The translations under genes and the position numbers were made by a program. Shown here one piece after another: positions 1 through 64,000 of a DNA stretch of 64,000 nucleotides. The stretch lies in sequence record NC_070962.1, one strand, 5' to 3'. Under the pieces are notes generated by a model that did no database searches, was not told the DNA's origin, and saw nothing but the letters and a program-made list of their open reading frames with translations. How positions within the stretch are numbered: position 1 is the stretch's first letter; each line of letters opens with the position of its first letter.

Positions 1-531
1 ATGAGTATCACCGTCATTGATGATTTTATTCCACAAGATCTTTTCGATGAGATGATGGAGTTTATTCCTACAGATATTCCGTGGGAGTATGAAGATTTCT
101 CTGTCAATGAAGGTGATAATGTGCCCCAATTAGTTCATCTCTTTTATCACAATTATCGTCCACAATCTGAGTTTTTTGATGATATTTTGCCCGTATTACA
201 TTGTATTGATGACTTATACTGTATTGCAAAAGTGAAGGTCAATGGTACATTAAAAGGATGCAATTTAAAAGAAAAACCTTATCATATTGATGTAGAGAAT
301 ACTGATACAAATCCAGGACATATGTTCCCTGCTCCATCATTAAAAGTTTGCATCCTTATGTTAAACAATAACAATGGATATACACAGATTAAAGATAAGT
401 CAAGTGGAGTCACAAGACTGTTTAAAAGTAAAGCAAACAGAGCACTATTCTTTCCCAATACTTATGAACATATGGGAACAAATTGTACTGATCAAAACTT
501 AAGAATGACATTGAACATTGTGTATGCCTAA
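1..531 (+). CDS. 2OG-Fe(II) oxygenase-like protein
   Basis: HxD (PYHID), distal His (YEHMG) and R-x-x-L-N (RMTLNI) in the order expected for the double-stranded beta-helix fold. Starts at base 1, so the 5' end may lie outside the window. Confidence 0.7.
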   Translation: MSITVIDDFIPQDLFDEMMEFIPTDIPWEYEDFSVNEGDNVPQLVHLFYHNYRPQSEFFDDILPVLHCIDDLYCIAKVKVNGTLKGCNLKEKPYHIDVENTDTNPGHMFPAPSLKVCILMLNNNNGYTQIKDKSSGVTRLFKSKANRALFFPNTYEHMGTNCTDQNLRMTLNIVYA

Positions 532-749
532 TGAAAAAAGTTTGGAGATTATGGTGTAAAGCATTAGGAGAGAAAGCAACAAATAATGACATTGAATCAG
601 ATGTTGTTGCTATCATCCGAACTCTTATTCTTTTCTCTTATCTTATCACTAATTGCTTTATTATTGCAGGAGTTATTCGACATTATGACAATCAACAAAT
701 TCAGTGTGGTGTATCAACAGGAAAGGAAGAAAACAGGGTATTGGAGTAA
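531..749 (+). CDS. small hypothetical membrane protein (cyanophage-type WRLWCKALGEK family)
   Basis: 72-aa ORF whose start overlaps the upstream stop; hydrophobic segment VVAIIRTLILFSYLITNCFIIAGVI. Confidence 0.65.
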   Translation: MKKVWRLWCKALGEKATNNDIESDVVAIIRTLILFSYLITNCFIIAGVIRHYDNQQIQCGVSTGKEENRVLE

Positions 750-852
750 GCAAGAAGCAACATTCTTTGATGTGAGAGATGCTATGCTCTGGGAACGTCA
801 TGTAAAAGAATTAGGGTGCAAAAACGTTGAAATTGTACCAATTTTAGGTTAA
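685..852 (+). CDS. hypothetical protein (55 aa, MTINKFSVVYQQ...)
   Basis: ATG at 685 is in frame with track ORF 586..852. The upstream extension is Leu-rich shadow of the previous gene, so I moved the start. Confidence 0.5.
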   Translation: MTINKFSVVYQQERKKTGYWSKQEATFFDVRDAMLWERHVKELGCKNVEIVPILG

Positions 853-902
853 AATCAATTAAAAATGTATTTAAAAACATATATGAGTGTTTTCTAACAG
901 TC

Positions 903-923
903 TGTGGAAAAACCTGTGGAGAA
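903..923. promoter_or_regulatory. two tandem DnaA-box-like 9-mers
   Basis: TGTGGAAAA at 903-911 (reverse complement TTTTCCACA, a perfect box) and TGTGGAGAA at 915-923 (one mismatch), 12 bp apart and next to an AT-rich stretch at about 850-895. Confidence 0.45.
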
Positions 924-1025
924 CCTTGACAGTAACTGTATAGGGTCTTCAGAGTTACTTTGCAGTGATTTTATGCCTTCTTAAATGTCTTCTAAATGCC
1001 TAATCTTATTGTGATCTTGGCGTGC

Positions 1026-1054
1026 AGTCTATCAGGATTTCTCAGAAATGTCAA
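1026..1054 (-). promoter_or_regulatory. leftward sigma70-type promoter
   Basis: On the minus strand: TTGACA (1054-1049), 17-bp spacer, TAGACT (1031-1026). Confidence 0.6.
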
Positions 1055-1148
1055 CACCGAGAACAGAAAAATCTCAGAACCCTGACATAAATAACCAAAA
1101 TCTTTCTGAGAATTATACATAAGAATATCGCAACACTTCGTGGTATTC

Positions 1149-1177
1149 TTGACACACAACTCAGAATGGTTTATAAT
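1149..1177 (+). promoter_or_regulatory. consensus sigma70 promoter
   Basis: TTGACA (1149-1154), 17 bp, TATAAT (1172-1177), 29 bp upstream of the ATG at 1207. Confidence 0.85.
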
Positions 1178-1206
1178 AACTGAGCAGTCAAATCACCAGA
1201 AGAACA

Positions 1207-1374
1207 ATGCCTTACGCACAGAAATCCAAGTATCGCATCACTCTTGAGATTGAAGCAATGGATGACTTTAACCCGCATCAGATTGACTGGGAAAAGTTAT
1301 TTGAATTGCAGGGTGATGAGAAGGTCGAAACTTACATTGAAGACCTCTCCAGTAAGTATGATTCACTCTGGTGA
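1207..1374 (+). CDS. small hypothetical protein (55 aa, MPYAQKSKYRITLEIEAMDDFNPHQIDWEKLFELQGDE...)
   Basis: Translated by hand (below the track cutoff): ATG 1207 to TGA 1374, directly behind a perfect sigma70 promoter. Confidence 0.75.
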   Translation: MPYAQKSKYRITLEIEAMDDFNPHQIDWEKLFELQGDEKVETYIEDLSSKYDSLW

Positions 1375-1400
1375 TTATGTGAGGTAAGCATAGAGAATTT

Positions 1401-1457
1401 GTGCCAGTCGGTGAAGTGTCCACTATTGCCGCACAGGGCACCAAAATCGTGTATCTT
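1401..1457 (+). promoter_or_regulatory. probable cyanomyovirus early-type promoter (CCAGT...AAGTGTCCAC boxes plus -10 TATCTT)
   Basis: gtgCCAGTcggtgAAGTGTCCAC at 1401-1423 and TATCTT at 1452-1457. It resembles, from memory, the upstream element of early genes in T4-like cyanophages; not verified against an alignment. Confidence 0.5.
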
Positions 1458-1514
1458 ATAAGGGTGGAAGGGACAGCACCCGACCACAACACACAGTCTC
1501 TCAATTCTCTCATC

Positions 1515-1862
1515 ATGCGTAAGATCGAACAGCAAATGTGTGCCGCAGTTCAAAAGAACATCAACTGGCAATCTGCTAACACTGCTGTTACTTTTGACGA
1601 GGAATCTGGCATCTCTGCAGTGTTTCTCCACGGCAACAAAATTGCTGAGGTTTCTGATACCGACATGACAATCTTTGATGGTGGTTGGCAGTCCAACACT
1701 ACAAAGTCTCGTCTCAATGCACTTTGCCAAGAATTCTGCATTGCTGGTGAAGGTGTCTTTCAGAAAGATTTCCAGTGGTTTGTGAGAAAGTTTGTCGGCA
1801 AGATCGGTGACAAGGATATCTTCAAGAATGAAGAATTCGAGTCTGGTTTTGTTTTTGCCTGA
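1515..1862 (+). CDS. conserved cyanophage early-type hypothetical protein (MRKIEQQM...LHGNKIA...DGGWQSNTTKSRLNAL)
   Basis: ATG 1515 is in frame with the track ORF. The track's GTG start at 1401 falls inside the promoter element, so I moved the start. Confidence 0.75.
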   Translation: MRKIEQQMCAAVQKNINWQSANTAVTFDEESGISAVFLHGNKIAEVSDTDMTIFDGGWQSNTTKSRLNALCQEFCIAGEGVFQKDFQWFVRKFVGKIGDKDIFKNEEFESGFVFA

Positions 1863-1926
1863 TGCACAATTGACCTGGTGATGTCATTAAACTCACCAAC
1901 AGTTCCTAACACTTTTCTCTTTTATC

Positions 1927-2082
1927 ATGACCCGCAGCACTGCACTTGGAATGCTCAAAGTTGGCAACAACGGCAATGAGATTCTTCAGATTCTCGATGT
2001 GATTGTGAACGACATTGAGCAGGCAAACATTCAAGATTGTGCCGAACACTATGCTGCAATCAGTGCAGACTTTGAGTTCTGA
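1927..2082 (+). CDS. small hypothetical protein (51 aa, MTRSTALGMLKVGNNGNEILQILDVIV...)
   Basis: Translated by hand: ATG 1927 to TGA 2082, followed at once by a terminator. Confidence 0.7.
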   Translation: MTRSTALGMLKVGNNGNEILQILDVIVNDIEQANIQDCAEHYAAISADFEF

Positions 2083-2092
2083 GAATAACACT

Positions 2093-2120
2093 GAGGGCAG
2101 GTCATTCTGCCCTCTTTGAT
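2093..2120 (+). terminator. intrinsic terminator
   Basis: GAGGGCAG (2093-2100), loop GTCATT, CTGCCCTC (2107-2114), then TTTGAT (short U tract). Confidence 0.65.
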
Positions 2121-2346
2121 TATATCACAGTTTTATTCGTTCGTCAACAGCAGTTGTTGATATTATGGGGGTTCGTTATAAAAAAGCATTGGGAACCTAA
2201 CCTACAGAGGTGACAATTCGACCTCGATATAACACTTAGAAAAAAATTTTCCGAGGGTATAAACCGACCTCAGGAAGTCGCATATATAATTCGTCGATGG
2301 GTTTCATTGCCCGTCAAAAAATTTCGCAGAAAAAAATTGGTCCTAT

Positions 2347-2538
2347 ATGGAAAAACTATATCATATCTACGCAGGTAATCAATGTCTTTTTCCAAATATC
2401 AAGGAAGAGGAATTCAAGACTACGTGGAATACTGTAAAGGGTATGGTTGGTCTCATGCAGACGAACTATACTGAAGAAGACTTATCTTATGAGGAAGTCA
2501 TCATTAATCGTCAATTAATGCAAGAAGCATCATATTGA
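2347..2538 (+). CDS. small conserved hypothetical protein (63 aa)
   Basis: Clean ORF after the non-coding block; same AT-rich codon style as its neighbours. Confidence 0.7.
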   Translation: MEKLYHIYAGNQCLFPNIKEEEFKTTWNTVKGMVGLMQTNYTEEDLSYEEVIINRQLMQEASY

Positions 2539-2563
2539 CAAACAACACATACACTGATAGAAT
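2535..2563 (+). promoter_or_regulatory. sigma70 promoter with extended -10
   Basis: TTGACA (2535-2540), 17 bp, TAGAAT (2558-2563), with TG at 2555-2556. Confidence 0.8.
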
Positions 2564-2586
2564 TGATCTGAAGGTTATCTAAAACT

Positions 2587-3360
2587 ATGGCAAAAGGATT
2601 TACTGTTAAGGCAAATGCACCAAAGAAAAAGAGTGCAGATGCTGAGTTTGACATTGCAGCAATCAAAGAACGAATGAAGGGTAAGAAGATTGTCTTCTGT
2701 CTACCTGGACGTGGTTGCTCATTTACGTTTCTCAAAAACTTTGTACAACTGTGCTTTGATCTTGTACAAAATGGCATGAGTATCCAGATCAGTCAGGATT
2801 ACTCTTCCATGGTTAACTTTGCACGGTGTAAGGTACTTGGTGCAAATGTACTACGAGGTCCCAATCAGAAACCTTGGGACGGCAAACTAGAGTATGATTA
2901 TCAACTCTGGATTGATAGTGACATTGTATTCAACACTGATAAGTTCTGGCAACTCTGTGATAGTGCTATTGCTGCTGATGGTACAGAGAAGGAAGTAGTT
3001 GCTGGTTGGTATCTAACTGAAGATGGTAAGACTTCTTCTGTTGCACACTGGTTGGAAGAAGAAGACTTCCGTTCTAATGGTGGTGTGATGAATCACGAAA
3101 CCATTGAGACACTACCTAATCGTAAGAAACCATTCACAGTTGACTACACTGGTTTCGGATGGGTACTGATCAAGCACGGTGTATTTGAGAGTCTTGAGTA
3201 TCCCTGGTTTGCTCCTAAGATGCAAGTCTTTGAGTCTGGTGCAGTACAAGACATGTGTGGAGAAGACGTATCATTCTGTCTCGATGCGAAGGAAGCAGGA
3301 TTTGATATCTGGTGTGATCCTCGCATTCGTGTCGGTCATGAAAAGACACGGGTAATCTGA
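2587..3360 (+). CDS. GT-A fold (family 2-like) glycosyltransferase-like protein
   Basis: LWIDSDIVF (DxD), TGFGWVLIK, GEDVSFC and a C-terminal VGHEK: the usual motif order of GT-A enzymes. Confidence 0.65.
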   Translation: MAKGFTVKANAPKKKSADAEFDIAAIKERMKGKKIVFCLPGRGCSFTFLKNFVQLCFDLVQNGMSIQISQDYSSMVNFARCKVLGANVLRGPNQKPWDGKLEYDYQLWIDSDIVFNTDKFWQLCDSAIAADGTEKEVVAGWYLTEDGKTSSVAHWLEEEDFRSNGGVMNHETIETLPNRKKPFTVDYTGFGWVLIKHGVFESLEYPWFAPKMQVFESGAVQDMCGEDVSFCLDAKEAGFDIWCDPRIRVGHEKTRVI

Positions 3361-3515
3361 TGAACATCGACATCTATTATCAAGGTAATAAGATGTATTC
3401 TAATGTCACTCATGAGGAAGCAGCAGATATTCTTCATGAGTTAGCATTAGAGAGATATGAGGAAAAGAATGATATTGACTTAGATCAATTGGAAATTGTA
3501 CAACGTGTAGAATGA
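3360..3515 (+). CDS. small acidic hypothetical protein (51 aa, MNIDIYYQGNKMYSNVTHEEAADILHELA...)
   Basis: Translated by hand. Its start overlaps the upstream TGA and its stop overlaps the downstream ATG (ATGA), which suggests translational coupling. Confidence 0.7.
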   Translation: MNIDIYYQGNKMYSNVTHEEAADILHELALERYEEKNDIDLDQLEIVQRVE

Positions 3516-4678
3516 GAATTGCGATTATAGGCAAAGGTACTTCTGCGATTATTACTGCTCTACGTCTGATTCAAGATGATCATGACGTAGAGTTTTTTTA
3601 TGATCCAGATAAAAAACCTTTAAGTGTGGGTGAATCAACCACACCTCATATTCAGACATTAATCTTTGAATCTCTGGACATTACGATTGGAGATCTTGCA
3701 GATGCAGGTGTAATCTCTTACAAGAATGGAATCAAATATATTAACTGGGGAAGTGGTGAATCATTCCGTCACCATTTTCATGGAGGTGAAGTTGCTTTTC
3801 ACTTTGAGAGTGGGAAGTTAAATCCGTTCATTCACAATCACTTAGAGAAAGAACTTGGAATTGTTTATCATCCAGAGAGAGTTGATGGGTATGATATTGA
3901 GGATGACCAAGTTATAATTAATGACAAAGAGTATGACTTCGTAGTCAACTGTGCAGGGTGGGATGATGCATCCGAATATTATAAACCTATCTTTGAGACG
4001 GTAAACTCTGCGATCTTATATACCTCTGAGTCTATTGATGATCCGACTTATACTCTTCACCGCGCTACTCGGGATGGATGGGAATTTGGATTACCTTTTC
4101 CTGAACGAGGACTTACTAAGCACGGCTACCTCTACAACCGTAACTTCTCGGATCCAGATATACCTGGAAAGAAAATCGAATGGACTCCAAGATTCTCTAA
4201 GAAATTGCTTCAGAATCCTTTTGAAGCATACAATGGTAATCGACTTTTCTTTCTTGAACCACTAGAAGCATTATCATTATATTATTACAGTGAATTTGCA
4301 TCAACAATTGCTGAATTCTTAAAGACTAATCGAGATGAAAAATCATATCAAGAAGTGAATACACATTATCTTAAGAGTATGACTTGTTATACAAAATCAG
4401 TGTCATGGTTTTATTCTTATGGATCGATTTATGATTCACCATTTTGGAAGATAACACAAGCACGGGCAAATGTATATTTTAATTCTCAGTGCTTATCAAA
4501 TCGTCTAGATTCATTACTAGAAGCATATCATTCAAAATCAATAAACATTGGTTGTTTTGATTATCATGACTTTAAGGACGTTCATTGCGGAATGCTTCAG
4601 AGACCCATCCAGAAGGTCCTAGAAGGTGTGTTTAAATACCCACCAACCCCTTTACATATCCAGGATGATCTTGTATAA
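3512..4678 (+). CDS. flavin-dependent tryptophan-halogenase-like (PrnA family) protein
   Basis: N-terminal Rossmann motif IAIIGKGTSA, VGEST, SYKNGIKYINW (catalytic Lys region) and FLEPLEA (catalytic Glu region). WxWxIP is replaced by WEFGLP. Confidence 0.7.
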   Translation: MRIAIIGKGTSAIITALRLIQDDHDVEFFYDPDKKPLSVGESTTPHIQTLIFESLDITIGDLADAGVISYKNGIKYINWGSGESFRHHFHGGEVAFHFESGKLNPFIHNHLEKELGIVYHPERVDGYDIEDDQVIINDKEYDFVVNCAGWDDASEYYKPIFETVNSAILYTSESIDDPTYTLHRATRDGWEFGLPFPERGLTKHGYLYNRNFSDPDIPGKKIEWTPRFSKKLLQNPFEAYNGNRLFFLEPLEALSLYYYSEFASTIAEFLKTNRDEKSYQEVNTHYLKSMTCYTKSVSWFYSYGSIYDSPFWKITQARANVYFNSQCLSNRLDSLLEAYHSKSINIGCFDYHDFKDVHCGMLQRPIQKVLEGVFKYPPTPLHIQDDLV

Positions 4679-4679
4679 T
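4651..4679 (+). promoter_or_regulatory. sigma70 promoter
   Basis: TTTACA (4651-4656), 17 bp, TATAAT (4674-4679). Confidence 0.7.
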
Positions 4680-4704
4680 ATAGAGGTAAACACAACGGAG
4701 TTAC

Positions 4705-4854
4705 ATGGCAGTACGTTCAAAGATCGGTCTATCAGGTGTTAATTTTATGCCTGGCAAACCCAAGAAGACACGTCAGGGTTGTAGTCAGCACACCAAACTT
4801 GCAGCATCCTCACGTAATGGCAAAAAGAAACGTTATCGTGGACAAGGACGGTGA
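4705..4854 (+). CDS. small highly basic protein (49 aa, ...KPKKTRQG...KKKRYRGQGR)
   Basis: Translated by hand; GGAG ribosome-binding site just upstream. Confidence 0.75.
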   Translation: MAVRSKIGLSGVNFMPGKPKKTRQGCSQHTKLAASSRNGKKKRYRGQGR

Positions 4855-4887
4855 TTAAATAGTAAAGAAATACTTAAAGGTATAACT

Positions 4888-4983
4888 ATGCGTTGGATTC
4901 ACAAAGGTGGCAAATCAAAACCAGATAAAAGGTGTAAAAATGTCTTTACACCCAAAAAATCATGTAAGAAGAAAAAACGTTAA
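4888..4983 (+). CDS. very small Lys-rich protein (31 aa, MRWIHKGGKSKPDKRCKNVFTPKKSCKKKKR)
   Basis: Translated by hand; preceded by TAAATA at 4856-4861 and an AAGG-type RBS. Confidence 0.5.
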   Translation: MRWIHKGGKSKPDKRCKNVFTPKKSCKKKKR

Positions 4984-5021
4984 ATTGTGAGGTTAAATAG
5001 AACAGATCTTAACTGTTCTTA

Positions 5022-5735
5022 ATGCCAGCACTTATATGTAATCTTCCATCAACGGAAGTATGGGTTAGAAAAGAATATCTCACAGATCATCAGTTTGGTC
5101 ATGGTGAGTTTGTCAAGGGCGTTTGGGTATCGTGTAAATCGATACCTGGACGTGCTTTTTATTTTGAGACATATTTGCCCGAATATGCAGCAATGTATGA
5201 TAAATTGCCGATTAGTGCCTTTTTATCAAAACCAAAGACTCCAGATCCTGATATGAATCTTCCAAATCTTCAATTTTGGAACTGTATGGACTATGGAGTA
5301 GTAGCAGTTCAGAAGCAATTCATCGGTTCTATGGACTATGAACTGTATACAAGAGATTTTGGCATTCAAAAAGGCACTTATGTTTGCACTTTAGACAATT
5401 ATCATCAAGATCCTGACGTAATTGACTATGCAACAAGTGAAAATCCTGCCGAACATAAGTCACATAACCTCATTGAACTTGAAAATGGGCAGTATGCACT
5501 GTATCCAAACAACAGAATTCGTATTTTTGACAATAGTTTGACTCCAGAAGAGCCAAAAATGCCCGATTTTAAGGTTTCAACCGTAGAATATCAAGTTGAA
5601 AATGGTTTTGAACGTCTTGGAATGGGTCGAGAGGAAGAATATTTTTGGAAAACTGCTCAAGAACGCAAAAAAGAAGAAGAAAATCCCGAAGAAATGTATA
5701 AATCGCAAGAAGGAAGGTTTTTAGATCCGCAATAA
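5022..5735 (+). CDS. conserved cyanophage hypothetical protein upstream of gp25
   Basis: 237-aa ORF with late-promoter core TAAATA at 4994-4999. Confidence 0.8.
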   Translation: MPALICNLPSTEVWVRKEYLTDHQFGHGEFVKGVWVSCKSIPGRAFYFETYLPEYAAMYDKLPISAFLSKPKTPDPDMNLPNLQFWNCMDYGVVAVQKQFIGSMDYELYTRDFGIQKGTYVCTLDNYHQDPDVIDYATSENPAEHKSHNLIELENGQYALYPNNRIRIFDNSLTPEEPKMPDFKVSTVEYQVENGFERLGMGREEEYFWKTAQERKKEEENPEEMYKSQEGRFLDPQ

Positions 5736-5740
5736 TCGTC

Positions 5741-5746
5741 TAAATA
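5741..5746 (+). promoter_or_regulatory. T4-type late promoter core
   Basis: TAAATA about 30 bp upstream of the gp25 start. Confidence 0.55.
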
Positions 5747-5775
5747 GGTTGATAATACCTATTTTGCGTGTACTG

Positions 5776-6177
5776 ATGCCTGTAGAAAGGATAAGTAGAG
5801 GGTTTAAAGACCTAAGTATGACGTTTAATTCAAATCCTCTTACTGAGGATTTAATAACTTTAAAGAATGATGTTGCAATTGCAAGGTCAGTTCGCAATCT
5901 AGTGATGACATATACTGGAGAACGTTTCTTTCAACCAAATCTTGGTTCTCAAGTATCCCGTTTGTTATTTGAACCTATGTCACCAATTGTAAGTGATCAG
6001 ATAAAGGATGAAATAACACGAACAATTACAACATATGAACCAAGAGTTGAATTGCAGCAGGTTATATGTCAACCAAGATATGATGAAAACGATTATGCAG
6101 TAACTGTTAAATATAAGATAATTGGACTTGATTTAGCACCAACAGAACTTTCATTCTTACTACAACCAACGAGATAA
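5776..6177 (+). CDS. gp25: baseplate wedge subunit gp25
   Basis: FKDLS...NPLT.DL...KND.AI.RSVRNL..T..GERFFQPNLGS and YEPRV motifs. Start moved to the ATG at 5776. Confidence 0.92.
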   Translation: MPVERISRGFKDLSMTFNSNPLTEDLITLKNDVAIARSVRNLVMTYTGERFFQPNLGSQVSRLLFEPMSPIVSDQIKDEITRTITTYEPRVELQQVICQPRYDENDYAVTVKYKIIGLDLAPTELSFLLQPTR

Positions 6178-8124
6178 ATGGCAATTACTAAATTTACAAG
6201 TCTGGACTTTGAACAGATAAAAGAAACTTTAAAGTCATATCTACGTTCCAACTCAACGTTTACTGATTATGACTTTGAAGGATCTACTTTATCCACAGTC
6301 ATAGATCTTCTTGCATATAACACATATATTGCTGCATATAATGCAAATATGTTAAGCAATGAAGTTTTCATCGATGGTGCTACTCTTAGAGAAAATGTAG
6401 TCTCTTTAGCAAGAAATGTTGGTTATTTACCAAGGACAAAAACTTCTGCTAAGGCAAACATTAGTTTTTTTGTTGATACTTCCGACTTATCATCTGCACC
6501 TCGTTCTATTACCTTAAATAAAGGATCTGTAGCGATTAATAGAACGAATAATACAAACACAAGTAAAACTTTTTGTATTCCAGAAGCAGTAACTGCCACA
6601 GTATTTCAAAATTCAGCAACTTTTGATAATGTTACAATATATGAGGGTTCATTGATTGAATCAACATTTACTGTAGATTCAAATCAAACGAATCAAAGAT
6701 ATATTTTAGATAACGTTGGAATAGATTATTCAACAATTAGAGTTACTGTAAAAGATGATTTCTTTTCAGATGATTTTGTTGTTTATAGGATGGCATCATC
6801 TATTTCGGAATTAACACCAACCTCAAAAGTATTTTTTATACAGGAAATTGAAGATGAACGATATGAATTAATTTTTGGTGATGGCGTATTTGGAAATAAA
6901 TTGCAAGATAATAATTTAATTACAGTTTCGTATATTGTTACTAATGGTGAGGATGGAAATGGTCCATCTAATTTTACATTTTTAGGAAGTTTAGTTGATA
7001 ATAATGGTAACGTTATTGCTAGAAACGTTTCCGAAATTTCTGTATTAAGTCCTGCTACTGGTGGTGCAGATATTGAATCTGTTCAATCAATTAAAAATTA
7101 TGCTGGAAGAACATATGCCTCTCAAGGTAGAGCAGTAACTTCTAATGATTACGAAACAATTGTTAGGAGAGTATATCCAGAAACCGATTCTATTAATGCA
7201 TTTGGGGGAGAAGAACTTGATCCACCAAGATACGGTAGAGTTTTTATTACCATTAAACCTAAAACTGGTTTATATGTATCAAATGCTCTTAAAGATAGTA
7301 TAAAAAGAGAACTTAGAAAATACTCTGTAGCAGGAATTGTCCCAGAAATTTTAGATACTAAATTTCTATTTGTTGAGTGTAAGACTAATGTTTATTATAA
7401 TCCATCTTTGACGAAATCATCTGAAAATGTCAATCAAGCAGTTAGTTTAACTTTAACTAAATTTGCTGCTTCTGAAGAGATGAATATGTATGGATCTAGG
7501 TTTAGATATACTCAATTTACATCTTTAATTGATAAGTCTGATAGGTCGATTACATCAAATATCACAGAAATAAGAATTCGTCGTGATATGAGAGCAGTCG
7601 TCAATAGATTAGCAGAATATGAGGTTTGCTTCGGAAATTCATTCAAAATGTTGGATAGAACTGGTTACAATATAAAATCTTCTGGTTTTTCTGTAGCTGG
7701 AATAAATGGTCTTGTATATTTTTCAGATATTCCTAGTTCAGATAACATGGGTGAATTAGTTCTTATACAAGTACCAGATGCAATTGAATTGCCATATGGT
7801 GGAACAGAAGATCAACCAAAACCATCAGCAACTATAGTAAGAAGAAATGTTGGGAATATTGATTATGCTAAAGGTGAAATTAATATTAGTGCAATAAATA
7901 TAACATCTACTGAGATTCCACTAAATTCAACTATTGAAATATCGGCAACTCCACTTTCAAACGATGTAATTGGATTACAAGATTTGTTCCTTCAATTTGA
8001 TACTGGATCATCTGGTATAAATGTTATTGAGGACAATATTTTGTCTGGTTCAGATCCTACTGGATCTAGATTTATTGTAACACCGACTAATTATAGTAAC
8101 TCAGTTATTCGACCAAGATCCTAA
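6178..8124 (+). CDS. gp6: baseplate wedge subunit gp6
   Basis: LDFEQIK..LKSYL...TFTDYDFEGS, A.LRENVVSLARN.GY.P, QGRAVT.NDY; follows gp25. Confidence 0.93.
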   Translation: MAITKFTSLDFEQIKETLKSYLRSNSTFTDYDFEGSTLSTVIDLLAYNTYIAAYNANMLSNEVFIDGATLRENVVSLARNVGYLPRTKTSAKANISFFVDTSDLSSAPRSITLNKGSVAINRTNNTNTSKTFCIPEAVTATVFQNSATFDNVTIYEGSLIESTFTVDSNQTNQRYILDNVGIDYSTIRVTVKDDFFSDDFVVYRMASSISELTPTSKVFFIQEIEDERYELIFGDGVFGNKLQDNNLITVSYIVTNGEDGNGPSNFTFLGSLVDNNGNVIARNVSEISVLSPATGGADIESVQSIKNYAGRTYASQGRAVTSNDYETIVRRVYPETDSINAFGGEELDPPRYGRVFITIKPKTGLYVSNALKDSIKRELRKYSVAGIVPEILDTKFLFVECKTNVYYNPSLTKSSENVNQAVSLTLTKFAASEEMNMYGSRFRYTQFTSLIDKSDRSITSNITEIRIRRDMRAVVNRLAEYEVCFGNSFKMLDRTGYNIKSSGFSVAGINGLVYFSDIPSSDNMGELVLIQVPDAIELPYGGTEDQPKPSATIVRRNVGNIDYAKGEINISAINITSTEIPLNSTIEISATPLSNDVIGLQDLFLQFDTGSSGINVIEDNILSGSDPTGSRFIVTPTNYSNSVIRPRS

Positions 8125-8136
8125 CTTAGATATAAA

Positions 8137-11100
8137 ATGGATATAAGCAGAATCCGTCTATCTCAAATTCTGGAAAGTCAAATTCCAGATTTTATTAATG
8201 ACGAATTTCCTTTGTTTAAGGATTTTTTACGTCAATATTTTGAAGCAAATGAAATTGCAGGAGGATCTTACGATCTTCTTTCAAATATTGACAAGTATGT
8301 CAATTTAAATACATTAACTCTTACTCCACGAGATACTAGATCTACCGAAGATTTTGAATATGATGATACCACTCTGACGGTAGAATCTACTTATGGATTT
8401 CCTAATAAGTATGGACTTTTAAGACTAAATCCATCTTTTGATGGAGAAAGATATTATGGTGGTGAAATTGTAACTTACACATCAAAAACTGATACTGAGT
8501 TTAAAGGAATTGTTAGGAATTTTAGTGGAATAACAGAAGTTGGTGATGAAGTAGTATTCTCAGATTCTGTTATTGATGAGAGCAGCAATTTTTATTACAA
8601 TGGAACTTTTGTTCAGAATTTAAGTTCTGTATTTTTAGTCGAATTTTTAAATAAATTAAAATCTCAAATTGCTCCTGGTTTTGAAAATAGAACTTTAAAT
8701 TACAATGTTAACGATAGATTATTTTTATCCAGAACAAGTGATTTTTATAAAACAAAAGGAACTGCTGAAGGATTTAGAATTCTATTCAGAGTATTATATA
8801 ATGAGCCCGTTGATGTAATTATTCCGTCAACAAATATTTTTGAATCATCTGCATCATCTAATAGAAAAACTAGAGATTTAGTTCTTTATGTAGATGATCA
8901 AGAAACTGATTATACAGATCTAATTTTACATAGAACTATTAAACAACCTACAGATAGTATAGATGAATCATCTGATTTATCTGCATATGGAACTATCACT
9001 AATGTTGAGAAAATTGAAAGAAATGGTGTAATATATTATGTTGTAAGTTTAGATAGTGATTATGATAAAGATATTTCAGTATCAGGAACAGTTTTTGGTG
9101 AATTTGTACCAACACCAACAACTAAAGTAACCGAAGACTTTAAACTAAATCTAGATGGTTCTTATCCAGAATTTTTAAATGTAGATTCTACTATAGGATT
9201 TGATGATGCATCTTCTTTAGATGTATATAATATTATTAATGGTGAAACTTTTGTTAATACAATATCATATAATTTAAGAACCTCCACAGAATTTTATGGA
9301 GTAACATCGGAGGTTGCAATTCCTAGAGGAACACTTCTTTCATCTAGGAGATATGCCTTTGTTGAATTTGATAATAGGACTGTATATTTCAGAGTAACTG
9401 GAATTTTAAGTCAAATTATTCCAGATAAAAGTTCTTATTTCTCAGAAGGAGATCCTATTAAGTTTAATAGTGTAGGATTAAAAGAAGACACTAAAAAATA
9501 TAATGATTGGACTTTTAATTGCAATCCGACGTATAATATTTCAAATTTAGAACTGCAAGATTCCATTAATAGAAGATATAAATTCAATCTAGATGGAAAT
9601 TATGATTTATCTCTATTTGACAAATTTTTCCTGATAGATAACAACAATAATTCTTATAACGTTATAATTTCTGCTAGAGAAAGTCTTTCAGAATATGTCA
9701 TAACGTCAAATAGTATCATTGATTTATCAGCAAGAAGTTTTACTATTGAGAGAAAATTAAATAAAGCAAATTTTGACTTTTTCCCAGAAGCAAATAATTT
9801 TGTAACAGATGTACAAAATGTTTGGAGACCGATTGATTATAATGATGAACTATTTGTAGCATCATCTTCTTTACCCAATTATAGAAATGAAAACTTAACC
9901 ACCAATGACAAAAGAATTACATTTAGTGCTAATATTCCATCAGACAGGTCAACAAATAAAGAGTTAAAAATCGGTCAAGACGCTACAGCACAAATACCAG
10001 AAAAAACTCATTCTTTCTATACTGGTGATTCCATAATATACAGTGAGGATGATGATGATGAGGAAAATACTAATAGACTTAGTATACCAAATGGAAGATA
10101 TTATGTAACTGTTGTTGATAATAAAACAATTAAACTGTCTACTAGTTTAAACAGAGTTTACACTAAAGAATATGTTTCAATAACTGGAAATGTTACTGAT
10201 AATACTTTTTATTATTCAGATTTCTTTGACATTGAAAAAGTATTAAACATTGAGGAACCATTCGTTTTAAAATCTAAAAGATGTATAAAAAGAATTTTAC
10301 CTCCTATCGATCAATCAACCAATGAAACAACAAAACCAGGTAAAATTGGTATATTTAAAAACGGTGTAGAACTTTTAAACTATAAATCAAAAAACAATAT
10401 TTTCTACGGTGGACTTGAGTCAATTGAAGTTTTATCTAGTGGAGACGGTTATGACATTATTAATCCACCATCATTAGATATTTTTGATGGAAGCAACGCT
10501 GATGGTTTAAACAATGGTGGAATTGGAGCTACTGGTAATTTTGTAGTACAAGGTTCAGTTGTAGATATAAAAATATTAGGTGGTGGATATAATTACACAG
10601 AAACTCCAACAGTTAACGTATCTGGAGGTAATGGTAAAGGATGCGTTATTGAACCAGTAATGGAAACTTACACTCATGGTGTGACTATTGACGCATCAAG
10701 TGGATTTAATGTAGGTATTTCATCAAATACTATTATATCATTAGAAGATCATTTATTTTCACCAGGTGAAAAGATTCTCTATAACTGTGAGTTAAATAAT
10801 CAAGAAATTGGTGGATTAAAAAATAAAGCAATTTATTTTGTTGGAGTTGTAGATAATACTTCATTCACATTACACAAATCAATCGTTGATGCTAAAAACA
10901 ACTTAAATCCAATTGATATTACTGAATTTGGAGAAGGTAATCACAAATTTGATTCGGTTAAAAAGAAAAAAAGAATTGGATCGTTAAATGTTACATATTC
11001 TTCTGATGATTTTACATATAGAAAAGTTTCATACGATCCTTCTGTTGTTTCAACCCCTATTGACTACTATACCAATGCAATTACTATTCCATCACATGGA

Positions 11101-14100
11101 TTTAATAATGGTGAAATAGTAATATATGAATCATCAACAACAGAAATTTCTGGACTGTCCAGTGGCACATCATATTATGTTACAAAGGTGGATAATGATT
11201 CATTTAAATTATCTTCTTTAGGTATTGGCACACTACCAAAAAATCATTACTATAATGAAAAAACATTTGTAGAAATGACGACACCTGGTGTTGGTAGACA
11301 ATATTTTAGATATCCCAATATCGAAGTAAATATTACACCTTCTGGTCAGGATGTTTCTTCAGTCGAACCTCAAGTTTTACCAATTGTTAGAGGTCAAATT
11401 AAAGAAGTATTTTTGGAATCTAATGGTGTTGGATATGGATGTACTAATATCTTTAACTATGAGAGACAACCACAAATAACAGCAGAACCTGGAAAATTAG
11501 CTTCGGCAAAACCATTCATTGTTGATGGTGAAATTAAAGGTGTAATCATTCAAAACTCTGGACAGAAATATGTTTCTACACCATCTGTACAAATTTTTAC
11601 TGACGGTGAAGGTGGATTTGGTGCAGATTTAATTCCAATTGTAGACAACGATGGTAGACTTTCAGACGTTCTTGTAAAAAATGGTGGAGCTGATTATAAC
11701 GATGCTACAGAGATTGAAATTGTATCTGCTGGATCTGGAGCAAAATTTAAAGCAAAAATTTATAATTGGAATGTAAATGAAGTAGAAAGAGCACTTAACA
11801 GTAATCAGATATATGATGATGATGGATTCTTACACCAAGATTCAACAATACCAATAGAAGATGCTGAAGATCATGGTTTACTACAATATACGCATTGTTA
11901 TGCACCAAGAAAACTGAGACAAACAATATACAATAAAAAAGTAGTAAATGGAAGAACTACATTCAATCCAGATCTTATCTTAGATAGATTGGGTAGAGAA
12001 ATTAATTCTACCTCACACTCACCAATTTTGGGATGGGCATATGATGGAAATCCTATCTATGGTCCATATGGATATACCAATAGAGACGGAAGTGGTGGTG
12101 TTAAACTCATGCAAAGTGGGTATAGAAAGAGAACTTTAACAAATAGACCATCTGTAACTGTTTATCCTTTAGGATTCTTCTGCAATGACTATGAATGGTT
12201 TAGTGATGGTGATTTGGATGAATTTAATGGAAGGTTCTGTGTAACTCCAGATTATCCAAATGGCACATATGCTTATTTTGCTACTGTTGGTGATAATGAT
12301 TCCATATTTAAAAATTATAAACTACCAACATTTCCATATGTTATTGGTGATAAATTTAAATCAAAACCAATTGAATTTAATTTCGTTTCTAGATTAAATC
12401 AAGATACATTTTTCTCCGATCTTCTTGGGGACGACATTCCATATAATTATATCAATTATAATTTAATCAGAAATGTTACTCCCCATAATTTAGCAGGTGT
12501 AGATGGCAAATATAACTATATTTTTGATCCTTCTCAGTATATAACTGTTGATTCAAAAGTTAAATCTGTTACTTCTGGATCTGTTGACAATGTGATTATT
12601 TTTGAAGGTGGTAAAGATTTTAAAGTTGGTGATAGAATTATTTTTGCTGATAGTGGGGAGGGAACAACAAGACCAGTTGCAAAAGTTGCAAGTATTGGTG
12701 GAACGGATGCAACGTCTGTTTCTGTGGCAGTTTCTTCATTTAATAATGCAGAACTAGTTCCAAGTCCAAGCACTGGTGGTGTAGTTGCAATTTGCAGTTA
12801 TCCACATAATTCATACACTGGTCCAGGAAAAATTAATGATTTAAATAATCAAAGTTATTTTTCTGATGAACTTATTGTATATAATAGAGATTTAAAGATT
12901 GCAGGATTTGGAACGGATAATATTGTTATAGATTTACCATCTGTTACTGGAATTGTAACATATATTAATGTATTTGGACTCGAATCTACACAAAATATTA
13001 TACCAGTTTTACCAAATGATATTTTTAAAATTGAATATGGATTATTTAATGAGGAAGTTAAAGTATTAAATATTGATTTTAAAAATTCTAGACTTAGAGT
13101 TCAAAGAGAGGTTAATGGAACTATTGGAACTAGTTATCCAGTAGGTACAGCACTGTCAGAAGATCCTAGAAAATTTATCATCAAGAATGAGTCTCCAAGC
13201 GATTCTTCAAATAGATTCAATACTCAGTTGTATTTTAATCCAAAAGAAAGTGTTGGTGTTGGAATTGGAACAACTCTATCAATATCAAATCCAGGAGCAG
13301 GGAGCACTCAAATATTCGTTGCTGGTGATAGAATATATCTACCAAATAATACATTAAGAGTTAACGATAAAATCTATTATGAATATGATAATGGACCAAT
13401 TACAGTAGAGTCTTTTGGAGATAATTTCAATCTTCAAAAAGATAGACCATATTATGCATATCCTTTCCCAAATGGTTATATTGGAATTTCTTCTAGACCA
13501 GTTGGTGTTGGATCAACAGGACCAGTAGGTGTTGGAAGTATCACCGAACTTTTATCTTTCACAGGTTTTGGAGCTGGTGATAATCATAGTTTTTATACAA
13601 GATATAATGATGTACATGCTGTTGATATTACCACTTTTGAAGTTACAGTCAATACTTCAAAAAACCATAATCTTGTATTTGATGATCCAATAACTGTTAC
13701 ATGCGAACCTAATATTGAAAAAACATTAGAAGTTTTTTATAATCAAGAAAATGCTAAATTTGCAGTAGGAAAATTTGATTTTGTACATGCAGACATCAAT
13801 CCAAAATTTAATACAATTACCCTTACTAATCACGGTTTAGACAATGGGCAAAAATTGATTTTGGAATCAACTGCACCTCCTGGTGGTATGGTTAATAATG
13901 GTGTTTATGTTGTTGGTGTTGTAAATGAAAATACAATTAAATTATACCACACAAATAATGGTGGTGTGGTTAATATCGTAAACCAATCAACTGGTAGATT
14001 ATTGGTCGTTAACCCACAATTAAATCTAATTAGAAATAAGACTTTAAAGTTTGATTTATCTGACTTTAGTCTTTCTTATGTTAGAAATAATATTAGATAT

Positions 14101-17100
14101 CCTGCTTTCAACCTCAAGTTTTACCGTGATAAAGAATTAACTCATGAATTTTTATCATCTTCTAAAGATAAGACTTTTAGCGTCATTAAAACTGGAAGAA
14201 TTGGTGTTACTTTAGATGCTAATGTTAAATTGATCTGTGATGATGAATTCCCAACAAAACTTTATTATGTTCTAGAACCACTAAAGAGCACTCAAGTACC
14301 AGTAGCATACTCACTAAGCAGTATTGATACTGACATGAATAATGTCATTACTTTTAACAATAGCCCTATAAGTGGAACATATAACGTCAGAAAACCAACC
14401 AACACCTCTTTCTCATATAGAATTGCAGAGAGACCAGATTCTGATAATTATGTTACTGGATTATCAACAATAAGATATTCAACAATATCTACAACTGCTT
14501 CTGGTCCTATCAATGAGGTTTCATTTATATCAACTGGTAGTAACCTCATAAAAGTACCACTTATTGAAAAAGTAGATTCAATAAGTGGTGTTGATTCAAT
14601 TCTTTTCCCAAGGACTGATAGTATTGGTATTGCAAAAAATATTGAAATTAATGATATTGGATTTGATTTCCCAACAGATCCAACTTTAATCCCAAGAGCA
14701 TACACTCCATCTATATACAAAATTGACCCATTGACATCAATTGATAGTATTGATGTCCTTGAAAAAGGATACCGATATACGATTCTTCCAGATCTAGTTT
14801 TATTGGATGGATTTACAAATAAAATTGTTACTGATGTAGATTTACGTTACATTGAAGAAGATGGTTTTAAAGTTGATATTGTAAAAAATACTAAAAACTT
14901 ATATGATGTAGAACCAAGATTACTCCCAATCAATAATACTAATGGATATAAGATTTTAACTTTAACTTATGATAGTGGATCTAAAGATGCTACTGTCATC
15001 TTAGATGTAGTTGGATTTAGTACAATAACTGCATGGCCATTCCCAGTTGGTTCTGAGTTTATGGTTGAGGGTGTTGTGACTAAAGACCCAGATAATGATG
15101 AAGGATACAATTCTTCCGACTATAATTATAAGAAATTATTTACAGTAAAAACTGCTGATCCAAATATTGGTGGTCAAGTACCATCATTTACTTTCAATAT
15201 GGGTGATTTTGTGATTAAAAATTCACCTGGTATATTTAATGACTTGATTACATCTGGAAGAGTTATACCACAAAGTTTCTTCCCACAATTTAAAGTTAAT
15301 AGAATTGCGAATAAGTACTTTACTGATGAAATTGTAACAAATGGAACATCCGAAGATATTGTAGTTTCTTGGGATGTTAAGAATGAATTGTTGAAGATAT
15401 TTACTAGTTTCCCTGAAAGATATAAAGTTGGTGATGTTATGAGAGGAAAAACCTCTCAATCTAGTGGAACACTTACTGAAGTAGTTGGAATCTCTTCAGT
15501 ATCATATATTACTGGTGCATCTAATGCGGAGAGGTATAAACCTTTTGACAGAAAAGGATTTTTAAATGATGAAACTCAGAGATTACATGATAGTGATTAT
15601 TATCAATATTTCTCATATTCATTAAAATCTGAAGTTGGTATCACTAGTTGGAAAGAACCTGTTGAATCTTTAATTCATCCAGCTGGATTTAAAAAGTTTA
15701 GTGAACTTCAGGTAATATCAGATAAAGATGATCAAATTGGTATTTCAAGTTTGGGAATAGGAGCAGATCAAAATGAATCTGGATTCTTAGGAATTTCTAA
15801 CTTTTCTTCTTATTATGATTTAAATTGTGTTCATGATATTGATCTAGTAACTGAAAATAATATCCTTAATAAAACTTCCGATGAAATTAGATTTAATTCT
15901 TTAATTCTAGTTGACTACTTTGAATCTATTGGAAATAGAGTTCTTATCGTTGATGATATAAGTGACCAATTTAATAGTAATCCTAGACCAACTGCTTTCG
16001 TAACTGTAGATACTTTTAGTTTAAGAAAGTTCAGATCCAAAAAGTATGTAATGTTTACTTCTAATAAGAAGTTCCCTGGTGAAAGACAAATGATTATTGT
16101 GAATGTCCTCCACAATAATACTTATGGTTTCTTAACCCAATATGGTAGGGTAGAAACTAATAATATTCATGGTTATTTTGATGTTGGAGTTTTTGAGGAT
16201 AATGGTCTACTACTATTCTATCCACTAGAATATAGATACAGTGATTTTAGTATTAGTGGATATCAATATGCAATTGCTAATAGCATCACAGGTGTTTCAA
16301 CTCATTATATTGGAGATAGTAACTCTATCGGATTTGCTGGAATTCAAACAGCATATTTGCCACAAGGAACCTCTACTTCTACAAAGATTGTAGGTATTGA
16401 TTCTTCATATACATCTGCTAAAGTTTTAGTTACACTTGAAAGTTCGGATTTACAATATTATCAATATGATGAATTCAATATTGTTCATGACGGAACAAAT
16501 ATTCATAATATCGAGTTTTCAACACTAGCAACTGATAACTTTGCCAACCAAGATGTTTCTCTTGGTATTGGCACATATCAATTTGAATATAATGGTAATG
16601 ATGTTGAAGTTAGACTGACACCGAATAGTGGATTATCCACTGCATATGATGTATCTTCTACTGTTGTAGCAATTTCAAATACGTCTAGAACTTCAATTGG
16701 TTCAAGTCTATTCAATACGACATTGACTACTGTTGGTCTTGGAACAACAGTATCAATCTCACCATTTGCTGGTGTGAATACATCTATTCAAATAATTGAC
16801 TTCGATCCTCAATATAAGGGTTTCAATGCTTATGTAAGCATTGAAGATATGACGAATAACATCGTTCAGATGTCTGAATTGGTCTTTACTCACAATGAAA
16901 CTGATGCTTATATTACTGAATTTGGTAGAGTTAGTAATCGTGGAATTTTTGAGGACGTTGGTTTAGGAACATTTACAACTTATGTTGATGGATCTACTGG
17001 AAGAGCAAGACTGGAATTTGTTCCATATCCAGCAGATCCTGGATTTACTAGAGAAATTGAAGTTCGTATATTTGTAGGATCACTGAACTTAGTTGATCTT

Positions 17101-20100
17101 GGGGTATCAAATAGTTATTATAATTATGAAAGTGGTAGATTCTCTACATTATATGGTGACTATACTGGAACTGAAAATGACGTTAAGAGAAGTTTTGAAC
17201 TAAGACATCAGGGTGATTTAATTTTTGAAAGAGTATTTGATTCAACTGCTTTAGGAACAACTGTTTCTACTGATGAAAATGTTTTAATTCTTCCTAACCA
17301 TTTCTTTGTTACAGGTGAATTAGTAAGATATACAGTTCCAAATGAAGACGATATTCGTGTAGGAATTGCTACTACATCAGTAGCTGGTGTTGGTGTTACC
17401 GATAAACTTCCTACGGATTTGTATATTGTTAAGGTTAATGACAGTAAAATCAAATTTGCCGATAGTGCAGAAAATGCTCTGAAGTTTAATCCAGAGACAT
17501 TGACACTATCAAGTGTTGGTGTTGGAACACAACATAAGATAACATCAACAAATAAGGATGCTAAGGGTATCTTTACCATCGATAACATGATGCAGTCACC
17601 TTTGGTCGCATTGGCAATTACTACATCTGTTGCTGATGATATTGCACTAACAGAAACTTTAATCAATACTGCTGGAATTACATCATTCTTTGCAAATGAT
17701 ATTATTCAGATTGATGATGAAGTGATGTTGATTGAAACTGTTGGTGTCGGCACTCAGGATAAAGTAAGAGTCAGAAGACCTTGGATGGGTACTGAACTTG
17801 GAATTCATACAGCAGGTGCATTAGTAACTAAACTAAAAGGTGATTATCAAATTACTGGATCAGTAATTAACTTTACTTCACCACCATATGGTAAAGTTCC
17901 AATAACTGTTGATTTAAACCAGTTTGGTGTTCCATTTGTAGATCCTTCAGAAAGAGATTATACTGGTATTACAACTAACTCATACTTCCACGGAAGAACA
18001 TTTATGAGATCTGGTATTACCGACGAAACTGAAGAGACTTATACTAAGAACTATAGATTTGATGATATTTCTACCAAGTTTACTGGCATTAGAACTGCGT
18101 TTGATATGACTGTTAATGGTCAAGACGTTCTTGGTATTTCGACAGATAATGCCATTGTTCTTGTCAAGGATATCTTCCAGCAACCAACAAGACCTGGAGT
18201 ATCTTCAATTGCAGGTAATTATGAGTTTGTAGAAGTTGGTGGAAAAACTAAGATCCTATTTGACGGATCTATCTCTTCTGATGATTTCACTGCAGTAGAT
18301 GGTCAAGATATTAATGTTCCAAATCTACCAATTGGAGGAATTATCGTAAATATTGGATCTACAACAGGTCTTGGATATCAACCTCTAGTTGCTGCGGGTG
18401 GTACTGCTACAATTTCTGGATTTGGTTCTATCACATCCATCAGCATTGGAAATAGTGGTTCTGGATACAGACCTGGCATTCAGACTCATATTAATGTAAT
18501 TGCAGAAACATCTAGTTCCGTTTCCATAATTGGTTATGCAACTGCTCTTAATGGACATATTACAGGAGTTGCTATTACAAATCCAGGAACAGCATATACT
18601 AGTATAAATCCACCAAGAATTAGATTCGATTCTCCACTAAGTTATACTGATATTCCTCTGATCTATTCTAGTGATTCTCCAAATCAAGGAATTGGAAGAA
18701 CTGCATCTATCGATATGTTTGTTAGTAGAGATACTAGTGTAGGTGAATTTAAGTTCAACAATAATGGTTATGCTTATGGTCAGGGTGAAATCCTAACTGT
18801 TGCAATTGGTGGAACAACAGGTATTCCTACAGATACATCTAAGACATTTGATGAATTCCAAATTACTGTTAATGAAACGCATAGTGATGAATTTAACTCT
18901 TGGGCAATTGGACAACTCCAACAGTTAGATAGTTTAGATGATCAATTTGATGGTATCAGAAGAGTATTCCCAATTTCTTTCCAAGGTGATAGACTCTCAA
19001 TTAGAGCAAGACCTGGTAGTAATATTGATGTATCTGCAACTCTTTTAATCTTCATTAATGATATCTTACAAGTTCCAAATCAAGCATATACCTTCAAAGG
19101 TGGTAGTTTGATTATCTTTGCAGAACCAATTCCTAAAGAGTATACTTCAAGAATTGTTTTCTATAGAGGAACTAGAGATGTTGATGTTGAAGAAGTTGAT
19201 ATTGTAGAACCTATTGAAGTTGGTGATAAAGTTAAGATTATGTCCGACATTGCTTTCCAAACCGAGGATAAGAGAACTGTAGAAGACATCCTATCTTCCG
19301 ATATTCTTCTCACAAACCCATATAGTGGTATTGGAAGATTAAATGATGAAACAATTGAAAGACCACTGATGGCATGTAAGCAGACTGAAGATCTCTTTAT
19401 TAACGGTGAATATGTAGGAAAAGATAGAAGACTGTATGAACCATACATCTTCCCAACAACAAACCTAATTCAACCAGTAGGTATCGATACTACTGTTGCT
19501 TGGGTAGAAGGAACTGCAACATTCTTTGATAATAAAAAAGAAAACCTTGCTGAGAAAAAATTACAACAGATTCAAATTATATCTCAGGATGTGACACAAG
19601 TTGGATTTGCGACAGTTGTTATTTCTGGTTTAGGATCAATTACAAGTATTACTATCAGTAATCCTGGAACTGGATATACATTTGCACCACAAATTGCGAT
19701 TGGACCTCCAGCACCTGGTGGTACAAATGCAACTGCTGAATGTACTATTGCCAATGGTTCTATTAATGTAATCAATGTCACCAATAATGGTGCTGGTTAT
19801 ACTGGATCTAACGCACCTTATGTAAATATTGAACCACCAAGAGTTTCACGTGAACCAATCAGACAAGTTCAATATGATGGAGATTTTGGTACTATTGTTT
19901 CTGTTGCTAATACGAATGTCGGTGTCGGTTCTACTGCATTAGAATTAAGTCTTTACATTCCACATGATTCTGTTGTTAGAAATCTCGGAGTTAATGATTC
20001 TGGTTTGACAACTTCAGGCATCACTGGTCTTGTAACAAGTTATTATTTTACTGCTTCTAGAACAAATGTTGGTAATGGTATTACTGCATTCTATAATGAT

Positions 20101-20499
20101 GGAAATACTCTGAGCATTTCTACTGATAAGTTCAATAATATCTTCCAAGTTTATGATATTGATAGAACTACAGAGTCTGTTCCAGGAATTGGAGTTACTG
20201 ATATCGTTAAGGTTACTACATTAGTAGAATATCCAATTGATCTTGCAGAAAATCTTGGCACATTTGACAATGATCAAGAAACTTTTGATTCTACCGTATT
20301 GACTTTTGATAATGGGGGTGAAGATAATGGTTACTTTGGAAACTTCTCTTGGGGAAGAATTAACTGGCATCCAACTAAGAGTAGAAAGCAACCTCTAGAG
20401 TTTACTTCTTATCATGAAAATGGTTTTGTTGGAATTTCTACTTCACCATTTATTCGTAGAACATTCCCTCTAAGAACTAAACTATATACTCAATATTGA
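8137..20499 (+). CDS. gp7: giant baseplate wedge initiator (gp7-like) with repeated beta modules and a YHYH-like domain
   Basis: N-terminus ESQIPDFINDEFPLFKDFLRQYF and FYKTKGT..GFRILFRVLY; position between gp6 and gp8; 4120 aa. Confidence 0.75.
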   Translation: MDISRIRLSQILESQIPDFINDEFPLFKDFLRQYFEANEIAGGSYDLLSNIDKYVNLNTLTLTPRDTRSTEDFEYDDTTLTVESTYGFPNKYGLLRLNPSFDGERYYGGEIVTYTSKTDTEFKGIVRNFSGITEVGDEVVFSDSVIDESSNFYYNGTFVQNLSSVFLVEFLNKLKSQIAPGFENRTLNYNVNDRLFLSRTSDFYKTKGTAEGFRILFRVLYNEPVDVIIPSTNIFESSASSNRKTRDLVLYVDDQETDYTDLILHRTIKQPTDSIDESSDLSAYGTITNVEKIERNGVIYYVVSLDSDYDKDISVSGTVFGEFVPTPTTKVTEDFKLNLDGSYPEFLNVDSTIGFDDASSLDVYNIINGETFVNTISYNLRTSTEFYGVTSEVAIPRGTLLSSRRYAFVEFDNRTVYFRVTGILSQIIPDKSSYFSEGDPIKFNSVGLKEDTKKYNDWTFNCNPTYNISNLELQDSINRRYKFNLDGNYDLSLFDKFFLIDNNNNSYNVIISARESLSEYVITSNSIIDLSARSFTIERKLNKANFDFFPEANNFVTDVQNVWRPIDYNDELFVASSSLPNYRNENLTTNDKRITFSANIPSDRSTNKELKIGQDATAQIPEKTHSFYTGDSIIYSEDDDDEENTNRLSIPNGRYYVTVVDNKTIKLSTSLNRVYTKEYVSITGNVTDNTFYYSDFFDIEKVLNIEEPFVLKSKRCIKRILPPIDQSTNETTKPGKIGIFKNGVELLNYKSKNNIFYGGLESIEVLSSGDGYDIINPPSLDIFDGSNADGLNNGGIGATGNFVVQGSVVDIKILGGGYNYTETPTVNVSGGNGKGCVIEPVMETYTHGVTIDASSGFNVGISSNTIISLEDHLFSPGEKILYNCELNNQEIGGLKNKAIYFVGVVDNTSFTLHKSIVDAKNNLNPIDITEFGEGNHKFDSVKKKKRIGSLNVTYSSDDFTYRKVSYDPSVVSTPIDYYTNAITIPSHGFNNGEIVIYESSTTEISGLSSGTSYYVTKVDNDSFKLSSLGIGTLPKNHYYNEKTFVEMTTPGVGRQYFRYPNIEVNITPSGQDVSSVEPQVLPIVRGQIKEVFLESNGVGYGCTNIFNYERQPQITAEPGKLASAKPFIVDGEIKGVIIQNSGQKYVSTPSVQIFTDGEGGFGADLIPIVDNDGRLSDVLVKNGGADYNDATEIEIVSAGSGAKFKAKIYNWNVNEVERALNSNQIYDDDGFLHQDSTIPIEDAEDHGLLQYTHCYAPRKLRQTIYNKKVVNGRTTFNPDLILDRLGREINSTSHSPILGWAYDGNPIYGPYGYTNRDGSGGVKLMQSGYRKRTLTNRPSVTVYPLGFFCNDYEWFSDGDLDEFNGRFCVTPDYPNGTYAYFATVGDNDSIFKNYKLPTFPYVIGDKFKSKPIEFNFVSRLNQDTFFSDLLGDDIPYNYINYNLIRNVTPHNLAGVDGKYNYIFDPSQYITVDSKVKSVTSGSVDNVIIFEGGKDFKVGDRIIFADSGEGTTRPVAKVASIGGTDATSVSVAVSSFNNAELVPSPSTGGVVAICSYPHNSYTGPGKINDLNNQSYFSDELIVYNRDLKIAGFGTDNIVIDLPSVTGIVTYINVFGLESTQNIIPVLPNDIFKIEYGLFNEEVKVLNIDFKNSRLRVQREVNGTIGTSYPVGTALSEDPRKFIIKNESPSDSSNRFNTQLYFNPKESVGVGIGTTLSISNPGAGSTQIFVAGDRIYLPNNTLRVNDKIYYEYDNGPITVESFGDNFNLQKDRPYYAYPFPNGYIGISSRPVGVGSTGPVGVGSITELLSFTGFGAGDNHSFYTRYNDVHAVDITTFEVTVNTSKNHNLVFDDPITVTCEPNIEKTLEVFYNQENAKFAVGKFDFVHADINPKFNTITLTNHGLDNGQKLILESTAPPGGMVNNGVYVVGVVNENTIKLYHTNNGGVVNIVNQSTGRLLVVNPQLNLIRNKTLKFDLSDFSLSYVRNNIRYPAFNLKFYRDKELTHEFLSSSKDKTFSVIKTGRIGVTLDANVKLICDDEFPTKLYYVLEPLKSTQVPVAYSLSSIDTDMNNVITFNNSPISGTYNVRKPTNTSFSYRIAERPDSDNYVTGLSTIRYSTISTTASGPINEVSFISTGSNLIKVPLIEKVDSISGVDSILFPRTDSIGIAKNIEINDIGFDFPTDPTLIPRAYTPSIYKIDPLTSIDSIDVLEKGYRYTILPDLVLLDGFTNKIVTDVDLRYIEEDGFKVDIVKNTKNLYDVEPRLLPINNTNGYKILTLTYDSGSKDATVILDVVGFSTITAWPFPVGSEFMVEGVVTKDPDNDEGYNSSDYNYKKLFTVKTADPNIGGQVPSFTFNMGDFVIKNSPGIFNDLITSGRVIPQSFFPQFKVNRIANKYFTDEIVTNGTSEDIVVSWDVKNELLKIFTSFPERYKVGDVMRGKTSQSSGTLTEVVGISSVSYITGASNAERYKPFDRKGFLNDETQRLHDSDYYQYFSYSLKSEVGITSWKEPVESLIHPAGFKKFSELQVISDKDDQIGISSLGIGADQNESGFLGISNFSSYYDLNCVHDIDLVTENNILNKTSDEIRFNSLILVDYFESIGNRVLIVDDISDQFNSNPRPTAFVTVDTFSLRKFRSKKYVMFTSNKKFPGERQMIIVNVLHNNTYGFLTQYGRVETNNIHGYFDVGVFEDNGLLLFYPLEYRYSDFSISGYQYAIANSITGVSTHYIGDSNSIGFAGIQTAYLPQGTSTSTKIVGIDSSYTSAKVLVTLESSDLQYYQYDEFNIVHDGTNIHNIEFSTLATDNFANQDVSLGIGTYQFEYNGNDVEVRLTPNSGLSTAYDVSSTVVAISNTSRTSIGSSLFNTTLTTVGLGTTVSISPFAGVNTSIQIIDFDPQYKGFNAYVSIEDMTNNIVQMSELVFTHNETDAYITEFGRVSNRGIFEDVGLGTFTTYVDGSTGRARLEFVPYPADPGFTREIEVRIFVGSLNLVDLGVSNSYYNYESGRFSTLYGDYTGTENDVKRSFELRHQGDLIFERVFDSTALGTTVSTDENVLILPNHFFVTGELVRYTVPNEDDIRVGIATTSVAGVGVTDKLPTDLYIVKVNDSKIKFADSAENALKFNPETLTLSSVGVGTQHKITSTNKDAKGIFTIDNMMQSPLVALAITTSVADDIALTETLINTAGITSFFANDIIQIDDEVMLIETVGVGTQDKVRVRRPWMGTELGIHTAGALVTKLKGDYQITGSVINFTSPPYGKVPITVDLNQFGVPFVDPSERDYTGITTNSYFHGRTFMRSGITDETEETYTKNYRFDDISTKFTGIRTAFDMTVNGQDVLGISTDNAIVLVKDIFQQPTRPGVSSIAGNYEFVEVGGKTKILFDGSISSDDFTAVDGQDINVPNLPIGGIIVNIGSTTGLGYQPLVAAGGTATISGFGSITSISIGNSGSGYRPGIQTHINVIAETSSSVSIIGYATALNGHITGVAITNPGTAYTSINPPRIRFDSPLSYTDIPLIYSSDSPNQGIGRTASIDMFVSRDTSVGEFKFNNNGYAYGQGEILTVAIGGTTGIPTDTSKTFDEFQITVNETHSDEFNSWAIGQLQQLDSLDDQFDGIRRVFPISFQGDRLSIRARPGSNIDVSATLLIFINDILQVPNQAYTFKGGSLIIFAEPIPKEYTSRIVFYRGTRDVDVEEVDIVEPIEVGDKVKIMSDIAFQTEDKRTVEDILSSDILLTNPYSGIGRLNDETIERPLMACKQTEDLFINGEYVGKDRRLYEPYIFPTTNLIQPVGIDTTVAWVEGTATFFDNKKENLAEKKLQQIQIISQDVTQVGFATVVISGLGSITSITISNPGTGYTFAPQIAIGPPAPGGTNATAECTIANGSINVINVTNNGAGYTGSNAPYVNIEPPRVSREPIRQVQYDGDFGTIVSVANTNVGVGSTALELSLYIPHDSVVRNLGVNDSGLTTSGITGLVTSYYFTASRTNVGNGITAFYNDGNTLSISTDKFNNIFQVYDIDRTTESVPGIGVTDIVKVTTLVEYPIDLAENLGTFDNDQETFDSTVLTFDNGGEDNGYFGNFSWGRINWHPTKSRKQPLEFTSYHENGFVGISTSPFIRRTFPLRTKLYTQY

Positions 20500-20509
20500 T
20501 ATTGATAAA

Positions 20510-21061
20510 ATGAAGTTACCAGTGATTATATTACACGATTTTGCAAAAATCGGTGAAAGTGATAAAAAACTTATGATTAATGATGTCCTTTCAAGCAGAA
20601 GACAGCACTTAATTAGAGATTCAAATGCATATAAATCAAATAGCCCAATTGAGGTAGATCAAACTGGGCTATTTTCTGTTTTATACTCAAAATTTGTTGA
20701 AAAATCGGAAGAGTTGTTTGGTAAATTAAATTACGAATCAGACAATAGTGACAAGTGTTGGGCATTTTGTACAAATAATGAATATTGGGCATTTAATCCA
20801 CATGTTCATGAATGTACGATCAATTCTGTCTACTATTTGAATGTTCCAAAGCATAATGGCCATGAATGTGGACCAATTATGTTCACGGATGATCCAGATT
20901 CTGGAAAATGGGAGTTTTATCAACCAAGAAATGATGATTTAATTATTTTTCCTGGAGATCTACACCACGATCCAAACTTTGTTCCAACAGACGAATGGAG
21001 AATTTCTGTAAATATGGAAATTCGTTGCAAAAACAAGATTAAGTGGTCTGCTTATAAATAA
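20510..21061 (+). CDS. putative 2OG-Fe(II) oxygenase (HxH-type family)
   Basis: FNPHVH, INSVYYL, IFPGDLHH.P and RISVNM motifs. Confidence 0.7.
   Translation: MKLPVIILHDFAKIGESDKKLMINDVLSSRRQHLIRDSNAYKSNSPIEVDQTGLFSVLYSKFVEKSEELFGKLNYESDNSDKCWAFCTNNEYWAFNPHVHECTINSVYYLNVPKHNGHECGPIMFTDDPDSGKWEFYQPRNDDLIIFPGDLHHDPNFVPTDEWRISVNMEIRCKNKIKWSAYK
21053..21060 (+). promoter_or_regulatory. T4 late promoter
   Basis: Exact TATAAATA 23 bp upstream of the ATG at 21084. Confidence 0.75.
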
Positions 21062-21083
21062 GTCATAAAGTCAGTCTATCATA

Positions 21084-21863
21084 ATGGCACTACAAGGTAT
21101 ATCAACTGGAACTACACCAAATGACGGTACTGGAGATTCTCTCCTTGTAGGTGCCGTTAAGGTTAATGATAATTTTCAAGAAATTTATAATGCTCTTGGA
21201 AATGGTACAAATTTATTAACTGGAAATCCTGGTCTTACTGTTGGATTTATCACTGCCACTGGAGCATCTTTTACTGGAGATGTATCTATTGGTGGAACTC
21301 TTACATATGAAGATGTAACTAATATTGATTCTGTTGGATTGATTACTGCAAGAGATGGTATTTCAGTTCTTGGTGCGGGAATTACAGTAACTGGTGTTTC
21401 TACATTTTATAGTTCTACTACAATTGGTGCGGCAAGTACTTTCACCGATAGTGGTCTTTCTGTGGGTTCTGCGGTCACTGTAACTGCAACTGGAGTCAAT
21501 GTAACGGGTATTGTTACTGCAACTACATTTGAAAAAATTGGTGGTACTTCATCACAGTTTCTAAAAGCAGATGGTTCTGTAGATAGTAGTACATATTTAA
21601 CTACCGCATTGGGAAATCTTGTTGAAGATACGACACCGCAACTCGGTGGTGATTTAGATCTAAACAATAGGGATATCACTGGAACTGGTGATATTTCTAT
21701 TGATACTGGAAATATATCTTTAACTAATGGTTATTTGCAGTCTAATTTGGGGATTAGCACTAATTCTGGATCAACCACTGCCCAAATTAATGTTGACTCG
21801 ACTGGAAATCAGTTGATAATTACTGTGCCAGGTGTTGGTTCAACAACCCTACCATTAACCTAA
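21084..21863 (+). CDS. short virion structural/fibre-like protein
   Basis: gp9/gp10-like N-terminus GTTPNDGTGDSL..GAVKVNDNFQEIY, Thr/Gly-rich beta repeats and LVEDTTPQLGGDLDLN. Confidence 0.65.
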   Translation: MALQGISTGTTPNDGTGDSLLVGAVKVNDNFQEIYNALGNGTNLLTGNPGLTVGFITATGASFTGDVSIGGTLTYEDVTNIDSVGLITARDGISVLGAGITVTGVSTFYSSTTIGAASTFTDSGLSVGSAVTVTATGVNVTGIVTATTFEKIGGTSSQFLKADGSVDSSTYLTTALGNLVEDTTPQLGGDLDLNNRDITGTGDISIDTGNISLTNGYLQSNLGISTNSGSTTAQINVDSTGNQLIITVPGVGSTTLPLT

Positions 21864-21887
21864 TAAATAACTAGAAAATAAACGATC

Positions 21888-23456
21888 ATGTCTGCAATCG
21901 TAACAGATCAACTTAGAATATTGAATGCAAGGAATTTTGTAACAGAAATTACTTCTCTTGATAATTCATATTATGCTTATGTTGGATTAACAAATCCCGA
22001 CGATTATTTGGGAAGTTGGGATGAAGATCCTCCTGCACCAAAAGATAATTTTGACCAGGAAAATCATAATTGGGACACTATTGTTGGATTAAAGAAAATT
22101 AATCCCGATAATGTAAGATTTGCAGTTAAAAAAAATAACTGGACATCTGGTATTACCTATGACATGTATAGGCATGACATTAATCGTGATAAAGTATCTC
22201 AACCATCACTTGCCACTAGTTTATATTCTGCAAACTACTTTATCGTAAATAAAGATTTTAAAGTTTATATTTGTTTGCAAAATGGAACAGATCCAGAAAA
22301 CCCAAATGGAAGACCGTCTCTTGACGAACCAACTTTTATTGATTTAGAACCAAGAAGTGCTGGTACAAGTGGTGATGGATATATTTGGAAATATTTGTTT
22401 ACTATTAATCCAAATGATATTATAAAATTTGATACTTTAAATTATATTACAATTCCAACGGATTGGTCAACTGCAGATGAATACCAATCTGTTAGATTAA
22501 ATGCTGCAAATAGTGGGCAATTAAAGATTGCTACTATTAAAACAAGAGGAGTTGATGTAGGATCACCAAACCAAATTTATACTTGTGATATAGTTGGTGA
22601 TGGAACTGGTGGTGAAGCAACAATTGTAGTTGATAATCAATCAAAAGTTGATTCTGTAACCATTTCAAATGGAGGTTCTGGTTATACTTATGGTCGTATC
22701 GATCTTACCACTGGCAATTTTCCCCAAAATGCAACAACAACTCCAACATTTGATGTAATCATTCCACCAAAGGGTGGACATGGAGCAGATATTTATAGAG
22801 AACTTGGTTGTACAAAAGTTTTAATTTATTCACAAATTAAAAATGATGCAACAAACCCAGACTTTATTGTCGGAAATAGAGTTGCAAGAATCGGAATTAT
22901 TGCAAACCCAGAAGAATTCAATTCTACAGAATCTCTTTCTAAGGACCAAGCAAGTGCTTTATATGCATTAAAGTTGACTGGAGTAAATAATCAAAATGAT
23001 TATATTAATGCATTATTCTCTCCTAATGGCACTATAACACAAACAGTATCTGCTGGATCAACTGCGGTCGGTAGAGTTGTTTCATATAATAAAAATACTG
23101 GGGTATTAAAATATTGGCAAGATAGAACGAATCATGGTTTTGATTATGATTTAGATAATTTGGATGTTACTGCAACATATGGAAATAATTTAGTTGAATT
23201 TACTTCAACTCCAGGAACTGGTGGATCTTTGAATATTAATGGATCTAATCAAGATCTTAAAATTGACGATACATTTAATGATAATAAATTCACTATAAAT
23301 AACCTAAGTTATTATCTTGGACAATCATTTACTGATGGTATTTCCGCACCAGAAGTGAAAAAATACTCTGGGGATCTAGTTTACATTGACAATAGACCAT
23401 CTATCACAAGATCTGAAAATCAAAGAGAAGATATCAAAATCGTATTGCAATTCTAA
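21888..23456 (+). CDS. gp8: baseplate wedge subunit gp8
   Basis: NWTSG.TYDMYRHD, VYICLQNG, DGYIWKYLFTI and the C-terminal YIDNRPSITRSENQREDIKIVLQF; TAAATA at 21864-21869. Confidence 0.9.
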   Translation: MSAIVTDQLRILNARNFVTEITSLDNSYYAYVGLTNPDDYLGSWDEDPPAPKDNFDQENHNWDTIVGLKKINPDNVRFAVKKNNWTSGITYDMYRHDINRDKVSQPSLATSLYSANYFIVNKDFKVYICLQNGTDPENPNGRPSLDEPTFIDLEPRSAGTSGDGYIWKYLFTINPNDIIKFDTLNYITIPTDWSTADEYQSVRLNAANSGQLKIATIKTRGVDVGSPNQIYTCDIVGDGTGGEATIVVDNQSKVDSVTISNGGSGYTYGRIDLTTGNFPQNATTTPTFDVIIPPKGGHGADIYRELGCTKVLIYSQIKNDATNPDFIVGNRVARIGIIANPEEFNSTESLSKDQASALYALKLTGVNNQNDYINALFSPNGTITQTVSAGSTAVGRVVSYNKNTGVLKYWQDRTNHGFDYDLDNLDVTATYGNNLVEFTSTPGTGGSLNINGSNQDLKIDDTFNDNKFTINNLSYYLGQSFTDGISAPEVKKYSGDLVYIDNRPSITRSENQREDIKIVLQF

Positions 23457-23461
23457 GAATT

Positions 23462-26400
23462 ATGCCACAACTCACTAACCTCAACACCTTTCCATATTTT
23501 GACGATTTTGATGAGTCAAAGAATTTTTATAAAGTTCTTTTTAAGCCTGGACAACCTGTTCAAGCTAGAGAATTAACCACAATTCAATCTTTATTGCAAA
23601 ATCAGATTGAAAATTTTGGAGACCATATTTTTAAAGAAGGTTCGGTTGTTATTCCAGGTTCTCTAGTAGTTAAACCAAACCAAATTACTTTAGAACTTGA
23701 AAAAACATTTAATGGACTAGATATTACCCAATATTTGCCATCTTTAGTTGGAAAAACTGTTGTAGGTGAAGATACTGGTGTTAAGGCAAAGATAGAGGCA
23801 TATCAAGGAACATACGTTTTTGTAAATGTTACTGAAACTGGACTAGATAACGAATCTCAGGATTTTATTGCTGGAGAAGCAATTTATATTGAAGAGACTA
23901 TCCCTTTAACTGATGCTGCGATTACTAGTTTTGTTGCTGGATCCTCAGTTGCATCAATTAGAGATGTTGCTGAGGGTTGTATTTCAAAATTAACAGAAGG
24001 TGTATTTTACCTTAAAGGATACTTTGTACAGGTTCCTGAGCAAACATTAATTGTATCTGTAGATGAACCAGAACCAACATTTAAACTTGGTTTTGAGATA
24101 AAAGAAAATTTTGTAACTTCATATGATGATCAAACATTATATGACAATTCCCAAGGATTTTTAAATTTTGCTGCTCCTGGCGCAGATCGTTTAAAAATAG
24201 ATGCAGAATTAATTGCGGTTATTGATGGGGATGAGATTCCTCAAAATTTTGTGGAACTTGCAGATGTTTTAAATGGAAGTGTTTTAACCTCAAAAGTTGA
24301 AAATCCTGAGTATAATATTCTTGCTGATGAAATGGCAAGAAGAACCTATGAGGAAAGTGGAGATTACTATGTAAAACCATTTACATTAGAGGTAAAAAAT
24401 ACATTACAAGATTTTAAAGGTAGTGATGGTCTTTATACTTCAGATGAAAGTACCTTAAGTGGTGAACCTCCAAGAGAAGATTTAGCTGCATATCAAATTT
24501 CTGCAGGAAAGGCATATGTTCAAGGTTATGAGGTAAATATTCAATCTGGTGTAGTTTTAGATATTGATAAACCAAGAACTACTAAAGAATTTAAACAGCA
24601 AGCAATTGAATATTCAACTGGGTCAACACTAAGACTTAATAATGTATATGGTGCTCCAAAAATTGGGTTATCAACATCATATACAGTATCACTAAGAAGT
24701 GAAAGAGTTGGTAGTGCTGCTACTATTGCTGCTGGAAAAGAAATTGGTTTAGCAAGGGTTTATGATTATGCTCTCGAAACTGGATCTTATGATACGTCCA
24801 ATTCTGCCACAAACTCTTGGGATTTAACTTTATTTGACGTTGTTCCATTCACCGATCTAAGTTTGAATGAAAATGTAACAACATTATCAACACCAACCTT
24901 TATCAAAGGTAAGTCTAGTGGTGCTGTTGGATTTTTAAGATATGATGTTTCTAGTTCTACTGGTATTATTACGGCATATAACGTAACTGGCAACTTCATT
25001 AAAGGTGAGGAACTTTTATTTGATGGGCAAGAAAGTGATAGAATTGTTTTGTCTTCTACTAACTATGGTATTTCTAATGTTAAATCAATTCATGGTGAAA
25101 TTGGAATTACTACATTCTCTGGTGACGTAAAACAAACTTCTGTATTAGAACTTGGACAATGTGACTTTAGTGGTGGTGGAGTTACAGTAGCACAAGCTGA
25201 CCGTGATTTTAGTAAAAACTTTGTAGTTGGTGATCTAATTTCTTTCAAAAAATCAGGAAATACAGTTCCTTCTTTCAATAGAGTAACTGCGGTAACTACA
25301 GATAATCTAACTGTAGAGGCAGTTCAAAGTGTTTCTGGTGTAGTTGATGGAGCATTGTTTGGTAATGGTACAACAAATGTATCTAAAGTAACCACCAGGT
25401 TAGGTGATAATGGATCCGACACCTTATACACACCTTTACCAAAGAAAAACATTGCGAATGTAGATCTAAAAGATGCTGTAATTACTATTAGAAAAACATT
25501 CAATACGTCAATTGTTGCTGATGCTACTGGAGGTAGAATAACGATTCTTCCAGCAGAACTAGAAACTGGTGAAACTTTCTTACCTTTTGATGAAGAGAGA
25601 TATATCGTTGTTAATAAGAATGGTCAAACAGAAGCATTAACTGAAGATAAGTTCACAATTACAAGTGGAAGTAGAGAGTTAATCATTAAAGGTTTGTCTA
25701 TTGTTGGTGATGCAACTCTAATTGCTACATTAAGAAAATCCCAGGTAAAGGCACAAAATAAGATTAAAAACAGAGTTAAGACGATTATTGTTGATAAATC
25801 ATCAACTGCTGGATCTGGAATTGGTGCCACAACTCTCAATGATGGTCTTACCTATGGAAACTATCCATATGGTACAAGAGTTCAAGATGAAGTCATTTGT
25901 CTTTTAGAACCAGATGTAACTAAGATTCATGCAATATATGAGTCTTCTACTACTGGATCTCCACAATTACCAAGACTTACCCTAAGTGATATTAGTAGTT
26001 TTAATGGTAGTGTTGAAGATGCACTAAATGGTGAGGAAATTGTTGGAACAACTAGTGGATGTGTTGCAGTTTTGGTTAATAAAATTTCATCTTCAACTGC
26101 TGAAGTTGTTTATATTAACGGTAAAAAATTCAATGTCGGTGAAGAAATTACATTTAAAGAATCTTCAATTACTGCTGATATTGATGTGGTTGTTGATGGA
26201 GACAATGACGTAACTGCAAAATATGTATTGAATGCTGGACTAAAATCTACTATTTACGATTACTCAAGAATTAAGAGAAAACCAAATATTCAAGCACCTA
26301 CAAAAAAATTAGCAATTGTATATGAATATGCAAACATTGATTCTACCGACACTGGAAATCTTTTAGTAGCAAATTCATATGAAAATTTTGACTACAAAGA

Positions 26401-29400
26401 CATACCTATTACAGATGGAGAAAAGCAGAGTGATATTTTAGATATTAGACCAAAAGTAAAATCATATTCTGTAGCAGAAAATGTAAGATCACCTTTTGAG
26501 TTTTTGGGTAGATCTTTTGCATCAACACAAAACTCAAATCTTAATGTATTAGCATCTGATGAATCTATCACTGTAGATTATTCAATATATCTTGGAAGAA
26601 TTGACAGAATCTATCTAACAAAACAAAAGTCTTTCCAAGTAGTTAAAGGAGTTCCAGAGGAATCTCCACAAAAACCAGTTCCATTGGAAAATGCTATGGA
26701 GGTTGCTACCGTAGCTTTCCCTCCATACTTAGAAAAAGTTCAAGATGCAAAAGTTTCAATTATATCTCATAAGAGATATCAAATGAAAGATATTGCTCTA
26801 TTAGAGCAAAGAATTAAAAATCTAGAATATTACACTCAACTTTCATTACTTGAAACAAATACTCAAAATCTTGAGATTAAAGATTCTGATGGTGCTAATA
26901 GATTTAAATCTGGTTTCTTTGTTGATAACTTTACTTCCGTTCAAAATCAAGTCAGCACTATTTCTGCCAAAAACTCTATTGATGCAAGAAATAATGAACT
27001 AAGGCCAGCATCTTATACTACACAATTAGACTTATTACTCGGATCTACACAATTAACTGGAATTAATGGTGAATTGGATCCAAATGCTGATCCAAGATAT
27101 GTTACTGATTTAATCGGTGAAAATATTAGGAGGTCTACAGTTGATCCTAATGGGTCTGTTGGTACAGATGGTATGGGTGTTATTACACTAGACTATGAAG
27201 AAGTTCCATTTATTAGCCAACTTACAGCAACTAGAGTTGAAAATGCTGCTCCTTACTTTGTAAATTTCTACAAAGGAAAAATTACACTAAATCCATCTTC
27301 AGATATCTGGATTGATCAAGCTAGAGTAGAAACTCAAACTATTGATGGTCTTATTGGTGGTTTTAGTCAAACAACTATTCAAGCTAATGCATCTGATTTA
27401 GATCCACAAGCAGGATGGTCTCCAATTACTTGGGGTGGATGGAATGAAAATTGGACTGGAACATCAACATCCGATACTGTTATTACTGCAAGTGACTCAG
27501 CAACTCTCCAAGGTGGTAGTGGAACAAGACCAGGCAGTACAACTGCTTCGGCATCTGTAACCACAAGAACAACAACAAGAACTGGAACTGCAACTCAATC
27601 TGGTACTTCTACAAGAGTTCAAACTACACCAGGAAATACTATTAATCTTGGGGATAAAGTTATTTCTTCTGATGTCTCATCCTTTATGAGATCTAGAAAT
27701 ATTGAAATTATTTCAAGAGGAATGAAACCTCATACAAGACTATATTCATTCTTCGGAACATCTTCAGTAACTAAGTATTGTGTTCCAAAACTGATTGAAA
27801 TTGAAATGATTTCTGGAACATTTAATGTTGGAGAAATTGTTCAATCTGCTGGAACTTCCTCAGTTAGCCCATCAGTAGTTTCCGATTCTCCATATATTGT
27901 ATTCAGAACCGCAGTTTGTAATCATAGAACTGGACCATTTAATGATCCACTGGATATCTACACGGTTAATCCATATACCCGTGAGGAGATGCCAGATCTA
28001 TATTCAACATCTTCAACTACGTTGAATGTCGATTTAACGTCTCTAAGTATTGCACCTATGGGTGATTATTATGGATATATTGCTGAAGGAATGATCCTTC
28101 AGGGAAGAAGTAGTGGTGCTAGAGCAAGAGTCAGTTCTCTCAGACTTACCACAGATAATGTGGGAACGATGCAAGCATCTTTCTACATTCCGAATCCAAA
28201 TGCTCCTGGAGCTCCAAGATTTAGAACAGGATCACTTACCTTTAAATTAAGTGACTCTCCATCTATTGATCCTATTGAAGGAACTGCATACACTGGTGGT
28301 CAGAAAGATTTCTTCTCATCTGGAACAATTCAAAATGTTCAAGGTCAAGTAATTTCAACTCGTAATGTTGAGTTTACCACTGCTCAAACTACTCAATCGA
28401 GATCTATTAGTGATGAAAGTCAATCTATTGTAGATATTGATGTTAATGTTGATGTAACACTACCTCAACCTGTACCAATTCCTCGTCCACAACCACAACC
28501 TAGACCTCAACCACAACCTAGACCTTCACCTAGACCTCAACCAAATCCAAGTCCTAGACCTCAACCTAGACCTGTACCTAACCCTACACCAAATCCACGT
28601 CCATCTCCTAGACCTAGACCAAATCCACGTCCTAGACCTCAGCCACGTCCTAGACCAAATCCTAGACCACAGCCACGTCCTAGACCAAGACCTAGACCCA
28701 GACCTAGACCAAGGCCACGTCCTAGACCAAGACCAAGACCTAGACCAAGGCCACGTCCTAGACCAAGACCTAGACCAAATCCAGCTCCACGGAATGATGA
28801 TGATGATCCATTAGCACAGTCTTTTACAGTTGGTAATTCTCAGGATCCAACTGGTATATTTGTTACTTCAGTCGATCTATACTTTAGAACGACATCAACG
28901 ACAGGTGAGACTTGTTTTGTTGAATTGAGACCAATGGTCAATGGATTCCCATCAAGTGATGAAATTTATCCATTATCTCAGGTAGTACTAAATGGATCTC
29001 AAGTTGAAGTTTCTGAAGATGCAAGTGTACCTACAACGGTAACATTCCCAGCACCTGTTTATCTTGAAGGAAATAAAGAACATTGTATAGTCGTTGGTTC
29101 AAACTCGACTGATTATCAACTTTGGATTTCTAGACTTGGTGAAGTAGATGTATCTACCTTATCCAGACCAGAATCTGAGCAAGTTCCTATTACTAAACAA
29201 TCTACACTTGGATCACTATTTAAATCACAAAATAGTAGAACATGGACTGCTAGCCAATATGATGATCTTAAGTTTAGTATTAATAGGGCAAACTTTGTAG
29301 AAAATGGAAACATTAGTTTCTATAATCCAGATTTAGCACTTGGAAATAGACAAGTTGCAACTTTGAAGAAAGATTCCTTAGATGTTTCTTCTAGAAGAAT

Positions 29401-31273
29401 TATTGTTGGACTTGGTACAACTGCAAGAAATTGGGGTGATGATATTGTTCCTGGTAATACCGTTATTCAGGATAATTCAAATGCATCTGGTAATTTTGTG
29501 ATGGGTCTTGGCATTGCTACTGGCACAATGTCAGTCACTAATGCTGGACTTGGACTCACACCTTCCACTGGTTTCTTCCAATACGACAATGTTCCACTAA
29601 CCAAACTAACTGGTAGAGGTGAAAATGCAACTGCAAATATTCATGTAAACAATGGTGTTGCAGCTGCTGCTACAATCTCTGATGGTGGTAATGGATTCAA
29701 AGTTGGTGATGTTCTAACTGCTACCATTGGTGGTGGAGTTGGTAGAAATCTGCAACTTTCCGTGACAGATACTTTTGGTATCAGTGAACTCATTCTTGAT
29801 CAAGTTCAGGGTGACTTTAAAGTTGGTGGTGGAAATACTCTAAGATACATCAATTCAAGTGGTGTAACTACCGAGTTTACTGATCAAGGATCAACAGATG
29901 TTCTAACAGCACCAAGAATAGTAACTGACGGATTGCACATTAAGGTCAATCATCTAAATCATGGTATGCATTCTGATACTAATAATGTTGTTATTCAAGG
30001 TGTTACTTCAGATGTCCCTGTAGTAAGACTTGAAGGTGATTATGATAGAACATCAACATCTGATCTTGTTATCTCCGATGCATCAAACTTTGAGAATTTT
30101 GAAGGAGTTGGTGTTGGAACCACCAATCCAGGATATATTAAAATTGAAAATGAAATTATTTCCTATACATCAGTAACTGGCAATACTCTTGGTGGTATTA
30201 CACGATCTGTAGATTCAACTTTTGCTGGTGGATATGAAGATCAATCAATTGTGTCTAAGTATGAGACATCAGGTATTTCTTTAAGAAGAATTAATAAAAC
30301 CCATGCTTTACAAGATGCAACTATTTCGGAAAGTAAGGGTCTTGATCATTACAATCTAAAAATTGATACATCAGAAAATGGCATTGATAGGTCAAATTCC
30401 ACTTCTTTCCCAACTTTATATTTGAATCAATCAAAATCTACTGGTGGTGAATCTGTAACTGCAACTCAGAATATCCATTATGAAATTATGCAACCTGTTG
30501 TTCAAACCATGGTTCTACAAAGAACTAATTTGACTGCAAGAGCAAGAACAGTGACATCAACAAGTATTGATGGTAATGAAGTGTCATTCTTAGATGCTGG
30601 TTATGAAAATGTCGTTCTAAATGACGATAATTATTTTGATACTCCAAGAATGATTGCATCCAAGACAAATGCCGATTCATTATTAGCAACATTACCTGGA
30701 AATAAATCATATGAACTTGAATTGAACATGAGATCAGCTGATCCAAGACTTTCACCTGTCATTGACTTAGATAGAATTGGGTCCATCTTTGTTTCAAACA
30801 GAGTTAATAATGTAGTTACTAATTTCAATACCGATCCACGTGTTGCAACCGTAGATGATGATCCAAGTGCATTTGTTTACGCAACAAAAGCAATCGGTCT
30901 AGAAATTCCCGCAAATAATATTAAATTACTATGTGCTGCATACATTAATAACTTCTCCGACATTAGAGCATTCTATGCATTAACTAATGATCCATCAGAG
31001 GATTTAATTTACTACCCATTCCCAGGTTATGATAATTTACTTGAAACTGGTCAGGTAATTGATTCTTCTAAGAACAGTGGTAGACCTGATAAGTTGGTTC
31101 CACCAACAGACAATAAAGGATTTGCATCTACTGCATTAGTATTCAAAGATTATACCTTTACTATTGAAAATCTACCGTCCTTCAAGTTCTTCAGTGTGAA
31201 ACTAGTTGGAACCTCAACCAACCAGTGCTATCCACCAAGAATTCGTGACCTAAGAGCAATCGCATTCGCATAA
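23462..31273 (+). CDS. VrlC/DUF4815-like large virion structural protein
   Basis: PYFDDFD..KNFYKVLFKPGQPVQARELT, FAAPGADRLKI, NRFKSGFFVDNF, DPLAQSF and a terminal PRIRDLRAIA; carries a Pro/Arg tract. Confidence 0.8.
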   Translation: MPQLTNLNTFPYFDDFDESKNFYKVLFKPGQPVQARELTTIQSLLQNQIENFGDHIFKEGSVVIPGSLVVKPNQITLELEKTFNGLDITQYLPSLVGKTVVGEDTGVKAKIEAYQGTYVFVNVTETGLDNESQDFIAGEAIYIEETIPLTDAAITSFVAGSSVASIRDVAEGCISKLTEGVFYLKGYFVQVPEQTLIVSVDEPEPTFKLGFEIKENFVTSYDDQTLYDNSQGFLNFAAPGADRLKIDAELIAVIDGDEIPQNFVELADVLNGSVLTSKVENPEYNILADEMARRTYEESGDYYVKPFTLEVKNTLQDFKGSDGLYTSDESTLSGEPPREDLAAYQISAGKAYVQGYEVNIQSGVVLDIDKPRTTKEFKQQAIEYSTGSTLRLNNVYGAPKIGLSTSYTVSLRSERVGSAATIAAGKEIGLARVYDYALETGSYDTSNSATNSWDLTLFDVVPFTDLSLNENVTTLSTPTFIKGKSSGAVGFLRYDVSSSTGIITAYNVTGNFIKGEELLFDGQESDRIVLSSTNYGISNVKSIHGEIGITTFSGDVKQTSVLELGQCDFSGGGVTVAQADRDFSKNFVVGDLISFKKSGNTVPSFNRVTAVTTDNLTVEAVQSVSGVVDGALFGNGTTNVSKVTTRLGDNGSDTLYTPLPKKNIANVDLKDAVITIRKTFNTSIVADATGGRITILPAELETGETFLPFDEERYIVVNKNGQTEALTEDKFTITSGSRELIIKGLSIVGDATLIATLRKSQVKAQNKIKNRVKTIIVDKSSTAGSGIGATTLNDGLTYGNYPYGTRVQDEVICLLEPDVTKIHAIYESSTTGSPQLPRLTLSDISSFNGSVEDALNGEEIVGTTSGCVAVLVNKISSSTAEVVYINGKKFNVGEEITFKESSITADIDVVVDGDNDVTAKYVLNAGLKSTIYDYSRIKRKPNIQAPTKKLAIVYEYANIDSTDTGNLLVANSYENFDYKDIPITDGEKQSDILDIRPKVKSYSVAENVRSPFEFLGRSFASTQNSNLNVLASDESITVDYSIYLGRIDRIYLTKQKSFQVVKGVPEESPQKPVPLENAMEVATVAFPPYLEKVQDAKVSIISHKRYQMKDIALLEQRIKNLEYYTQLSLLETNTQNLEIKDSDGANRFKSGFFVDNFTSVQNQVSTISAKNSIDARNNELRPASYTTQLDLLLGSTQLTGINGELDPNADPRYVTDLIGENIRRSTVDPNGSVGTDGMGVITLDYEEVPFISQLTATRVENAAPYFVNFYKGKITLNPSSDIWIDQARVETQTIDGLIGGFSQTTIQANASDLDPQAGWSPITWGGWNENWTGTSTSDTVITASDSATLQGGSGTRPGSTTASASVTTRTTTRTGTATQSGTSTRVQTTPGNTINLGDKVISSDVSSFMRSRNIEIISRGMKPHTRLYSFFGTSSVTKYCVPKLIEIEMISGTFNVGEIVQSAGTSSVSPSVVSDSPYIVFRTAVCNHRTGPFNDPLDIYTVNPYTREEMPDLYSTSSTTLNVDLTSLSIAPMGDYYGYIAEGMILQGRSSGARARVSSLRLTTDNVGTMQASFYIPNPNAPGAPRFRTGSLTFKLSDSPSIDPIEGTAYTGGQKDFFSSGTIQNVQGQVISTRNVEFTTAQTTQSRSISDESQSIVDIDVNVDVTLPQPVPIPRPQPQPRPQPQPRPSPRPQPNPSPRPQPRPVPNPTPNPRPSPRPRPNPRPRPQPRPRPNPRPQPRPRPRPRPRPRPRPRPRPRPRPRPRPRPRPRPRPNPAPRNDDDDPLAQSFTVGNSQDPTGIFVTSVDLYFRTTSTTGETCFVELRPMVNGFPSSDEIYPLSQVVLNGSQVEVSEDASVPTTVTFPAPVYLEGNKEHCIVVGSNSTDYQLWISRLGEVDVSTLSRPESEQVPITKQSTLGSLFKSQNSRTWTASQYDDLKFSINRANFVENGNISFYNPDLALGNRQVATLKKDSLDVSSRRIIVGLGTTARNWGDDIVPGNTVIQDNSNASGNFVMGLGIATGTMSVTNAGLGLTPSTGFFQYDNVPLTKLTGRGENATANIHVNNGVAAAATISDGGNGFKVGDVLTATIGGGVGRNLQLSVTDTFGISELILDQVQGDFKVGGGNTLRYINSSGVTTEFTDQGSTDVLTAPRIVTDGLHIKVNHLNHGMHSDTNNVVIQGVTSDVPVVRLEGDYDRTSTSDLVISDASNFENFEGVGVGTTNPGYIKIENEIISYTSVTGNTLGGITRSVDSTFAGGYEDQSIVSKYETSGISLRRINKTHALQDATISESKGLDHYNLKIDTSENGIDRSNSTSFPTLYLNQSKSTGGESVTATQNIHYEIMQPVVQTMVLQRTNLTARARTVTSTSIDGNEVSFLDAGYENVVLNDDNYFDTPRMIASKTNADSLLATLPGNKSYELELNMRSADPRLSPVIDLDRIGSIFVSNRVNNVVTNFNTDPRVATVDDDPSAFVYATKAIGLEIPANNIKLLCAAYINNFSDIRAFYALTNDPSEDLIYYPFPGYDNLLETGQVIDSSKNSGRPDKLVPPTDNKGFASTALVFKDYTFTIENLPSFKFFSVKLVGTSTNQCYPPRIRDLRAIAFA
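28463..28792 (+). repeat. Pro-X dipeptide repeat tract (110 aa), including a pure (PR)17 run at 28673-28774
   Basis: Read directly from the sequence. Synonymous codons vary (Pro cct/cca/ccc; Arg aga/agg/cgt). Confidence 0.95.
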
Positions 31274-31274
31274 C

Positions 31275-31493
31275 ATGTACCTAAAAGTAGAAAATCATTC
31301 AAATCTTTATCGTGATTCATCCACAAATGCAATTGTCAATACCGATATGACAGAATATCAAAACTATATGAACTCCCTCAAACATAAAAAGAGGGAGTTG
31401 AAACGAATGGAAAAACTTGAGGATGATGTCAAATCCGTCAAGGATGATCTCAAAGAAATTAAGGATCTGCTCAAATGTCTAATCAAAGAATAA
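31275..31493 (+). CDS. small coiled-coil hypothetical protein
   Basis: LYRD..TNAIVNTD..EY followed by the heptad pattern LEDDVKSVKDDLKEIKDLLK. Confidence 0.75.
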   Translation: MYLKVENHSNLYRDSSTNAIVNTDMTEYQNYMNSLKHKKRELKRMEKLEDDVKSVKDDLKEIKDLLKCLIKE

Positions 31494-31861
31494 CATTCAA
31501 CCCTAACGTTAATGCACCATATGGAGTAAATTTCAATATTTACCCTGGTTCCGATTTAAAAGTTAATTTTACTACTTATGATATGAGTAGTGGAAGATAT
31601 GATTTTGATGGTTGGACAGGTTCTGCTCAAATGACTAAGAGTGTATCTATTGGATCAACAATGTATGCTCATGGAACATTTGATTTTAGTTTTACAAGTG
31701 CATCAAACGGTGAATTCAAAATTGCAATGGGTGCCACAGATACTAGAGCACTGACATCTGGAAGATATTATTATGATATATTAGTAAGTTCTGGAACCAC
31801 AACATATAGAATTGTAGATGGAAATATTATGGTACAACCAGGTATTTCTTCTGCTCCCTAA
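31475..31861 (+). CDS. putative virion structural protein (beta-sandwich)
   Basis: 128 aa; T..L..GRYYYDILVS......RIVDGNI.V.PG motif; directly upstream of gp13. Confidence 0.65.
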   Translation: MSNQRITFNPNVNAPYGVNFNIYPGSDLKVNFTTYDMSSGRYDFDGWTGSAQMTKSVSIGSTMYAHGTFDFSFTSASNGEFKIAMGATDTRALTSGRYYYDILVSSGTTTYRIVDGNIMVQPGISSAP

Positions 31862-31883
31862 ATAATTTTAAAGCTGTAATAAA

Positions 31884-32726
31884 ATGGCACAACCATCATC
31901 TAGACAAGATCTAATTAATTATGTTAAGAGACAATTAGGTGCTCCTGTTCTAGAAATCAATGTTGCTGATGAGCAGATTGATGATCTAGTTGATGATGCT
32001 TTGCAATATTTCCATGAAAGACATTTTGACGGTGTAGTTAGAACATACTTAAAGTATAAAGTAACGCAGGATGATATAGATCGAGGAAGATCAAGAGGTG
32101 GTGCGACAGTTTCTGGAATCACTACTGATACCGTAACACAAACTGTCGGTGCAACCTCATCATTTGCATTTGAAGAAAACTCAAACTATTTACCAGTTCC
32201 AAGTTCCATTACTGGTGTAAATAAAGTCTTCAGACTTCAATCATCATCTGCAACTAGTGGATCGATGTTTAGTGTGAAATACCAGTTGTTCTTAAATGAT
32301 CTATATTATTGGGATTCCATTGATCTTCTTCAATATTCAATGGTTCAATCAAAACTTTCTGATATCGACCATTTATTAAATCCACTCAAGCACTTTAGAT
32401 TCAATCAAAGACAAGATCGTCTTTATATTGATGCAGATTGGGCAACATTAGTTGAAGATGATTACTTTGTTATTGATTGTTGGAGACTTCTTGATCCGAG
32501 CACGTATACTCAGGTATGGAACGATTCGTTCCTTAAGATGTACCTGACTGCCCTCGTAAAGAGGCAATGGGGTCAGAACCTTATGAAGTTCCAAGGAGTG
32601 AAACTTCCAGGTGGTGTAGAACTTAATGGTCGTCAAATGTTTGATGATGCAGAAAAAGAACTTGAGAGAATTAGAGAGAAGATGTCATCCACATATGAAC
32701 TTCCACCTCTAGATATGATCGGTTGA
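31884..32726 (+). CDS. gp13: neck protein gp13
   Basis: LINYVKRQLGAPVLEINVADEQIDD, KRQWGQNLMKF.GVKLPGGVELNG; TAAATA at 31859-31864. Confidence 0.93.
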   Translation: MAQPSSRQDLINYVKRQLGAPVLEINVADEQIDDLVDDALQYFHERHFDGVVRTYLKYKVTQDDIDRGRSRGGATVSGITTDTVTQTVGATSSFAFEENSNYLPVPSSITGVNKVFRLQSSSATSGSMFSVKYQLFLNDLYYWDSIDLLQYSMVQSKLSDIDHLLNPLKHFRFNQRQDRLYIDADWATLVEDDYFVIDCWRLLDPSTYTQVWNDSFLKMYLTALVKRQWGQNLMKFQGVKLPGGVELNGRQMFDDAEKELERIREKMSSTYELPPLDMIG

Positions 32727-32730
32727 TACC

Positions 32731-34179
32731 ATGTTAAATCCATTCTTTCAACAAGGTTCACGAAGTGAGCAGAATCTAGTTCAAGACTTAATCAACGAAC
32801 AGTTGAGGATGTATGGTGTAGAAGTATACTACATCCCAAGGCAATATCTAACTAAAAATACTGTAATTGAAGAAGTAATTCAATCAGAATTTACGAGTGC
32901 ATATCCGATTGAGGCATATGTCAACAATTATGATGGTTATGATGGTCAAGGAACATTACTATCTAAATTTGGCATTACAGATCTGGATGATTTAACTCTC
33001 ATCATCTCCAAGGAAAGATATGAGCAATATATTACACCTCTGATCAGAGATCTTCCAAATATTGAGTTAGCAACTAGACCAAAAGAAGGTGATCTAATCT
33101 ATTTTCCATTTGGTGATAGATTATTTGAGATTAAGTTTGTTGAGCATGAACAACCTTTCTATCAACTTCAAAAGACCTATGTCTACGAGTTGAGGTGTGA
33201 ACTTTATAGATATGCTTCAGAAGTTATTGATACTGGTGTAGATCAGATTGACGATAACTTTACAGATCAAGGATATATTCAAACATTTACCGTTGCTGGT
33301 GTTGGTGAAACAGCAGCAGCATATACTGGTATAGTAGATGGTGCTTTAAGTACTTTCTATATTTCTGATTCTGGATATGGATATAATGCTCCTGTTACTT
33401 TGGGTCTCTCAACAGCACCTACAGGTGGTGTAAATGCATCTGGAATCGTTACTGGAAGAACTACATATGGATCTGGAGGAGATCAGTTCCTTACAATTCA
33501 AGGTATTGAATTAAGAAATCCTGGAGCAGGATATACAGTTTCTCCACTAGTTACATTTGCAGGTAAGACAACTGGTGTTGGTGCTGGAGCAACTGTGGGT
33601 ATTGTAACTATGGGTGCAGTTGGTGTTGTTACTGTTACCAGTGTTGGATCTAATTTTGTTGAAGAACCAAGTGTAACATTCTCAGCACCACCTGGAGCAG
33701 GAACTACAGCAACTGGTAGAGCAATTCTTGCCTCAGATAATACTATTGATTATGTTACTCTAACAAATGTTGGATCTGGATATACTGTTGCACCATCTAT
33801 AACATTTGGTTCTCCAAACCAAGTTGGAACTGGACAATTTGAATATAATGAAATTGTTACTGGAACTTCAGGTGTAACTGGTAGGGTTAAATCTTGGAAT
33901 GTTGGTACAAAAAAACTACGTCTATCAAACTTGACTGGTGATTTTAAAAATGGTGAAATAATTACTGGTGAAAAATCTGGAGCACAGCATAAAATTGTTA
34001 TACTAAATACTATTACCACGAATCCGTTGATCGAAGACAATTCATACGATGTTCCCGAAGAATCCTCATCTGTAGAGGAGACAAATCCATCAAGTAGTTA
34101 TGACGAAAATGTTGAGATTCAATCTGAAGGGGATGATATTCTAGATTTCACGGAAAGAAATCCATTTGGACGGGTTTAA
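32731..34179 (+). CDS. gp14: neck protein gp14 with a C-terminal beta-repeat insertion
   Basis: EQNLVQDLINEQLRMYG, RPKEGDLIYFP, FYQLQKTYVYELRCEL and terminal LDFTERNPFG. Confidence 0.92.
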   Translation: MLNPFFQQGSRSEQNLVQDLINEQLRMYGVEVYYIPRQYLTKNTVIEEVIQSEFTSAYPIEAYVNNYDGYDGQGTLLSKFGITDLDDLTLIISKERYEQYITPLIRDLPNIELATRPKEGDLIYFPFGDRLFEIKFVEHEQPFYQLQKTYVYELRCELYRYASEVIDTGVDQIDDNFTDQGYIQTFTVAGVGETAAAYTGIVDGALSTFYISDSGYGYNAPVTLGLSTAPTGGVNASGIVTGRTTYGSGGDQFLTIQGIELRNPGAGYTVSPLVTFAGKTTGVGAGATVGIVTMGAVGVVTVTSVGSNFVEEPSVTFSAPPGAGTTATGRAILASDNTIDYVTLTNVGSGYTVAPSITFGSPNQVGTGQFEYNEIVTGTSGVTGRVKSWNVGTKKLRLSNLTGDFKNGEIITGEKSGAQHKIVILNTITTNPLIEDNSYDVPEESSSVEETNPSSSYDENVEIQSEGDDILDFTERNPFGRV

Positions 34180-34199
34180 AAAAATAACAATGTATTACC

Positions 34200-35213
34200 A
34201 TGTTTGAATATTTTTACCACGAAATCTTAAGAAAAACCATCATAGGATTTGGTACGCTTTTTAATGACATTACTATAAAGACTACAGATGCAAACAATAA
34301 TATTATTAATACCGTAAAAGTTCCTCTTGCATATGCACCTCAACAAAAGTTTCTTGCAAGATTAGAGCAGTCAGAAGATTTAAATAAAACCACTCAAATT
34401 ACATTACCAAGAATGTCTTTTGAGTTTACTGGATTGCAGTACGACTCTTCAAGAAAAGTAACTACAACTCAAAAATTTATGGTTCCAGCTGCTTCTGGAG
34501 ATGGAACCATTAAGAAAGCATTTATGCCAGTTCCTTATAATATGTCATTTGAGTTGAACATTTATACAAAAATAAATGACGATGCTCTTCAAATTGTTGA
34601 ACAAATTTTACCATATTTCCAGCCACAATACAATTTAACTATTGAACTAATATCCGAAATGGATGAAAAAAGAGATATTCCCATCGTTTTAGAAGGAATA
34701 TCGATGGATGACCAGTATGAGGGAAATTTTGATACAAGAAGAGCTTTAATTTATACACTAAGATTTAGTGCAAAAACATATCTATTTGGTCCAGTTACTG
34801 CAGATATTGGTGCAAAGATTATCAAAAAGGCAAATGTTGGATACTATGCATCTTCCACTTCTGGTGATAAGAAAAATAGAGATGTCACATATTCTGTTGA
34901 ACCAAAAGCACTTGAAGATCTTGATAATGGTGTAATAACTACCACGTCTGGTAATATTTCTAAAACAGACGAAACTATTTCACTTCAGTCTATCACCAAT
35001 ATTGAAGAAGACTCTTATATTCAAATCAATAAAGAAGTTATATACGTCAAGCAGAAATCAGATTCTGAAAATAAACTTCTAGTTAGAAGAGCACAAAATA
35101 ACACTACAGCAACTGCTCATGTTTCTGGAACCAATGTAACTGAGGTTGATTCTGCTGATAATGCTTTAGTAGAACTTGGTGATGACTTTGGGTTTGATGG
35201 AGGATTTATCTGA
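34200..35213 (+). CDS. gp15: tail sheath stabilizer/terminator gp15
   Basis: YFYHEILRKTIIGFGTLFN, VPLAYAPQQKFLAR, LPRMSFE and QIVEQILPYFQP. Confidence 0.93.
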   Translation: MFEYFYHEILRKTIIGFGTLFNDITIKTTDANNNIINTVKVPLAYAPQQKFLARLEQSEDLNKTTQITLPRMSFEFTGLQYDSSRKVTTTQKFMVPAASGDGTIKKAFMPVPYNMSFELNIYTKINDDALQIVEQILPYFQPQYNLTIELISEMDEKRDIPIVLEGISMDDQYEGNFDTRRALIYTLRFSAKTYLFGPVTADIGAKIIKKANVGYYASSTSGDKKNRDVTYSVEPKALEDLDNGVITTTSGNISKTDETISLQSITNIEEDSYIQINKEVIYVKQKSDSENKLLVRRAQNNTTATAHVSGTNVTEVDSADNALVELGDDFGFDGGFI

Positions 35214-35668
35214 TGGGAAAATTTAATGATTTGAACGAGACTTTTAATATTGAAGAAGATGCACCTATTGTTGAGGTAGATGCTTCTTCTGAGATTGTTG
35301 AGGAATCTAAAAAAGAAAAACCAGTCAAGAAAGATGATGTAACAAATGATTACGAATATACAAGAGGTAATCTATATTCAATTATCGAAAAAGGACAGGA
35401 AGCAATAAACGGCATACTTGAGTTAGCACAAGAAACAGAAACTCCAAGAGCATATGAAGTTGTTGGACATTTGATTAAGAATGTTTCTGATGCTACTGAT
35501 AAATTATTAGATCTTCAGAAAAAAATGCATGAGTTGGAGCAAGATACTAAGAAGCAGGCACCTACAACCGTAAATAATGCATTATTCGTAGGATCAACTG
35601 CAGAATTATCAAAACTTTTGAATAAAAATGCTTTTGAAAATATACAAAATGAAACCTTGAATAAATAG
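35213..35668 (+). CDS. gp16: terminase small subunit gp16
   Basis: DYEYTRGNLY..IEKGQEAI, PRAYEV..LIK and NNALFVGSTAEL. Confidence 0.9.
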   Translation: MGKFNDLNETFNIEEDAPIVEVDASSEIVEESKKEKPVKKDDVTNDYEYTRGNLYSIIEKGQEAINGILELAQETETPRAYEVVGHLIKNVSDATDKLLDLQKKMHELEQDTKKQAPTTVNNALFVGSTAELSKLLNKNAFENIQNETLNK

Positions 35669-35706
35669 ACAAAAGAAGCTTTTGAGTAACTTTACGCGGA
35701 GTTGAG

Positions 35707-38700
35707 ATGAATACAAGTCCAACAATTAGGTTAAAAAGATCTCTAACTGCGGGATCTGTTCCTAGTCTAGAACAGTTAACTTATGGTGAGTTAGCTATTA
35801 ACCATTATGATGGTACGGTGTTTGTTCGTCAAGATACTGAGGGTGTAGGAATCTCAACTAGAGTTGTTACAGTCGGTGCTGGTAAAAGTATTGGTAATAC
35901 TTGGTTTGTTACTGGTGCTGGTGATGATTTGAATAGTGGTTTATCTCAACAAGATGCTTTAGCATCTATTAAACAAGCATCCATATATGCACAACCTGGT
36001 GACACTATTAAAGTGTCTGCAGGTTACTATGTAGAAAATAATCCAATTGTACTTAGGGATAATGTATCTGTTGAAGGATTTGAACTAAGAAACTGTTTCG
36101 TTGCTCCAAATAACCCAAATCAAGATTTATTTCATATCAATAATGCTTGCCATTTAACGGATTTGGCATTTGTTGGTAAAGGTGCTGATATTGGTGGTGG
36201 TTCTAAAGGTGTTCCTTCTGGTGGATCGGAACCAGGATTCCTCGGTGAACCAATGGAATATGGGAAAGCAGTTGTTGCTTTCGTTCCATTACTAGGTGTT
36301 GCTNCAGATAGATATTTCGACGGTGCAAGATTAATTCGTCAGAATGCAGATTATATTGCTGGTGAAGCCGTTGGTTTTCTCACCAGTGGATTTAGTGGTA
36401 TTGCTGGATCTCACAGAGCACAGGATGCTGCAAGACTTATTGATCTAAACGCAGAATATATTGCAGCAGAAGCAGTAGGATTTATCACCAGTGTCAACTA
36501 TGCTGGTGGTGCATTTACAATGTCCTTTGGTACAGCAAGAAATTGCCAAGATGACATTCATGATGTACTAGAAGCAGTTGCTCACGATCTAAGAGCAGGA
36601 TATAAAGATGGTACTCAAGCAAACAGCAGATCTGTAGGTGCTGCACAATCTTACTTTGTTGGTGGAGCATTATCTCATATCTTAGGTGCTGGTGTTTCTG
36701 AGGCAACAATTGCAGCAATGGATCGTGCTGCTGGTATTGCAACCTTTGTTATCAATAACAAACCATATGGATTTGAAAATGTTGGTTCTGGTGTAACTAT
36801 TACTGCATTTGAGTATACACCACTTACTGGTGTTTCAACTGTAACAACATTGATTGGTCATGGATTAAGTACTACTGATCACGTTTCACTTGCTGGACTT
36901 GCATTTACTTGTGATACTGAGCATTCTGGTGTAACAACTACCATTTTCCCTGACGGAAGTAGCCCTTCTGGACATATCTTCAAGATTGATGCTGATGCAT
37001 TATTTAATAGCAATCAATTCGTTATTAATGTAGGTATCTCTACAATTGCACATAGTTATACCCCAAGTTCTGGTACTGCTACTACAGTTTTTCAATATAG
37101 CACTTTTGAGCAGCAGTTTGATACTGGTGCTGCTGCAGGAACTCCACTTCGTGGTGAAAACGTTGTAGGAAATGGAATTTGCCTCAACGTCAATAATGAC
37201 ATTACAGAACTAGTAGGAATTGTAACCAGTGCAATTGGTGCAGGTAATACTGATAGTCTTCCAGGAATTACAACTGGTATGAGACTGGATCAGAATAAGT
37301 GCCGTCGTGATGTTGCAAAAATTTGGAAGTCTGTTTGTTATGATATTACCCGTGGTGGTAATACAAAGGTCGTTGGTGCAGGTAAGTCTTACTATGATGC
37401 TAATGGAAATAAACTTTCAATTCTCGTCGATCCCGATGAATTTGAACAGTCTGTTATTGCACTAGAATATTCTAAGGATATTGCAAGAAGAATCGTTAAC
37501 AACGTAAGGGATGGTTCTTATACTATTGGAACCGCATTTAGTATTAGTGGAGCAAATTATTCTCCAACAGCAGGTATTCTTACTGTTACTACTAACGTTG
37601 GACATGGTTTAACAGCAAAAGATACCGTTAAACTTTCTGGTCTTGCATTTAGTTGTGCTACTCACAATAACAGCATTGGTGTTTACGACTTCCAGTATGA
37701 TAGACAGTCTGGATTCAGCACTGTCATTCTAGATAATGATCATGGACTAAGTTCTGGAGATGAGTTTGAGCTACGCAACCTCACATTTAGTTGTGGTGAT
37801 TCTGGTCTTGGACCAGTAGTAAACGTTAGTAATGTGGTATATGATGAGAACGTAGGTATTATTACTGTTACGACTTCATCAGCATCTGGTGTTTTTGCGG
37901 GTGAACCAGTACAACTTAAAAATATTGCGTTTACTTGTGCTGCAGAACATGCTGGTGTTACGACAACTATTTTCCCAGATGGTTCAAGTCAGAATAATAT
38001 TAATGGATATGGATATGATGTATTTACAGTCCTTGCAGTAAATAGTGCAACAGAATTCCAAGTCAATGTTGGACCTTCAACAATTGCACACACATATGAT
38101 ACTGGTGGTACTGTACAAGCAGGTGTTACAACTACAGTATTCCCAGACGTTCAAAGCAATGATTATGTCTTTGATGCTTATGTAGGAACTGCAGGAACAG
38201 TCATCTACACTAATGTAGGTATTTCTACAATTGAGCATACTTATGCTTCTGGTGGTGAAGTAAGAATTGGTGTCACTACAACAATCTTCCCTAACGGTGG
38301 AGTATTTGGTGATTGTTTTGAAGTTCAGGATTATGTATCTGACACTCAAGTTAAAATTAATGTTGGTATATCAACATTCCTCCATGTTTATGAAAGTGGT
38401 GGCACTATTCAAAAGACAAGAACCTTCAGACCAGATATTGGTCAGATTAGAGACGTAAGCATTCAAATTGATTCTGATACGGGTAATAATAATACTGTTG
38501 GTAACTGTAAGAACGTTATCTCTGCAATGAACACTGCAGTTGGTATTGCCACAGCAATTATTGAAGATGGTCTCAGAACACTTCAAGAACCTCTCTATCT
38601 AACTCCAACAAGTGCAGGATACAATCCATCAAATGGTGAATTGCAATTCACTTTAGTGGGTCATGGATTAACTACTGGAGACAAAATTAAAGTTGCTCCA

Positions 38701-40143
38701 AATTCTATAGTATTTACTTGTGGTTCTGATGGAAATATTACTCAAATTGGATATCCAGACAAAACAAGTCCAATTTATGATAAATTTACACAAATAAAAT
38801 CTTATACCTCAGATACTTTCACAATTGATGTTGGAATTTCACCAGAAACTTCTACTCATACATTTGTTTCTGCAGCAACTTCTGCAGTGAACTATGGTGG
38901 TGCTGGTATTTCTACAAGATTCCCAGGAAATGATGGATTAGGTTCTGACTTTGAGAATGATGTATCTTTCTCTCCTGGTACTGATGGTCCAGTTCTAAAG
39001 GGTCCTTATATTAGAAACTGTACTAACTTCATTGAAAACAGCATCGGTATGAGAATCGATGGATTTGATGCTGATCCTGGTGATAAGGATGAACTAGGTG
39101 TACAAGGATCAATGAGTGTTGACTCATTCACTCAATACAATCAGGGTGGTATCGGAGTATCCATCACAAACGGTGCATATGCTCAGTTGGTGTCTATCTT
39201 CACCATCTGCTGTAATGAGGCAATTGTAACCCTCTCTGGTGGTCAGTGTGACCTTACAAACTCCAACTCTTCATTCGGTGAGTTTGGTCTAGTTTCTAAG
39301 GGTGTTGGTGATGAGACTTCTAGCTCTAACTATAGACAAACTGCTGAAGTTGTAAAACCAGGTAATCCTGGAAGAACAGTTGAACAGGGTGTTTATGATA
39401 TTGGTGATAAAAAGGTTGTTTTGACTGGTGTTGGAACTCAAAGACCTTATGATGGTCAGACCCTATTCTTTGATGAACTTTACTACTCTGTAGAAAAAGT
39501 TAAAGTTACAAATGGGGGATCTGGATATCAAGGTGCTGTACCATCAGTTACATTTAGTGATCCATCAGGTCCAGATGGAATTACTGCACAGGGTATTCCA
39601 ATTATTGAAGATGGTGTCGTTACCGACTTCCTAGTTGCTAACTCTGGAACACAATATCAAGTCGATTCTTTCCCATCAATTACAATTGGACCACCTCCTT
39701 CTGGTGGAACTCAGGCAACTGCTGAAGTTCAAAGAATGCAACCACTATACTTTAAGGTTGCTTCTGCAACACTCCCCCATAATGGAATCTCAACTATCAC
39801 AATGAGTCAGGGACTAAATAATGATTTAACAGGTGGTGAAGTTGCATATATAACTCGTCAGAGTTTGCAAATTACATCCTCTCACTCATTTGAATATGTT
39901 GGTGCGGGTAATACAATCCTCACCGCAAGACCTTCAGTTGGAGGTATCATTATTCAAGATAATGAAGTTGTTCAAGAAGATGGTGGTCTCGTAGTTTATA
40001 CAAGTACGGACCAAGCAGGTAACTTCAGGATTGGTGATGGTATTCAAATTGACCAAGCAACTGGAACCATCTCTGGTCGTGTTTATATTAAATCATTGTT
40101 CAACAGCGTTACACCATTCATTCTAGCACTCGGAGGAAACTAA
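35707..40143 (+). CDS. large virion fibre/structural protein with nested repeats (1478 aa)
   Basis: Fibre-type N-terminus (LKRS.TAGSVP...GELAIN..DG); beta-helix-like segment; helical repeats (RY/AxDAARLI..NA.YIA.EAVGF twice); FxC / GVTTTIFPD / NVGISTIxHxY modules. One ambiguous base at 36304; TAAATA at 35662-35667. Confidence 0.7.
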   Translation: MNTSPTIRLKRSLTAGSVPSLEQLTYGELAINHYDGTVFVRQDTEGVGISTRVVTVGAGKSIGNTWFVTGAGDDLNSGLSQQDALASIKQASIYAQPGDTIKVSAGYYVENNPIVLRDNVSVEGFELRNCFVAPNNPNQDLFHINNACHLTDLAFVGKGADIGGGSKGVPSGGSEPGFLGEPMEYGKAVVAFVPLLGVAXDRYFDGARLIRQNADYIAGEAVGFLTSGFSGIAGSHRAQDAARLIDLNAEYIAAEAVGFITSVNYAGGAFTMSFGTARNCQDDIHDVLEAVAHDLRAGYKDGTQANSRSVGAAQSYFVGGALSHILGAGVSEATIAAMDRAAGIATFVINNKPYGFENVGSGVTITAFEYTPLTGVSTVTTLIGHGLSTTDHVSLAGLAFTCDTEHSGVTTTIFPDGSSPSGHIFKIDADALFNSNQFVINVGISTIAHSYTPSSGTATTVFQYSTFEQQFDTGAAAGTPLRGENVVGNGICLNVNNDITELVGIVTSAIGAGNTDSLPGITTGMRLDQNKCRRDVAKIWKSVCYDITRGGNTKVVGAGKSYYDANGNKLSILVDPDEFEQSVIALEYSKDIARRIVNNVRDGSYTIGTAFSISGANYSPTAGILTVTTNVGHGLTAKDTVKLSGLAFSCATHNNSIGVYDFQYDRQSGFSTVILDNDHGLSSGDEFELRNLTFSCGDSGLGPVVNVSNVVYDENVGIITVTTSSASGVFAGEPVQLKNIAFTCAAEHAGVTTTIFPDGSSQNNINGYGYDVFTVLAVNSATEFQVNVGPSTIAHTYDTGGTVQAGVTTTVFPDVQSNDYVFDAYVGTAGTVIYTNVGISTIEHTYASGGEVRIGVTTTIFPNGGVFGDCFEVQDYVSDTQVKINVGISTFLHVYESGGTIQKTRTFRPDIGQIRDVSIQIDSDTGNNNTVGNCKNVISAMNTAVGIATAIIEDGLRTLQEPLYLTPTSAGYNPSNGELQFTLVGHGLTTGDKIKVAPNSIVFTCGSDGNITQIGYPDKTSPIYDKFTQIKSYTSDTFTIDVGISPETSTHTFVSAATSAVNYGGAGISTRFPGNDGLGSDFENDVSFSPGTDGPVLKGPYIRNCTNFIENSIGMRIDGFDADPGDKDELGVQGSMSVDSFTQYNQGGIGVSITNGAYAQLVSIFTICCNEAIVTLSGGQCDLTNSNSSFGEFGLVSKGVGDETSSSNYRQTAEVVKPGNPGRTVEQGVYDIGDKKVVLTGVGTQRPYDGQTLFFDELYYSVEKVKVTNGGSGYQGAVPSVTFSDPSGPDGITAQGIPIIEDGVVTDFLVANSGTQYQVDSFPSITIGPPPSGGTQATAEVQRMQPLYFKVASATLPHNGISTITMSQGLNNDLTGGEVAYITRQSLQITSSHSFEYVGAGNTILTARPSVGGIIIQDNEVVQEDGGLVVYTSTDQAGNFRIGDGIQIDQATGTISGRVYIKSLFNSVTPFILALGGN

Positions 40144-40146
40144 ATC

Positions 40147-40485
40147 ATGGCAGCCGTCGCAGTCAATAACTTTAGAACAATCACTCATACGGTAACTACA
40201 GGTGCAGCAACAGACATTTATACTGCACCTACTGGATATACCTCAGTATTCCTACTCATTCAGGTAACTAATACTGACCCATCAACAAAAACATTAAGTC
40301 TCTATCACAAGAGAGAAGCAGTTGAAACAGCACTTTTAGTTGACTATCCAGTTGCTTCTAAAGATAGTTTGAGTTTACTTAATGGTAAACTTGTTTTACA
40401 GACTGGTGATAAAATAGCAATTTCGGGTAATGCATCAGGTGTGATGAAATTAGTTGCATCTGTACTGGAGACATCTAACTTCTAA
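40147..40485 (+). CDS. small virion structural protein (fibre-associated)
   Basis: 112 aa; IYTAPTGYTSV.L..QVTN and GKLVLQTGD.I motifs; lies between two fibre genes. Confidence 0.6.
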   Translation: MAAVAVNNFRTITHTVTTGAATDIYTAPTGYTSVFLLIQVTNTDPSTKTLSLYHKREAVETALLVDYPVASKDSLSLLNGKLVLQTGDKIAISGNASGVMKLVASVLETSNF

Positions 40486-40500
40486 TACGGTAATAAATCA

Positions 40501-42636
40501 ATGCAAGCACGTAAAAGGTTTTTTTCAGGTAGAGAAACATCTTTATCTTTGGGAATTAAAGATTTTTCCGCAAATGACACAGTTCTTGAAGTAACTGAGG
40601 GTCGAGTTGGTTTTGGAACAACTCAGGCTGCATATCAACTTACCGTTAATGGTAGTATGCAGTTACATAATGCACTATATGATTATAAAAATTTACCTGG
40701 AGAACAAGGTCTATCTCTAATTTCTACTGGATCTTCTGTCGTTTGGGGAACACCAGAAATTACTTTTGGTGGCATTACCGTTCAAGAAGAAGGTGTAACA
40801 GTTGGTACTGCTGGTAGTGTTCAAACACTGAACTTTGTCGGTCAGAGTATTGAAGCACAGGCATTCCTAGGTATTGCAACAATTACAGTAGATCCATTCG
40901 ATCCTGCTGGTGAAAATACTTACGTGCAGTTTAATGATAATGGATCTTTTGGTGGAGCAGATGGATTAGTATATAATGGTACTCTAAAGAAAGTTGCTGT
41001 TGGTGATACTACTTTTGGATCAGAAAACCTTTATGTAACAGGTAATGTTGGTATCAGCAGTGAACTAAATGTATTAAAAGTATTTGTTGCTGACAAATCT
41101 CCGACTTTGGCAAATGAACTTGCCAGTAAAGAATATGTTGACCTCTTCGCAACTGCGGCATTGGTCATTCAGCAGGNAGTTGCTGCTGGTACTACGGAAA
41201 ATATAGCTAATAGTGTTTATGTTGATGGTTCAACAGCAGGTATTGGTAATAGTGAATTAGGTATCGGTGCATCTTTGTATTCTAGTGCGAACGGTGTACT
41301 TGTAATTGACGGATTTAGCCCAATCATTGATGATCGTATTCTAGTTAAGGATCAGACTACAGAATATGAAAATGGATTCTATGTGGTCAAAGATCCTGGA
41401 AGTGTTTCTTCTCCATGGATTATGGAAAGAACACAAGACTTCGACCAACCAGATGAGATCGTTGCTGGTGNGTTTACCTTCGTCACGAATGGTACTGTCA
41501 ACCAAGCAAACGGTTTCGTGCTTATTGATATTGTTCCTGGATTTAACAATGGTGGTTATGTTGGTTTCTCCACACTATCCTTTACACAGTTCTCTGCTGC
41601 TGGTCAGTTAGAAGCAGGTCTAGGTCTGTATAAAGATGGATCAACAATTAACGTTGGTACTGCAAGTTCTGATCGCATCAGAGTCAATACTAATGATATT
41701 GACCTTGCAGTTGTTAACACTACAGATACATTTACAGACTCTACTGAAGAAAAGTATTTTGTGACCACAGTTCAAACTGATGGTTATGGTAGAGTGACTG
41801 GAATTACAAGTGATAAGCATCAATATGCATCATATACAGATCACGGTGTTATAAGAGTTGAACCTTTAGCATTCAGTATCAATGCTGTTTCTGGTATTGT
41901 CACTGCTGCCGATTACTTCAATGTAACTAATATCAATATGCCTCTTGGTGATAATATTGGTATTGCAACTATCAACCTGATTAAAGGATGTGAGATTGAT
42001 AGTAATGGAAGTATTTTGTCAATGCAGAATGCTAATTTCCTTGGTATCGTCACTGCAAATTCATTCTCTGGTGATGGTTCTGGATTGAGTAACATTATCA
42101 CTGGTGTTGGTCTTGCAACTGAGGGTGGTTATGTTGGTAGTGGTGCAACTACTCTGGACTTCAGAGGTCCTGGTATGGGTGTTGTAACAATTGATATTTC
42201 TAGTGGTATTGGTACTGTTAATGTTGAGGGTGGTAGAGATATTGATGAGATTGGTTCTGCAAACCAAGTTCTTTATAAAGATAATAACAATACTGCAACT
42301 ACTTCTGCTAACTTACAATTTAACGGAACTAATCTAACTTGTGCAGGAACAGTTACTGCAAACTCTGACGAAAGACTTAAGAAGAATATTGAAACTATCA
42401 CTGATGCACTTCATAAAGTAAAAAGTCTTCGTGGTGTAGAGTATGATCATAAGAATACTGGTGATCATTGCTTAGGTCTAATTGCACAAGAGGTTGAGCA
42501 AGTCATTCCTCAAGTTGTATATGAAGATGCACAAGGCACTAAGTCAGTTGCTTATCAAAATATTGTTGCACTCCTAATTGAAGCAGTTAAAGATCAGCAA
42601 AGACAGATTGACGAACTTAAGAGACAACTGGGCTAA
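40501..42636 (+). CDS. tail fibre with C-terminal intramolecular chaperone (peptidase S74-like)
   Basis: NSDERLKKNIETI..ALHKVKSLRGV.Y, LGLIAQEVEQVIP.VV, VAYQNIVALLIEAVKDQQRQIDELK. Ambiguous bases at 41177 and 41471. Confidence 0.85.
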   Translation: MQARKRFFSGRETSLSLGIKDFSANDTVLEVTEGRVGFGTTQAAYQLTVNGSMQLHNALYDYKNLPGEQGLSLISTGSSVVWGTPEITFGGITVQEEGVTVGTAGSVQTLNFVGQSIEAQAFLGIATITVDPFDPAGENTYVQFNDNGSFGGADGLVYNGTLKKVAVGDTTFGSENLYVTGNVGISSELNVLKVFVADKSPTLANELASKEYVDLFATAALVIQQXVAAGTTENIANSVYVDGSTAGIGNSELGIGASLYSSANGVLVIDGFSPIIDDRILVKDQTTEYENGFYVVKDPGSVSSPWIMERTQDFDQPDEIVAGXFTFVTNGTVNQANGFVLIDIVPGFNNGGYVGFSTLSFTQFSAAGQLEAGLGLYKDGSTINVGTASSDRIRVNTNDIDLAVVNTTDTFTDSTEEKYFVTTVQTDGYGRVTGITSDKHQYASYTDHGVIRVEPLAFSINAVSGIVTAADYFNVTNINMPLGDNIGIATINLIKGCEIDSNGSILSMQNANFLGIVTANSFSGDGSGLSNIITGVGLATEGGYVGSGATTLDFRGPGMGVVTIDISSGIGTVNVEGGRDIDEIGSANQVLYKDNNNTATTSANLQFNGTNLTCAGTVTANSDERLKKNIETITDALHKVKSLRGVEYDHKNTGDHCLGLIAQEVEQVIPQVVYEDAQGTKSVAYQNIVALLIEAVKDQQRQIDELKRQLG

Positions 42637-42661
42637 ATAATTTTATCAAGATATAGATATC

Positions 42662-44215
42662 ATGGCAAAGACCTGCAAACCAGGATATTACTGGTGCTAT
42701 ACCGACAAGAAGTGTAAAAAAATTCCTGTCGGTTGGCATGTTGGTCGTGGTGGAATGATTGAAAAAGATGATGAAGAGACCAAGAAAAAGAATGGAAATG
42801 GTGAGTCTTCTGAAGGTAATGGTGGTGAAAATGGTGGAGGAGTGAGTGAAGGAACTCTTCACAAGTGGTTCAAAGGATCCAAGTCTAAAGATGGTAAAGG
42901 TGGTTGGGTCAATGTGGTAACAGGTGGAACCTGTGCAAGTGATGAACCAGGTGAAGGAACTCCAAAGTGCGTTTCTTCATCAAAACGTGCAAGCATGAGT
43001 AAAAAGGAAAGACTTTCTGCTGCTAGAAGAAAGAAGAAAGCAGATCCTGGTCAACAACAAAAAACTGGTGCTGCTAAACCAACTTATGTTGCAACTGACA
43101 AACCAAAGAAAAAAGTAAAAGAAGATCTTGAACTCACCGATGCATATGGTGAGACTTTTGCAGTAGTACAAGACGTTATCGAGACAAAACCAATGGAATC
43201 AAAAGCACCACCTATCGAGTCATATGAAACTTATGACCTTGAAGCAATGACTGAAGGCAAGGATAAGAAAGGTAAAGGTAGTGGTACAAAAGATGCTTGT
43301 TACCATAAAGTCAAGTCCCGTTATTCAGTATGGCCTTCTGCATATGCATCTGGAGCACTAGTTAAGTGTCGTAAGGTTGGTGCTGCTAATTGGGGCAATA
43401 GCACTAAGAAAGAAGAATACTCTGATTGGAGATCAGAACTATTCAACGAGGATTGTTGGGATGGTTATGAAAAGAAAGGTATGAAGACTATGTTTGGTAA
43501 GAGATATCCAAACTGCGTTAAAAAGAAAAGTAAAAAGATAAAGGAAGATGTGGGACAAGTCAGATATTGTCCAAAGTGTGAAAAGGATGAAACTAGAGAA
43601 GAATGTGCATATGGTCCTAGATATTGGGATACATTCTCCCTACCATCAAGTCTAAAGACTACTTTTGAATCTATGGATCCAGAAGAGAGAGATGAGGTTT
43701 GTCCATACTGCAGTTGCGATCCTTGTGAGTGTGAAGGTGTAGAGATTGAAGAATCAGTAAGAGTTCCTGCAAAGACTGGCAACATCTTCTTTGTTATGGT
43801 TACTTGGAGAGGAAAAGGTTATTCTCTCAAGATGTTCTTCCCACAAGCAAAGAGACCTACCAGAAAAGAAGTTGAACTTGAAGTTCAGAAAGTCTATCCT
43901 GGTGGTAGAGTCAGATATATGGAAATTGCTGACGTAAAACCAGGTGAGCAATTCCTTCAGGTTTCTGAGGGTGCTGCTTGGACTAAAAAAGCAGGTAAGT
44001 CTGAGTCTGGTGGTCTCAATGAAAAAGGACGTAAGTCCTACGAAAGAGAGAACCCTGGTTCTGATCTAAAAGCACCTTCTAAGAAAGTTGGTAATAAAAG
44101 AAGAGCATCATTCTGTGCAAGAATGAAAGGTATGAAGAAAAAACTCACTTCTGCCAAGACTGCTAACGATCCAGATAGCAGAATCAATAAGTCCCTTAGA
44201 GCTTGGAACTGCTGA
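42662..44215 (+). CDS. modular Cys/Lys-rich late protein, probable internal head protein
   Basis: Successive short modules (CKPGYYWC; KWFKG...PKC; DACYHKVKSRY.VWPSAYASG; CWDGY...PNCV; RRASFCARM...LRAWNC), each ending in an x-x-E motif; TAAATA at 42634-42639. Confidence 0.6.
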   Translation: MAKTCKPGYYWCYTDKKCKKIPVGWHVGRGGMIEKDDEETKKKNGNGESSEGNGGENGGGVSEGTLHKWFKGSKSKDGKGGWVNVVTGGTCASDEPGEGTPKCVSSSKRASMSKKERLSAARRKKKADPGQQQKTGAAKPTYVATDKPKKKVKEDLELTDAYGETFAVVQDVIETKPMESKAPPIESYETYDLEAMTEGKDKKGKGSGTKDACYHKVKSRYSVWPSAYASGALVKCRKVGAANWGNSTKKEEYSDWRSELFNEDCWDGYEKKGMKTMFGKRYPNCVKKKSKKIKEDVGQVRYCPKCEKDETREECAYGPRYWDTFSLPSSLKTTFESMDPEERDEVCPYCSCDPCECEGVEIEESVRVPAKTGNIFFVMVTWRGKGYSLKMFFPQAKRPTRKEVELEVQKVYPGGRVRYMEIADVKPGEQFLQVSEGAAWTKKAGKSESGGLNEKGRKSYERENPGSDLKAPSKKVGNKRRASFCARMKGMKKKLTSAKTANDPDSRINKSLRAWNC

Positions 44216-44535
44216 TGAAAACCTTCAAACAATTTATGTCAGAGTCAGTCAATATCTCTGGCGACTTCAACGGAAACCTATATGTAAACTCTCAACCTGA
44301 GCAACCACAACAGGTTGGTGAAAATTATGTTGCAGATGTTACCTGGATGGGTAGCATCTATCGTCTTGAGATGGTATCCAAGAATGGTATTCCAACTAAA
44401 CAAGAACTTGGAGAACAACTACAGAAAGATTATCCTGGAGCAATGGTTCAAAACATTTATCCAGTAGAAGAAAAGAATTTCAACATTAAAAATGCAAGGA
44501 GATATCATCCTTCAAAACTAGAGTGGATTGACTGA
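44215..44535 (+). CDS. putative internal head protein with T4-type capsid-targeting sequence
   Basis: ATG overlaps the upstream TGA. The N-terminus MKTFKQFMSE resembles the T4 internal-protein capsid-targeting sequence MKTYQEFIAE. Confidence 0.65.
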   Translation: MKTFKQFMSESVNISGDFNGNLYVNSQPEQPQQVGENYVADVTWMGSIYRLEMVSKNGIPTKQELGEQLQKDYPGAMVQNIYPVEEKNFNIKNARRYHPSKLEWID

Positions 44536-44537
44536 TT

Positions 44538-45287
44538 ATGCCTTTCAAGAATTTTTTATGGGATGAAGCATGGGAACTGAATGTTTCCCGTGATAAAGTC
44601 CGTGGTGCATTTCATGTTATCAAGTTTGGAACAAATAATGATGTTGACGGTTCATTAGAAACTATTTGGGATGCTGGTGGTCTTTATACATATCTGACCA
44701 CTGCAGCAACAGTCACTGTAACTAGTACAGATGCCGACGACTCTGCTTCTGGAACTGGTGCAAGAACTGTAACCGTAGAAGGACTTGATGCAAACTATAA
44801 TCTAGTTTCAGAAACACTAACTGTTGGTGGAGGTGCAGGAACTGTTGAGTTCTATAGAGTGTTCCGTGCTTATGTTGCATCAGCTGGTTCTAGTGGTAGT
44901 AATGAAGGAACTATCTCAATTTCTTCTGGAGGAACAACTCTTGCACAAATTCGTGCTGTAGGTTCTCCAACTCTCAGAGGATTGGGTCAAACGTTTATGT
45001 GTCTATATACAGTGCCAGCAGGATACACTGGATATATCTTTGACTGGAATGTTTCAACTGCAAAAGCAGATGGTGATGTGTTCTTATTGAAGAGACTTGT
45101 CAATGATGGTGCATGGAGAACACAGGATTCTATGCATACAAACATTAATTCTATTGAGAGATCTTATAAGTTTCCACTAAAAATTGAAGAGAAAGCAGAT
45201 ATTGAAGTTAGAGCATTATCTCCAACAAACAATATGAAGTGTGCATCAACCTTCTGTATTCTGTTGGTACAAAACAACGATACTTGA
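44538..45287 (+). CDS. conserved hypothetical (probable structural) protein
   Basis: 249 aa, Thr/Gly-rich: KFG.N.DVD..ETIWDAGGLY, GARTVTVEGLDANY. Confidence 0.65.
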   Translation: MPFKNFLWDEAWELNVSRDKVRGAFHVIKFGTNNDVDGSLETIWDAGGLYTYLTTAATVTVTSTDADDSASGTGARTVTVEGLDANYNLVSETLTVGGGAGTVEFYRVFRAYVASAGSSGSNEGTISISSGGTTLAQIRAVGSPTLRGLGQTFMCLYTVPAGYTGYIFDWNVSTAKADGDVFLLKRLVNDGAWRTQDSMHTNINSIERSYKFPLKIEEKADIEVRALSPTNNMKCASTFCILLVQNNDT

Positions 45288-45294
45288 GTGAATT

Positions 45295-46947
45295 ATGAGT
45301 GACGTATATCTTGGTAATCCTAATCTAAAAAAAGCAAATACACCTCAAGAGTTCACAAAAGAACAGATTGAGGAGTTTATTAAGTGTAAAGAAGATCCCG
45401 TATATTTTGCAAAGAATTACGTTCAGATCGTTACTCTTGACCATGGTCTCCAACCATTCAAGATGTATGACTTTCAGGAAAAGTTAGTCAATAGATTTCA
45501 TAAAAACAGATTTAATATCTGTAAGATGCCACGACAGACTGGTAAGTCTACAACGTGTGTGTCTTATCTACTTCACTATGCAGTCTTTAATGACAGTGTA
45601 AATATTGGCATTCTGGCAAACAAAGCAGCAACTGCCCGAGAACTTCTCGATAGGTTACAGACTGCTTACGAGAACTTGCCACGATGGATGCAACAGGGTA
45701 TTATATCCTGGAACAAAGGTAGTTTGGAATTAGAAAATGGCAGTAAGATATTGGCAGCTTCTACATCTGCAAGTGCTGTCCGAGGTATGTCGTTCAACAT
45801 CCTCTTTCTCGACGAGTTCGCGTTCGTCCCAAATCACATTGCTGACTCGTTCTTTGCCTCTGTTTATCCTACTATTACGTCTGGTAAATCAACGAAGGTA
45901 ATTATTGTTTCTACCCCACACGGTATGAATCATTTCTACCGCATGTGGCACGATGCGGAGAAAGGTAAAAACGAATATGTCCATACTGATGTTCACTGGT
46001 CTGAAGTTCCTGGTAGAGATGCAAAGTGGAAAGAACAGACTATTGCGAACACATCAGAACAGCAGTTCAAGGTTGAGTTTGAATGTGAGTTCCTAGGATC
46101 CGTTGACACACTCATTGCTCCTAGTAAATTGAGAACATTGGTGTATGATGCACCGATGCATAAGAATGCGGGTTTAGATGTATATCAATCTTCTATAGAA
46201 AATCATGATTATGTAATGACTGTTGACGTTGCAAGAGGAGTTGGAGAAGACTACTCTGCATTCGTCGTAGTTGATATTACAGAGTTTCCTCATAGAGTTG
46301 TAGCAAAATATAGAAACAATGACATCAAACCGATGCTGTTTCCTAATATCATCTATGAGGTAGCAAAGAGTTATAATAGTGCATATATTCTATGTGAAGT
46401 AAATGATATTGGAGATCAGGTAGCAGCAATTCTACAATACGATCTTGAGTATCAAAACCTTCTGATGTGTTCTATGAGAGGTAGAGCAGGACAGATTGTT
46501 GGACAAGGATTTTCTGGCAAGAAGACACAGCTAGGTGTTAAAATGTCTAAGACTGTGAAGAAAGTCGGATCACTCAACCTCAAGACTCTGATTGAAGAAG
46601 ATAAACTCATCTTCAATGACTATGAGATCATCTCAGAGTTGACAACATTCATCTCAAAGCACAATTCATTTGAGGCAGAAGAAGGTTGTAATGATGATTT
46701 GGCAATGTGTCTTGTCATCTATGCCTGGTTGGTTCAGATGGACTACTTCAAAGAGTTGACTGATCAAGATGTTCGTAAGAGATTATATGAAGAACAGAAG
46801 AATCAAATCGAACAAGATATGGCACCATTTGGATTTATGTCCGATGGTTTAGAAGATACTAGTTTTGTTGATGCACAAGGAGATCGTTGGTCAAATGCAT
46901 CGATTGGTGAATATGGTGATATGTCATATATGTGGGACTATCAGTGA
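45295..46947 (+). CDS. gp17: terminase large subunit gp17
   Basis: Walker A PRQTGKST, Walker B LFLDEFAF, VSTPHG, nuclease motifs VDVARGVGEDYSA and NDDLAM. No intein or intron visible. Confidence 0.97.
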   Translation: MSDVYLGNPNLKKANTPQEFTKEQIEEFIKCKEDPVYFAKNYVQIVTLDHGLQPFKMYDFQEKLVNRFHKNRFNICKMPRQTGKSTTCVSYLLHYAVFNDSVNIGILANKAATARELLDRLQTAYENLPRWMQQGIISWNKGSLELENGSKILAASTSASAVRGMSFNILFLDEFAFVPNHIADSFFASVYPTITSGKSTKVIIVSTPHGMNHFYRMWHDAEKGKNEYVHTDVHWSEVPGRDAKWKEQTIANTSEQQFKVEFECEFLGSVDTLIAPSKLRTLVYDAPMHKNAGLDVYQSSIENHDYVMTVDVARGVGEDYSAFVVVDITEFPHRVVAKYRNNDIKPMLFPNIIYEVAKSYNSAYILCEVNDIGDQVAAILQYDLEYQNLLMCSMRGRAGQIVGQGFSGKKTQLGVKMSKTVKKVGSLNLKTLIEEDKLIFNDYEIISELTTFISKHNSFEAEEGCNDDLAMCLVIYAWLVQMDYFKELTDQDVRKRLYEEQKNQIEQDMAPFGFMSDGLEDTSFVDAQGDRWSNASIGEYGDMSYMWDYQ

Positions 46948-47168
46948 TGGATTTTGATGAGCAGATTAAATTAGGACATCTGTTACTATATGATAGAGAA
47001 TGTAGAGTTTGTGGTCAATCTAAGAATCTTGTAAGTGAGTTTTATAGAACTCGTAAAGATAGAGGACCAGTAGCATCTTCATACTCATATGAGTGTAAAG
47101 AATGTACGATAAAAAGAATTATGAGGAGTAAAAAAAGTGATAACTTATGGGAATATCCAGATTGGTAG
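46947..47168 (+). CDS. small Zn-finger protein (CxxC...CxxC)
   Basis: RECRVC...YECKEC; ATG at 46947 overlaps the gp17 stop. Confidence 0.65.
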   Translation: MDFDEQIKLGHLLLYDRECRVCGQSKNLVSEFYRTRKDRGPVASSYSYECKECTIKRIMRSKKSDNLWEYPDW

Positions 47169-47206
47169 TTCACGTCTAGTTTCCCACTCCAAAAGTAAGT
47201 TTTTAA

Positions 47207-47212
47207 TAAATA
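47207..47212 (+). promoter_or_regulatory. late promoter core for gp18
   Basis: TAAATA in the intergenic gap, 34 bp before the gp18 ATG. Confidence 0.6.
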
Positions 47213-47246
47213 TTTTTTAGATAAACTGAAACACACGGAGAAAAAC

Positions 47247-49412
47247 ATGGCGACTCCTCAATTATCTCCTGGAGTATTAATCCGAGAGGTTGACTTAACT
47301 GTTGGAAGAGCTGAGAATGTTTTAGATAATATTGGTGCTATTGCTGCACCTATGGCAATCGGTCCTATCGATTACCCAATTGAAGTTGCTACTGAACAAG
47401 AACTTATCAATACCTTTGGTAAGCCAATTTCAACAGATAGTCATTACGAGTACTGGATGACTGCATCTTCTTTCTTATCTTATGGAGGAGTCCTTAAGGT
47501 AGTAAGAACCGATGGTAGTAATCTTAAAACTGCAAACGCAAAAATTACAAACGCATACACCAAAGCATCTGGTGTTGGTGATACAGATCTAAAAATTAAA
47601 AACATTGATGACTACAACCTAAACCATGCAGACGAAGTAGCAACCTATGCTTTTGCTGCTAAGACTCCTGGTACTTGGGCAAACGATCTTAAAGTTGCTT
47701 ATATTGATAGTAAAGCAGACCAAATCCTAAGTGTTGGATCTACCTCTGGAATTGCTGTAGGTGCTGCGGTTACTTACCACTACGATAACGAAGTTCTCGC
47801 AGGTTCTGGAACAACAGAGGCCCTCAGAGGAGGAAGATTGGAAGGTGTTGTTACTGAAGTTGGTCTTACTGATATTAGTGTCAAAGTTGTACAAAGAGTT
47901 TCTTCTGCATCAACTGTTTATCCAGTTGATTATTCAGAGGGTGATGAAGTAAGATCTTTCCCTGCAACAGCAACTATTGGTAGTGGCATTGGTTCAATGA
48001 CAATTGCAGGTGCTGCTGCTACTAATGTAACTGCAAGACAAGATTGGTACGATCAGCAAGTGATTGCTCTGGATAATCAAATAATTTATTGGAGTCAAAT
48101 TGCTCCAAGACCTGGTACATCAGTATATGCTGATGAAAGAGGTGGTAGATTTGACGAAATGCACGTTGTAGTTATTGATGACTATGGCACCATTAGTGGA
48201 GTAAAAGCAACTGTTCTTGAAAAGCACGTTGGTCTTTCAAAAGCAGCAGATGCAGTTTCTGCAATCAATTCTCCTCAGAAGAACTACTATCATCAATACC
48301 TTGCAGACTTCTCCAATTACATCTATGTTGGTGACAACGTTTCTGATGGAAGTGGTCTAGAAAATGTTGCTCAGACTAAAGTTGGACTCAGCACTGCTGC
48401 TGGACTTTGGGGTCAAGATGCTCAGGATGTTGCATTCTCTGCTATCGGCAATTACACTTATGCACTAAAAGGTGGTAAGGACTATGCTGACAGTCAGAAC
48501 AAAATGCAAGCATCTTTGGGTGATCTAATCACATCATACAGACTCTTTAGAAATGATGATGAATTCGCAGTAGATTATCTACTCATGGGTCCAGGAATGA
48601 CCAATAAGTATGAGTCTCAAGCAAAAGCACAAGAACTCATCGCAATTGCTGAACTCAGAAAAGATTGTATTGCGTGTATTTCTCCACATCGTGCTGATGT
48701 TGTTGATATCACTAATAGTGAAACTCAAACAACTAATGTTCTTGAGTTCTTCAACTCATTAGCATCTTCTTCTTATGCAATCTTTGATACTGGTTATAAG
48801 TATATGTACGATAGATTTAACAATAGATTCCGTTATGTCCCATGTAATGGAGACGTTGCTGGTCTATGTGTAAGAACTTCTATCGAAGCATATCCTTGGT
48901 TCTCTCCTGCTGGTCAGCAAAGAGGTGTTATCAATAATGCAGTTAAACTAGCATACAATCCAACCAAGGCACAAAGAGATCGTCTCTATCCTAAGAGAAT
49001 TAACTCAATCGTTAATACTCCTGGAACTGGAATTATCCTCTTTGGTGATAAGACTGCACTCGGATATGCATCTGCATTCGATAGAATCAACGTTCGTCGT
49101 CTATTCCTCACAGTTGAGCAAGCACTAAAGGGTGCTGCTGATGCACAACTCTTTGAACTCAATGATGAGATCACAAGAGCAAACTTCATCAATATTGTCG
49201 AACCTTATCTACGTGATGTTCAGGCAAAGAGAGGAGTTTATGGATTCCTAGTGGTTTGTGATGAAACAAATAACACTCCAGACATCATTGACAACAATGA
49301 GTTTAGAGCAGACATCTTCCTGAAGCCTGCTAAATCCATTAACTATGTAACCCTCACATTCGTTGCCACCAGAACTGGTGTCAGCTTTGAGGAAGTTGCT
49401 GGTAGAGTTTGA
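47247..49412 (+). CDS. gp18: tail sheath protein gp18
   Basis: LSPGVLIREVDLT, PWFSPAGQQRG, SAFDRINVRRLFL and IFLKPAKSINYVTL.FVATRTGVSFEEV. Confidence 0.97.
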   Translation: MATPQLSPGVLIREVDLTVGRAENVLDNIGAIAAPMAIGPIDYPIEVATEQELINTFGKPISTDSHYEYWMTASSFLSYGGVLKVVRTDGSNLKTANAKITNAYTKASGVGDTDLKIKNIDDYNLNHADEVATYAFAAKTPGTWANDLKVAYIDSKADQILSVGSTSGIAVGAAVTYHYDNEVLAGSGTTEALRGGRLEGVVTEVGLTDISVKVVQRVSSASTVYPVDYSEGDEVRSFPATATIGSGIGSMTIAGAAATNVTARQDWYDQQVIALDNQIIYWSQIAPRPGTSVYADERGGRFDEMHVVVIDDYGTISGVKATVLEKHVGLSKAADAVSAINSPQKNYYHQYLADFSNYIYVGDNVSDGSGLENVAQTKVGLSTAAGLWGQDAQDVAFSAIGNYTYALKGGKDYADSQNKMQASLGDLITSYRLFRNDDEFAVDYLLMGPGMTNKYESQAKAQELIAIAELRKDCIACISPHRADVVDITNSETQTTNVLEFFNSLASSSYAIFDTGYKYMYDRFNNRFRYVPCNGDVAGLCVRTSIEAYPWFSPAGQQRGVINNAVKLAYNPTKAQRDRLYPKRINSIVNTPGTGIILFGDKTALGYASAFDRINVRRLFLTVEQALKGAADAQLFELNDEITRANFINIVEPYLRDVQAKRGVYGFLVVCDETNNTPDIIDNNEFRADIFLKPAKSINYVTLTFVATRTGVSFEEVAGRV

Positions 49413-49455
49413 TATTGGTTTTTTCATAAATTAAAACAAGGGAGACTAAACTAAA

Positions 49456-50103
49456 ATGGCTAACAACCCAACACTCAAAAACTTATCATCATTCAAAACC
49501 AGACTTGCTGGTGGTGGTGCAAGACCAAATATCTTTGAAGTTCAGTTAGATAATTTCCCAGGTGAAATTTCTTCAGTTTGGGGTTCAGAGGAAAAAGTAG
49601 ATTTCAGATTCTTCTGTAAGACTGCTCAGTTACCAGCATCTAACGTTGCACCTATTGAAATTCCTTTCAGAGGTAGAACATTGAAGGTTGCGGGAGACCG
49701 CACCTTCGATACCTGGACAGTAACAATCATCAATGATGAGGACTTTAAACTCAGACATGCTTTTGAGGCATGGATGAATCTTCTATCCAAACTTGATAAT
49801 GCTACTGGTGCTGCAAACCCAGCGTCTTATATGGTTGATGCAACTGTTCATCAACTAGGAAGAAGTGATAAAGTTCAGGGAACTAAAGTTCGTAACAATG
49901 TTAACACTCAGGGTCCTGGATTTGGTGCTTCTGGTGATGGATCATCTACTGTTCTAAGAACCTACAATTTCAAAGACATTTTTCCAACAAATGTTTCTGC
50001 GATTGATCTTTCCTATGATACAACTGATACTATTGAAGAATTCACCGTTGAATTCCAAGTTCAGTACTTTGAAATGACAGGTGGTCCTGGAACCCTCAAG
50101 TAA
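49456..50103 (+). CDS. gp19: tail tube protein gp19
   Basis: GGGARPNIFEV, IPFRGRTLKVAGDRTFDTWTVTIINDEDF and IEEFTVEFQVQY. Confidence 0.96.
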   Translation: MANNPTLKNLSSFKTRLAGGGARPNIFEVQLDNFPGEISSVWGSEEKVDFRFFCKTAQLPASNVAPIEIPFRGRTLKVAGDRTFDTWTVTIINDEDFKLRHAFEAWMNLLSKLDNATGAANPASYMVDATVHQLGRSDKVQGTKVRNNVNTQGPGFGASGDGSSTVLRTYNFKDIFPTNVSAIDLSYDTTDTIEEFTVEFQVQYFEMTGGPGTLK

Positions 50104-50138
50104 TATCTACTAAATAGATAAAACTTAGCAGTTAAATT

Positions 50139-51812
50139 ATGTCCAGACTTTTTGGATTTTCAATTGAAGATTCGGATCCAAAGTCACCGTCAGTAGTCTC
50201 CCCCGTTCCTCCAAATAATGAGGACGGGGTTGACCATTATTTGAGTACAGGATTTTTTGGATCTTACGTTGATATAGAAGGTGTATATCGAACAGAGTTT
50301 GATCTACTTAGAAGATATAGGGAAATGTCTCTACATCCTGAAGTAGATAGTGCAATCGAGGATATTGTAAACGAAGCAATTGTTTCTGATTCTGATGATT
50401 CACCCGTAAAGATTGAATTATCAAATCTAAATGCCAGTGATGGTATTAAGAAAAAAATTCGTGAAGAATTTAAAACTATTCTAGATTTATTGGATTTTGA
50501 TAAAAAGTGCCACGAAATCTATAGGAATTGGTACATTGATGGGAGACTATATTACCACAAGGTAATTGATCTCAAAAAACCTCAAGAAGGTATTCAAGAA
50601 TTACGTTACATTGACGCAATGAAGATGCGTTATGTTCGTAAAACTAAAAAAGATAATACTAATCCTGGCATCCTTGTAAGGAAAAATAGTGAAGATCCAA
50701 TGGATTATGTGTTCCCTGAAGTAGAAGAATACTTCATGTACACACCAAAACTTCAATATCCAAACCAGGCAGCTGGTGGAATGAATGATGCCAAGGGTGT
50801 AAAGATCGCAAAAGATGCAATTTCATATTGCACATCTGGATTGGTAGATAGAAATAAGGGATCAACTTTATCGTATCTTCATAAAGCAATCAAGTCTCTC
50901 AATCAACTTCGTATGATTGAAGACTCTTTGGTTATCTACAGATTATCTAGAGCACCAGAACGTAGAATTTTCTACATTGATGTTGGCAATCTACCTAAGC
51001 AAAAAGCAGAACAATATCTGCGTGATGTTATGAGTAGATATCGTAACAAACTCGTATATGATGCGGGTACTGGTGAGATTCGTGATGACAAAAAATTCAT
51101 GTCAATGCTAGAAGATTTCTGGCTACCAAGACGTGAAGGTGGTAGAGGAACTGAAATTTCTACTCTACCTGGTGGTCAAAATCTTGGTGAAATCACTGAT
51201 ATTGATTACTTTAAGAAAAAACTATATCAATCACTCAATGTTCCACCATCAAGAATGGATGGTGATAGTGGTTTTAATCTTGGTCGTTCTTCAGAAATTC
51301 TAAGAGACGAACTCAAGTTCACAAAGTTTGTTGGACGTTTGAGAAAGAGATTCTCAAATATGTTTAATGATATGCTCAAAACTCAACTTATTCTTAAAAA
51401 TATTGTTACTCCTGAAGATTGGGAGTTGATGAGTGAGCATATTCAATATGACTTCCTATATGATAACCATTTCTCAGAACTCAAAGAAACTGAGTTAATG
51501 ACTGAAAGACTTAATATGGTTGCAACTGCAGAACCATATGTCGGAAAGTATTTCTCTCAAGATTATCTGAGAAGAAAGATCCTTCGTCAAACTGATGAAG
51601 AAATCGTTGAACAGGATAAACTCATCGAGAAAGAAATTAAGGCAGGAATTATTCCAGATCCAGCAACTATTGATCCAGCAACAGGAATGCCATTTGCTCC
51701 TGAAGGTGGTGATTTAGGTCAACCAGTTATGGAACCTGATATGGAAGCAGATGCTCAAGCAACTGCAGCACCTGAAATTGGTGCAAAAGATCTCAAAGAT
51801 GCTGAGATCTGA
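50139..51812 (+). CDS. gp20: portal vertex protein gp20
   Basis: YRLSRAPERRIFYIDVGNLPKQKAEQYL, EDFWLPRREGGRGTEI.TLPGGQNLG; TAAATA at 50111-50116. Confidence 0.98.
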   Translation: MSRLFGFSIEDSDPKSPSVVSPVPPNNEDGVDHYLSTGFFGSYVDIEGVYRTEFDLLRRYREMSLHPEVDSAIEDIVNEAIVSDSDDSPVKIELSNLNASDGIKKKIREEFKTILDLLDFDKKCHEIYRNWYIDGRLYYHKVIDLKKPQEGIQELRYIDAMKMRYVRKTKKDNTNPGILVRKNSEDPMDYVFPEVEEYFMYTPKLQYPNQAAGGMNDAKGVKIAKDAISYCTSGLVDRNKGSTLSYLHKAIKSLNQLRMIEDSLVIYRLSRAPERRIFYIDVGNLPKQKAEQYLRDVMSRYRNKLVYDAGTGEIRDDKKFMSMLEDFWLPRREGGRGTEISTLPGGQNLGEITDIDYFKKKLYQSLNVPPSRMDGDSGFNLGRSSEILRDELKFTKFVGRLRKRFSNMFNDMLKTQLILKNIVTPEDWELMSEHIQYDFLYDNHFSELKETELMTERLNMVATAEPYVGKYFSQDYLRRKILRQTDEEIVEQDKLIEKEIKAGIIPDPATIDPATGMPFAPEGGDLGQPVMEPDMEADAQATAAPEIGAKDLKDAEI

Positions 51813-51841
51813 TAAATAAAAACGTTACTTAAATTAAAATC

Positions 51842-52009
51842 ATGGACGATTTAATGGATATGATCCTTCAAGATGAGTCACCAACTAATATTAGTGACAG
51901 AATTAAGGATATGCTCTTTGCAAAAAGTGCAGAAAAAATTGATGCTTTGAAACCATCTATTGGTAATGGAGTCTTCGATGAGACTGAAGTTGAATCTGAG
52001 GAGGAATAA
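51842..52009 (+). CDS. small acidic protein in the gp67-like (prohead core) position
   Basis: Translated by hand (55 aa, MDDLMDMILQDESPTNISDRIKDMLFAKSAEKID...); TAAATA at 51813-51818. Confidence 0.65.
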   Translation: MDDLMDMILQDESPTNISDRIKDMLFAKSAEKIDALKPSIGNGVFDETEVESEEE

Positions 52010-52011
52010 AT

Positions 52012-52110
52012 ATGGAAGAGGAATACCAAGCTACTGACAGCAATGACATGCCACTAGATAATAGTGATAATGGTTATTCGTCAGATGAATCAGCACCAAT
52101 GGAGGATTAA
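52012..52110 (+). CDS. very small acidic ORF (32 aa, MEEEYQATDSNDMPLDNS...)
   Basis: Translated by hand; fills the gap between 52009 and 52116. Low complexity, may not be expressed. Confidence 0.35.
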   Translation: MEEEYQATDSNDMPLDNSDNGYSSDESAPMED

Positions 52111-52115
52111 CTATC

Positions 52116-52397
52116 ATGGCAATGGGACCATTTAAGAGTTTAAATGAGAATTATTTTCAACTAGGTAGTGGAAATGATACTACTTGTGATAGTGCCACAT
52201 ATGTCAGACTTACTAACATTTCAAATACTACTGCATATGATATAAAAGTCAGAACTACTGCAAATGATGATGGTACTAATGTGGGACGTACTATTATTGC
52301 ATGGGGAGAGTCTTTTATTCTAAAAAAAGAACCAGCAGAGTTTGTTCATGGTTCTAATGGAAATGTTTATGCTTCACCAATATCCCCTAGAGAATAA
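52116..52397 (+). CDS. small head-module protein, paralog 1
   Basis: ATYVRL ... ILKKEPAEF motif; GGAGG RBS upstream. Confidence 0.7.
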   Translation: MAMGPFKSLNENYFQLGSGNDTTCDSATYVRLTNISNTTAYDIKVRTTANDDGTNVGRTIIAWGESFILKKEPAEFVHGSNGNVYASPISPRE

Positions 52398-52669
52398 TGT
52401 CAGATCATAGAGCAATTAAACTCAAAGGGACAACCCTTCACACACCAACATCTTATAGTACTGTTGATGATGCTACTTATGTTAGAGTAGTCAGTTATTC
52501 TAGTGGTGGGCAAAATTTTAGAATATCTAATGATTCATCAGGATCCGATATTGTTGCAAGATATGCAGTAGCTCCAGGAGAAGCACTTTACATCAGAAAA
52601 GAACCAAGTCAATTTCTTGGTGGTGGTGGTGGCAACATGAGATGCAACGCAGTATCCATAGAAGGTTAA
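52397..52669 (+). CDS. small head-module protein, paralog 2
   Basis: ATYVRV ... YIRKEPSQF motif; start overlaps the previous stop. Confidence 0.7.
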   Translation: MSDHRAIKLKGTTLHTPTSYSTVDDATYVRVVSYSSGGQNFRISNDSSGSDIVARYAVAPGEALYIRKEPSQFLGGGGGNMRCNAVSIEG

Positions 52670-52705
52670 GAAAACTAAATAGAAAATATAAGCACAGTTT
52701 TCACA

Positions 52706-53356
52706 ATGAAACTAATTAGAGAAGAAATAGAAAAGGTAGAGGTTATTACCGAAGAAAAGAACGGTAAGAAAACTCTTTATATTCAAGGACCTTTTCTCCA
52801 AACCGAACAACAAAACCGTAACGGCAGAGTATATCGTCGTAACGTAATGGAACGTGAGGTTAAGAGATATACTGATGAGCACATTTCAAAAGGTCGTGCT
52901 CTAGGTGAACTCGGTCATCCAGATGGTCCAACCATTAACCTTGACCGTGTTTCTCACAAAATCGTTTCTCTTGAGCAAAAGGGAAATGACTTCATTGGTA
53001 AGGCACAAATCCTATCAACACCAATGGGTAAGATTGCTGAGTCTCTTCTTAAAGAAGGTGTATGTCTCGGTGTTTCTTCCAGAGGTATTGGTTCACTTCG
53101 TCCAACCAAAGAAGGTTACTCTGAAGTTGGTGAAGACTTTATGTTAGCAACTGCAGCTGATATTGTTGCTGATCCATCTGCACCTGATGCATTTGTTCAG
53201 GGAATTATGGAAGGTAAAGAATGGGTTTGGGAAGGTGGTATCCTTCGTGAACAAGCTGCAGCAAAAACTGCACGTAGAATCAACACCTTAGTTGATCAAA
53301 GAGCACTTGATGAGCACAAGCTCGGATTATTCAATGATTTTTTAAATTCACTATAA
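52706..53356 (+). CDS. gp21: prohead core protease gp21
   Basis: NRNGRVY, ALGELGHP (His), LGVSSRGIGS (Ser) and DIVADPSAPDAFV; TAAATA at 52676-52681. Confidence 0.97.
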   Translation: MKLIREEIEKVEVITEEKNGKKTLYIQGPFLQTEQQNRNGRVYRRNVMEREVKRYTDEHISKGRALGELGHPDGPTINLDRVSHKIVSLEQKGNDFIGKAQILSTPMGKIAESLLKEGVCLGVSSRGIGSLRPTKEGYSEVGEDFMLATAADIVADPSAPDAFVQGIMEGKEWVWEGGILREQAAAKTARRINTLVDQRALDEHKLGLFNDFLNSL

Positions 53357-53386
53357 GTAGTGGTGCTTACATAAAATATTTTAATT

Positions 53387-53394
53387 TATAAATA
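53387..53394 (+). promoter_or_regulatory. T4 late promoter
   Basis: Exact TATAAATA upstream of gp22/gp23. Confidence 0.75.
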
Positions 53395-53436
53395 AATATA
53401 GTTAATCTAAACTAAAAGATAAACGGAGAGTTACAA

Positions 53437-54579
53437 ATGTCTAGTGACAACAATTTACAGGAAATGGAAGCAGGCACTAAGCAATCCAAAACTGCTGTTA
53501 ATTCTGGAGCTGCTGCCGCAGATCCTATGCAAAAAATGGCAGATCCTGGAACCCAACTTGCTTCTGTAGAAGATCTCGGTGGTCCTACCCCTGAGAATTA
53601 TAAGTCTGACGACGATTCAGCAAAACTCAAAGAACCAGCTGCAACACTCAAGCAAGTTAGAGATGTTGTTACTAAGTCTGCTGGTAAAGCAGATCCTATG
53701 CCAAAAGGTATGAAAGAAGAAAGTGAAGAACTAGAGGATGAAGAAATTGTCGCTGAAGAAGAAACTGCAGAAGAAGAAGTTGTCACTGAAGAAGAAGCAG
53801 CAGAAGAAGTTGTTGCTGAATCTGAAGAAGAAGTTGTCGAAGAGGCAACTGAGGAGTATGACATTGAAGAGGATGTAAATGCTCTTCTCCAAGGTGAGGA
53901 ACTCTCCGAAGAATTCCAAGAAAAAGCAAAAACCATCTTTGAAGCAGCAATCAATGCAAAGGTTGCAGCAATCAAAGAAGGTCTAGAAGCACAATACGAA
54001 GAAAAACTACTTGAAGAAGTAGCAGAAATCCAAGAAGGTCTAACTGCACGTGTTGACTCTTATCTAGAGTATGTTGCAGATGAGTGGATGTCCGAGAACG
54101 AACTCGCAATCGAACATGCACTTAAGACTGAAATGACTGAATCCTTCCTCACTGGAATGAAGGATCTTTTTGAAGCACATTATGTAACTATTCCTGAAGA
54201 AAAATACAATGTAATTGATAGCATGGTAGAAAAACTTGATGAAATGGAGACTAAACTCAACGAGCAGATTGAGAAGAATGTTTCCCTAAACTCCAGACTC
54301 GCAGAGGCTGTTGCTGAGGGTATTCTTGATCAAGTTTCTGGTGGTCTCGCCGAGACACAGAAGGAAAAGCTCGCTTCACTTGCTGAAAGTGTTGAGTTTG
54401 AAAGTGAAGAAAAATATCGTGAAAAACTGGAAATGCTAAGAGAATCATATTTCTCTACCAAGGCAGCTCCAAAAGCAAAAACTGAGACACTATCTGAAGG
54501 TGCAGATGCTGCTCCAGAAGTAGTTTCTGGATCTATGGCAGCATACCTGAAGACACTCTCTTCATTTGCTAAAAACTGA
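53437..54579 (+). CDS. gp22: prohead core scaffold gp22
   Basis: Glu-rich protein; LSEEFQEKAKTIFEAA, VDSYLEYVADEW..ENELAIE and MAAYL; between gp21 and gp23. Confidence 0.93.
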   Translation: MSSDNNLQEMEAGTKQSKTAVNSGAAAADPMQKMADPGTQLASVEDLGGPTPENYKSDDDSAKLKEPAATLKQVRDVVTKSAGKADPMPKGMKEESEELEDEEIVAEEETAEEEVVTEEEAAEEVVAESEEEVVEEATEEYDIEEDVNALLQGEELSEEFQEKAKTIFEAAINAKVAAIKEGLEAQYEEKLLEEVAEIQEGLTARVDSYLEYVADEWMSENELAIEHALKTEMTESFLTGMKDLFEAHYVTIPEEKYNVIDSMVEKLDEMETKLNEQIEKNVSLNSRLAEAVAEGILDQVSGGLAETQKEKLASLAESVEFESEEKYREKLEMLRESYFSTKAAPKAKTETLSEGADAAPEVVSGSMAAYLKTLSSFAKN

Positions 54580-54626
54580 ATTCAATATTAATCAAACGAA
54601 AACAAACACTTTATAGGTAAACCGCA

Positions 54627-56024
54627 ATGTTCAATTCCGAGCAGTTGCAGGAGAAGTGGGCACCCGTTCTCGACCATCAGGGTCTTGATAACATTCAAGA
54701 TTCCCATAAGAGAGCAGTTACCGCAGTCCTGCTAGAAAACCAAGAAAAATTCCTAAGAGAGCAGAACGCATTCAATTCTTCTGGCTCCTTCCTTGCTGAG
54801 GCACCAACCAACGCAGTTGGTTCTGACGGATTCCAAGGTGGATCTGCAGATGCTGGTCCTACCGCAGGTTTCGACCCAGTTCTGATTTCCCTAATCAGAC
54901 GCTCTATGCCTAACTTGGTCGCATATGACCTCGCAGGTGTTCAGCCAATGAGTGGTCCTACTGGACTCATCTTTGCAATGCGTTCCCGCTACACCAACCA
55001 GAGCGGAACCGAAGCACTGTTCAACGAAGCAGATACTGCATTCTCTGGACAAGATTCTGGATTCAACAACACCACTGGCATGTCTGGTGTTGCTTCTGGT
55101 ATGGGTACTACCGCACAGTCTGGTAGCAATCCTTCCGTCCTCAACCCAACCGCATCTGCTGACGAACTAGCATATAACGTTGGTCAGGGCATGAGAACTG
55201 ATGATGCTGAGAACCTCGGCGTCACCGATCAGTTCAACGAGATGGCATTCAGCATCGAGAAAGTTACTGTGACTGCAAAGTCCAGAGCACTCAAAGCTGA
55301 GTACTCCCTAGAACTAGCACAAGACATCAAGGCAATCCACGGTCTGAATGCTGAGGCTGAACTTGCAAATATTCTCTCTACTGAGATTCTTGCAGAGATC
55401 AACCGTGAAGTCATTCGTACCATCTATAAGGTTGCTGAGCAAGGTGCTACCGTCAACACCGCAACTGCTGGTGAGTTCGACCTAGACATCGACTCCAACG
55501 GTCGTTGGTCTGTTGAGAAGTTCAAGGGTCTACTCTTCCAAATCGAGCGTGATGCTAACCAGATTGCACAGAGAACTCGTAGAGGAAAGGGCAACATCAT
55601 CATGTGCTCTGCAGACGTTGCTTCTGCTCTAGCCATGGCTGGTGTTCTAGACTACACCCCAGCACTCAACGCAAACCTCAACGTCGATGACACTGGCAAC
55701 ACCTTTGCTGGTACTCTACTCGGTAAGTTCCGTGTATACATCGACCCATATTCTGCAAACAATTCTGCTAACCAGTATTACGTTGCAGGTTATAAGGGTT
55801 CTTCACCTTATGACGCAGGTCTCTTCTACTGCCCATATGTACCTCTCCAGATGGTACGTGCAGTTGGTGAGAACACCTTCCAGCCAAAGATTGGCTTCAA
55901 GACCCGTTATGGTCTAGTTGCTAACCCATTCGCAGAAGGTGATGTTTCTAACCAGGGTCTTGGTAGACTACAAACCAACTCCAACCGTTACTACAGACGT
56001 GTAACTGTTAAGAACCTCATGTGA
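54627..56024 (+). CDS. gp23: major capsid protein gp23
   Basis: EKWAPVL, FDPVLISLIRRSMPNL, GVQPMSGPTGLIFAMRSRY, KSRALKAEYSLELAQD and FQPKIGFKTRYG. Confidence 0.98.
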   Translation: MFNSEQLQEKWAPVLDHQGLDNIQDSHKRAVTAVLLENQEKFLREQNAFNSSGSFLAEAPTNAVGSDGFQGGSADAGPTAGFDPVLISLIRRSMPNLVAYDLAGVQPMSGPTGLIFAMRSRYTNQSGTEALFNEADTAFSGQDSGFNNTTGMSGVASGMGTTAQSGSNPSVLNPTASADELAYNVGQGMRTDDAENLGVTDQFNEMAFSIEKVTVTAKSRALKAEYSLELAQDIKAIHGLNAEAELANILSTEILAEINREVIRTIYKVAEQGATVNTATAGEFDLDIDSNGRWSVEKFKGLLFQIERDANQIAQRTRRGKGNIIMCSADVASALAMAGVLDYTPALNANLNVDDTGNTFAGTLLGKFRVYIDPYSANNSANQYYVAGYKGSSPYDAGLFYCPYVPLQMVRAVGENTFQPKIGFKTRYGLVANPFAEGDVSNQGLGRLQTNSNRYYRRVTVKNLM

Positions 56025-56045
56025 TCCTTTTCACACGGTTTCATT

Positions 56046-56070
56046 GGACCTCTTCGGAGGTCCTTTTTTT
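56046..56070 (+). terminator. intrinsic terminator after gp23 (cUUCGg tetraloop)
   Basis: GGACCTC-TTCG-GAGGTCC followed by T7. Confidence 0.92.
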
Positions 56071-56075
56071 ATGCC

Positions 56076-56104
56076 TTGACACCAGTTGATTTTTCCACTA
56101 TAAT
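56076..56104 (+). promoter_or_regulatory. consensus sigma70 promoter
   Basis: TTGACA (56076-56081), 17 bp, TATAAT (56099-56104). Confidence 0.85.
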
Positions 56105-56133
56105 TTGAAAAGTTGTTTTCAATTGATATTACA

Positions 56134-56445
56134 ATGCCACTTTATCCCGAACTCGATCAAGTTTTCCAAACCGATTCCCTCTACACTAAAATGACTTCCG
56201 ATGAAGTCAAAGAAGCAGTATCAATGTCCAATCGTTCTGGAGGTTCAAAACCACGTTACCCTTGGTATACATATGATGTTGGAGAATCATTTTTCAAACC
56301 AATGTCAAAGGATGAACTTGACGCAGATAAAGGTCGGCCAGCACCTCCACCAACTGTTAGAGAAATGGGAATTCAATGGACTAGTAAGAGAATTTATAAT
56401 AAAAAACGGAAACAATACGGTTATCAATGTACAAGAATTGCTTGA
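56134..56445 (+). CDS. small putative DNA-binding protein (RYPW..YDVGESFF motif)
   Basis: The first ATG downstream of the promoter is at 56134. The motif resembles the YPF..MEVGDSFFVP family of small phage proteins. Confidence 0.6.
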   Translation: MPLYPELDQVFQTDSLYTKMTSDEVKEAVSMSNRSGGSKPRYPWYTYDVGESFFKPMSKDELDADKGRPAPPPTVREMGIQWTSKRIYNKKRKQYGYQCTRIA

Positions 56446-56468
56446 AGGTCTTCGGACCTTCTTTTTTT
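56444..56468 (+). terminator. intrinsic terminator (cUUCGg tetraloop)
   Basis: GAAGGTC-TTCG-GACCTTC followed by T7. Confidence 0.92.
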
Positions 56469-56498
56469 ATGCATACATAGTAAAGCAGAGAAACTATC

Positions 56499-56669
56499 AT
56501 GCTAAAAACACCAAGAGACATTGTAAACGATAGACTTTCATGGTCTAGTGATGATGCAATCAAGAATCATTGTGTTTATGTTTTGGAGCAATATTTAAAA
56601 GAAGAACCATCATTGACGACAGAAGAACTAAAGCAAGCACTTGGAAATTACCTTATGGGACTGGAGTAA
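56499..56669 (+). CDS. small hypothetical protein (56 aa, MLKTPRDIVNDRLSWSSDDAIKNHC...)
   Basis: Translated by hand; fills the gap before gp3. Confidence 0.6.
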   Translation: MLKTPRDIVNDRLSWSSDDAIKNHCVYVLEQYLKEEPSLTTEELKQALGNYLMGLE

Positions 56670-56698
56670 TAAATAGAATATCTAAAGATCTTTAGATC

Positions 56699-57289
56699 AT
56701 GTCGAATGCTTACAAAAGACAGATTCAAAATAGAAATTTTCTGTCACCAGTTGGATTTAAATTCTCTTTAGCAAGAGCACCTCAACTGGCATATTTTACC
56801 AATTCAGCAAATATTCCTGGACTTAGTTTAGGGGTTGCAGAGCAGGGATCTTACCTAAAGGTAATTCCTGTTCCTGGTGACATGATGGATTTTAATGATT
56901 TTACAGTAAGATTTTTAGTTGATGAAGATTTAAAAAATTATCTAGAAATACAAAACTGGATTAGAGGATTGGGTTTTCCAGAATCACTTTCAGAAGTTTA
57001 TGATTTACAGAAAGAAACAACTTTGACTGGGAAACCATTTTCTCAAAATACTCAAATGAATGTATATTCGGATGGTGTATTACAGATATTAACAAATACT
57101 GAAAATTTACAATATAATGTAATGTTTAAAGATATGTTCCCAGTATCTTTATCAGATTTAGAATTCGATTCTACGGATACAGACATTCAATATTTCAGTG
57201 CATCAGTAACTTTCAAATACTCTGTCTATACAATAACTAACGAGTATAATGTAAACGTAGCAGGTAATTCTTCAACAAATAATTTGTAA
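56699..57289 (+). CDS. gp3: tail completion protein gp3
   Basis: NRNFLSPVGFKF, F....NIPGL.LG, FLVDEDLKNYLEIQNW and FKDMFPVSLSDLEF; TAAATA at 56670-56675. Confidence 0.8.
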   Translation: MSNAYKRQIQNRNFLSPVGFKFSLARAPQLAYFTNSANIPGLSLGVAEQGSYLKVIPVPGDMMDFNDFTVRFLVDEDLKNYLEIQNWIRGLGFPESLSEVYDLQKETTLTGKPFSQNTQMNVYSDGVLQILTNTENLQYNVMFKDMFPVSLSDLEFDSTDTDIQYFSASVTFKYSVYTITNEYNVNVAGNSSTNNL

Positions 57290-57298
57290 TTTTTAATT

Positions 57299-57736
57299 AT
57301 GACATTTGACATTAGTATGATTAAATCGATGTGGGAAAAAGATTCTCAAATCGATATGGATAATTTGCATCAGGAGTCAATAAACATTCCTGTTTTGCAT
57401 TCTAAATACTATGACATTTACAATAATCTGCTTCTCCTAAAAGCAAAGGCAGAGCAGCAAAGAAAAAATGTCAGACACGAAAGATATGAATATTATTCTG
57501 GTAAAGCAGATCCCGATGTTTATCAGAAAGATCCTTTTCCTAAAAAAGTAAGAGATAAAGATGCTATGAACAAGTATCTTGATGCTGATAAGAAACTATC
57601 TACTATCAGTATGAAGATCGAATATTATCAGGTAATGATCAACTATGTTGATAGTATTCTTAAACAAATATCTAATCGAACATACCAAATAAAAAACTCA
57701 ATTGAATTTTTGAAATTCCAAGCTGGATATGGCTAA
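57299..57736 (+). CDS. uvsY: recombination mediator UvsY
   Basis: WEKDSQID...IPVLHSKY...YEYYSGKA...NRTYQIKNSIEFLKFQAG; upstream of uvsW. Confidence 0.9.
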   Translation: MTFDISMIKSMWEKDSQIDMDNLHQESINIPVLHSKYYDIYNNLLLLKAKAEQQRKNVRHERYEYYSGKADPDVYQKDPFPKKVRDKDAMNKYLDADKKLSTISMKIEYYQVMINYVDSILKQISNRTYQIKNSIEFLKFQAGYG

Positions 57737-59192
57737 TCTAATTATTGAAAAAGTAAACGAAGTATATCTTAAAATCAAAACTGAACCACACATTGAATAC
57801 GAATTAAGAGATCATTTTAGATTTGAAGTTCCTGGGGCAAAGTTTATGCCCCAATATCGTAAAAGAAATTGGAACGGAGAGATACACTTATTTGATATGA
57901 GAACAAAGAGACTTTACATAGGTCTCTTACATAGACTTGTCGAATTTTGTAGCAATTACAATTACACGTATGAGTTTGTATCAAACAAGTACTATGGTAA
58001 ACCTTTTGAAGTCAATAAAGAAATTAGTCTAGAAGGAGTTAAGGATTATCTTGCTTCGATAACTGCTCTAACCCCAAGAAATTATCAGATTGAAGCAGTC
58101 CATGATGCATTAAAATATAACAGAAAGATTCTGTTAAGTCCCACTGCGTCAGGAAAAAGTCTGATGATTTACGCTGTCGTGAGATATCATGTGGATAAAG
58201 GTCGAAAAATTCTTGTAGTTGTTCCAACGACCAGTCTAGTAGATCAACTCGTCTCTGACTTTCGGGACTATGGATGGGATTCTGATTCATACTGTCACAA
58301 AATATACGCAGGATGTGAAAAACAAACGGATCTCCCTGTAACCGTTACTACATGGCAGTCTATTTATAAATTAGAACGTAGTTATTTTGAAGACTTTGAT
58401 GTAGTCATTGGTGATGAGGCACACTTATTTAAGAGTAAGTCTCTCATTACAATCATGACACACCTCCATCATACTAAGTATCGGTATGGTTTTACTGGAA
58501 CACTTGATGGAACTCAAACTCACAAATGGGTTCTAGAGGGATTATTTGGTCCTTGTTATCGTGTGACAAGAACATCAGAACTGATGGAGAAAGGACATGT
58601 ATCAGATTTAGAAATTAGATGTCTCATTTTAAAGCATGATCCTAGAAAGTTTGATACTTATGAAGATGAAATACAATATTTAATTACGCATGAAAGAAGA
58701 AATAAATTTATAATCAATCTTGCGAAAGGATTGGAAGGTAATACATTAATACTTTATAGTCGGGTTGCCACACATGGTGAACCTCTTTTTGAAAAGATAA
58801 ATAGTTCCGTAAGTGAAGGACGAAAGGTATTTTTTGTCCACGGTGGAGTTGACTCTGAAGAAAGAGAAGAAGTCCGACGAATAACTGAGAATGAAAGTAA
58901 TGCAATTATTGTAGCATCATATGGAACTTTCTCAACGGGAATTAACATTAGAAATCTTCATAATGTTATTTTTGCTAGTCCGTCTAAATCAAGAATCCGC
59001 AATTTACAATCAATAGGTAGAGTTTTAAGAAAGGGTAAGAATAAGAATAAAGCAACTCTTTATGATATTGCAGATGACTGCACAGTTAGAAGTTTGAAAA
59101 ACTATACTCTCAATCACCTTATTGAAAGAATTAAAATCTATAATCAAGAAAAATTTAATTACGATATTATAAACATCGATTTAAAAAATTAA
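57729..59192 (+). CDS. uvsW: RNA-DNA/DNA-DNA helicase UvsW
   Basis: SPTASGKS, VVPTTSLVDQ, IGDEAH, GFTGTL and LQSIGRVLRKG. Confidence 0.96.
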   Translation: MANLIIEKVNEVYLKIKTEPHIEYELRDHFRFEVPGAKFMPQYRKRNWNGEIHLFDMRTKRLYIGLLHRLVEFCSNYNYTYEFVSNKYYGKPFEVNKEISLEGVKDYLASITALTPRNYQIEAVHDALKYNRKILLSPTASGKSLMIYAVVRYHVDKGRKILVVVPTTSLVDQLVSDFRDYGWDSDSYCHKIYAGCEKQTDLPVTVTTWQSIYKLERSYFEDFDVVIGDEAHLFKSKSLITIMTHLHHTKYRYGFTGTLDGTQTHKWVLEGLFGPCYRVTRTSELMEKGHVSDLEIRCLILKHDPRKFDTYEDEIQYLITHERRNKFIINLAKGLEGNTLILYSRVATHGEPLFEKINSSVSEGRKVFFVHGGVDSEEREEVRRITENESNAIIVASYGTFSTGINIRNLHNVIFASPSKSRIRNLQSIGRVLRKGKNKNKATLYDIADDCTVRSLKNYTLNHLIERIKIYNQEKFNYDIINIDLKN

Positions 59193-59581
59193 TGGAAAAA
59201 CAATATACAGATTTTTACGCAACAATAAAACTTAAAAATACTGAAGAAATATTCTCTATGGTATCACCTTCTAACGAAGGTGATAAAACATTTCTAATGT
59301 TATTAGATCCAGTTACTATTGATGAAATAGTAATTAGAGGTCAAGCATGTTATAAAATAGATCCTTGGTTAAAAACATCATCTTCAGACATGATACTTTT
59401 GAATATGGAAGATGTTTTAACAATAGTAGAATGTCAAGATGATCATACAATTAAAATGTATAGATCTTTTTGTAGAAAAACAAAGGAAGATAATCAAAAA
59501 TATAAACTAAGTAGAAAAATGGGATATCTATCTTCTGTAGATGATACCCGTAAGTACTTAGAAAAACTCTTTAAAAGCTAG
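59192..59581 (+). CDS. conserved T4-like hypothetical protein (possible Sm-like fold) between uvsW and gp55
   Basis: FYATIKLKNTEEIF and IDPWLKTSSSDM; conserved position. Confidence 0.7.
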   Translation: MEKQYTDFYATIKLKNTEEIFSMVSPSNEGDKTFLMLLDPVTIDEIVIRGQACYKIDPWLKTSSSDMILLNMEDVLTIVECQDDHTIKMYRSFCRKTKEDNQKYKLSRKMGYLSSVDDTRKYLEKLFKS

Positions 59582-59615
59582 TAGCTATAACTTCCTTATC
59601 AACCTCAACAGAGAT

Positions 59616-59644
59616 ATTCTACTCATATTTTACATGTTTGTCAA
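59616..59644 (-). promoter_or_regulatory. antisense sigma70 promoter
   Basis: On the minus strand: TTGACA (59644-59639), 17 bp, TAGAAT (59621-59616). Confidence 0.6.
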
Positions 59645-59657
59645 GCTATGCTATAAT
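59629..59657 (+). promoter_or_regulatory. sigma70 promoter for gp55, extended -10
   Basis: TTTACA (59629-59634), 17 bp, TATAAT (59652-59657), with TG at 59649-59650. Confidence 0.8.
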
Positions 59658-59687
59658 AAGAACATATTGAATTACTGGTAAAGATGA

Positions 59688-60185
59688 ATGCCAAGAAAAA
59701 AACAATCAGAACATTATGTAAATAACAGAGAGTTTCTAGATGCAATCGTAGAATACAAGAAGGCAATTGCTGAAGCAGCAGAGAAAGGTGAACCAAAACC
59801 TCGTATTACAAATTACCTTGGAGAGTGTTTCCTTAAGATTGCAACTCATTTATCATACAAACCAAACTTTGTCAACTACATCTTCAAAGATGACATGATC
59901 TCTGATGGAGTTGAGAATTGTATTCAGTATATTCATAATTTCAATCCAGAGAAATCTACAAATCCTTTCGCATACTTTACTCAAATTATTCACTATGCGT
60001 TTCTGAGACGTATTCAGAAAGAGAAGAAGCAGTTGGATATTAAGAATAAAATTTTAGAAAAGACGGGATATGATCAAGTGTTTGTCAATGACAATACTAT
60101 TGACAACTCAAATTATGCAGACTATAATAGCATCAAAGATGCTGTCTATTCTAAACTCAGAGGAATGGGTTCAAATAACGTATGA
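59688..60185 (+). CDS. gp55: late-transcription sigma factor gp55
   Basis: HYVNNREF, YLGECFLKIATHLSYKPNF, DMISDGVENC and NPFAYFTQIIHYAFLRRIQKEKKQ. Confidence 0.96.
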   Translation: MPRKKQSEHYVNNREFLDAIVEYKKAIAEAAEKGEPKPRITNYLGECFLKIATHLSYKPNFVNYIFKDDMISDGVENCIQYIHNFNPEKSTNPFAYFTQIIHYAFLRRIQKEKKQLDIKNKILEKTGYDQVFVNDNTIDNSNYADYNSIKDAVYSKLRGMGSNNV

Positions 60186-61231
60186 AGATTGCCCTTATTA
60201 CCGATCAACACTTTGGAGCACGTAAGAATTCAAAACTCTTTCATGATTTCTTTCTGAAGTTTTACAATGATGTATTTTTCCCGACTCTGAAAGAGGAGGG
60301 AATCACTACGATTGTTGATATGGGGGATACTTTTGACAACAGAACTGGTATTAACTTTAGTTCACTAAAGTGGGCAAAAGATAATTATTATGATGTTCTG
60401 GAAAGTATGGGATGTAAAGTCCATACTATTGTAGGAAATCATACTGCATTTTATAAAAATACTAATAATGTAAATGCAGTTGACCTTCTTCTTCGTGAAT
60501 ATAAGAATGTTGAAGTATATTCCGAACCTTCTGAGGTTACTATTGATGGTCTAAAACTGATGTTTATTCCGTGGATTAACAAAGAAAATGAGGAAACTAC
60601 TTTCAAACTTCTTAAAAAGACAACTAGCAAGATTGCGATGGGGCACCTTGAACTCCGAGGATTTGCTGCTAATAAACAGTGCATCATGGAGCATGGTCAT
60701 GAGAGCAAATTATTTAAGAAGTTCACCAAGGTCTTCAGCGGTCACTATCACACTAGATCGAATGATCAAAACATCCACTACACAGGAAACGCATATGAAA
60801 TCTACTGGAACGATGTAAATGATGTACGTGGATTTACAATCTTTGATACTGAAACTTTAGAGCATAGGTTTGTCAATAATCCTTATAGTATTTTTCATCA
60901 TGTTTACTATGAAGATACTGACTACAAGACCTTTGACTTTTCAAAATATCAGAATATGATTGTAAAAGTCATTGTCAGGAAGAAGACTAACAACAAAAAC
61001 TTTGAAAAGTTTATTGATAAGTTTTATGTTGCAAACGTTGCTGATCTAAAGATTATAGAAAGTCAAGACTTTAATGGTTGGTATTCAAAAGATCAAATTG
61101 AAGAGATTGAATCTGAGAACACTTTGAGTTTGTTAAATAAGTACATACAAGAGTCTGAGATTGATTTGGATAAATCAGAACTATCTAAAATTATCAAAGA
61201 GGTGTATCAGGAAGCTTGCGAAATGATCTAG
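60182..61231 (+). CDS. gp47: recombination endonuclease subunit gp47 (SbcD/Mre11-like)
   Basis: TDQHFG, MGDTFD, VGNH, GHLE and FSGHYH metallophosphoesterase motifs. Confidence 0.96.
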   Translation: MKIALITDQHFGARKNSKLFHDFFLKFYNDVFFPTLKEEGITTIVDMGDTFDNRTGINFSSLKWAKDNYYDVLESMGCKVHTIVGNHTAFYKNTNNVNAVDLLLREYKNVEVYSEPSEVTIDGLKLMFIPWINKENEETTFKLLKKTTSKIAMGHLELRGFAANKQCIMEHGHESKLFKKFTKVFSGHYHTRSNDQNIHYTGNAYEIYWNDVNDVRGFTIFDTETLEHRFVNNPYSIFHHVYYEDTDYKTFDFSKYQNMIVKVIVRKKTNNKNFEKFIDKFYVANVADLKIIESQDFNGWYSKDQIEEIESENTLSLLNKYIQESEIDLDKSELSKIIKEVYQEACEMI

Positions 61232-61232
61232 T

Positions 61233-61502
61233 ATGTACATCATTGTAATCGACGGAGAAGAAGATAGGGGAGCATATTCTGTAGCAGATGAGAATGGTGA
61301 AAACGTTCTATACATCTGGGAGAATGAAGATGATGTAGAACGTTTTGTCATGATGCTTGAGGAAAGTGGTTCTCCGAAGATGAGATCTGTCGAAGTTGAA
61401 GAAGATTTATTATTTGAAACATGTAGTCAACATGGTTACATGTATGCTATTATTGGTAGTGATGAGTTAGTGGTTCCGCCCGAAGAGCATGATTTATTTT
61501 AA
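61233..61502 (+). CDS. small acidic hypothetical protein between gp47 and gp46
   Basis: 89 aa; GAYSV..E.GE.VLYIWE.EDD.ERF; conserved position. Confidence 0.7.
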   Translation: MYIIVIDGEEDRGAYSVADENGENVLYIWENEDDVERFVMMLEESGSPKMRSVEVEEDLLFETCSQHGYMYAIIGSDELVVPPEEHDLF

Positions 61503-63204
61503 GAAAATTAGTTGGAAAAACTTTCTCTCAACTGGTAATCAATTTACCGAAGTCCAACTTGATGAATGTCAGAATAGTTTAATTATAGGAACAAATGGTG
61601 CAGGAAAATCTACAATCCTTGATGCACTGACATTTGTTCTGTTTGGAAAATCATTTCGTAAGATTAATAAACCGCAACTTATTAACTCTACGAATGAAAA
61701 GGATTGTGTTGTAAATATTGATTTTAGAATTGGATCAGTAGAATGGTCTATTGTCCGTGGCATTAAACCAAACATCTTTGAGATTTATCGTGATGGAACT
61801 CTTCTAGATCAAGCAGCATCTGCAAATGATCAGCAAAAATATCTTGAGCAAAGTATTCTCAAGATGAATTATAAGTCTTTTACTCAGATCGTAATTCTGG
61901 GAAGTAGTAATTTTACACCGTTTATGCAACTGCCAGCATCGGGTAGACGGGAAGTTATTGAAGATATTTTGGATATTAAAGTTTTTTCTACGATGAATAA
62001 TATCATCAAGGATCAACTTAGGAAGCATCGGGAAGATATTAAAGTATTGAATCTTAAAAAGGAATCAGTATCTGACAAAGTTTTGATGCAAGAAAACTTT
62101 ATTAAAGAACTTGATACCCGAGGAAAGAATACTCTGCAAAAATACGAAGATAAGATTAGTGAGTTGAATATTGATATTGATGTCTTCAATCAGAATAACA
62201 AGATTGAGGAGAAAGAAATTCTGAGATATCGAAAAGAACTTGAAAGTGTTCAAGATGCTAAAACTAAAATTCGTACACTTGGTAATCTGAAAGGAAAGAT
62301 CTCGCAGAAGATGGATTCCATCAAACGTGAGCAAAATTTCTTTTCAGATAATCTCACTTGTCCTACTTGTGAGCAAACAATCGAAGAGTCATTTCGTACA
62401 CAACGATTGAAAAATTCAAATACAAAACTAAAAGAACTGGAGGATGGTTTTGAACAACTTATCGATACTATCAAGTCTGAAGAATTTCGTGAGTCAGTTT
62501 ATGACAACATTACGAAATCTATTATGGAGTCCCAAAGTAAAATTAGCACCAATAGTGCTAAGATCTCATCACTACAGGCACAGATAACTGGACTCAATCA
62601 TGAGATTAAAACTCTCAATGATCAGTCAACCAATAAGAATGAAGAGAAAGAAAAATTAAATGCTTATAAAGAAAGTCTTGAAAAAGTCTTTGATGATTTG
62701 ACGGAGAAGAGAATTAAAGTCTCTAATCACGATTTTCTCCATGAACTTCTGAAGGATAGTGGAGTAAAGTCAAAGATTATTGAAAAGTATCTTCCACTCA
62801 TCAATCAACAAGTATCAAAGTATCTTCAGATGATGGAGTTCTACATCAACTTCAAACTTGATGAAGAGTTTAATGAAACTGTTGAGTCACCAATTCATGA
62901 AGACTTTTCTTATTCTTCATTCTCTGAGGGTGAAAAACAACGCATTGACCTAGCACTATTGTTTACTTGGAGAGAAGTTGCTAAGATTAAAAACTCTACT
63001 AGCACCAATCTTTTGATTATGGATGAGATCTTTGATTCTTCACTCGATGGATTTGGTACAGATGACTTCCTGAAGATTATTCGTTTTGTTGTTAAGGATG
63101 CAAACGTATTTGTTATTTCTCACAAAGAATCTCTTCATGACAAATTTGATAGAGTTATTAAATTTGAAAAACGTAAAAACTTCTCCCAGATTGTAGAGTC
63201 ATGA
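61489..63204 (+). CDS. gp46: recombination endonuclease ATPase subunit gp46 (SbcC/Rad50-like)
   Basis: GTNGAGKST, central CPTC hook, FSEGEKQRIDLALL, LIMDE and ISH. Confidence 0.97.
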   Translation: MIYFKKISWKNFLSTGNQFTEVQLDECQNSLIIGTNGAGKSTILDALTFVLFGKSFRKINKPQLINSTNEKDCVVNIDFRIGSVEWSIVRGIKPNIFEIYRDGTLLDQAASANDQQKYLEQSILKMNYKSFTQIVILGSSNFTPFMQLPASGRREVIEDILDIKVFSTMNNIIKDQLRKHREDIKVLNLKKESVSDKVLMQENFIKELDTRGKNTLQKYEDKISELNIDIDVFNQNNKIEEKEILRYRKELESVQDAKTKIRTLGNLKGKISQKMDSIKREQNFFSDNLTCPTCEQTIEESFRTQRLKNSNTKLKELEDGFEQLIDTIKSEEFRESVYDNITKSIMESQSKISTNSAKISSLQAQITGLNHEIKTLNDQSTNKNEEKEKLNAYKESLEKVFDDLTEKRIKVSNHDFLHELLKDSGVKSKIIEKYLPLINQQVSKYLQMMEFYINFKLDEEFNETVESPIHEDFSYSSFSEGEKQRIDLALLFTWREVAKIKNSTSTNLLIMDEIFDSSLDGFGTDDFLKIIRFVVKDANVFVISHKESLHDKFDRVIKFEKRKNFSQIVES

Positions 63205-64000
63205 AATTTGTAACTTTAGCAGGATTACCTAGAAGTGGATCAACTCTTCTAGGTAATCTTTTACAGCAGCATCCAGATATGACTGTAGAGATGGATTCTG
63301 TTTTGTCCATGATACTTACAAACATGTCTCAACATGCTGAAAAAGTTTATAGTGAAACTCAGCATACAATGAATGAAATGAAAACATTGTATCAGTCTTT
63401 TATGAGAGCAGGAATATCTTCGTGGTTAGAAAATTTATGCAATACTAATGTTTATGTTGATAAGGATAGAAGTTGGGCAGTAGATTTTGATTTATTATTT
63501 AATCTTGTTCCCACAGCAAAGGTAATTTATGTTGTTAGGGACCTGAGAGGAGTTATATCTTCATTGGAAAAAATGGAAACACAAAATAGAGTTATGTCTC
63601 CATCAACTCCAGAACTATATCCATTTGAAACTAGAGAGGAATATCATGACGTTGATTTGATGGATAAAAGAATCGAGTCATATATGAATGGTGATATGCT
63701 TTATACTCCATTATTTGCATTGAAAGAAATTTTAGATTGCGAAAGAAAATATTTGAAGAACTTTAAGTTTGTTAGATATGAAGATTTAATTGAAGATCCA
63801 CAGAAAGTATTATCTAATATCTACAATTTTATTGGTGCTGATGATTATACGAATGATCTGAATAATGTAACGCAAAGATATCACCACGATTCAATATATG
63901 CACCTTGGGGTGATCATACGATACGTCCCAAGGTAGTTTCTAAAAAAGAAACATATGAGTTTCCGTTGATAAAACGGAAATCTCAACATAAAATACTAAG
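63201..64000 (+). CDS. PAPS-dependent sulfotransferase (3' end outside the window)
   Basis: Absent from the ORF track. ATG 63201 gives MKFVTLAGLPRSGSTLL (5'-PSB loop), VIYVVRDLRGVISS (3'-PB) and VRYEDL; the frame stays open to base 64000. Confidence 0.85.
   Translation, partial: MKFVTLAGLPRSGSTLLGNLLQQHPDMTVEMDSVLSMILTNMSQHAEKVYSETQHTMNEMKTLYQSFMRAGISSWLENLCNTNVYVDKDRSWAVDFDLLFNLVPTAKVIYVVRDLRGVISSLEKMETQNRVMSPSTPELYPFETREEYHDVDLMDKRIESYMNGDMLYTPLFALKEILDCERKYLKNFKFVRYEDLIEDPQKVLSNIYNFIGADDYTNDLNNVTQRYHHDSIYAPWGDHTIRPKVVSKKETYEFPLIKRKSQHKIL

What the first reader, a model, noticed from the sequence alone, without database searches (positions are those of the whole stretch)
850..1054. Origin-like locus: AT-rich stretch, two cyanobacterial-type DnaA boxes and an ORF-less leftward promoter
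Seen: an AT-rich run (about 850-895), TGTGGAAAA (903-911) and TGTGGAGAA (915-923) 12 bp apart, and a minus-strand TTGACA-17-TAGACT promoter (1054-1026). That promoter fires towards the boxes, against the direction of nearly every gene in the window, and no credible ORF follows it. Known: TTTTCCACA is the box described for cyanobacterial DnaA, and T4 origins are primed by promoter-made RNA that forms an R-loop removed by UvsW, which is encoded in this window. Inference: a hybrid origin (RNA primer plus host DnaA), or a decoy that titrates host DnaA.
Basis: partly seen in the sequence, partly recalled or inferred. Interest (0 to 1): 0.7.

Follow-up and report, generated by a model that had tools for sequence, protein, structure and literature searches.

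The report
Conserved cyanophage non-coding module with DnaA boxes
The gene-free gap at 853-1206 of this marine cyanophage (S-SCSM1) holds a single-copy control region conserved across T4-like cyanophages, built from an easily melted AT-rich element, a backward-pointing promoter and, in about half of the phages, a tandem pair of binding sites for the host replication initiator DnaA; it is the best candidate yet for where these abundant viruses start or regulate DNA replication, but that function is not shown.

Summary
The window is Synechococcus phage S-SCSM1, positions 1-64000.

Within this genome the boxes are barely significant. The perfect cyanobacterial box TGTGGAAAA occurs once in 228.8 kb, box-like 9-mers are at background, and a close pair arises in 9% of shuffles.

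Comparison with relatives changes the picture. The gap is a single-copy module shared by at least 183 distinct cyanomyovirus sequences:
- an AT element (861-884);
- a variable cassette;
- 'block c' (1011-1058), which on the minus strand reads TTGACA-17-TGnTAnnnT;
- rightward promoters.

Box clusters next to the AT element are about 60 times enriched. They are all-or-none: about 49% of variants have none and 49% have two or more. Their preferred gaps of 2-3 bp are the geometry DnaA prefers, and a real cyanobacterial dnaA-dnaN origin carries the same pair with the same ACC spacer.

So the boxes are real but optional. The core is the promoter plus the AT element.

A T4-type promoter-plus-unwinding-element origin, with host DnaA as accessory, is the most likely reading (about 0.4). 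Nothing functional is shown:
- GC skew is uninformative;
- the RNA data are unstranded and come from mixed strains;
- there are no DnaA-trios.

The main rival is a DnaA-responsive transcription switch.

The parts
853..897 (.). AT-rich element; conserved core AAAAATGTATTTAAAAACATATAT at 861-884. Candidate DNA unwinding element.
   Evidence: Read. Single copy in the genome. Conserved in all aligned relatives. Among the 0.1-0.2% least stable 30-50-nt windows of the genome, one of about 45 such regions.
902..925 (+). Tandem double DnaA box: CTGTGGAAAAAC (9-mer 903-911, perfect cyanobacterial consensus) and CTGTGGAGAACC (9-mer 915-923, one mismatch), with a 3-bp gap (ACC).
   Evidence: The same geometry and spacer stand in the cyanobacterial dnaA-dnaN spacer L362 4508-4528. 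Box clusters are 60-fold enriched at this locus across relatives, and the gaps peak at 3 and 2 bp.
931..958 (.). Inverted repeat AGTAACT ... AGTTACT (7-bp arms, 14-nt loop). AGTTACT-type repeats recur in relatives.
   Evidence: Read. Related AGTTACT/AGATACT repeats appear in the variable cassette of other loci. Function unknown.
980..1000 (+). Two TTAAATG-type repeats (CTTAAATGTC at 980-989, TCTAAATGCC at 991-1000). Relatives carry 1-4 copies just left of block c.
   Evidence: the TAAATG column is conserved in the alignment.
1011..1058 (-). Block c, a conserved minus-strand sigma-70-type promoter: -35 TTGACA (1054-1049), 17-nt spacer, extended -10 TG (1034-1033), -10 TAGACT (1031-1026). Predicted start near 1019. 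The conserved initial sequence is AGATCAC (1017-1011, minus strand).
   Evidence: Single nhmmer hit in the whole genome, E = 4e-20. In 11 of 11 long-form loci fetched independently of this block, TTG(A/C)C(A/T), a 17-nt spacer and TGnTAnnnT are kept while the inner bases vary.
1059..1148 (+). Conserved leader with TCTCAGAA/TTCTGAGA repeats and a late-promoter-like CATAAATA (1086-1093).
   Evidence: D6, I7, I8. Conserved with S-8S53 and L241/L086. RNA contigs start at 1060, 1064 and 1095 (with caveats).
1149..1177 (+). Perfect consensus rightward early promoter TTGACA-17-TATAAT in front of SSCSM1_4 (1207-1374).
   Evidence: 12 of 12 matches. It is one of many perfect consensus promoters on the + strand. 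RNA depth is highest over 1241-1360.

Best explanation
The gap 853-1206 is a single-copy cis-acting module, conserved across T4-like cyanophages, that most likely marks the site where early, origin-dependent phage DNA replication starts.

Proposed sequence of events:
1. Host RNA polymerase fires leftward from the extended -10 promoter in block c (start near 1019), against the direction of all neighbouring genes.
2. It transcribes non-coding DNA through short repeats and the double DnaA box into the AT-rich element at 861-884.
3. As at T4 ori(uvsY) and ori(34), transcription into an easily melted element opens the duplex or leaves an RNA-DNA hybrid. This can prime synthesis and let the phage helicase loader and helicase enter.
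4. In S-SCSM1, and in about half of its relatives, a host-type tandem DnaA box beside the AT element recruits host DnaA. DnaA would act as an accessory that helps melting, anchors the site or gates the promoter. It is not the essential initiator.

Shown: the sequence elements, their single-copy status, their conservation and geometry, and the absence of any coding or structured-RNA alternative.
Inferred: promoter activity, DnaA binding, unwinding, priming and origin function.
For: Conservation and context:
- The module lies in a gene-free gap of 270-1000 bp at a syntenic place in S-8S53/55, S-SCSM2R, S-CAM1/3/4, Bellamy, DSL-LC03, S-PM2, S-RSM4, Syn1, S-MbCM7, S-H38 and others.
- Block c and the AT core each occur once in the 228.8-kb genome.

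Promoter signature in the long form:
- The -35, the 17-nt spacer length, TG, and the TA...T positions are invariant, while the inner -10 bases and the spacer sequence vary.

No alternative product downstream:
- No conserved ORF, no Rfam match, no fold signal (z = -0.10) and no tRNA.
- The genes to the left differ between phages, so an antisense target is not conserved.

The boxes:
- 1.35-1.43 per 300 nt upstream of block c, against 0.023 elsewhere in the same contigs.
- The count is bimodal, zero or at least two.
- Gaps peak at 3 and 2 bp, then at 11-13 bp.
- This matches DnaA's preferred double box (PMC11317965) and a real cyanobacterial oriC pair with the same ACC spacer.
- TTTTCCACA is the cyanobacterial box and is EMSA-verified (PMC4674748).

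Other support:
- The AT element is within 20 nt of the boxes and among the 0.1-0.2% least stable windows.
- UvsW, UvsY, primase, helicase and a gp59-like loader are annotated.
- A single origin has been predicted for the cyanomyovirus Syn9 (PMC2984593, citing Weigele 2007).
Against: - No functional datum exists.
- GC skew is positive everywhere and the cumulative curve is monotonic, so it marks no origin.
- RNA contigs show only low depth over 881-1060. They are unstranded and come from several strains.
- About 49% of homologous loci have no DnaA box.
- No DnaA-trio run flanks the boxes.
- In the short form of block c (S-PM2, Syn1, S-RSM4, S-CAM1 types) the hexamer at the -10 position is TAAG(A/C)C. 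It lacks the normally essential final T, so promoter function there is doubtful.
- In S-SCSM1 the AT element lies 120-165 nt from the predicted start, farther than at the T4 origins.
- About 45 other regions of the genome are equally easy to melt.
- T4-type phages replicate mostly by recombination, and T4's own origins are not conserved among its relatives (general knowledge).
Confidence: 0.4

Rival explanations
1. DnaA-responsive transcription switch. The module is the regulatory region of the early operon that starts at 1149-1207. The leftward promoter insulates or interferes with transcription from the upstream operon, or makes a short-lived antisense RNA. DnaA bound to the double box acts as a roadblock or regulator that couples early phage expression to the host's replication or ATP-DnaA state. 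No replication starts here.
For: - In E. coli, double DnaA boxes outside oriC are mostly transcriptional sites (PMC11317965).
- The module always sits directly upstream of rightward early-type promoters and small early-type genes.
- The boxes are optional and are replaced by other repeats or palindromes in box-less relatives, as expected for interchangeable operator sites.
- The short form carries a further palindrome (TGTGACA..TGTCACA) between block c and the rightward promoter.
Against: - The boxes lie about 240 nt from the rightward promoter and about 95 nt downstream of the leftward start, which is unusual for an operator.
- There is no conserved antisense target.
- This reading does not explain the strongly conserved, easily melted AT element next to the boxes.
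Confidence: 0.3
2. DnaA sink or tether. The boxes serve only to bind host DnaA. They would either titrate it away from the host origin as phage genomes multiply, or hold the phage DNA at membrane-bound DnaA, as proposed for the injection-stop region of T5-like phages.
For: - T5-like phages carry conserved pairs of DnaA boxes 3 bp apart in a non-coding region that is not their origin (bioRxiv 10.1101/866236).
- The pair geometry here is the same.
- Box clusters also occur in many unrelated phage contigs.
Against: - Two or three boxes per genome make a weak sink.
- Half of the relatives lack boxes.
- T4-like genomes are circularly permuted, so there is no fixed first-injected end (general knowledge).
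- This reading leaves the conserved promoter and AT element unexplained.
Confidence: 0.1
3. The CTGTGGA repeats are bound by some other protein, phage or host, and only resemble DnaA boxes. Alternatively they are neutral hitch-hikers in a recombination-prone cassette.
For: - The unit conserved here is CTGTGGA plus a variable tail: the second box is GAA, TAA, ATA or GTA in relatives.
- The cassette is highly variable.
- The genome-wide frequency of box-like 9-mers is at background.
Against: - There is a perfect 9-mer match to the cyanobacterial consensus in the first box.
- The geometry and spacer are identical to a real oriC.
- The gap distribution matches what DnaA is known to prefer.
- The all-or-none box count argues for selection on clusters.
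Confidence: 0.12
4. The leftward promoter drives a functional small RNA or small protein gene.
For: - There is a conserved promoter with a conserved initial transcribed sequence, AGAUCACAAG.
- A 32-aa minus-strand ORF starts inside the AT element.
Against: - No fold signal (z = -0.10).
- No terminator-like site on the minus strand before 331-314.
- No Rfam match.
- ORFs are not conserved in length or sequence.
- The transcribed cassette is the most variable part of the locus.
Confidence: 0.05

Closest known systems
T4 replication origins ori(uvsY)/oriF and ori(34)/oriG (promoter plus downstream DNA unwinding element, R-loop primer, UvsW-sensitive)
   Same: - A promoter reads into an AT-rich, easily melted element with no need for a protein product.
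- The phage family has the same replisome, with UvsW, UvsY and a gp59-type loader annotated.
- The element is short and intergenic.
   Different: - The promoter here is a host sigma-70 extended -10 type, not a MotA-dependent middle promoter (cyanophages lack MotA/AsiA, from general knowledge).
- The element is single-copy and conserved across genera, whereas T4 has several poorly conserved origins.
- Host DnaA boxes are present, which T4 origins lack.
- The AT element is 120-165 nt from the start in this phage.
- R-loop formation is untested.
Bacterial oriC of cyanobacteria (dnaA-dnaN spacer with TTTTCCACA boxes)
   Same: - Same 9-mer, same tandem arrangement and even the same ACC spacer as in L362.
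- An AT-rich stretch lies next to the boxes.
   Different: - Only two boxes here (0-5 in relatives).
- No DnaA-trio array.
- No dnaA or dnaN neighbour.
- The boxes are dispensable in half of the homologous loci.
DnaA-box pairs in the injection-stop (iss) region of T5-like phages (bioRxiv 10.1101/866236)
   Same: - A lytic phage with a conserved, large non-coding region containing repeats and palindromes.
- DnaA boxes occur in pairs separated by 3 bp.
- The function there is also only inferred.
   Different: - T5 has eight boxes in inverted-repeat blocks within a terminal repeat that enters first.
- The cyanomyovirus module has 0-5 boxes, a conserved promoter and an AT element.
- It sits in a circularly permuted genome type.
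E. coli 'double DnaA box' regulatory sites (PMC11317965) and DnaA-stimulated transcription at lambda pR
   Same: - Two boxes in tandem, 2-3 bp apart, one strong and one weaker.
- They are located near promoters.
   Different: - No evidence here that the boxes affect either promoter.
- Their distances from the promoters are atypical.
Plasmid and prophage origins that combine DnaA boxes with initiator iterons (P1 oriR, pSC101, F)
   Same: Host DnaA boxes serve as an accessory beside an AT-rich region and short repeats.
   Different: No Rep-type initiator gene is recognisable next to the locus. The neighbours are PHROG families of unknown function and Kyano_Gp96.

Membership tests
DnaA-box cluster (host DnaA binding site) | 9-mer matching the host-lineage consensus TTTTCCACA | tested here: met
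   903-911 is a perfect match and 915-923 has one mismatch. Consensus from PMC4674748.
DnaA-box cluster (host DnaA binding site) | Two boxes in tandem, 2-3 bp apart (double box) | tested here: met
   The gap here is 3 bp. Across 164 independently fetched variants the gaps peak at 3 bp (32) and 2 bp (11). The rule comes from PMC11317965. The same arrangement stands in the real oriC L362.
DnaA-box cluster (host DnaA binding site) | Physical binding by DnaA | not testable with these tools
   Needs EMSA, footprinting or ChIP with Synechococcus DnaA.
Bacterial-type DnaA-dependent origin (basal unwinding system, PMC8287927) | DnaA-trio array: at least 3 NAN repeats starting within 16 bp of a box | tested here: not met
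   The longest run on any flank or strand is 2, at or below the null median for this window.
Bacterial-type DnaA-dependent origin (basal unwinding system, PMC8287927) | AT-rich unwinding region adjacent to the boxes | tested here: met
   861-884 lies about 20 nt from box 1 and is among the 0.1-0.2% least stable windows, though about 45 regions qualify.
Bacterial-type DnaA-dependent origin (basal unwinding system, PMC8287927) | The boxes are indispensable and conserved in homologous origins | tested here: not met
   49% of 164 homologous loci have no box.
T4-type R-loop origin (oriF/oriG) | Promoter whose transcript needs no coding function | tested here: met
   The promoter signature is conserved in the long form. 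No ORF, Rfam family or fold signal lies downstream. This is sequence level only, and the -10 in the short form is non-canonical.
T4-type R-loop origin (oriF/oriG) | DNA unwinding element downstream of that promoter | tested here: inconclusive
   The AT element is downstream on the minus strand. It lies 120-165 nt away here and about 25-45 nt away in short-form relatives.
T4-type R-loop origin (oriF/oriG) | Persistent RNA-DNA hybrid that primes leading-strand synthesis; replication bubbles at the site | not testable with these tools
   Needs DRIP or S9.6 mapping, 2D gels, or early marker-frequency sequencing. The only read-laying run gave unstranded contigs from mixed strains.
T4-type R-loop origin (oriF/oriG) | Phage encodes UvsW and a gp59-type loader | tested here: met
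   From the record's annotation only: UvsW at 57729-59192, UvsY at 57299-57736, and a helicase loader at 155637-156224.
Replication origin in general | Strand-composition switch (GC skew) at the site | tested here: not met
   The skew is positive in every 8-kb bin and the cumulative curve is monotonic. The test has little power because nearly all genes lie on one strand.
Iteron/Rep-type origin (P1 oriR-like) | Adjacent initiator (Rep) gene | tested here: not met
   The flanking ORFs match only PHROGs of unknown function and Pfam Kyano_Gp96.

The most novel reading that the evidence does not exclude
T4-like cyanophages share one conserved, modular replication origin. Its fixed core is a host-RNA-polymerase promoter firing into an AT-rich unwinding element. 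Next to the core sits a swappable cassette that recruits different DNA-binding helpers. In about half of the lineages the helper is the host initiator DnaA, bound at an oriC-like double box. In the rest, other repeats or palindromes (TTCTCAATAAG..CTTATTGAGAA, TACTGTGAAG repeats) would recruit other factors. That would make phage replication start depend on, or sense, the host's own initiation machinery.
Probability: 0.25. Interest if true: 0.8.

Novelty: new variant of a known kind. Interest (0 to 1): 0.62.

Why it matters
Cyanomyoviruses are among the most abundant viruses in the ocean. How they start DNA replication is essentially unknown: the accessible literature offers only a skew-based prediction of a single origin for Syn9.

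- It is a single-copy non-coding module present in cultured model phages (S-PM2, Syn1, S-RSM4, the S-CAM series, S-SCSM1) and in hundreds of environmental contigs.
- It has precise coordinates for a promoter, an unwinding-prone element and host-type DnaA sites.
- It offers a natural experiment, because closely related loci exist with and without DnaA boxes.

If DnaA is used, phage replication would be tied to the host cell-cycle machinery. That bears on light/dark and nutrient control of infection.

If the module is instead a transcription switch, it is still a conserved early control region that current annotations leave blank. No paper on DnaA boxes in cyanomyoviruses was found in the searchable library.

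Tried and rejected
1. GC and AT skew on the reassembled 228.8-kb genome. The curve is monotonic and uninformative because nearly all genes are on one strand.
2. Rfam at gathering thresholds on the window and at E <= 1 on 600-1500. Nothing real was found.
3. RNA fold of the predicted leftward transcript. It folds no better than shuffles.
4. A minus-strand small ORF starting in the AT element. It is not conserved.
5. tRNA genes. The S-PM2 record AJ630128 annotates tRNAs over the homologous element, but ARAGORN finds none there or in window 1-12000, so those features are misplaced.
6. DnaA-trio search. Not met.
7. A second copy in the genome. The weak nhmmer hit at 209,118-209,158 is only an ordinary rightward promoter with an upstream TGTCACAG motif.
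8. RNA evidence.
   - I first read the depth jump at 1060-1095 as a transcript boundary.
   - The contigs left and right of it have different mismatch patterns, so they come from different strains.
   - Unitigs also break at the edges of the conserved block c. The boundary may therefore be an assembly artefact, and I do not use it as evidence.
9. The genome-contig scan for the box pair.
   - One true cyanobacterial oriC (L362) was usable.
10. Finding the element in Syn9 by BLAST from three different queries. It was not detected.
11. The Weigele 2007, Doron 2016 and Mann 2005 papers are not held. Whether the Syn9 predicted origin or its mapped start sites coincide with this module could not be checked.
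12. The AT element as a T4-type late promoter. Some relatives have TATAAAT(G/A) there, but S-SCSM1 does not, so this was rejected as the conserved function.

Full report
**Identity and setting.** The window is positions 1-64000 of Synechococcus phage S-SCSM1 (MK867354.2, 228,827 bp, Kyanoviridae, host WH7803). The finding lies in the gene-free gap 853-1206. This gap separates SSCSM1_3 (685-852) from SSCSM1_4 (1207-1374), both on the + strand, as are nearly all genes of this phage. Both neighbours and the next genes are real conserved phage genes of unknown function (PHROG matches). SSCSM1_5 is Pfam Kyano_Gp96.

**The observation.**
- The AT-rich run spans 853-897, with its core at 861-884.
- TGTGGAAAA is at 903-911 and TGTGGAGAA at 915-923. 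These are tandem copies of a 12-nt unit CTGTGGA(A/G)AA(C)C with a 3-bp gap.
- The minus-strand promoter is TTGACA (1054-1049), 17 nt, TAGACT (1031-1026). It also has an extended -10 TG at 1034-1033.
- A perfect rightward consensus promoter (1149-1177) precedes SSCSM1_4.

Taken alone, the boxes are not significant.
- Box-like 9-mers occur at background in the window and in the whole genome (19 against 23.7 expected).
- The perfect box occurs exactly once in 228.8 kb.
- The single close pair would appear in 9% of shuffled genomes.

**What relatives show.** Sensitive BLAST of the gap found weak matches that all fall in unannotated, gene-free gaps of other cyanomyoviruses. A query from S-CAM1 extended this to S-CAM3/4, S-PM2, S-RSM4, S-RIM32/44, Syn1, the ACG-2014 phages, S-WAM2, S-H38 and others. 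S-8S53 led to S-PRM1 and S-CAM9.

The gaps measure 270-1000 bp. They follow runs of small genes that often include a 2OG-Fe(II) oxygenase, and they precede small early-type genes, including homologues of SSCSM1_5.

The alignments define the parts of the module:
- an AT element (AAATG(T/G)(A/T)TTAAAAA(A/C)ATA...);
- a variable cassette;
- 1-4 TTAAATG-type repeats;
- 'block c' (GTGATCT..GC..GCA...TA.CA ... GAAATGTCAA);
- a conserved leader;
- rightward promoters.

Block c and the AT core are each single-copy in the S-SCSM1 genome.

**Are the boxes real?** I took 164 variants that were not fetched with the box pattern.
- 49% have no box within 300 nt upstream of block c, 2% have one, and 49% have two to five. 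The mean is 1.35, against 0.023 per 300 nt elsewhere in the same contigs.
- The all-or-none distribution argues for selection on clusters.
- Gaps between same-orientation neighbours peak at 3 bp (32 cases) and 2 bp (11), then at 11-13 bp (23), which is about two helical turns.
- Two or three bp is the spacing that E. coli DnaA requires at its 'double boxes' (PMC11317965). It is also the spacing of the box pairs in T5-like phages (bioRxiv 10.1101/866236).
- TTTTCCACA is the cyanobacterial box and has been verified by EMSA (PMC4674748).
- One hit of the genome scan, L362, is a true cyanobacterial origin. The spacer between a DnaA gene and a DnaN gene (Pfam) carries C-TGTGGAAAA-ACC-TGTGGAAAA, the same arrangement and spacer as window 902-923.

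I conclude that these are host-type DnaA sites. They form an optional cassette and are not the core of the locus.

Box-less variants carry other repeats or palindromes in the same place, such as TTCTCAATAAG..CTTATTGAGAA and TACTGTGAAG repeats. In this sample the palindromes never occur together with boxes (0 of 80 against 14 of 84, p = 7e-5).

**Block c as a promoter.** Eleven long-form loci were fetched independently of block c, by BLAST or by the box pattern. In all eleven the minus strand reads TTG(A/C)C(A/T), exactly 17 nt, TGn, TAnnnT. The inner -10 bases vary (GAC, AAC, GCG, TAC, GTC, CAA, CAC) and so does the spacer sequence. This is the conservation pattern of a working extended -10 promoter.

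The short form (S-PM2, Syn1, S-RSM4, S-CAM1/4 and Prochlorococcus-phage-like contigs) lacks about 11 nt of the spacer. As a result TAAG(A/C)C stands at the -10 position, often with TG but without the final T. I cannot explain this, and it weakens the promoter reading for that form.

**What lies downstream of the promoter.**
- No conserved ORF.
- No Rfam family.
- No fold signal (z = -0.10).
- No tRNA.
- No terminator-like site before 331-314.
- The genes further left differ between phages, so there is no conserved antisense target.

**Tests of origin function.**
- GC skew is positive in every bin and the cumulative curve is monotonic, so it is uninformative.
- The AT element is among the 0.1-0.2% least stable 30-50-nt windows, but about 45 regions share that property.
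- No DnaA-trio run flanks the boxes. Together with the dispensability of the boxes, this excludes membership in the bacterial basal-unwinding type of origin.
Depth is low over 881-1060 and high from 1060-1095 rightwards, peaking over SSCSM1_4.
- However, the contigs on the two sides differ in their mismatch patterns, so they come from different strains. Unitigs would also break at the conserved block c. I therefore treat the apparent boundary as possibly artefactual.
- I take from these data only that no abundant RNA covering the boxes was seen.

**Interpretation.** The data best fit a conserved cis-acting element whose product is the act of transcription or the DNA site itself. The closest functional model is the T4 ori(uvsY)/ori(34) design, in which a promoter fires into an unwinding element. 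Here it would be built with a host sigma-70 promoter, and in half of the lineages it would be decorated with an oriC-like double DnaA box next to the AT element. I give this 0.4.

The rivals are:
- a DnaA-responsive transcription switch for the early region (0.3);
- a DnaA sink or tether in the manner proposed for T5 (0.1);
- a different binding protein or no function for the boxes (0.12);
- a small RNA or peptide gene (0.05).

**Novelty.** Phage non-coding regions with host DnaA boxes are known (P1 oriR, lambda, T5 iss), and so are promoter-plus-unwinding-element origins (T4). A single conserved module across cyanomyoviruses that combines the two, with an interchangeable cassette, was not found in the searchable literature. 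The key older papers could not be read. I rate it a new variant of a known kind, with interest 0.62.

Noticed in passing
window 2093-2346: A second gene-free stretch. It holds a strong two-way terminator-like hairpin (2093-2114), a near-consensus minus-strand promoter TTGACG-17-TATAAT with TG (2147-2119) that fires straight into that hairpin, and repeated CGACCTC motifs with TATAA-rich late-promoter-like sites before SSCSM1_7.
   Followed up: no
window 1086-1093: CATAAATA, a T4-type late-promoter-like motif, lies in the conserved leader between block c and the early promoter. One RNA contig starts at 1095. SSCSM1_4 may therefore have both early and late promoters.
   Followed up: partly
window 36304, 41177, 41471: Single N letters stand in the window sequence, inside the long tail fibre and tail fibre genes. 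They were seen while computing duplex stability.
   Followed up: no
L007 (DSL-LC03) 1890-1965: This freshwater cyanomyovirus has, besides three boxes at the module, a second dense cluster of five TTTTCCACA/TGTGGAAAA boxes about 350 nt further on in the same 600-nt gene-free gap.
   Followed up: partly
L002 (S-8S53) 1680-1980: The 1-kb gene-free gap of the S-8S53 and S-8S55 phages continues, after the module, with a G+C-rich array of CCTGCGCG-type repeats interspersed with TATA-rich stretches. Its nature is unknown.
   Followed up: no
L014, L018, L019, L106, L112, L122 (IMG/VR sample 3300045988, contigs of 42-43 kb, G+C 0.54-0.58): These are unrelated phage contigs with 5-8 mixed TGTGGAAAA/TGTGGATAA boxes, many as double boxes, close to one contig end. 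L109, L116, L120, L121, L017, L021 and L026 also carry dense box arrays. DnaA-box clusters seem widespread in phage contigs.
   Followed up: no
L124 (S-PM2, AJ630128.1 19177-19333): The record annotates tRNA-Asn and tRNA-Leu, and further tRNAs inside CDSs, over the homologous module. ARAGORN finds no tRNA in the 3.1-kb locus, so these features look misplaced in that record.
   Followed up: yes
box-less homologues, e.g. L125 (S-RSM4) 1470-1510, L258, L344, L349: Where DnaA boxes are absent, a 10-bp-arm palindrome TTCTCAATAAG..CTTATTGAGAATCAAT or 2-3 direct repeats of (A/G)TACTGTGAAG occupy the cassette. These are possible sites for another DNA-binding protein.
   Followed up: partly
S-SCSM1 genome 76139-76180 and 209134-209175 (outside the window); short-form loci downstream of block c: A motif AACTG(G/T)CACA stands 5-6 nt upstream of some TTGAC -35 elements. 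It also appears as TGTGACA..(A)AGTGGCACA between block c and the rightward promoter in short-form loci. It may be an upstream promoter element or an activator site.
   Followed up: partly
window 1401-1862: The open frame of SSCSM1_5 extends upstream to a GTG at 1401 (153 aa), while the record starts it at 1515. The Pfam Kyano_Gp96 match covers the annotated 115 aa completely, so the annotated start seems right.
   Followed up: partly

What the first reader, a model, noticed from the sequence alone, without database searches (positions are those of the whole stretch)
28463..28792. 110-aa Pro/Arg tract with (PR)17 just before the conserved DDDDPLAQSF junction
Seen: a Pro-X tract grading from PQ/PN/PS into 17 uninterrupted PR units (28673-28774), followed at once by NDDDDPLAQSF. 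The codons are mixed (cct/cca/ccc; aga/agg/cgt), so it is not a fresh slippage microsatellite and appears to be kept at the protein level. Known: PRP-rich peptides (oncocin, Bac7, PR-39) cross bacterial membranes and bind the ribosome exit tunnel and DnaK; poly-PR forms a rigid cationic polyproline-II rod; Asp-Pro bonds are labile. Inference: a virion-borne membrane-penetrating or LPS-binding rod, a ruler-like spacer, or a releasable ribosome-inhibiting peptide.
Basis: partly seen in the sequence, partly recalled or inferred. Interest (0 to 1): 0.7.

Follow-up and report, generated by a model that had tools for sequence, protein, structure and literature searches.

The report
Proline-arginine leash in phage baseplate protein
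The (PR)17 run is real, but it is the lineage-specific filling of a hypervariable hinge in a known type of phage baseplate protein (the cyanophage relative of the staphylococcal phage 812 "tripod" protein), most likely an extended spacer and not a conserved antimicrobial-type peptide.

Summary
The window is Synechococcus phage S-SCSM1, bases 1-64000. The tract is there as described. Residues 1668-1777 of ORF19 (23462-31273, 2603 aa, annotated "VrlC", virion protein) have proline at 55 consecutive alternate positions. They end in 17 unbroken PR units (28673-28774), followed by N-DDDD and DPLAQSF.

ORF19 carries Pfam DUF4815 and matches the tripod protein (gp119) of phage 812 in the same order along its length. 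It also sits in the same place, just after the gp8-like gene. DPLAQSF is the first strand of the lectin-like "leg" domain (Z 19-20, rmsd about 1.8 Å to 812). In 812 that domain swings 88 Å when the tail contracts.

In 112 homologs the segment before DPLAQSF is 20-435 aa, 0-49% proline, with net charge -41 to +104. It can be P-X with X = A/V/I/T/K/R, poly-Pro, (NVT)n repeats, a coiled coil or an inserted domain. The C-terminal module stays at 822±6 aa.

The "mixed codons" recur in tandem 18-42-nt units, so the array grew by duplication.

Best reading: an extended, polyproline-II-type leash, up to about 34 nm, at the hinge before the leg domain. The spacer idea is supported. The releasable ribosome-inhibitor idea is not. 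A role for the +32 charge remains open.

The parts
23462..31273 (+). ORF19 of Synechococcus phage S-SCSM1 (QFG06275.1, annotated 'virulence associated protein VrlC (virion protein)'), 2603 aa. It is a DUF4815 protein and a homolog of the tripod protein of Herelleviridae baseplates.
   Evidence: Pfam DUF4815 at 205 bits against a cut-off of 30. phrog_358 matches end to end. The only PDB relative by sequence is phage 812 gp119.
23462..27328 (+). N-terminal body (aa 1-1289), matching 812 tripod residues 4-610 in the same order but with large insertions.
   Evidence: BLASTP segments 6-60/4-58, 209-375/106-234, 1036-1131/396-491 and 1240-1289/561-610.
27782..28321 (+). Beta-rich domain just upstream of the hinge (aa 1441-1620). 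It ends in the conserved ...QVISTRN strand, which was used as the upstream anchor when measuring the linker.
   Evidence: AF2 model m520417c50195 has strands over residues 4-179, with block pLDDT 89-96 in the best parts and 51-59 towards the end. The anchor was found in all 121 proteins by phmmer.
28322..28462 (+). Unstructured Ser/Thr/Asp-rich lead-in (aa 1621-1667). It is conserved within the window's own clade and ends in ...DVTL before the first proline.
   Evidence: No secondary structure and pLDDT below 50 for model residues 178-228. Clade comparison.
28463..28792 (+). The (P-X)55 tract, aa 1668-1777, net charge +32, with no Gly, Asp, Glu or Pro-Pro. Proposed to be an extended polyproline-II-type leash.
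   Evidence: AF2 gives no secondary structure, pLDDT about 52-63.
28595..28792 (+). Array of six tandem DNA units of 18-42 nt, each beginning CCACGT CCTAGA or CCACGT CCATCT. It holds a 35-nt exact repeat at 28700 and 28736.
   Evidence: Logan contigs break at 28729/28741.
28673..28774 (+). The 17 unbroken Pro-Arg units (aa 1738-1771).
   Evidence: The longest PR run in the linkers of the 111 other homologs is 4.
28793..28825 (+). N-DDDD followed by DPLAQSF (aa 1778-1788), the start of the leg-like domain. D, P, A, Q and F are invariant in 57 aligned homologs.
   Evidence: The motif is at 812 gp119 residue 792 with no linker before it.
28799..29299 (+). Leg-like lectin-fold domain (aa 1780-1946).
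   Evidence: VIA-align Z 19.1-20.3, rmsd 1.7-2.0 Å over 150-153 residues, 33-34% identity to 812 tripod chains (9euj_G, 9eui_Q, 9euf_0). The next best match is the Cwp84 lectin-like domain, Z 11.6-12.1. The 812 paper names Cwp84 as the fold of the leg domain.
29300..31270 (+). The rest of the C-terminal module (aa 1947-2603), all-beta domains. From DPLAQSF to the end, the module is 822±6 aa in 103 full-length homologs.
   Evidence: AF2 model mb40db68984f9, mean pLDDT 85.3. Lengths. Only weak jelly-roll matches for the last 140 aa, Z 6-7.
21888..23456 (+). ORF18, a T4 gp8-like baseplate wedge / arm-segment homolog immediately upstream. This is the same gene order as in phage 812.
   Evidence: PDB sequence hit to T4 gp8, E 1.9e-7. 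phrog_438. 812 gene order.
8137..20499 (+). ORF15, a 4120-aa gp7-like baseplate wedge protein. By gene position it is the candidate counterpart of the 812 arm scaffold, to which tripods dock.
   Evidence: phrog_2885 'baseplate wedge subunit'. S-SM2 annotates the equivalent gene as gp7. No PDB sequence hit.

Best explanation
ORF19 is the cyanomyovirus version of the baseplate-periphery tripod protein. An N-terminal body is anchored on the gp7/gp8-type baseplate arm. A distal module of about 820 aa begins with a lectin-like leg domain.

The (P-X)55 tract fills the hinge directly before that leg domain. Proline at every second residue, with no glycine and no hydrophobic core, cannot fold. It should form an extended, protease-resistant polyproline-II-like strand of up to about 34 nm (110 residues at 3.1 Å each; textbook value).

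The tract would then work as a leash. It lets the distal host-contacting module move far from the baseplate body when the baseplate rearranges. The same hinge allows an 88 Å move in phage 812 without any linker.

Its length and side-chain make-up are free to change, and they change by tandem duplication of 18-42-nt units. The (PR)17 run is the latest product of that process.

Shown: the sequence, the family, the domain boundaries, the variability and the repeat structure. Inferred: the extended conformation, the trimeric tripod arrangement in this phage, and the leash function.
For: Identity and context:
- The window is S-SCSM1. ORF19 is annotated as a virion protein, and the paper reports 45 virion proteins found by mass spectrometry.
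- The gene order gp6-like, gp7-like, gp9/10-like, gp8-like, DUF4815, gp13, gp14 is seen here and in 9 related contigs. It parallels wedge, arm scaffold, arm segment, tripod in phage 812.

Family:
- Pfam DUF4815 at 205 bits.
- Matches 812 gp119 in the same order along its length.
- The leg-domain fold matches at Z 19-20, with Cwp84 next, as the 812 paper describes for the leg domain.
- In 812 the leg domains move 88 Å on contraction, and the C-terminal domains stretch toward the cell wall.

Hinge:
- In 812, DPLAQSF follows the preceding strand directly.
- In 112 cyanophage-type homologs the intervening segment is 20-435 aa, while the C-terminal module is 822±6 aa. Linker length correlates with total length at r = 0.75.
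- Proline-rich fillings recur: 34 of 112 have at least 20% Pro, and 20 have P-X runs of 8 or more. X can be A/V, V/I/L, T/K or K/R.
- Linker class changes at least 20 times on the tree.

Conformation: AF2 gives no secondary structure for aa 1621-1782, between two confident domains.

Variation:
- Near-identical environmental variants change only X residues (S1715N, R1769N). One proline codon change is synonymous.
- One variant has a net in-frame 12-nt deletion just after the last PR unit.

Analogy: TonB's proline-rich central region is likewise highly divergent between species and is proposed to be an extended polyproline-II helix (PMC7098700).
Against: - No structure or biophysics exists for this tract. 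AF2's low confidence cannot tell an extended rod from a random coil.
- The trimeric tripod arrangement and the docking to the gp7-like protein are extrapolated from a Gram-positive phage whose leg domain is 33% identical.
- ORF19 is 2.3 times longer than gp119 and has no LysM-type hook.
- The domain just upstream of the hinge found no confident structural counterpart in 812.
- If only reach mattered, the extreme +32 charge would be unexplained. The nearest relatives also keep basic fillings (+26 to +104), which hints at something beyond spacing.
- The copy number of the 36-nt unit is not independently verified.
Confidence: 0.6

Rival explanations
1. Neutral minisatellite growth at a permissive site. 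The hinge tolerates almost any insertion. The PR array is slippage or unequal-recombination debris with no function tied to its length, stiffness or charge, beyond not disturbing the two flanking modules.
For: - Linker length of 20-435 aa with any composition, including whole inserted domains.
- The 3' half is six tandem units, with a 35-nt exact repeat.
- (PR)17 is unique. The next longest PR run among the other 111 homologs is 4.
- Length polymorphism among near-identical strains.
- Many relatives manage with about 20-45 aa here.
Against: - Proline is kept at all 55 alternate positions, including the 5' half, where codons and X residues are not recent copies.
- The whole 15-member clade around the window keeps long fillings (74-413 aa), and 11 of the 15 are at least 20% Pro, through roughly 30-45% divergence of the flanks.
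- The observed strain differences hit only X positions.
- Every repeat unit is a multiple of 6 nt.
Confidence: 0.22
2. A cationic adhesion element. The +32 rod (three per trimer, if tripod-like) binds the anionic cell envelope (LPS, exopolysaccharide) as a first, reversible contact. Or it is stowed electrostatically on the strongly acidic baseplate and released on triggering. This is compatible with the leash model and adds a role for the charge.
For: - The tract is +32, inside a protein whose N part is -63 and C part -34. Neighbouring baseplate and fibre proteins have pI 4.3-4.8.
- The window groups with P0005 and P0006 (support 95), whose fillings are +104 and +42. P0004 nearby is +26.
- Arg is replaced by Lys in those relatives, so the charge is kept rather than the residue.
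- PR-rich fillings arose again in a second clade: P0048, P0078 and P0079.
Against: - Across the family the net charge runs from -41 to +104, and many linkers are neutral or acidic.
- The three nearest relatives by identity (P0001-3) are about neutral.
- AGA/AAA-type codons are favoured in this AT-rich genome, so K/R enrichment in a duplicating array could be mutational.
- No binding data exist.
Confidence: 0.15
3. A releasable PrAMP-like peptide. The tract is cut out, for example at Asp-Pro, enters the host and blocks the ribosome exit tunnel or DnaK.
For: Composition only. Repeated PRP triplets resemble Bac7, PR-39 and oncocin (own knowledge). The protein is in the virion.
Against: - The tract is embedded in a 2603-aa structural protein, with no precursor architecture.
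- The D-P belongs to the invariant first strand of the leg domain. It is equally conserved in phages with no linker, such as 812 and S-SM2.
- The closest relatives carry non-proline or neutral fillings.
- There is no Pfam hit apart from a sub-threshold repeat match to procyclin.
- Acid lability of Asp-Pro needs low pH, not seawater (own knowledge).
- A baseplate-periphery protein has no known route into the cytoplasm.
Confidence: 0.02
4. An assembly artefact. The repeat length or the tract itself comes from misassembly of a low-complexity region.
For: A 35-nt exact repeat lies inside the tract. Contigs built from 31-nt words break there, so the unit copy number is not independently fixed.
Against: - Overlapping contigs from two independent runs (X1; X2, an estuary metagenome) are identical to the window across 27800-29600.
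- Two further runs hold close variants of the same tract.
- The reading frame is intact, and both flanks are conserved.
- Relatives from unrelated metagenomes carry analogous tracts at the same site.
Confidence: 0.03

Closest known systems
Tripod protein gp119 of Staphylococcus phage 812 (PDB 9EUF, 9EUI, 9EUJ; EMBO J 2026, PMC13433997) and its homolog gp106 of Listeria phage A511
   Same: - DUF4815 family.
- Matches in the same order from the N-terminus to the leg domain.
- DPLAQSF starts the lectin-like leg domain (33-34% identity, rmsd about 1.8 Å).
- The gene lies directly after the gp8-like arm-segment gene.
   Different: - 2603 aa against 1152 aa, with large insertions in the body and about 500 extra residues after the leg domain.
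- No LysM-like hook detected.
- The host is Gram-negative.
- 812 has no linker before DPLAQSF, whereas S-SCSM1 has about 160 unstructured residues there, including the 110-aa P-X tract.
VrlC / T4-like gene cluster 400 structural proteins of marine cyano- and pelagimyoviruses (for example S-SM2 SSM2_099 and the P-TIM68 'putative neck protein')
   Same: They are orthologs: same size class, same position between gp8 and gp13, and regarded in the literature as part of a two-layered baseplate.
   Different: The filling of the hinge differs. S-SM2, SynMITS9220M01 and S-B05 have short Ser/Thr-rich segments, P-TIM68 has (NVT)n-type repeats, and DSL-LC03 has a Lys-rich segment. In the 60 best phage records, only S-SCSM1's own two records span the query's full 733 aa; the other 58 span 538-698 aa.
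TonB central proline-rich region, (Glu-Pro)n(Lys-Pro)m
   Same: A P-X dipeptide periodicity with charged X, lying between two functional ends. Its sequence diverges strongly between species, but it is almost always proline-rich, and it is proposed to be an extended polyproline-II conformation that spans a distance (PMC7098700).
   Different: An unrelated protein in a different setting (periplasm against virion exterior). TonB mixes acidic and basic halves, while here the tract is purely basic or neutral. This is analogy only, not homology.
Pro-Thr 'PT-box' linkers of glycoside hydrolases, the procyclin (EP)n rod of trypanosomes, and bacterial surface-protein proline-rich regions
   Same: Alternating P-X repeats used as extended interdomain or surface spacers (own knowledge). 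The only Pfam repeat hit of the tract is procyclin PF05887, at 17 bits against a cut-off of 100.
   Different: A similarity in composition only. The hit is far below threshold.
Proline-rich antimicrobial peptides (Bac7, PR-39, oncocin) and C9orf72 poly-PR
   Same: PRP-repeat composition and a high positive charge.
   Different: Those are short free peptides or aberrant translation products that act inside cells. This is an internal segment of a virion protein, is not conserved among orthologs, and shows no evidence of release.

Membership tests
DUF4815 / tripod-protein family (812 gp119, A511 gp106, cyanophage VrlC) | Pfam PF16075 match above the gathering score | tested here: met
   205 bits against a cut-off of 30, in 3 stretches. 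phrog_358 matches end to end.
DUF4815 / tripod-protein family (812 gp119, A511 gp106, cyanophage VrlC) | Sequence similarity to a structurally characterised member, in the same order along the protein | tested here: met
   Five BLASTP segments in the same order against 812 gp119, from residues 4-58 to 792-951. PDB phmmer E 6.6e-17 and 1.1e-16.
DUF4815 / tripod-protein family (812 gp119, A511 gp106, cyanophage VrlC) | Lectin-like (Cwp84-type) leg domain beginning at DPLAQSF | tested here: met
   Z 19-20 to 812 chains and Z about 12 to Cwp84.
DUF4815 / tripod-protein family (812 gp119, A511 gp106, cyanophage VrlC) | Gene placed right after the gp8-like arm-segment gene in the baseplate block | tested here: met
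DUF4815 / tripod-protein family (812 gp119, A511 gp106, cyanophage VrlC) | C-terminal anchor plus LysM-like hook | tested here: not met
   No LysM or other Pfam domain in the C-terminal 800 aa. C-terminal BLASTP against 812 gives E 3.2. The last 140 aa give only weak jelly-roll matches. This feature is probably specific to phages of Gram-positive hosts, so it separates a sub-type rather than excluding the family.
DUF4815 / tripod-protein family (812 gp119, A511 gp106, cyanophage VrlC) | Trimer docked on loops of the arm scaffold, 12 per baseplate | not testable with these tools
   Needs cryo-EM of S-SCSM1. Only the virion location is on record, from the GenBank note and the paper's mass spectrometry.
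Polyproline-II-type interdomain spacers (TonB-like, PT-box-like) | Long run of proline at a fixed short period, no Gly-X-Y pattern, no hydrophobic core | tested here: met
   55 alternate prolines, 0 Gly, and only 3 aliphatic residues (2 Val, 1 Ile).
Polyproline-II-type interdomain spacers (TonB-like, PT-box-like) | Lies between two independently folded modules | tested here: met
   Confident AF2 domains on both sides and none in between. The leg domain starts at aa 1780.
Polyproline-II-type interdomain spacers (TonB-like, PT-box-like) | Length and sequence poorly conserved among orthologs while proline-richness recurs | tested here: met
Polyproline-II-type interdomain spacers (TonB-like, PT-box-like) | Extended polyproline-II conformation in solution | tested here: inconclusive
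   AF2 gives coil with pLDDT 31-63. This is compatible but not diagnostic. CD, SAXS or EPR is needed.
Proline-rich antimicrobial peptides (PrAMPs) | A short peptide made as, or released from, a dedicated precursor | tested here: not met
   It is an internal segment of a 2603-aa structural ORF. No flanking processing motif is conserved. The D-P belongs to the folded domain.
Proline-rich antimicrobial peptides (PrAMPs) | Conservation of the active motif among orthologs | tested here: not met
   Replaced by (NVT)n with a coiled coil, by neutral P-A/P-V, by acidic segments, or nearly absent.
Proline-rich antimicrobial peptides (PrAMPs) | Binding to the ribosome exit tunnel or DnaK | not testable with these tools
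   Needs a cell-free translation or binding assay.
Collagen-like triple helix (common in phage fibres) | Gly at every third residue | tested here: not met
   No glycine in the tract, and the period is 2, not 3.
Coding minisatellite (in-frame tandem-repeat array) | Tandem DNA units with recent exact copies and length polymorphism between strains | tested here: met
   TRF periods of 12 to 78 nt. A 35-nt exact repeat. Six units starting CCACGT. A net 12-nt deletion in an environmental variant. All units are multiples of 6 nt, so there is no frame switching.

The most novel reading that the evidence does not exclude
In marine T4-like cyanophages, the hinge before the leg domain of the tripod-like VrlC protein may be a fast-evolving adsorption tuner. 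Tandem duplication would set how far (20 to over 400 residues) and with what charge (-41 to +104) the distal module is presented. In the S-SCSM1 lineage the poly-cationic P-R/P-K leash would itself make the first electrostatic contact with the anionic cell envelope, or be held on the acidic baseplate until triggering. This would contribute to the unusually broad host range reported for this phage (Synechococcus and Prochlorococcus).
Probability: 0.15. Interest if true: 0.6.

Novelty: new variant of a known kind. Interest (0 to 1): 0.35.

Why it matters
VrlC is one of the few proteins shared by all marine cyano- and pelagimyoviruses, but it has had no assigned role beyond "baseplate".

This work links it, domain by domain, to the structurally solved tripod protein of phage 812. 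That gives a concrete model: a body on the baseplate arm, with a distal lectin-like module that swings out.

It also locates one hypervariable site at the mechanical hinge of that model. If linker length or charge affects adsorption, this site would be a simple, sequence-readable marker of host-interaction diversity in ocean viromes.

For the finding as written, the main value is negative. The striking (PR)17 is not a conserved antimicrobial-type element. It is a recent duplication product in a tolerant spacer.

Tried and rejected
1. PrAMP or cleavage idea. Rejected on the homolog comparison and on the structural role of D-P.

2. Collagen-like helix. Rejected, because the tract has no glycine.

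3. Prolyl-hydroxylase lead.
- ORF16 (20510-21061) is a 2OG-Fe(II) oxygenase lying inside the baseplate gene block.
- It belongs to PF13759, not the P4H-type family, and has no PDB sequence relative.
- A 51%-identical copy sits at the same place next to P0006.
- It is absent next to five other proline-rich homologs (P0004, P0005, P0009, P0047, P0078) and next to three short-linker ones (S-SM2, P0117, P0099).
- There is therefore no co-variation, and the lead is left open as a side note.

4. Peptide-level mass-spectrometry data for ORF19, which could have tested for cleavage. The supplement held as text lists only gene annotations, not peptides.

5. Domain boundaries of 812 gp119. They are not given in the text, and no supplement is held. 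The identification of the leg domain therefore rests on the Cwp84 fold match.

6. C-terminal homology to the 812 anchor and hook. Not significant by BLASTP.

7. My first regular expression for the upstream anchor failed. It was replaced by a phmmer anchor.

8. Literature searches for DUF4815 and for proline-rich cyanophage baseplate proteins found nothing on this tract.

9. Coordinates of the AF2 model are not available to scripts, so no end-to-end distance was measured.
Full report
**What the window is.** A megablast of 27500-30500 finds Synechococcus phage S-SCSM1 (MK867354.2 / NC_070962.1) at 100% identity and the same coordinates. The window is therefore bases 1-64000 of this 228.8-kb T4-like cyanomyovirus. 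The finding lies in ORF19 (23462-31273, + strand, 2603 aa), annotated "virulence associated protein VrlC (virion protein)". The describing paper reports 45 virion proteins found by mass spectrometry (PMC9602691). Peptide-level data are not in the supplement held here.

**The observation.** It is correct in every detail.
- Residues 1668-1777 (nt 28463-28792) carry proline at 55 consecutive alternate positions.
- The partner residues grade from Q/V/I/S/N/T into arginine.
- The tract ends with 17 unbroken PR units at nt 28673-28774.
- Then come N-P-A-P-R, N-DDDD and DPLAQSF.
- There is no Gly, Asp, Glu or Pro-Pro pair in it.
- With 4.1% proline elsewhere in the protein, chance is excluded. No other such tract exists in any frame of the window.

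**The codon argument needs correction.**
- The codons are mixed, but the mixture is periodic. From 28595 onward the tract is six tandem units of 18-42 nt. Each starts with CCACGT followed by CCTAGA or CCATCT.
- Seven of the thirteen CGT arginine codons of the whole gene lie in the tract, and six of those seven mark the start of a unit.
- Tandem Repeats Finder reports periods of 12 to 78 nt at 67-82% match, plus one 18-nt period at 100% over two copies.
- A 35-nt stretch is repeated exactly at 28700 and 28736.
- The array therefore grew by duplication of multi-codon units, some of it recent. Mixed codons do not show long maintenance at the protein level.

**Is it an assembly artefact?**
- Contigs from four public runs were laid on 27800-29600. 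Two runs, a 2025 run of one organism and an estuary metagenome, tile the region with no differences.
- Two others hold variants about 98% identical.
- All contig sets break at 28729/28741, as expected for 31-nt words meeting a 35-nt repeat. The tract is therefore real, but the number of 36-nt units is not independently fixed.
- In the variants, the differences inside the tract are S1715N and R1769N (both X positions) and one synonymous proline change. One variant also has a net 12-nt in-frame deletion at 28779-28798.

**What the protein is.**
- ORF19 matches Pfam DUF4815 (205 bits) and phrog_358 end to end.
- The only solved relative by sequence is a 1152-aa DUF4815 chain in PDB 9EUF/9EUI/9EUJ. 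By its length and the GenBank record, this is the tripod protein gp119 of Staphylococcus phage 812.
- BLASTP finds five matching segments in the same order from the N-terminus to residue 951 of gp119. These include DPLAQSF itself, at gp119 residue 792.
- A511 gp106 and hundreds of other myovirus proteins share the DPLAQSF domain.
- Gene order agrees. ORF14 (gp6-like), ORF15 (4120 aa, gp7-like), ORF17 (gp9/10 N-terminal domain) and ORF18 (T4 gp8 homolog, E 1.9e-7) precede ORF19. The neck genes follow.
- In 812 the order is wedge, arm scaffold, arm segment (gp8-like), tripod.
- The same order holds in S-SM2 and in eight metagenomic relatives; a ninth contig is cut off just upstream of the gene.

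**The domain after the tract.**
- Two AF2 models were built on alignments of 55-57 homologs.
- The C-terminal module (aa 1778-2603) folds confidently as all-beta domains, with mean pLDDT 85.3.
- The model of aa 1441-1993 has a beta domain, then 160 residues with no secondary structure (pLDDT 31-63), then a beta-sandwich starting at DPLAQSF.
- That sandwich superposes on 812 tripod chains with Z 19.1-20.3, rmsd 1.7-2.0 Å over 150-153 residues and 33-34% identity. The next best match is the lectin-like domain of Clostridioides difficile Cwp84 (Z 11.6-12.1).
- The 812 paper describes exactly that fold for the tripod "leg" domain (PMC13433997).
- It also reports that on tail contraction the three leg domains detach and move 88 Å. 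The C-terminal domains then appear to stretch toward the cell wall.
- DPLAQSF is therefore the first strand of the leg domain, and the tract sits at the hinge in front of it.
- In 812 there is no linker at that hinge. The preceding strand runs straight into DPLAQSF.

**What homologs have at this site.**
- A search with residues 1780-2200 found 2514 homologs, of which the best 120 were retrievable.
- The conserved upstream strand was anchored by phmmer and the downstream end by the motif. This let the intervening segment be measured in 112 proteins.
- It ranges from 20 to 435 aa (median 68), from 0 to 49% proline, and from -41 to +104 net charge.
- Among 103 full-length proteins the C-terminal module is 822±6 aa while the linker is 112±90 aa. 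Linker length correlates with total length at r = 0.75.
- The fillings include the following:
  - short Ser/Thr-rich segments;
  - poly-proline;
  - P-X tracts with X = A/V (P0009), V/I/L (P0020, P0043), T/K/V (P0004) or K/R (P0005, P0006);
  - Gly/Asp-rich, Trp/Tyr/Arg-rich and (NVT)n repeats;
  - coiled-coil-like segments;
  - inserted DUF4214 domains.
- Six cultured phages were read directly. S-SM2, SynMITS9220M01, S-B05 and S-SCSM2R have short non-proline segments, P-TIM68 has NVT-type repeats, and DSL-LC03 has a Lys-rich segment.
- No other linker has a PR run longer than 4.

**Phylogenetic pattern.** A FastTree of the leg domain plus the next 250 aa, with the linker excluded, needs at least 20 changes of linker class among 112 rows.
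- The window groups with P0005 and P0006 (support 95). Both have long basic proline-rich fillings (+104 and +42).
- P0004 (+26) and the three (NVT)n proteins, which are the most similar of all (71-72% identity), join at the next node (support 99).
- The surrounding 15-member clade mostly starts its linker with the same L/T-P-Q-P-x-P-x-P lead-in.
- Two points follow. An alternating-proline linker is old in this clade and its X residues drift, and the basic character is shared by the nearest two or three relatives but not by all.

**Interpretation.**
- The best-supported reading is an extended spacer of the polyproline-II type at the mechanical hinge of a tripod-like baseplate protein.
- With proline at every second residue and no glycine the chain cannot fold compactly. 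At the textbook 3.1 Å per residue, 110 residues could span up to about 34 nm.
- The nearest functional analogue is the proline-rich central region of TonB. It is also highly divergent between species, almost always proline-rich, and proposed to be an extended polyproline-II helix (PMC7098700).
- "Leash" describes it better than "ruler", because the length is not conserved.
- The main rival is that the site simply tolerates insertions and that the PR array is neutral duplication debris. The strict retention of proline in the older 5' half, the clade-wide persistence of proline-rich fillings, and the X-only strain differences argue against a purely neutral view, but they do not exclude it.
- A specific role for the +32 charge, set in a protein that is otherwise -97 and among baseplate proteins of pI 4.3-4.8, is possible but untested.
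- The releasable ribosome-inhibitor idea fails on the homolog comparison and on the structural role of the Asp-Pro.

**Novelty.** Three things are already known: the protein family, the tripod structure and proline-rich spacers. As far as the searchable literature shows, three things had not been described:
- the domain-level link between cyanophage VrlC and the 812 tripod protein;
- the hypervariable hinge before the leg domain;
- this extreme poly-PR filling.

I rate it a new variant of a known kind, of moderate to low interest as a single locus and somewhat higher as a family-wide pattern.

Noticed in passing
window 20510-21061 (ORF16); L011:1999-2583: A 2OG-Fe(II) oxygenase gene (PF13759) is inserted inside the baseplate gene block, between the gp7-like and gp9/10-like genes and 2.4 kb upstream of the proline-rich ORF19. 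A 51%-identical copy sits at the same place next to P0006. It is absent from eight other related contexts, five of them with proline-rich linkers. So no link to proline hydroxylation is supported, and the idea is untested biochemically.
   Followed up: partly
P0001-P0003, P0089, P0111; L003 (P-TIM68) just upstream of DPLAQTF: A second recurring hinge filling is made of (N-V/I-T)n tripeptide repeats. In P0001-3 a heptad-like charged segment precedes it. The repeat appears in at least two separate clades. Its structure and its relation to the P-X type are unknown.
   Followed up: no
P0070, P0075, P0088, P0092, P0099, P0116 (the 25 residues before DPLAQSF): One clade has a Trp/Tyr/Arg-rich segment (pattern like G-W-Y-x-W-P-Y-x-W-R-Y-R-Y-G-R-W-G-W-C-R-W) directly before the leg domain. 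This is an unusual aromatic-cationic motif of unknown role.
   Followed up: no
P0010, P0012, P0014, P0016, P0024, P0028, P0029, P0036, P0050, P0057-58, P0063-64, P0067 and others: About twenty homologs carry one or two DUF4214 (PF13946) domains inserted at the same hinge. The site therefore accepts whole folded domains as well as repeats.
   Followed up: no
window 8137-20499 (ORF15): A 4120-aa gp7-like baseplate wedge protein with no PDB sequence relative. The equivalents in related contigs carry a YHYH domain. By gene position it would be the arm scaffold to which the tripod-like protein docks.
   Followed up: partly
L011:4696-12840 (GCA_001757045.1 contig MDTC01124007.1): In this metagenomic relative the VrlC gene is called as two adjacent DUF4815 ORFs (431 aa and 2279 aa). 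This may be a frameshift, a sequencing error or a real split.
   Followed up: no
window 28779-28798, 28604-28605, 28767-28768: Environmental runs (an estuary metagenome and a second organism's run) hold strains about 98% identical whose tracts differ by S1715N, R1769N and a net 12-nt deletion. The R1769N strain would have a shorter unbroken PR run.
   Followed up: partly
window 3512-4678: A tryptophan halogenase (prnA-like) gene is annotated in the phage genome upstream of the baseplate block. It is an unusual auxiliary gene and was not examined here.
   Followed up: no
window 31275-31493 (ORF20): Annotated 'prefoldin' in GenBank, but it matches phrog_473 'virion structural protein' and has no Pfam hit. 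A small ORF of this size follows VrlC in most of the relatives examined.
   Followed up: no

What the first reader, a model, noticed from the sequence alone, without database searches (positions are those of the whole stretch)
36799..38415. Matryoshka domain nesting in the 1478-aa fibre protein (A-A-A-B-B-B)
Seen: one intact module at 36799-37080 consists of half A (Y...G..TVTT..GHGL...D.V.L.GLAFTC) followed by half B (GVTTTIFPD...NVGISTIAHSY..GT). Downstream the halves are not alternating. Three A halves (starting at 37543, 37675 and 37816, each ending FxC) are followed by three B halves (starting at 37954, 38122 and 38269, each beginning GVTTT[IV]FP). The simplest reading is that each new copy inserted into the post-Cys loop of the previous one. 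Inference: recursive domain insertion that builds a telescoping stalk, an unusual way to lengthen an adhesin.
Basis: partly seen in the sequence, partly recalled or inferred. Interest (0 to 1): 0.7.

Follow-up and report, generated by a model that had tools for sequence, protein, structure and literature searches.

The report
Self-nested beta-barrels in cyanophage fibre
A virion fibre protein of the marine cyanophage S-SCSM1 carries a small beta-barrel domain nested inside copies of itself three deep, and close relatives carry two or four levels (distant ones eight or more), so this looks like a simple way for a phage to build protruding arms of different size.

Summary
Gene SSCSM1_26 (window 35707-40143, 1478 aa, Synechococcus phage S-SCSM1) has five A halves and five B halves in the order AB / AAABBB / AB.

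Evidence that A and B form one domain:
- A single AB unit folds as one compact domain (AF2 pTM 0.73).
- It matches six-stranded insertion barrels (E1 FCCH, P22 I-domain, endosialidase barrel) over nearly its whole length. The match is at fold level only.

Evidence for nesting:
- Treating A as an open bracket and B as a close bracket, 94 of 121 homologs give perfectly balanced words. Of 16 distinct equal-count architectures, 15 are balanced, against 2.6 expected by chance.
- Syntenic orthologs come as AABB, AAABBB and AAAABBBB.
- The middle pair of this protein is a contiguous AB module in all 23 AABB-class orthologs.
- A-half and B-half similarities correlate best under nested pairing (r 0.70, against 0.45 for first-with-first and 0.27 for random).
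- Junction linkers are 1-3 aa.

Limits: the tools return no coordinates, so the predicted contacts could not be read. Stalk geometry and adhesin function remain inference.

Recursive self-nesting has a precedent in the SI3 insertion of cyanobacterial RNA polymerase beta'. I found no description of it for this module or for phage fibres.

The parts
35707..40143 (+). Gene SSCSM1_26, 1478 aa, virion fibre-like protein (GenBank: 'long tail fiber protein (virion protein)'; RefSeq: 'baseplate wedge subunit'). Intact ORF. One N base at 36304 gives X at aa 200.
   Evidence: PHROG 17885/3442 hits
36787..37083 (+). Stand-alone AB module 1 (aa 361-459): A 361-404, B 408-459, with a 3-aa junction.
   Evidence: AF2 of aa 355-460: pLDDT 79.5, pTM 0.73. 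Foldseek hits to E1 FCCH, P22 I-domain and endoNF barrel.
37531..38412 (+). Three-level nest AAABBB (aa 609-902).
37531..37662 (+). Outer module, A half (aa 609-652). Inferred partner: B 855-902.
   Evidence: bracket matching; best matches are partners in the AABB, AAABBB and AAAABBBB classes and form a contiguous module in some distant homologs
37669..37800 (+). Middle module, A half (aa 655-698). Inferred partner: B 806-853.
   Evidence: its orthologous halves form a contiguous AB module in all 23 AABB-class homologs
37813..37944 (+). Inner (leaf) module, A half (aa 703-746), contiguous with B 750-804.
   Evidence: absent from AABB orthologs
37954..38118 (+). Inner (leaf) module, B half (aa 750-804).
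38122..38265 (+). Middle module, B half (aa 806-853).
38269..38412 (+). Outer module, B half (aa 855-902).
38593..38886 (+). Stand-alone AB module 5 (aa 963-1060), divergent B half of the Y-P-D-K type.

Best explanation
The repeat unit is one beta-barrel domain of about 95-105 aa. The A half supplies the first three strands and ends in an invariant Cys. The B half supplies the last three strands and starts with the G-x-T-T-x-x-F-P-D motif. The N and C termini of the unit lie next to each other, so it can sit inside a loop. Its own loop between strands 3 and 4, just after the Cys, accepts an insert.

In SSCSM1_26 this loop of one module (A 609-652 / B 855-902) holds a second module (A 655-698 / B 806-853), and the same loop of the second holds a third, contiguous module (aa 703-804). 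The chain runs out through three A halves and back through three B halves. This gives an arm of three barrels that projects from the helical and beta-helix scaffold of a virion fibre protein.

Shown:
- The halves and their order.
- The balanced-bracket rule across homologs.
- Depth 2, 3 and 4 in syntenic orthologs.
- A single module is predicted as one compact domain with an insertion-barrel fold.

Inferred:
- The physical pairing of the split halves.
- The arm shape.
- That the leaf (tip) modules, the most variable parts, touch the host surface, and that gain or loss of a level is a quick way to change reach or valency.
For: 1. Five A and five B halves in the order AB/AAABBB/AB.
2. Balanced-bracket words in 94 of 121 proteins. 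Of 16 distinct equal-count architectures, 15 are balanced against 2.6 expected. Depths seen are 1, 2, 3, 4 and 8, and deeper in giant proteins.
3. Orthologs of 1373, 1478 and 1582 aa sit in the same gene order and carry AABB, AAABBB and AAAABBBB.
4. The middle pair is a contiguous module in all 23 AABB-class orthologs. The window's extra residues versus AABB are one A-sized and one B-sized block, separated only by the 11-aa B-start motif that all copies share.
5. The correlation of A-half with B-half identity is 0.70 under nested pairing, 0.45 under first-with-first, and 0.27 +/- 0.02 under random pairing.
6. Junction medians are A-to-B 2 aa, A-to-A 3 aa and B-to-B 1 aa.
7. Each half is predicted as only three strands. 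A single AB unit gives pTM 0.73. It aligns over about 100 of its 106 residues to E1 FCCH (TMq 0.51-0.54), the P22 I-domain (0.50) and the endoNF barrel (0.44), all natural insertion domains.
8. In P0060-type relatives the same loop holds about 350 aa of other sequence.
9. Cys is 100% conserved, and the flanking motif is at least as conserved in host modules as in leaf modules.
10. Leaf modules are the most variable parts among eight AAABBB orthologs: 0.73-0.82 identity, against 0.94-0.96 for the middle module.
Against: - No coordinates or contact map could be obtained, so the pairing A609/B855 and A655/B806 is not seen directly.
- The nest model has only pTM 0.42. The first ~20 aa of each B half have low pLDDT.
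- My model and the BFVD model of the same protein superpose poorly (TMq 0.23).
- Foldseek E-values for the fold match are weak (0.035 or worse). Pfam E1_FCCH is below its cut-off for this protein.
- One homolog (P0026) has AABBBB, two A against four B.
- 27 of 121 strings, and most strings in the more distant set, are unbalanced. This is largely because the B model misses a divergent B type: 85% of 'orphan A' downstream segments carry the aromatic-Pro hallmark against 15% of controls. Fragments also contribute.
- The oligomeric state is unknown, so inter-chain pairing is not excluded.
- The similarity statistics reflect co-inheritance as well as contact.
Confidence: 0.8

Rival explanations
1. 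A and B are two independent repeat types of a fibre shaft, for example separate layers of a trimer. Each was amplified in tandem on its own, and they do not pair.
For: In the sequence they simply appear as three tandem A followed by three tandem B. Many phage fibres are built from short trimeric repeats (general knowledge). The nest model has low pTM. P0026 has unequal numbers.
Against: Equal counts and bracket order hold in 94 of 121 proteins, and 15 of 16 equal-count architectures are balanced against 2.6 expected. A never occurs without a B-like segment downstream in most 'orphan' cases. Each half has only three strands. An AB unit gives pTM 0.73 and matches single barrels over its whole length. 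Depth classes change A and B numbers together.
Confidence: 0.06
2. A and B halves do pair, but in serial (crossed) order: first A with first B, and so on. Alternatively they pair between chains of a trimer by domain swapping, rather than as a nest within one chain.
For: Balanced counts alone do not distinguish nested from crossed pairing. The oligomeric state is unknown. No contact map was available.
Against: The middle pair's orthologs are contiguous in AABB proteins, and the window's extra material lies between them. Nested pairing gives r 0.70 against 0.45 for serial pairing. Junctions of 1-3 aa fit a guest whose termini meet at the host loop, but they would force long crossings in serial pairing. 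Mixed words such as A A B A [350 aa] B B are simple under nesting.
Confidence: 0.1
3. The nest topology is right, but it arose by separate tandem duplications of A halves and of B halves through unequal recombination between repeats. It did not arise by insertion of whole modules.
For: At depth 4 the extra pair (third A, second B) flanks the innermost module instead of being contiguous. P0026 looks like an in-frame loss of two A equivalents by recombination between two A halves. All junction motifs are shared, so event boundaries cannot be fixed.
Against: This route needs an intermediate with an orphan half at every step. The innermost module is gained or lost as one block in two separate lineages, the window group and the P0041/P0048 group. 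The two inner modules of depth-4 proteins are each other's closest paralogs in both halves: A 47%, B 72%.
Confidence: 0.2

Closest known systems
SI3 insertion of cyanobacterial RNA polymerase beta' (nested sandwich-barrel hybrid motif domains)
   Same: Recursive insertion of small beta-rich domains of one fold into each other. PMC13114784 reports eight domains in a six-level nest in Prochlorococcus rpoC2. The sequence signature is the same: first halves stacked, then second halves in reverse order.
   Different: It is a different fold family. No RNA polymerase chain appears among the 50 best Foldseek matches listed for either model. The protein is an enzyme subunit, not a virion fibre. Here depth is polymorphic among close orthologs (2, 3, 4) and reaches 8 or more in relatives.
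E1 ubiquitin-activating enzyme FCCH domain (Pfam PF16190; PDB 2v31, 6dc6)
   Same: Best structural match of the single module: TMq 0.51-0.54 over 100-109 columns. It is a small beta-barrel that is itself an insertion domain with adjacent termini. There is a weak Pfam match to the A half, and a relative (P0070) reaches the cut-off.
   Different: Sequence identity is 14-19% and Foldseek E is 0.035 or worse. The window's Pfam score is 14.8 bits against a cut-off of 29.5. The match is no evidence of homology or of any ubiquitin-related function.
P22 coat protein I-domain and the beta-barrel domain of phage endosialidase endoNF
   Same: Both are six-stranded barrels inserted into a host domain of a phage structural protein, with fold-level matches (2m5s TMq 0.50; 3gvj TMq 0.44). 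UniProt names some module-bearing cyanophage proteins 'Endosialidase' or 'Endosialidase beta barrel domain containing'. From my own knowledge, the endoNF barrel carries a sialic-acid binding site, which makes a lectin-like role a reasonable lead.
   Different: There are no sequence-level matches. Those domains occur once per protein and do not host copies of themselves.
Beads-on-a-string stalks of tandem Ig-like or FN3 domains in adhesins and phage fibres; nested heterologous domains in the pilus adhesin RrgA (from memory)
   Same: Extension or decoration of a surface protein by adding small beta domains. In RrgA the domains are inserted one inside another.
   Different: Tandem arrays are ABABAB in sequence and extend the chain end to end. 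Here the chain returns to its origin. RrgA nests different folds to two or three levels. These comparisons were not checked with the tools.

Membership tests
Recursive nested domain-insertion architecture (A1-B1-C-B2-A2 type, as in RNAP beta' SI3) | Host domain is discontinuous in sequence, with its two parts flanking the guest | tested here: met
   The orthologous halves of the middle pair are contiguous in 23 AABB orthologs. In the window they are separated by 107 aa that form a complete module.
Recursive nested domain-insertion architecture (A1-B1-C-B2-A2 type, as in RNAP beta' SI3) | A guest is itself a host (two or more levels) | tested here: met
   AAABBB gives three levels by bracket matching. 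Relatives have 2, 4 and 8 or more levels.
Recursive nested domain-insertion architecture (A1-B1-C-B2-A2 type, as in RNAP beta' SI3) | The split halves are seen packed into one domain in three dimensions | not testable with these tools
   Structure prediction gives no coordinates or contact map. There is only indirect support: three strands per half, and pTM 0.73 for a contiguous unit.
Sandwich-barrel hybrid motif (the SI3 domain family) | Fold or sequence match to hybrid-motif domains | tested here: not met
   No RNA polymerase or lipoyl/biotinyl-type chain appears among the 50 best Foldseek PDB matches listed for either model. There is no Pfam hit.
E1_FCCH (Pfam PF16190) | Pfam score at or above the gathering cut-off (29.5 bits) | tested here: not met
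   The window nest scores 14.8 bits, E 0.03. The relative P0070 scores 29.5 bits.
E1_FCCH (Pfam PF16190) | Same fold over the whole domain | tested here: inconclusive
   TMq 0.51 and TMt 0.49 to the isolated FCCH 2v31 over 109 columns, but E 0.08 and rmsd 5.7 A.
Endosialidase beta-barrel domain | Sequence or fold match to the endoNF barrel | tested here: inconclusive
   3gvj_A gives TMq 0.44, prob 0.94, E 0.13. There is no Pfam hit at E up to 1. UniProt names for relatives appear.
T4-type long tail fibre protein (the record's annotation) | Homology to characterised long tail fibre proteins, or a solved relative | tested here: inconclusive
   PHROG 17885 'tail fiber protein' (E 4e-53 and 2e-192) and baseplate-wedge PHROGs match the N terminus. 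No PDB sequence match was found. The gene lies between terS and terL. The record's note says virion protein.

The most novel reading that the evidence does not exclude
This barrel family is a general self-nesting building block of marine phage virions. An invariant Cys/His-flanked loop acts as a universal socket, so whole modules can be added or removed in single steps. This would give rigid out-and-back rods whose length, from one to at least eight barrels, is a heritable and fast-evolving dial for how far the phage's binding tips reach from the fibre. It would be a second, independent and deeper example of recursive self-insertion besides RNA polymerase SI3, and the first in a virus particle.
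Probability: 0.35. Interest if true: 0.78.

Novelty: new variant of a known kind. Interest (0 to 1): 0.62.

Why it matters
Proteins usually lengthen by adding domains side by side. Here the same small barrel appears to be inserted into itself again and again.

- **A readable signature.** The sequence order (first halves, then second halves in reverse) can be read like brackets. That gives a simple rule for annotating hundreds of giant, unannotated phage structural proteins.
- **A natural series.** Otherwise near-identical orthologs with depth 2, 3 and 4 offer a way to study how domains tolerate insertion.
- **A lead on host recognition.** Abundant marine cyanophages may vary the outer parts of their fibres this way.
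- **A second case.** It adds a virion example to the only well-described case of deep recursive nesting, cyanobacterial RNA polymerase SI3.

Tried and rejected
- **Pfam scan** of the protein and its pieces gave only sub-threshold hits (E1_FCCH, DUF1565). Four relatives gave little more.
- **PDB sequence searches** with the long piece, the C-terminal piece and a three-module profile found nothing meaningful.
- **Reading the pairing from the AF2 model** was not possible. Only pLDDT, pTM and secondary structure are returned, and no model file appears in /data.
- **A deep alignment for the innermost module** (A3, 80 rows) aligned badly: only 19 rows covered the query. I dropped it and folded the first stand-alone module with alignment A4 instead.
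- **Foldseek of the nest against BFVD** found the same protein but with TMq 0.23, so it gives no confirmation of the inter-module arrangement.
- **Fixing the exact boundaries of the inserted segment** by alignment failed. Two-gap and one-gap solutions differ only in where the shared 11-aa B-start motif is placed.
- **A coupling analysis between halves** was considered and rejected. It would largely repeat the orthology signal already used.
- **'A-only' arrays in distant proteins** were considered as evidence that A is an autonomous domain, then rejected. The gaps after such A halves are 40-70 aa and carry the B hallmark.
- **Recent duplication at the DNA level** is rejected.
- **Assembly artefact in the window** is rejected. 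The sequence is identical to MK867354.2, and dozens of metagenomic orthologs share the architecture.
- **Literature searches** for nested or recursive insertion in phage fibres found nothing.

Full report
**Where we are.** The window is the first 64 kb of Synechococcus phage S-SCSM1 (MK867354.2, Kyanoviridae, a T4-like cyanomyovirus). The match is 100% identical. The finding lies in gene SSCSM1_26 (35707-40143, + strand, 1478 aa). GenBank calls it 'long tail fiber protein (virion protein)' and RefSeq calls it 'baseplate wedge subunit'. The ORF is intact. One N base at 36304 gives an X at residue 200. The gene sits between the small and large terminase genes, after gp13, gp14 and gp15 homologs.

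**The observation.** It holds.
- The translation, a motif scan and HMMs built from the copies give A halves at aa 361-404, 609-652, 655-698, 703-746 and 963-1007.
- The same scans give B halves at aa 408-459, 750-804, 806-853, 855-902 and 1010-1060.
- The order is AB / AAABBB / AB, with five of each.
The three A starts fall within each A half, 1-4 residues after its HMM start and 5-9 residues upstream of the conserved Tyr.
- No other ORF of the window carries either half.
- The copies are old. Halves are 22-57% identical to each other within the protein. The only notable DNA repeat is 58 nt at 79% between the two contiguous (leaf) junctions.

**Is A plus B one domain?**
- Each half is predicted as only three beta strands.
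- A single contiguous unit (aa 355-460, about 43 informative alignment rows) gives mean pLDDT 79.5 and pTM 0.73. That is one compact domain, not two loosely tied ones.
- Its best PDB matches cover about 100 of its 106 residues. They are all small barrels that occur in nature as insertion domains: the FCCH domain of E1 enzymes (TMq 0.51-0.54), the I-domain of the P22 coat protein (0.50) and the barrel of endosialidase endoNF (0.44).
- These are fold-level matches with weak E-values. Pfam E1_FCCH is below its cut-off for this protein, and no PDB chain matches by sequence.

The test therefore had to be comparative, and it came out clearly.

1. *Bracket rule.* I wrote A as an open bracket and B as a close bracket for the window protein and 120 homologs. 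This gives a perfectly balanced word in 94 of 121 cases. Of the 16 distinct architectures with equal counts, 15 are balanced, against 2.6 expected if the order were random. Words include AABB, AAABBB, AAAABBBB, ABAABB, AAABABBB and one 16/16 word of depth 8.
2. *Length classes.* The classes of 1373, 1478, about 1580 and 1685 aa differ by whole modules. The first three carry AABB, AAABBB and AAAABBBB at the central position. Examples of depth 2 and depth 4 lie in exactly the same gene order as the window gene. They are therefore orthologs that differ in depth.
3. *Middle pair.* The middle pair of the window (A 655-698, B 806-853) is a contiguous AB module in all 23 AABB-class proteins. What the window has in addition is one A-sized and one B-sized block between them. 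These are separated only by the 11-residue B-start motif common to all copies. This is what a whole-module insertion after the Cys would leave.
4. *Pairing statistics.* Over all module pairs, A-half identity and B-half identity correlate at r 0.70 under nested pairing. The figure is 0.45 under first-with-first pairing and 0.27 +/- 0.02 under random within-protein pairing, with a maximum of 0.35 in 200 trials.
5. *Junctions.* They are very short: medians are A-to-B 2 aa, A-to-A 3 aa and B-to-B 1 aa. This fits a guest whose two ends meet at the host loop.
6. *Other inserts in the same loop.* In the P0060 group the loop holds about 350 aa of other sequence, inside an outer module that also holds a complete inner module.

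**Exceptions and limits.**
- P0026, from one contig, has AABBBB. Its first nest A looks like a fusion of two A types, that is an in-frame loss of two A equivalents. It may be a real variant or a collapsed assembly.
- In the more distant set from the exhaustive search, many strings are A-rich. That search found 434 representatives at E up to 0.001 among 1.84 billion.
- This excess of A is mostly a failure of my B model. A halves there are followed by 40-70 aa. Of 179 such segments, 85% carry the aromatic-Pro hallmark against 15% of controls, and 150 score above 5 bits with the B model.
- The nest model itself has pLDDT 74.6 but pTM 0.42, with low confidence in the first ~20 residues of each B half.
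- It superposes poorly on the BFVD model of the same protein (TMq 0.23). The way the barrels sit on each other is therefore unknown.
- The similarity statistics measure co-inheritance as well as contact. Inter-chain pairing in a trimer cannot be excluded.

**How copies were added.**
- The innermost module is present or absent as a block in two separate lineages: the window group, and P0041 versus P0048.
- At depth 4 the two inner modules are each other's closest paralogs (A 47%, B 72%). The one missing from the window is the outer of the two.
- This fits a module copied into its own loop followed by faster change of the host copy. It does not exclude two separate half duplications.

**Likely working.**
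- The invariant Cys and the motif after it flank the socket. They are at least as conserved in modules that hold a guest as in leaf modules (Cys 100% in both; Pro 99-100%; His 96-98%). They look structural rather than like a tip binding site.
- Among eight depth-3 orthologs, the leaf modules are the most variable parts: AB1 0.76, inner A/B 0.73/0.82, AB5 0.78. The enclosed middle module is among the most conserved (0.96/0.94).
- I therefore favour a projecting arm of three barrels whose tip, together with the two stand-alone modules, meets the host surface. Depth would be an easily changed parameter. This function is inference.
- Because the chain returns to its origin, the nest makes a side arm. 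It does not lengthen the fibre along its own path.

**Comparison with what is known.**
- Recursive nesting of one fold has a precedent. A 2026 survey of domain insertions describes eight hybrid-motif domains in a six-level nest in the SI3 region of Prochlorococcus RNA polymerase beta' (PMC13114784).
- The module here is not of that fold. No such chain appears among the 50 best Foldseek matches listed for either model.
- My literature searches found no account of nesting in this module or in phage fibres. The S-SCSM1 paper does not discuss the gene.
- Among isolated phages, only S-SCSM1 has a close ortholog. Synechococcus phage ACG-2014f genomes carry several module-bearing genes, including an ungapped 38% match to the whole nest.
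- I rate it a new variant of a known kind.

Noticed in passing
homolog P0026 (1487 aa, one JGI contig): It has the unbalanced architecture AB AABBBB AB. Its first nest A half looks like a fusion of an outer-type start with an inner-type end. This would be an in-frame loss of two A equivalents from a depth-4 form, leaving two B halves without partners. It may be a real variant or a repeat collapse in assembly.
   Followed up: partly
window 36310-36510 (aa ~202-268) and aa ~330-355, ~495-520, ~920-945 of the same protein: There is an internal duplicate of a helical stretch. Similar helical stretches each precede a barrel module or the nest. This suggests a larger repeating unit made of a helical piece plus barrel(s).
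   Followed up: no
window 35917-36081 (aa 71-125) and about 38960-39490 (aa ~1085-1260): The N-terminal part gives a sub-threshold DUF1565 hit, which would be the start of a right-handed beta-helix. The C-terminal part looks like beta-helix rungs. If both belong to one beta-helix, the roughly 900 aa between them, barrels included, would itself be an insertion.
   Followed up: no
window 36899-36956 and 37925-37982: The two contiguous (leaf) A-to-B junctions share 79% nucleotide identity over 58 nt, more than any other pair of copies. The stand-alone module and the innermost module also have the most similar B halves, at 57%.
   Followed up: partly
proteins P0121 (4057 aa), P0129 (5469 aa), P0047 (1845 aa; locus L004 1439-6976): These giant metagenomic proteins carry 30 or more halves and nests 8-10 deep. 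P0129 has nine A halves spaced by exactly 2-3 aa, followed later by seven B halves spaced by 0-1 aa. P0047 lies next to an HNH gene and another protein with a faint E1_FCCH hit.
   Followed up: partly
window 35630-35689: An imperfect 25-nt repeat (2.5 copies, A+T rich) lies in the short spacer between the small terminase gene and the fibre gene. It may be a regulatory region.
   Followed up: no
window 8137-20499 and 23462-31273: Two giant structural genes (4120 and 2603 aa, annotated baseplate wedge subunit and VrlC-like) contain no A or B halves. Module-bearing giant proteins of other cyanophages are, however, annotated as baseplate wedge proteins.
   Followed up: partly
window 36304, 41177, 41471: There are single N bases in the window. 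The first gives X at residue 200 of the fibre protein.
   Followed up: yes
B halves, last conserved column: A Gln near the end of the B half is the top residue in 92% of host-module B halves, against 61% of leaf-module B halves. In a nest this position lies next to the next host's socket. Its meaning is unknown.
   Followed up: no
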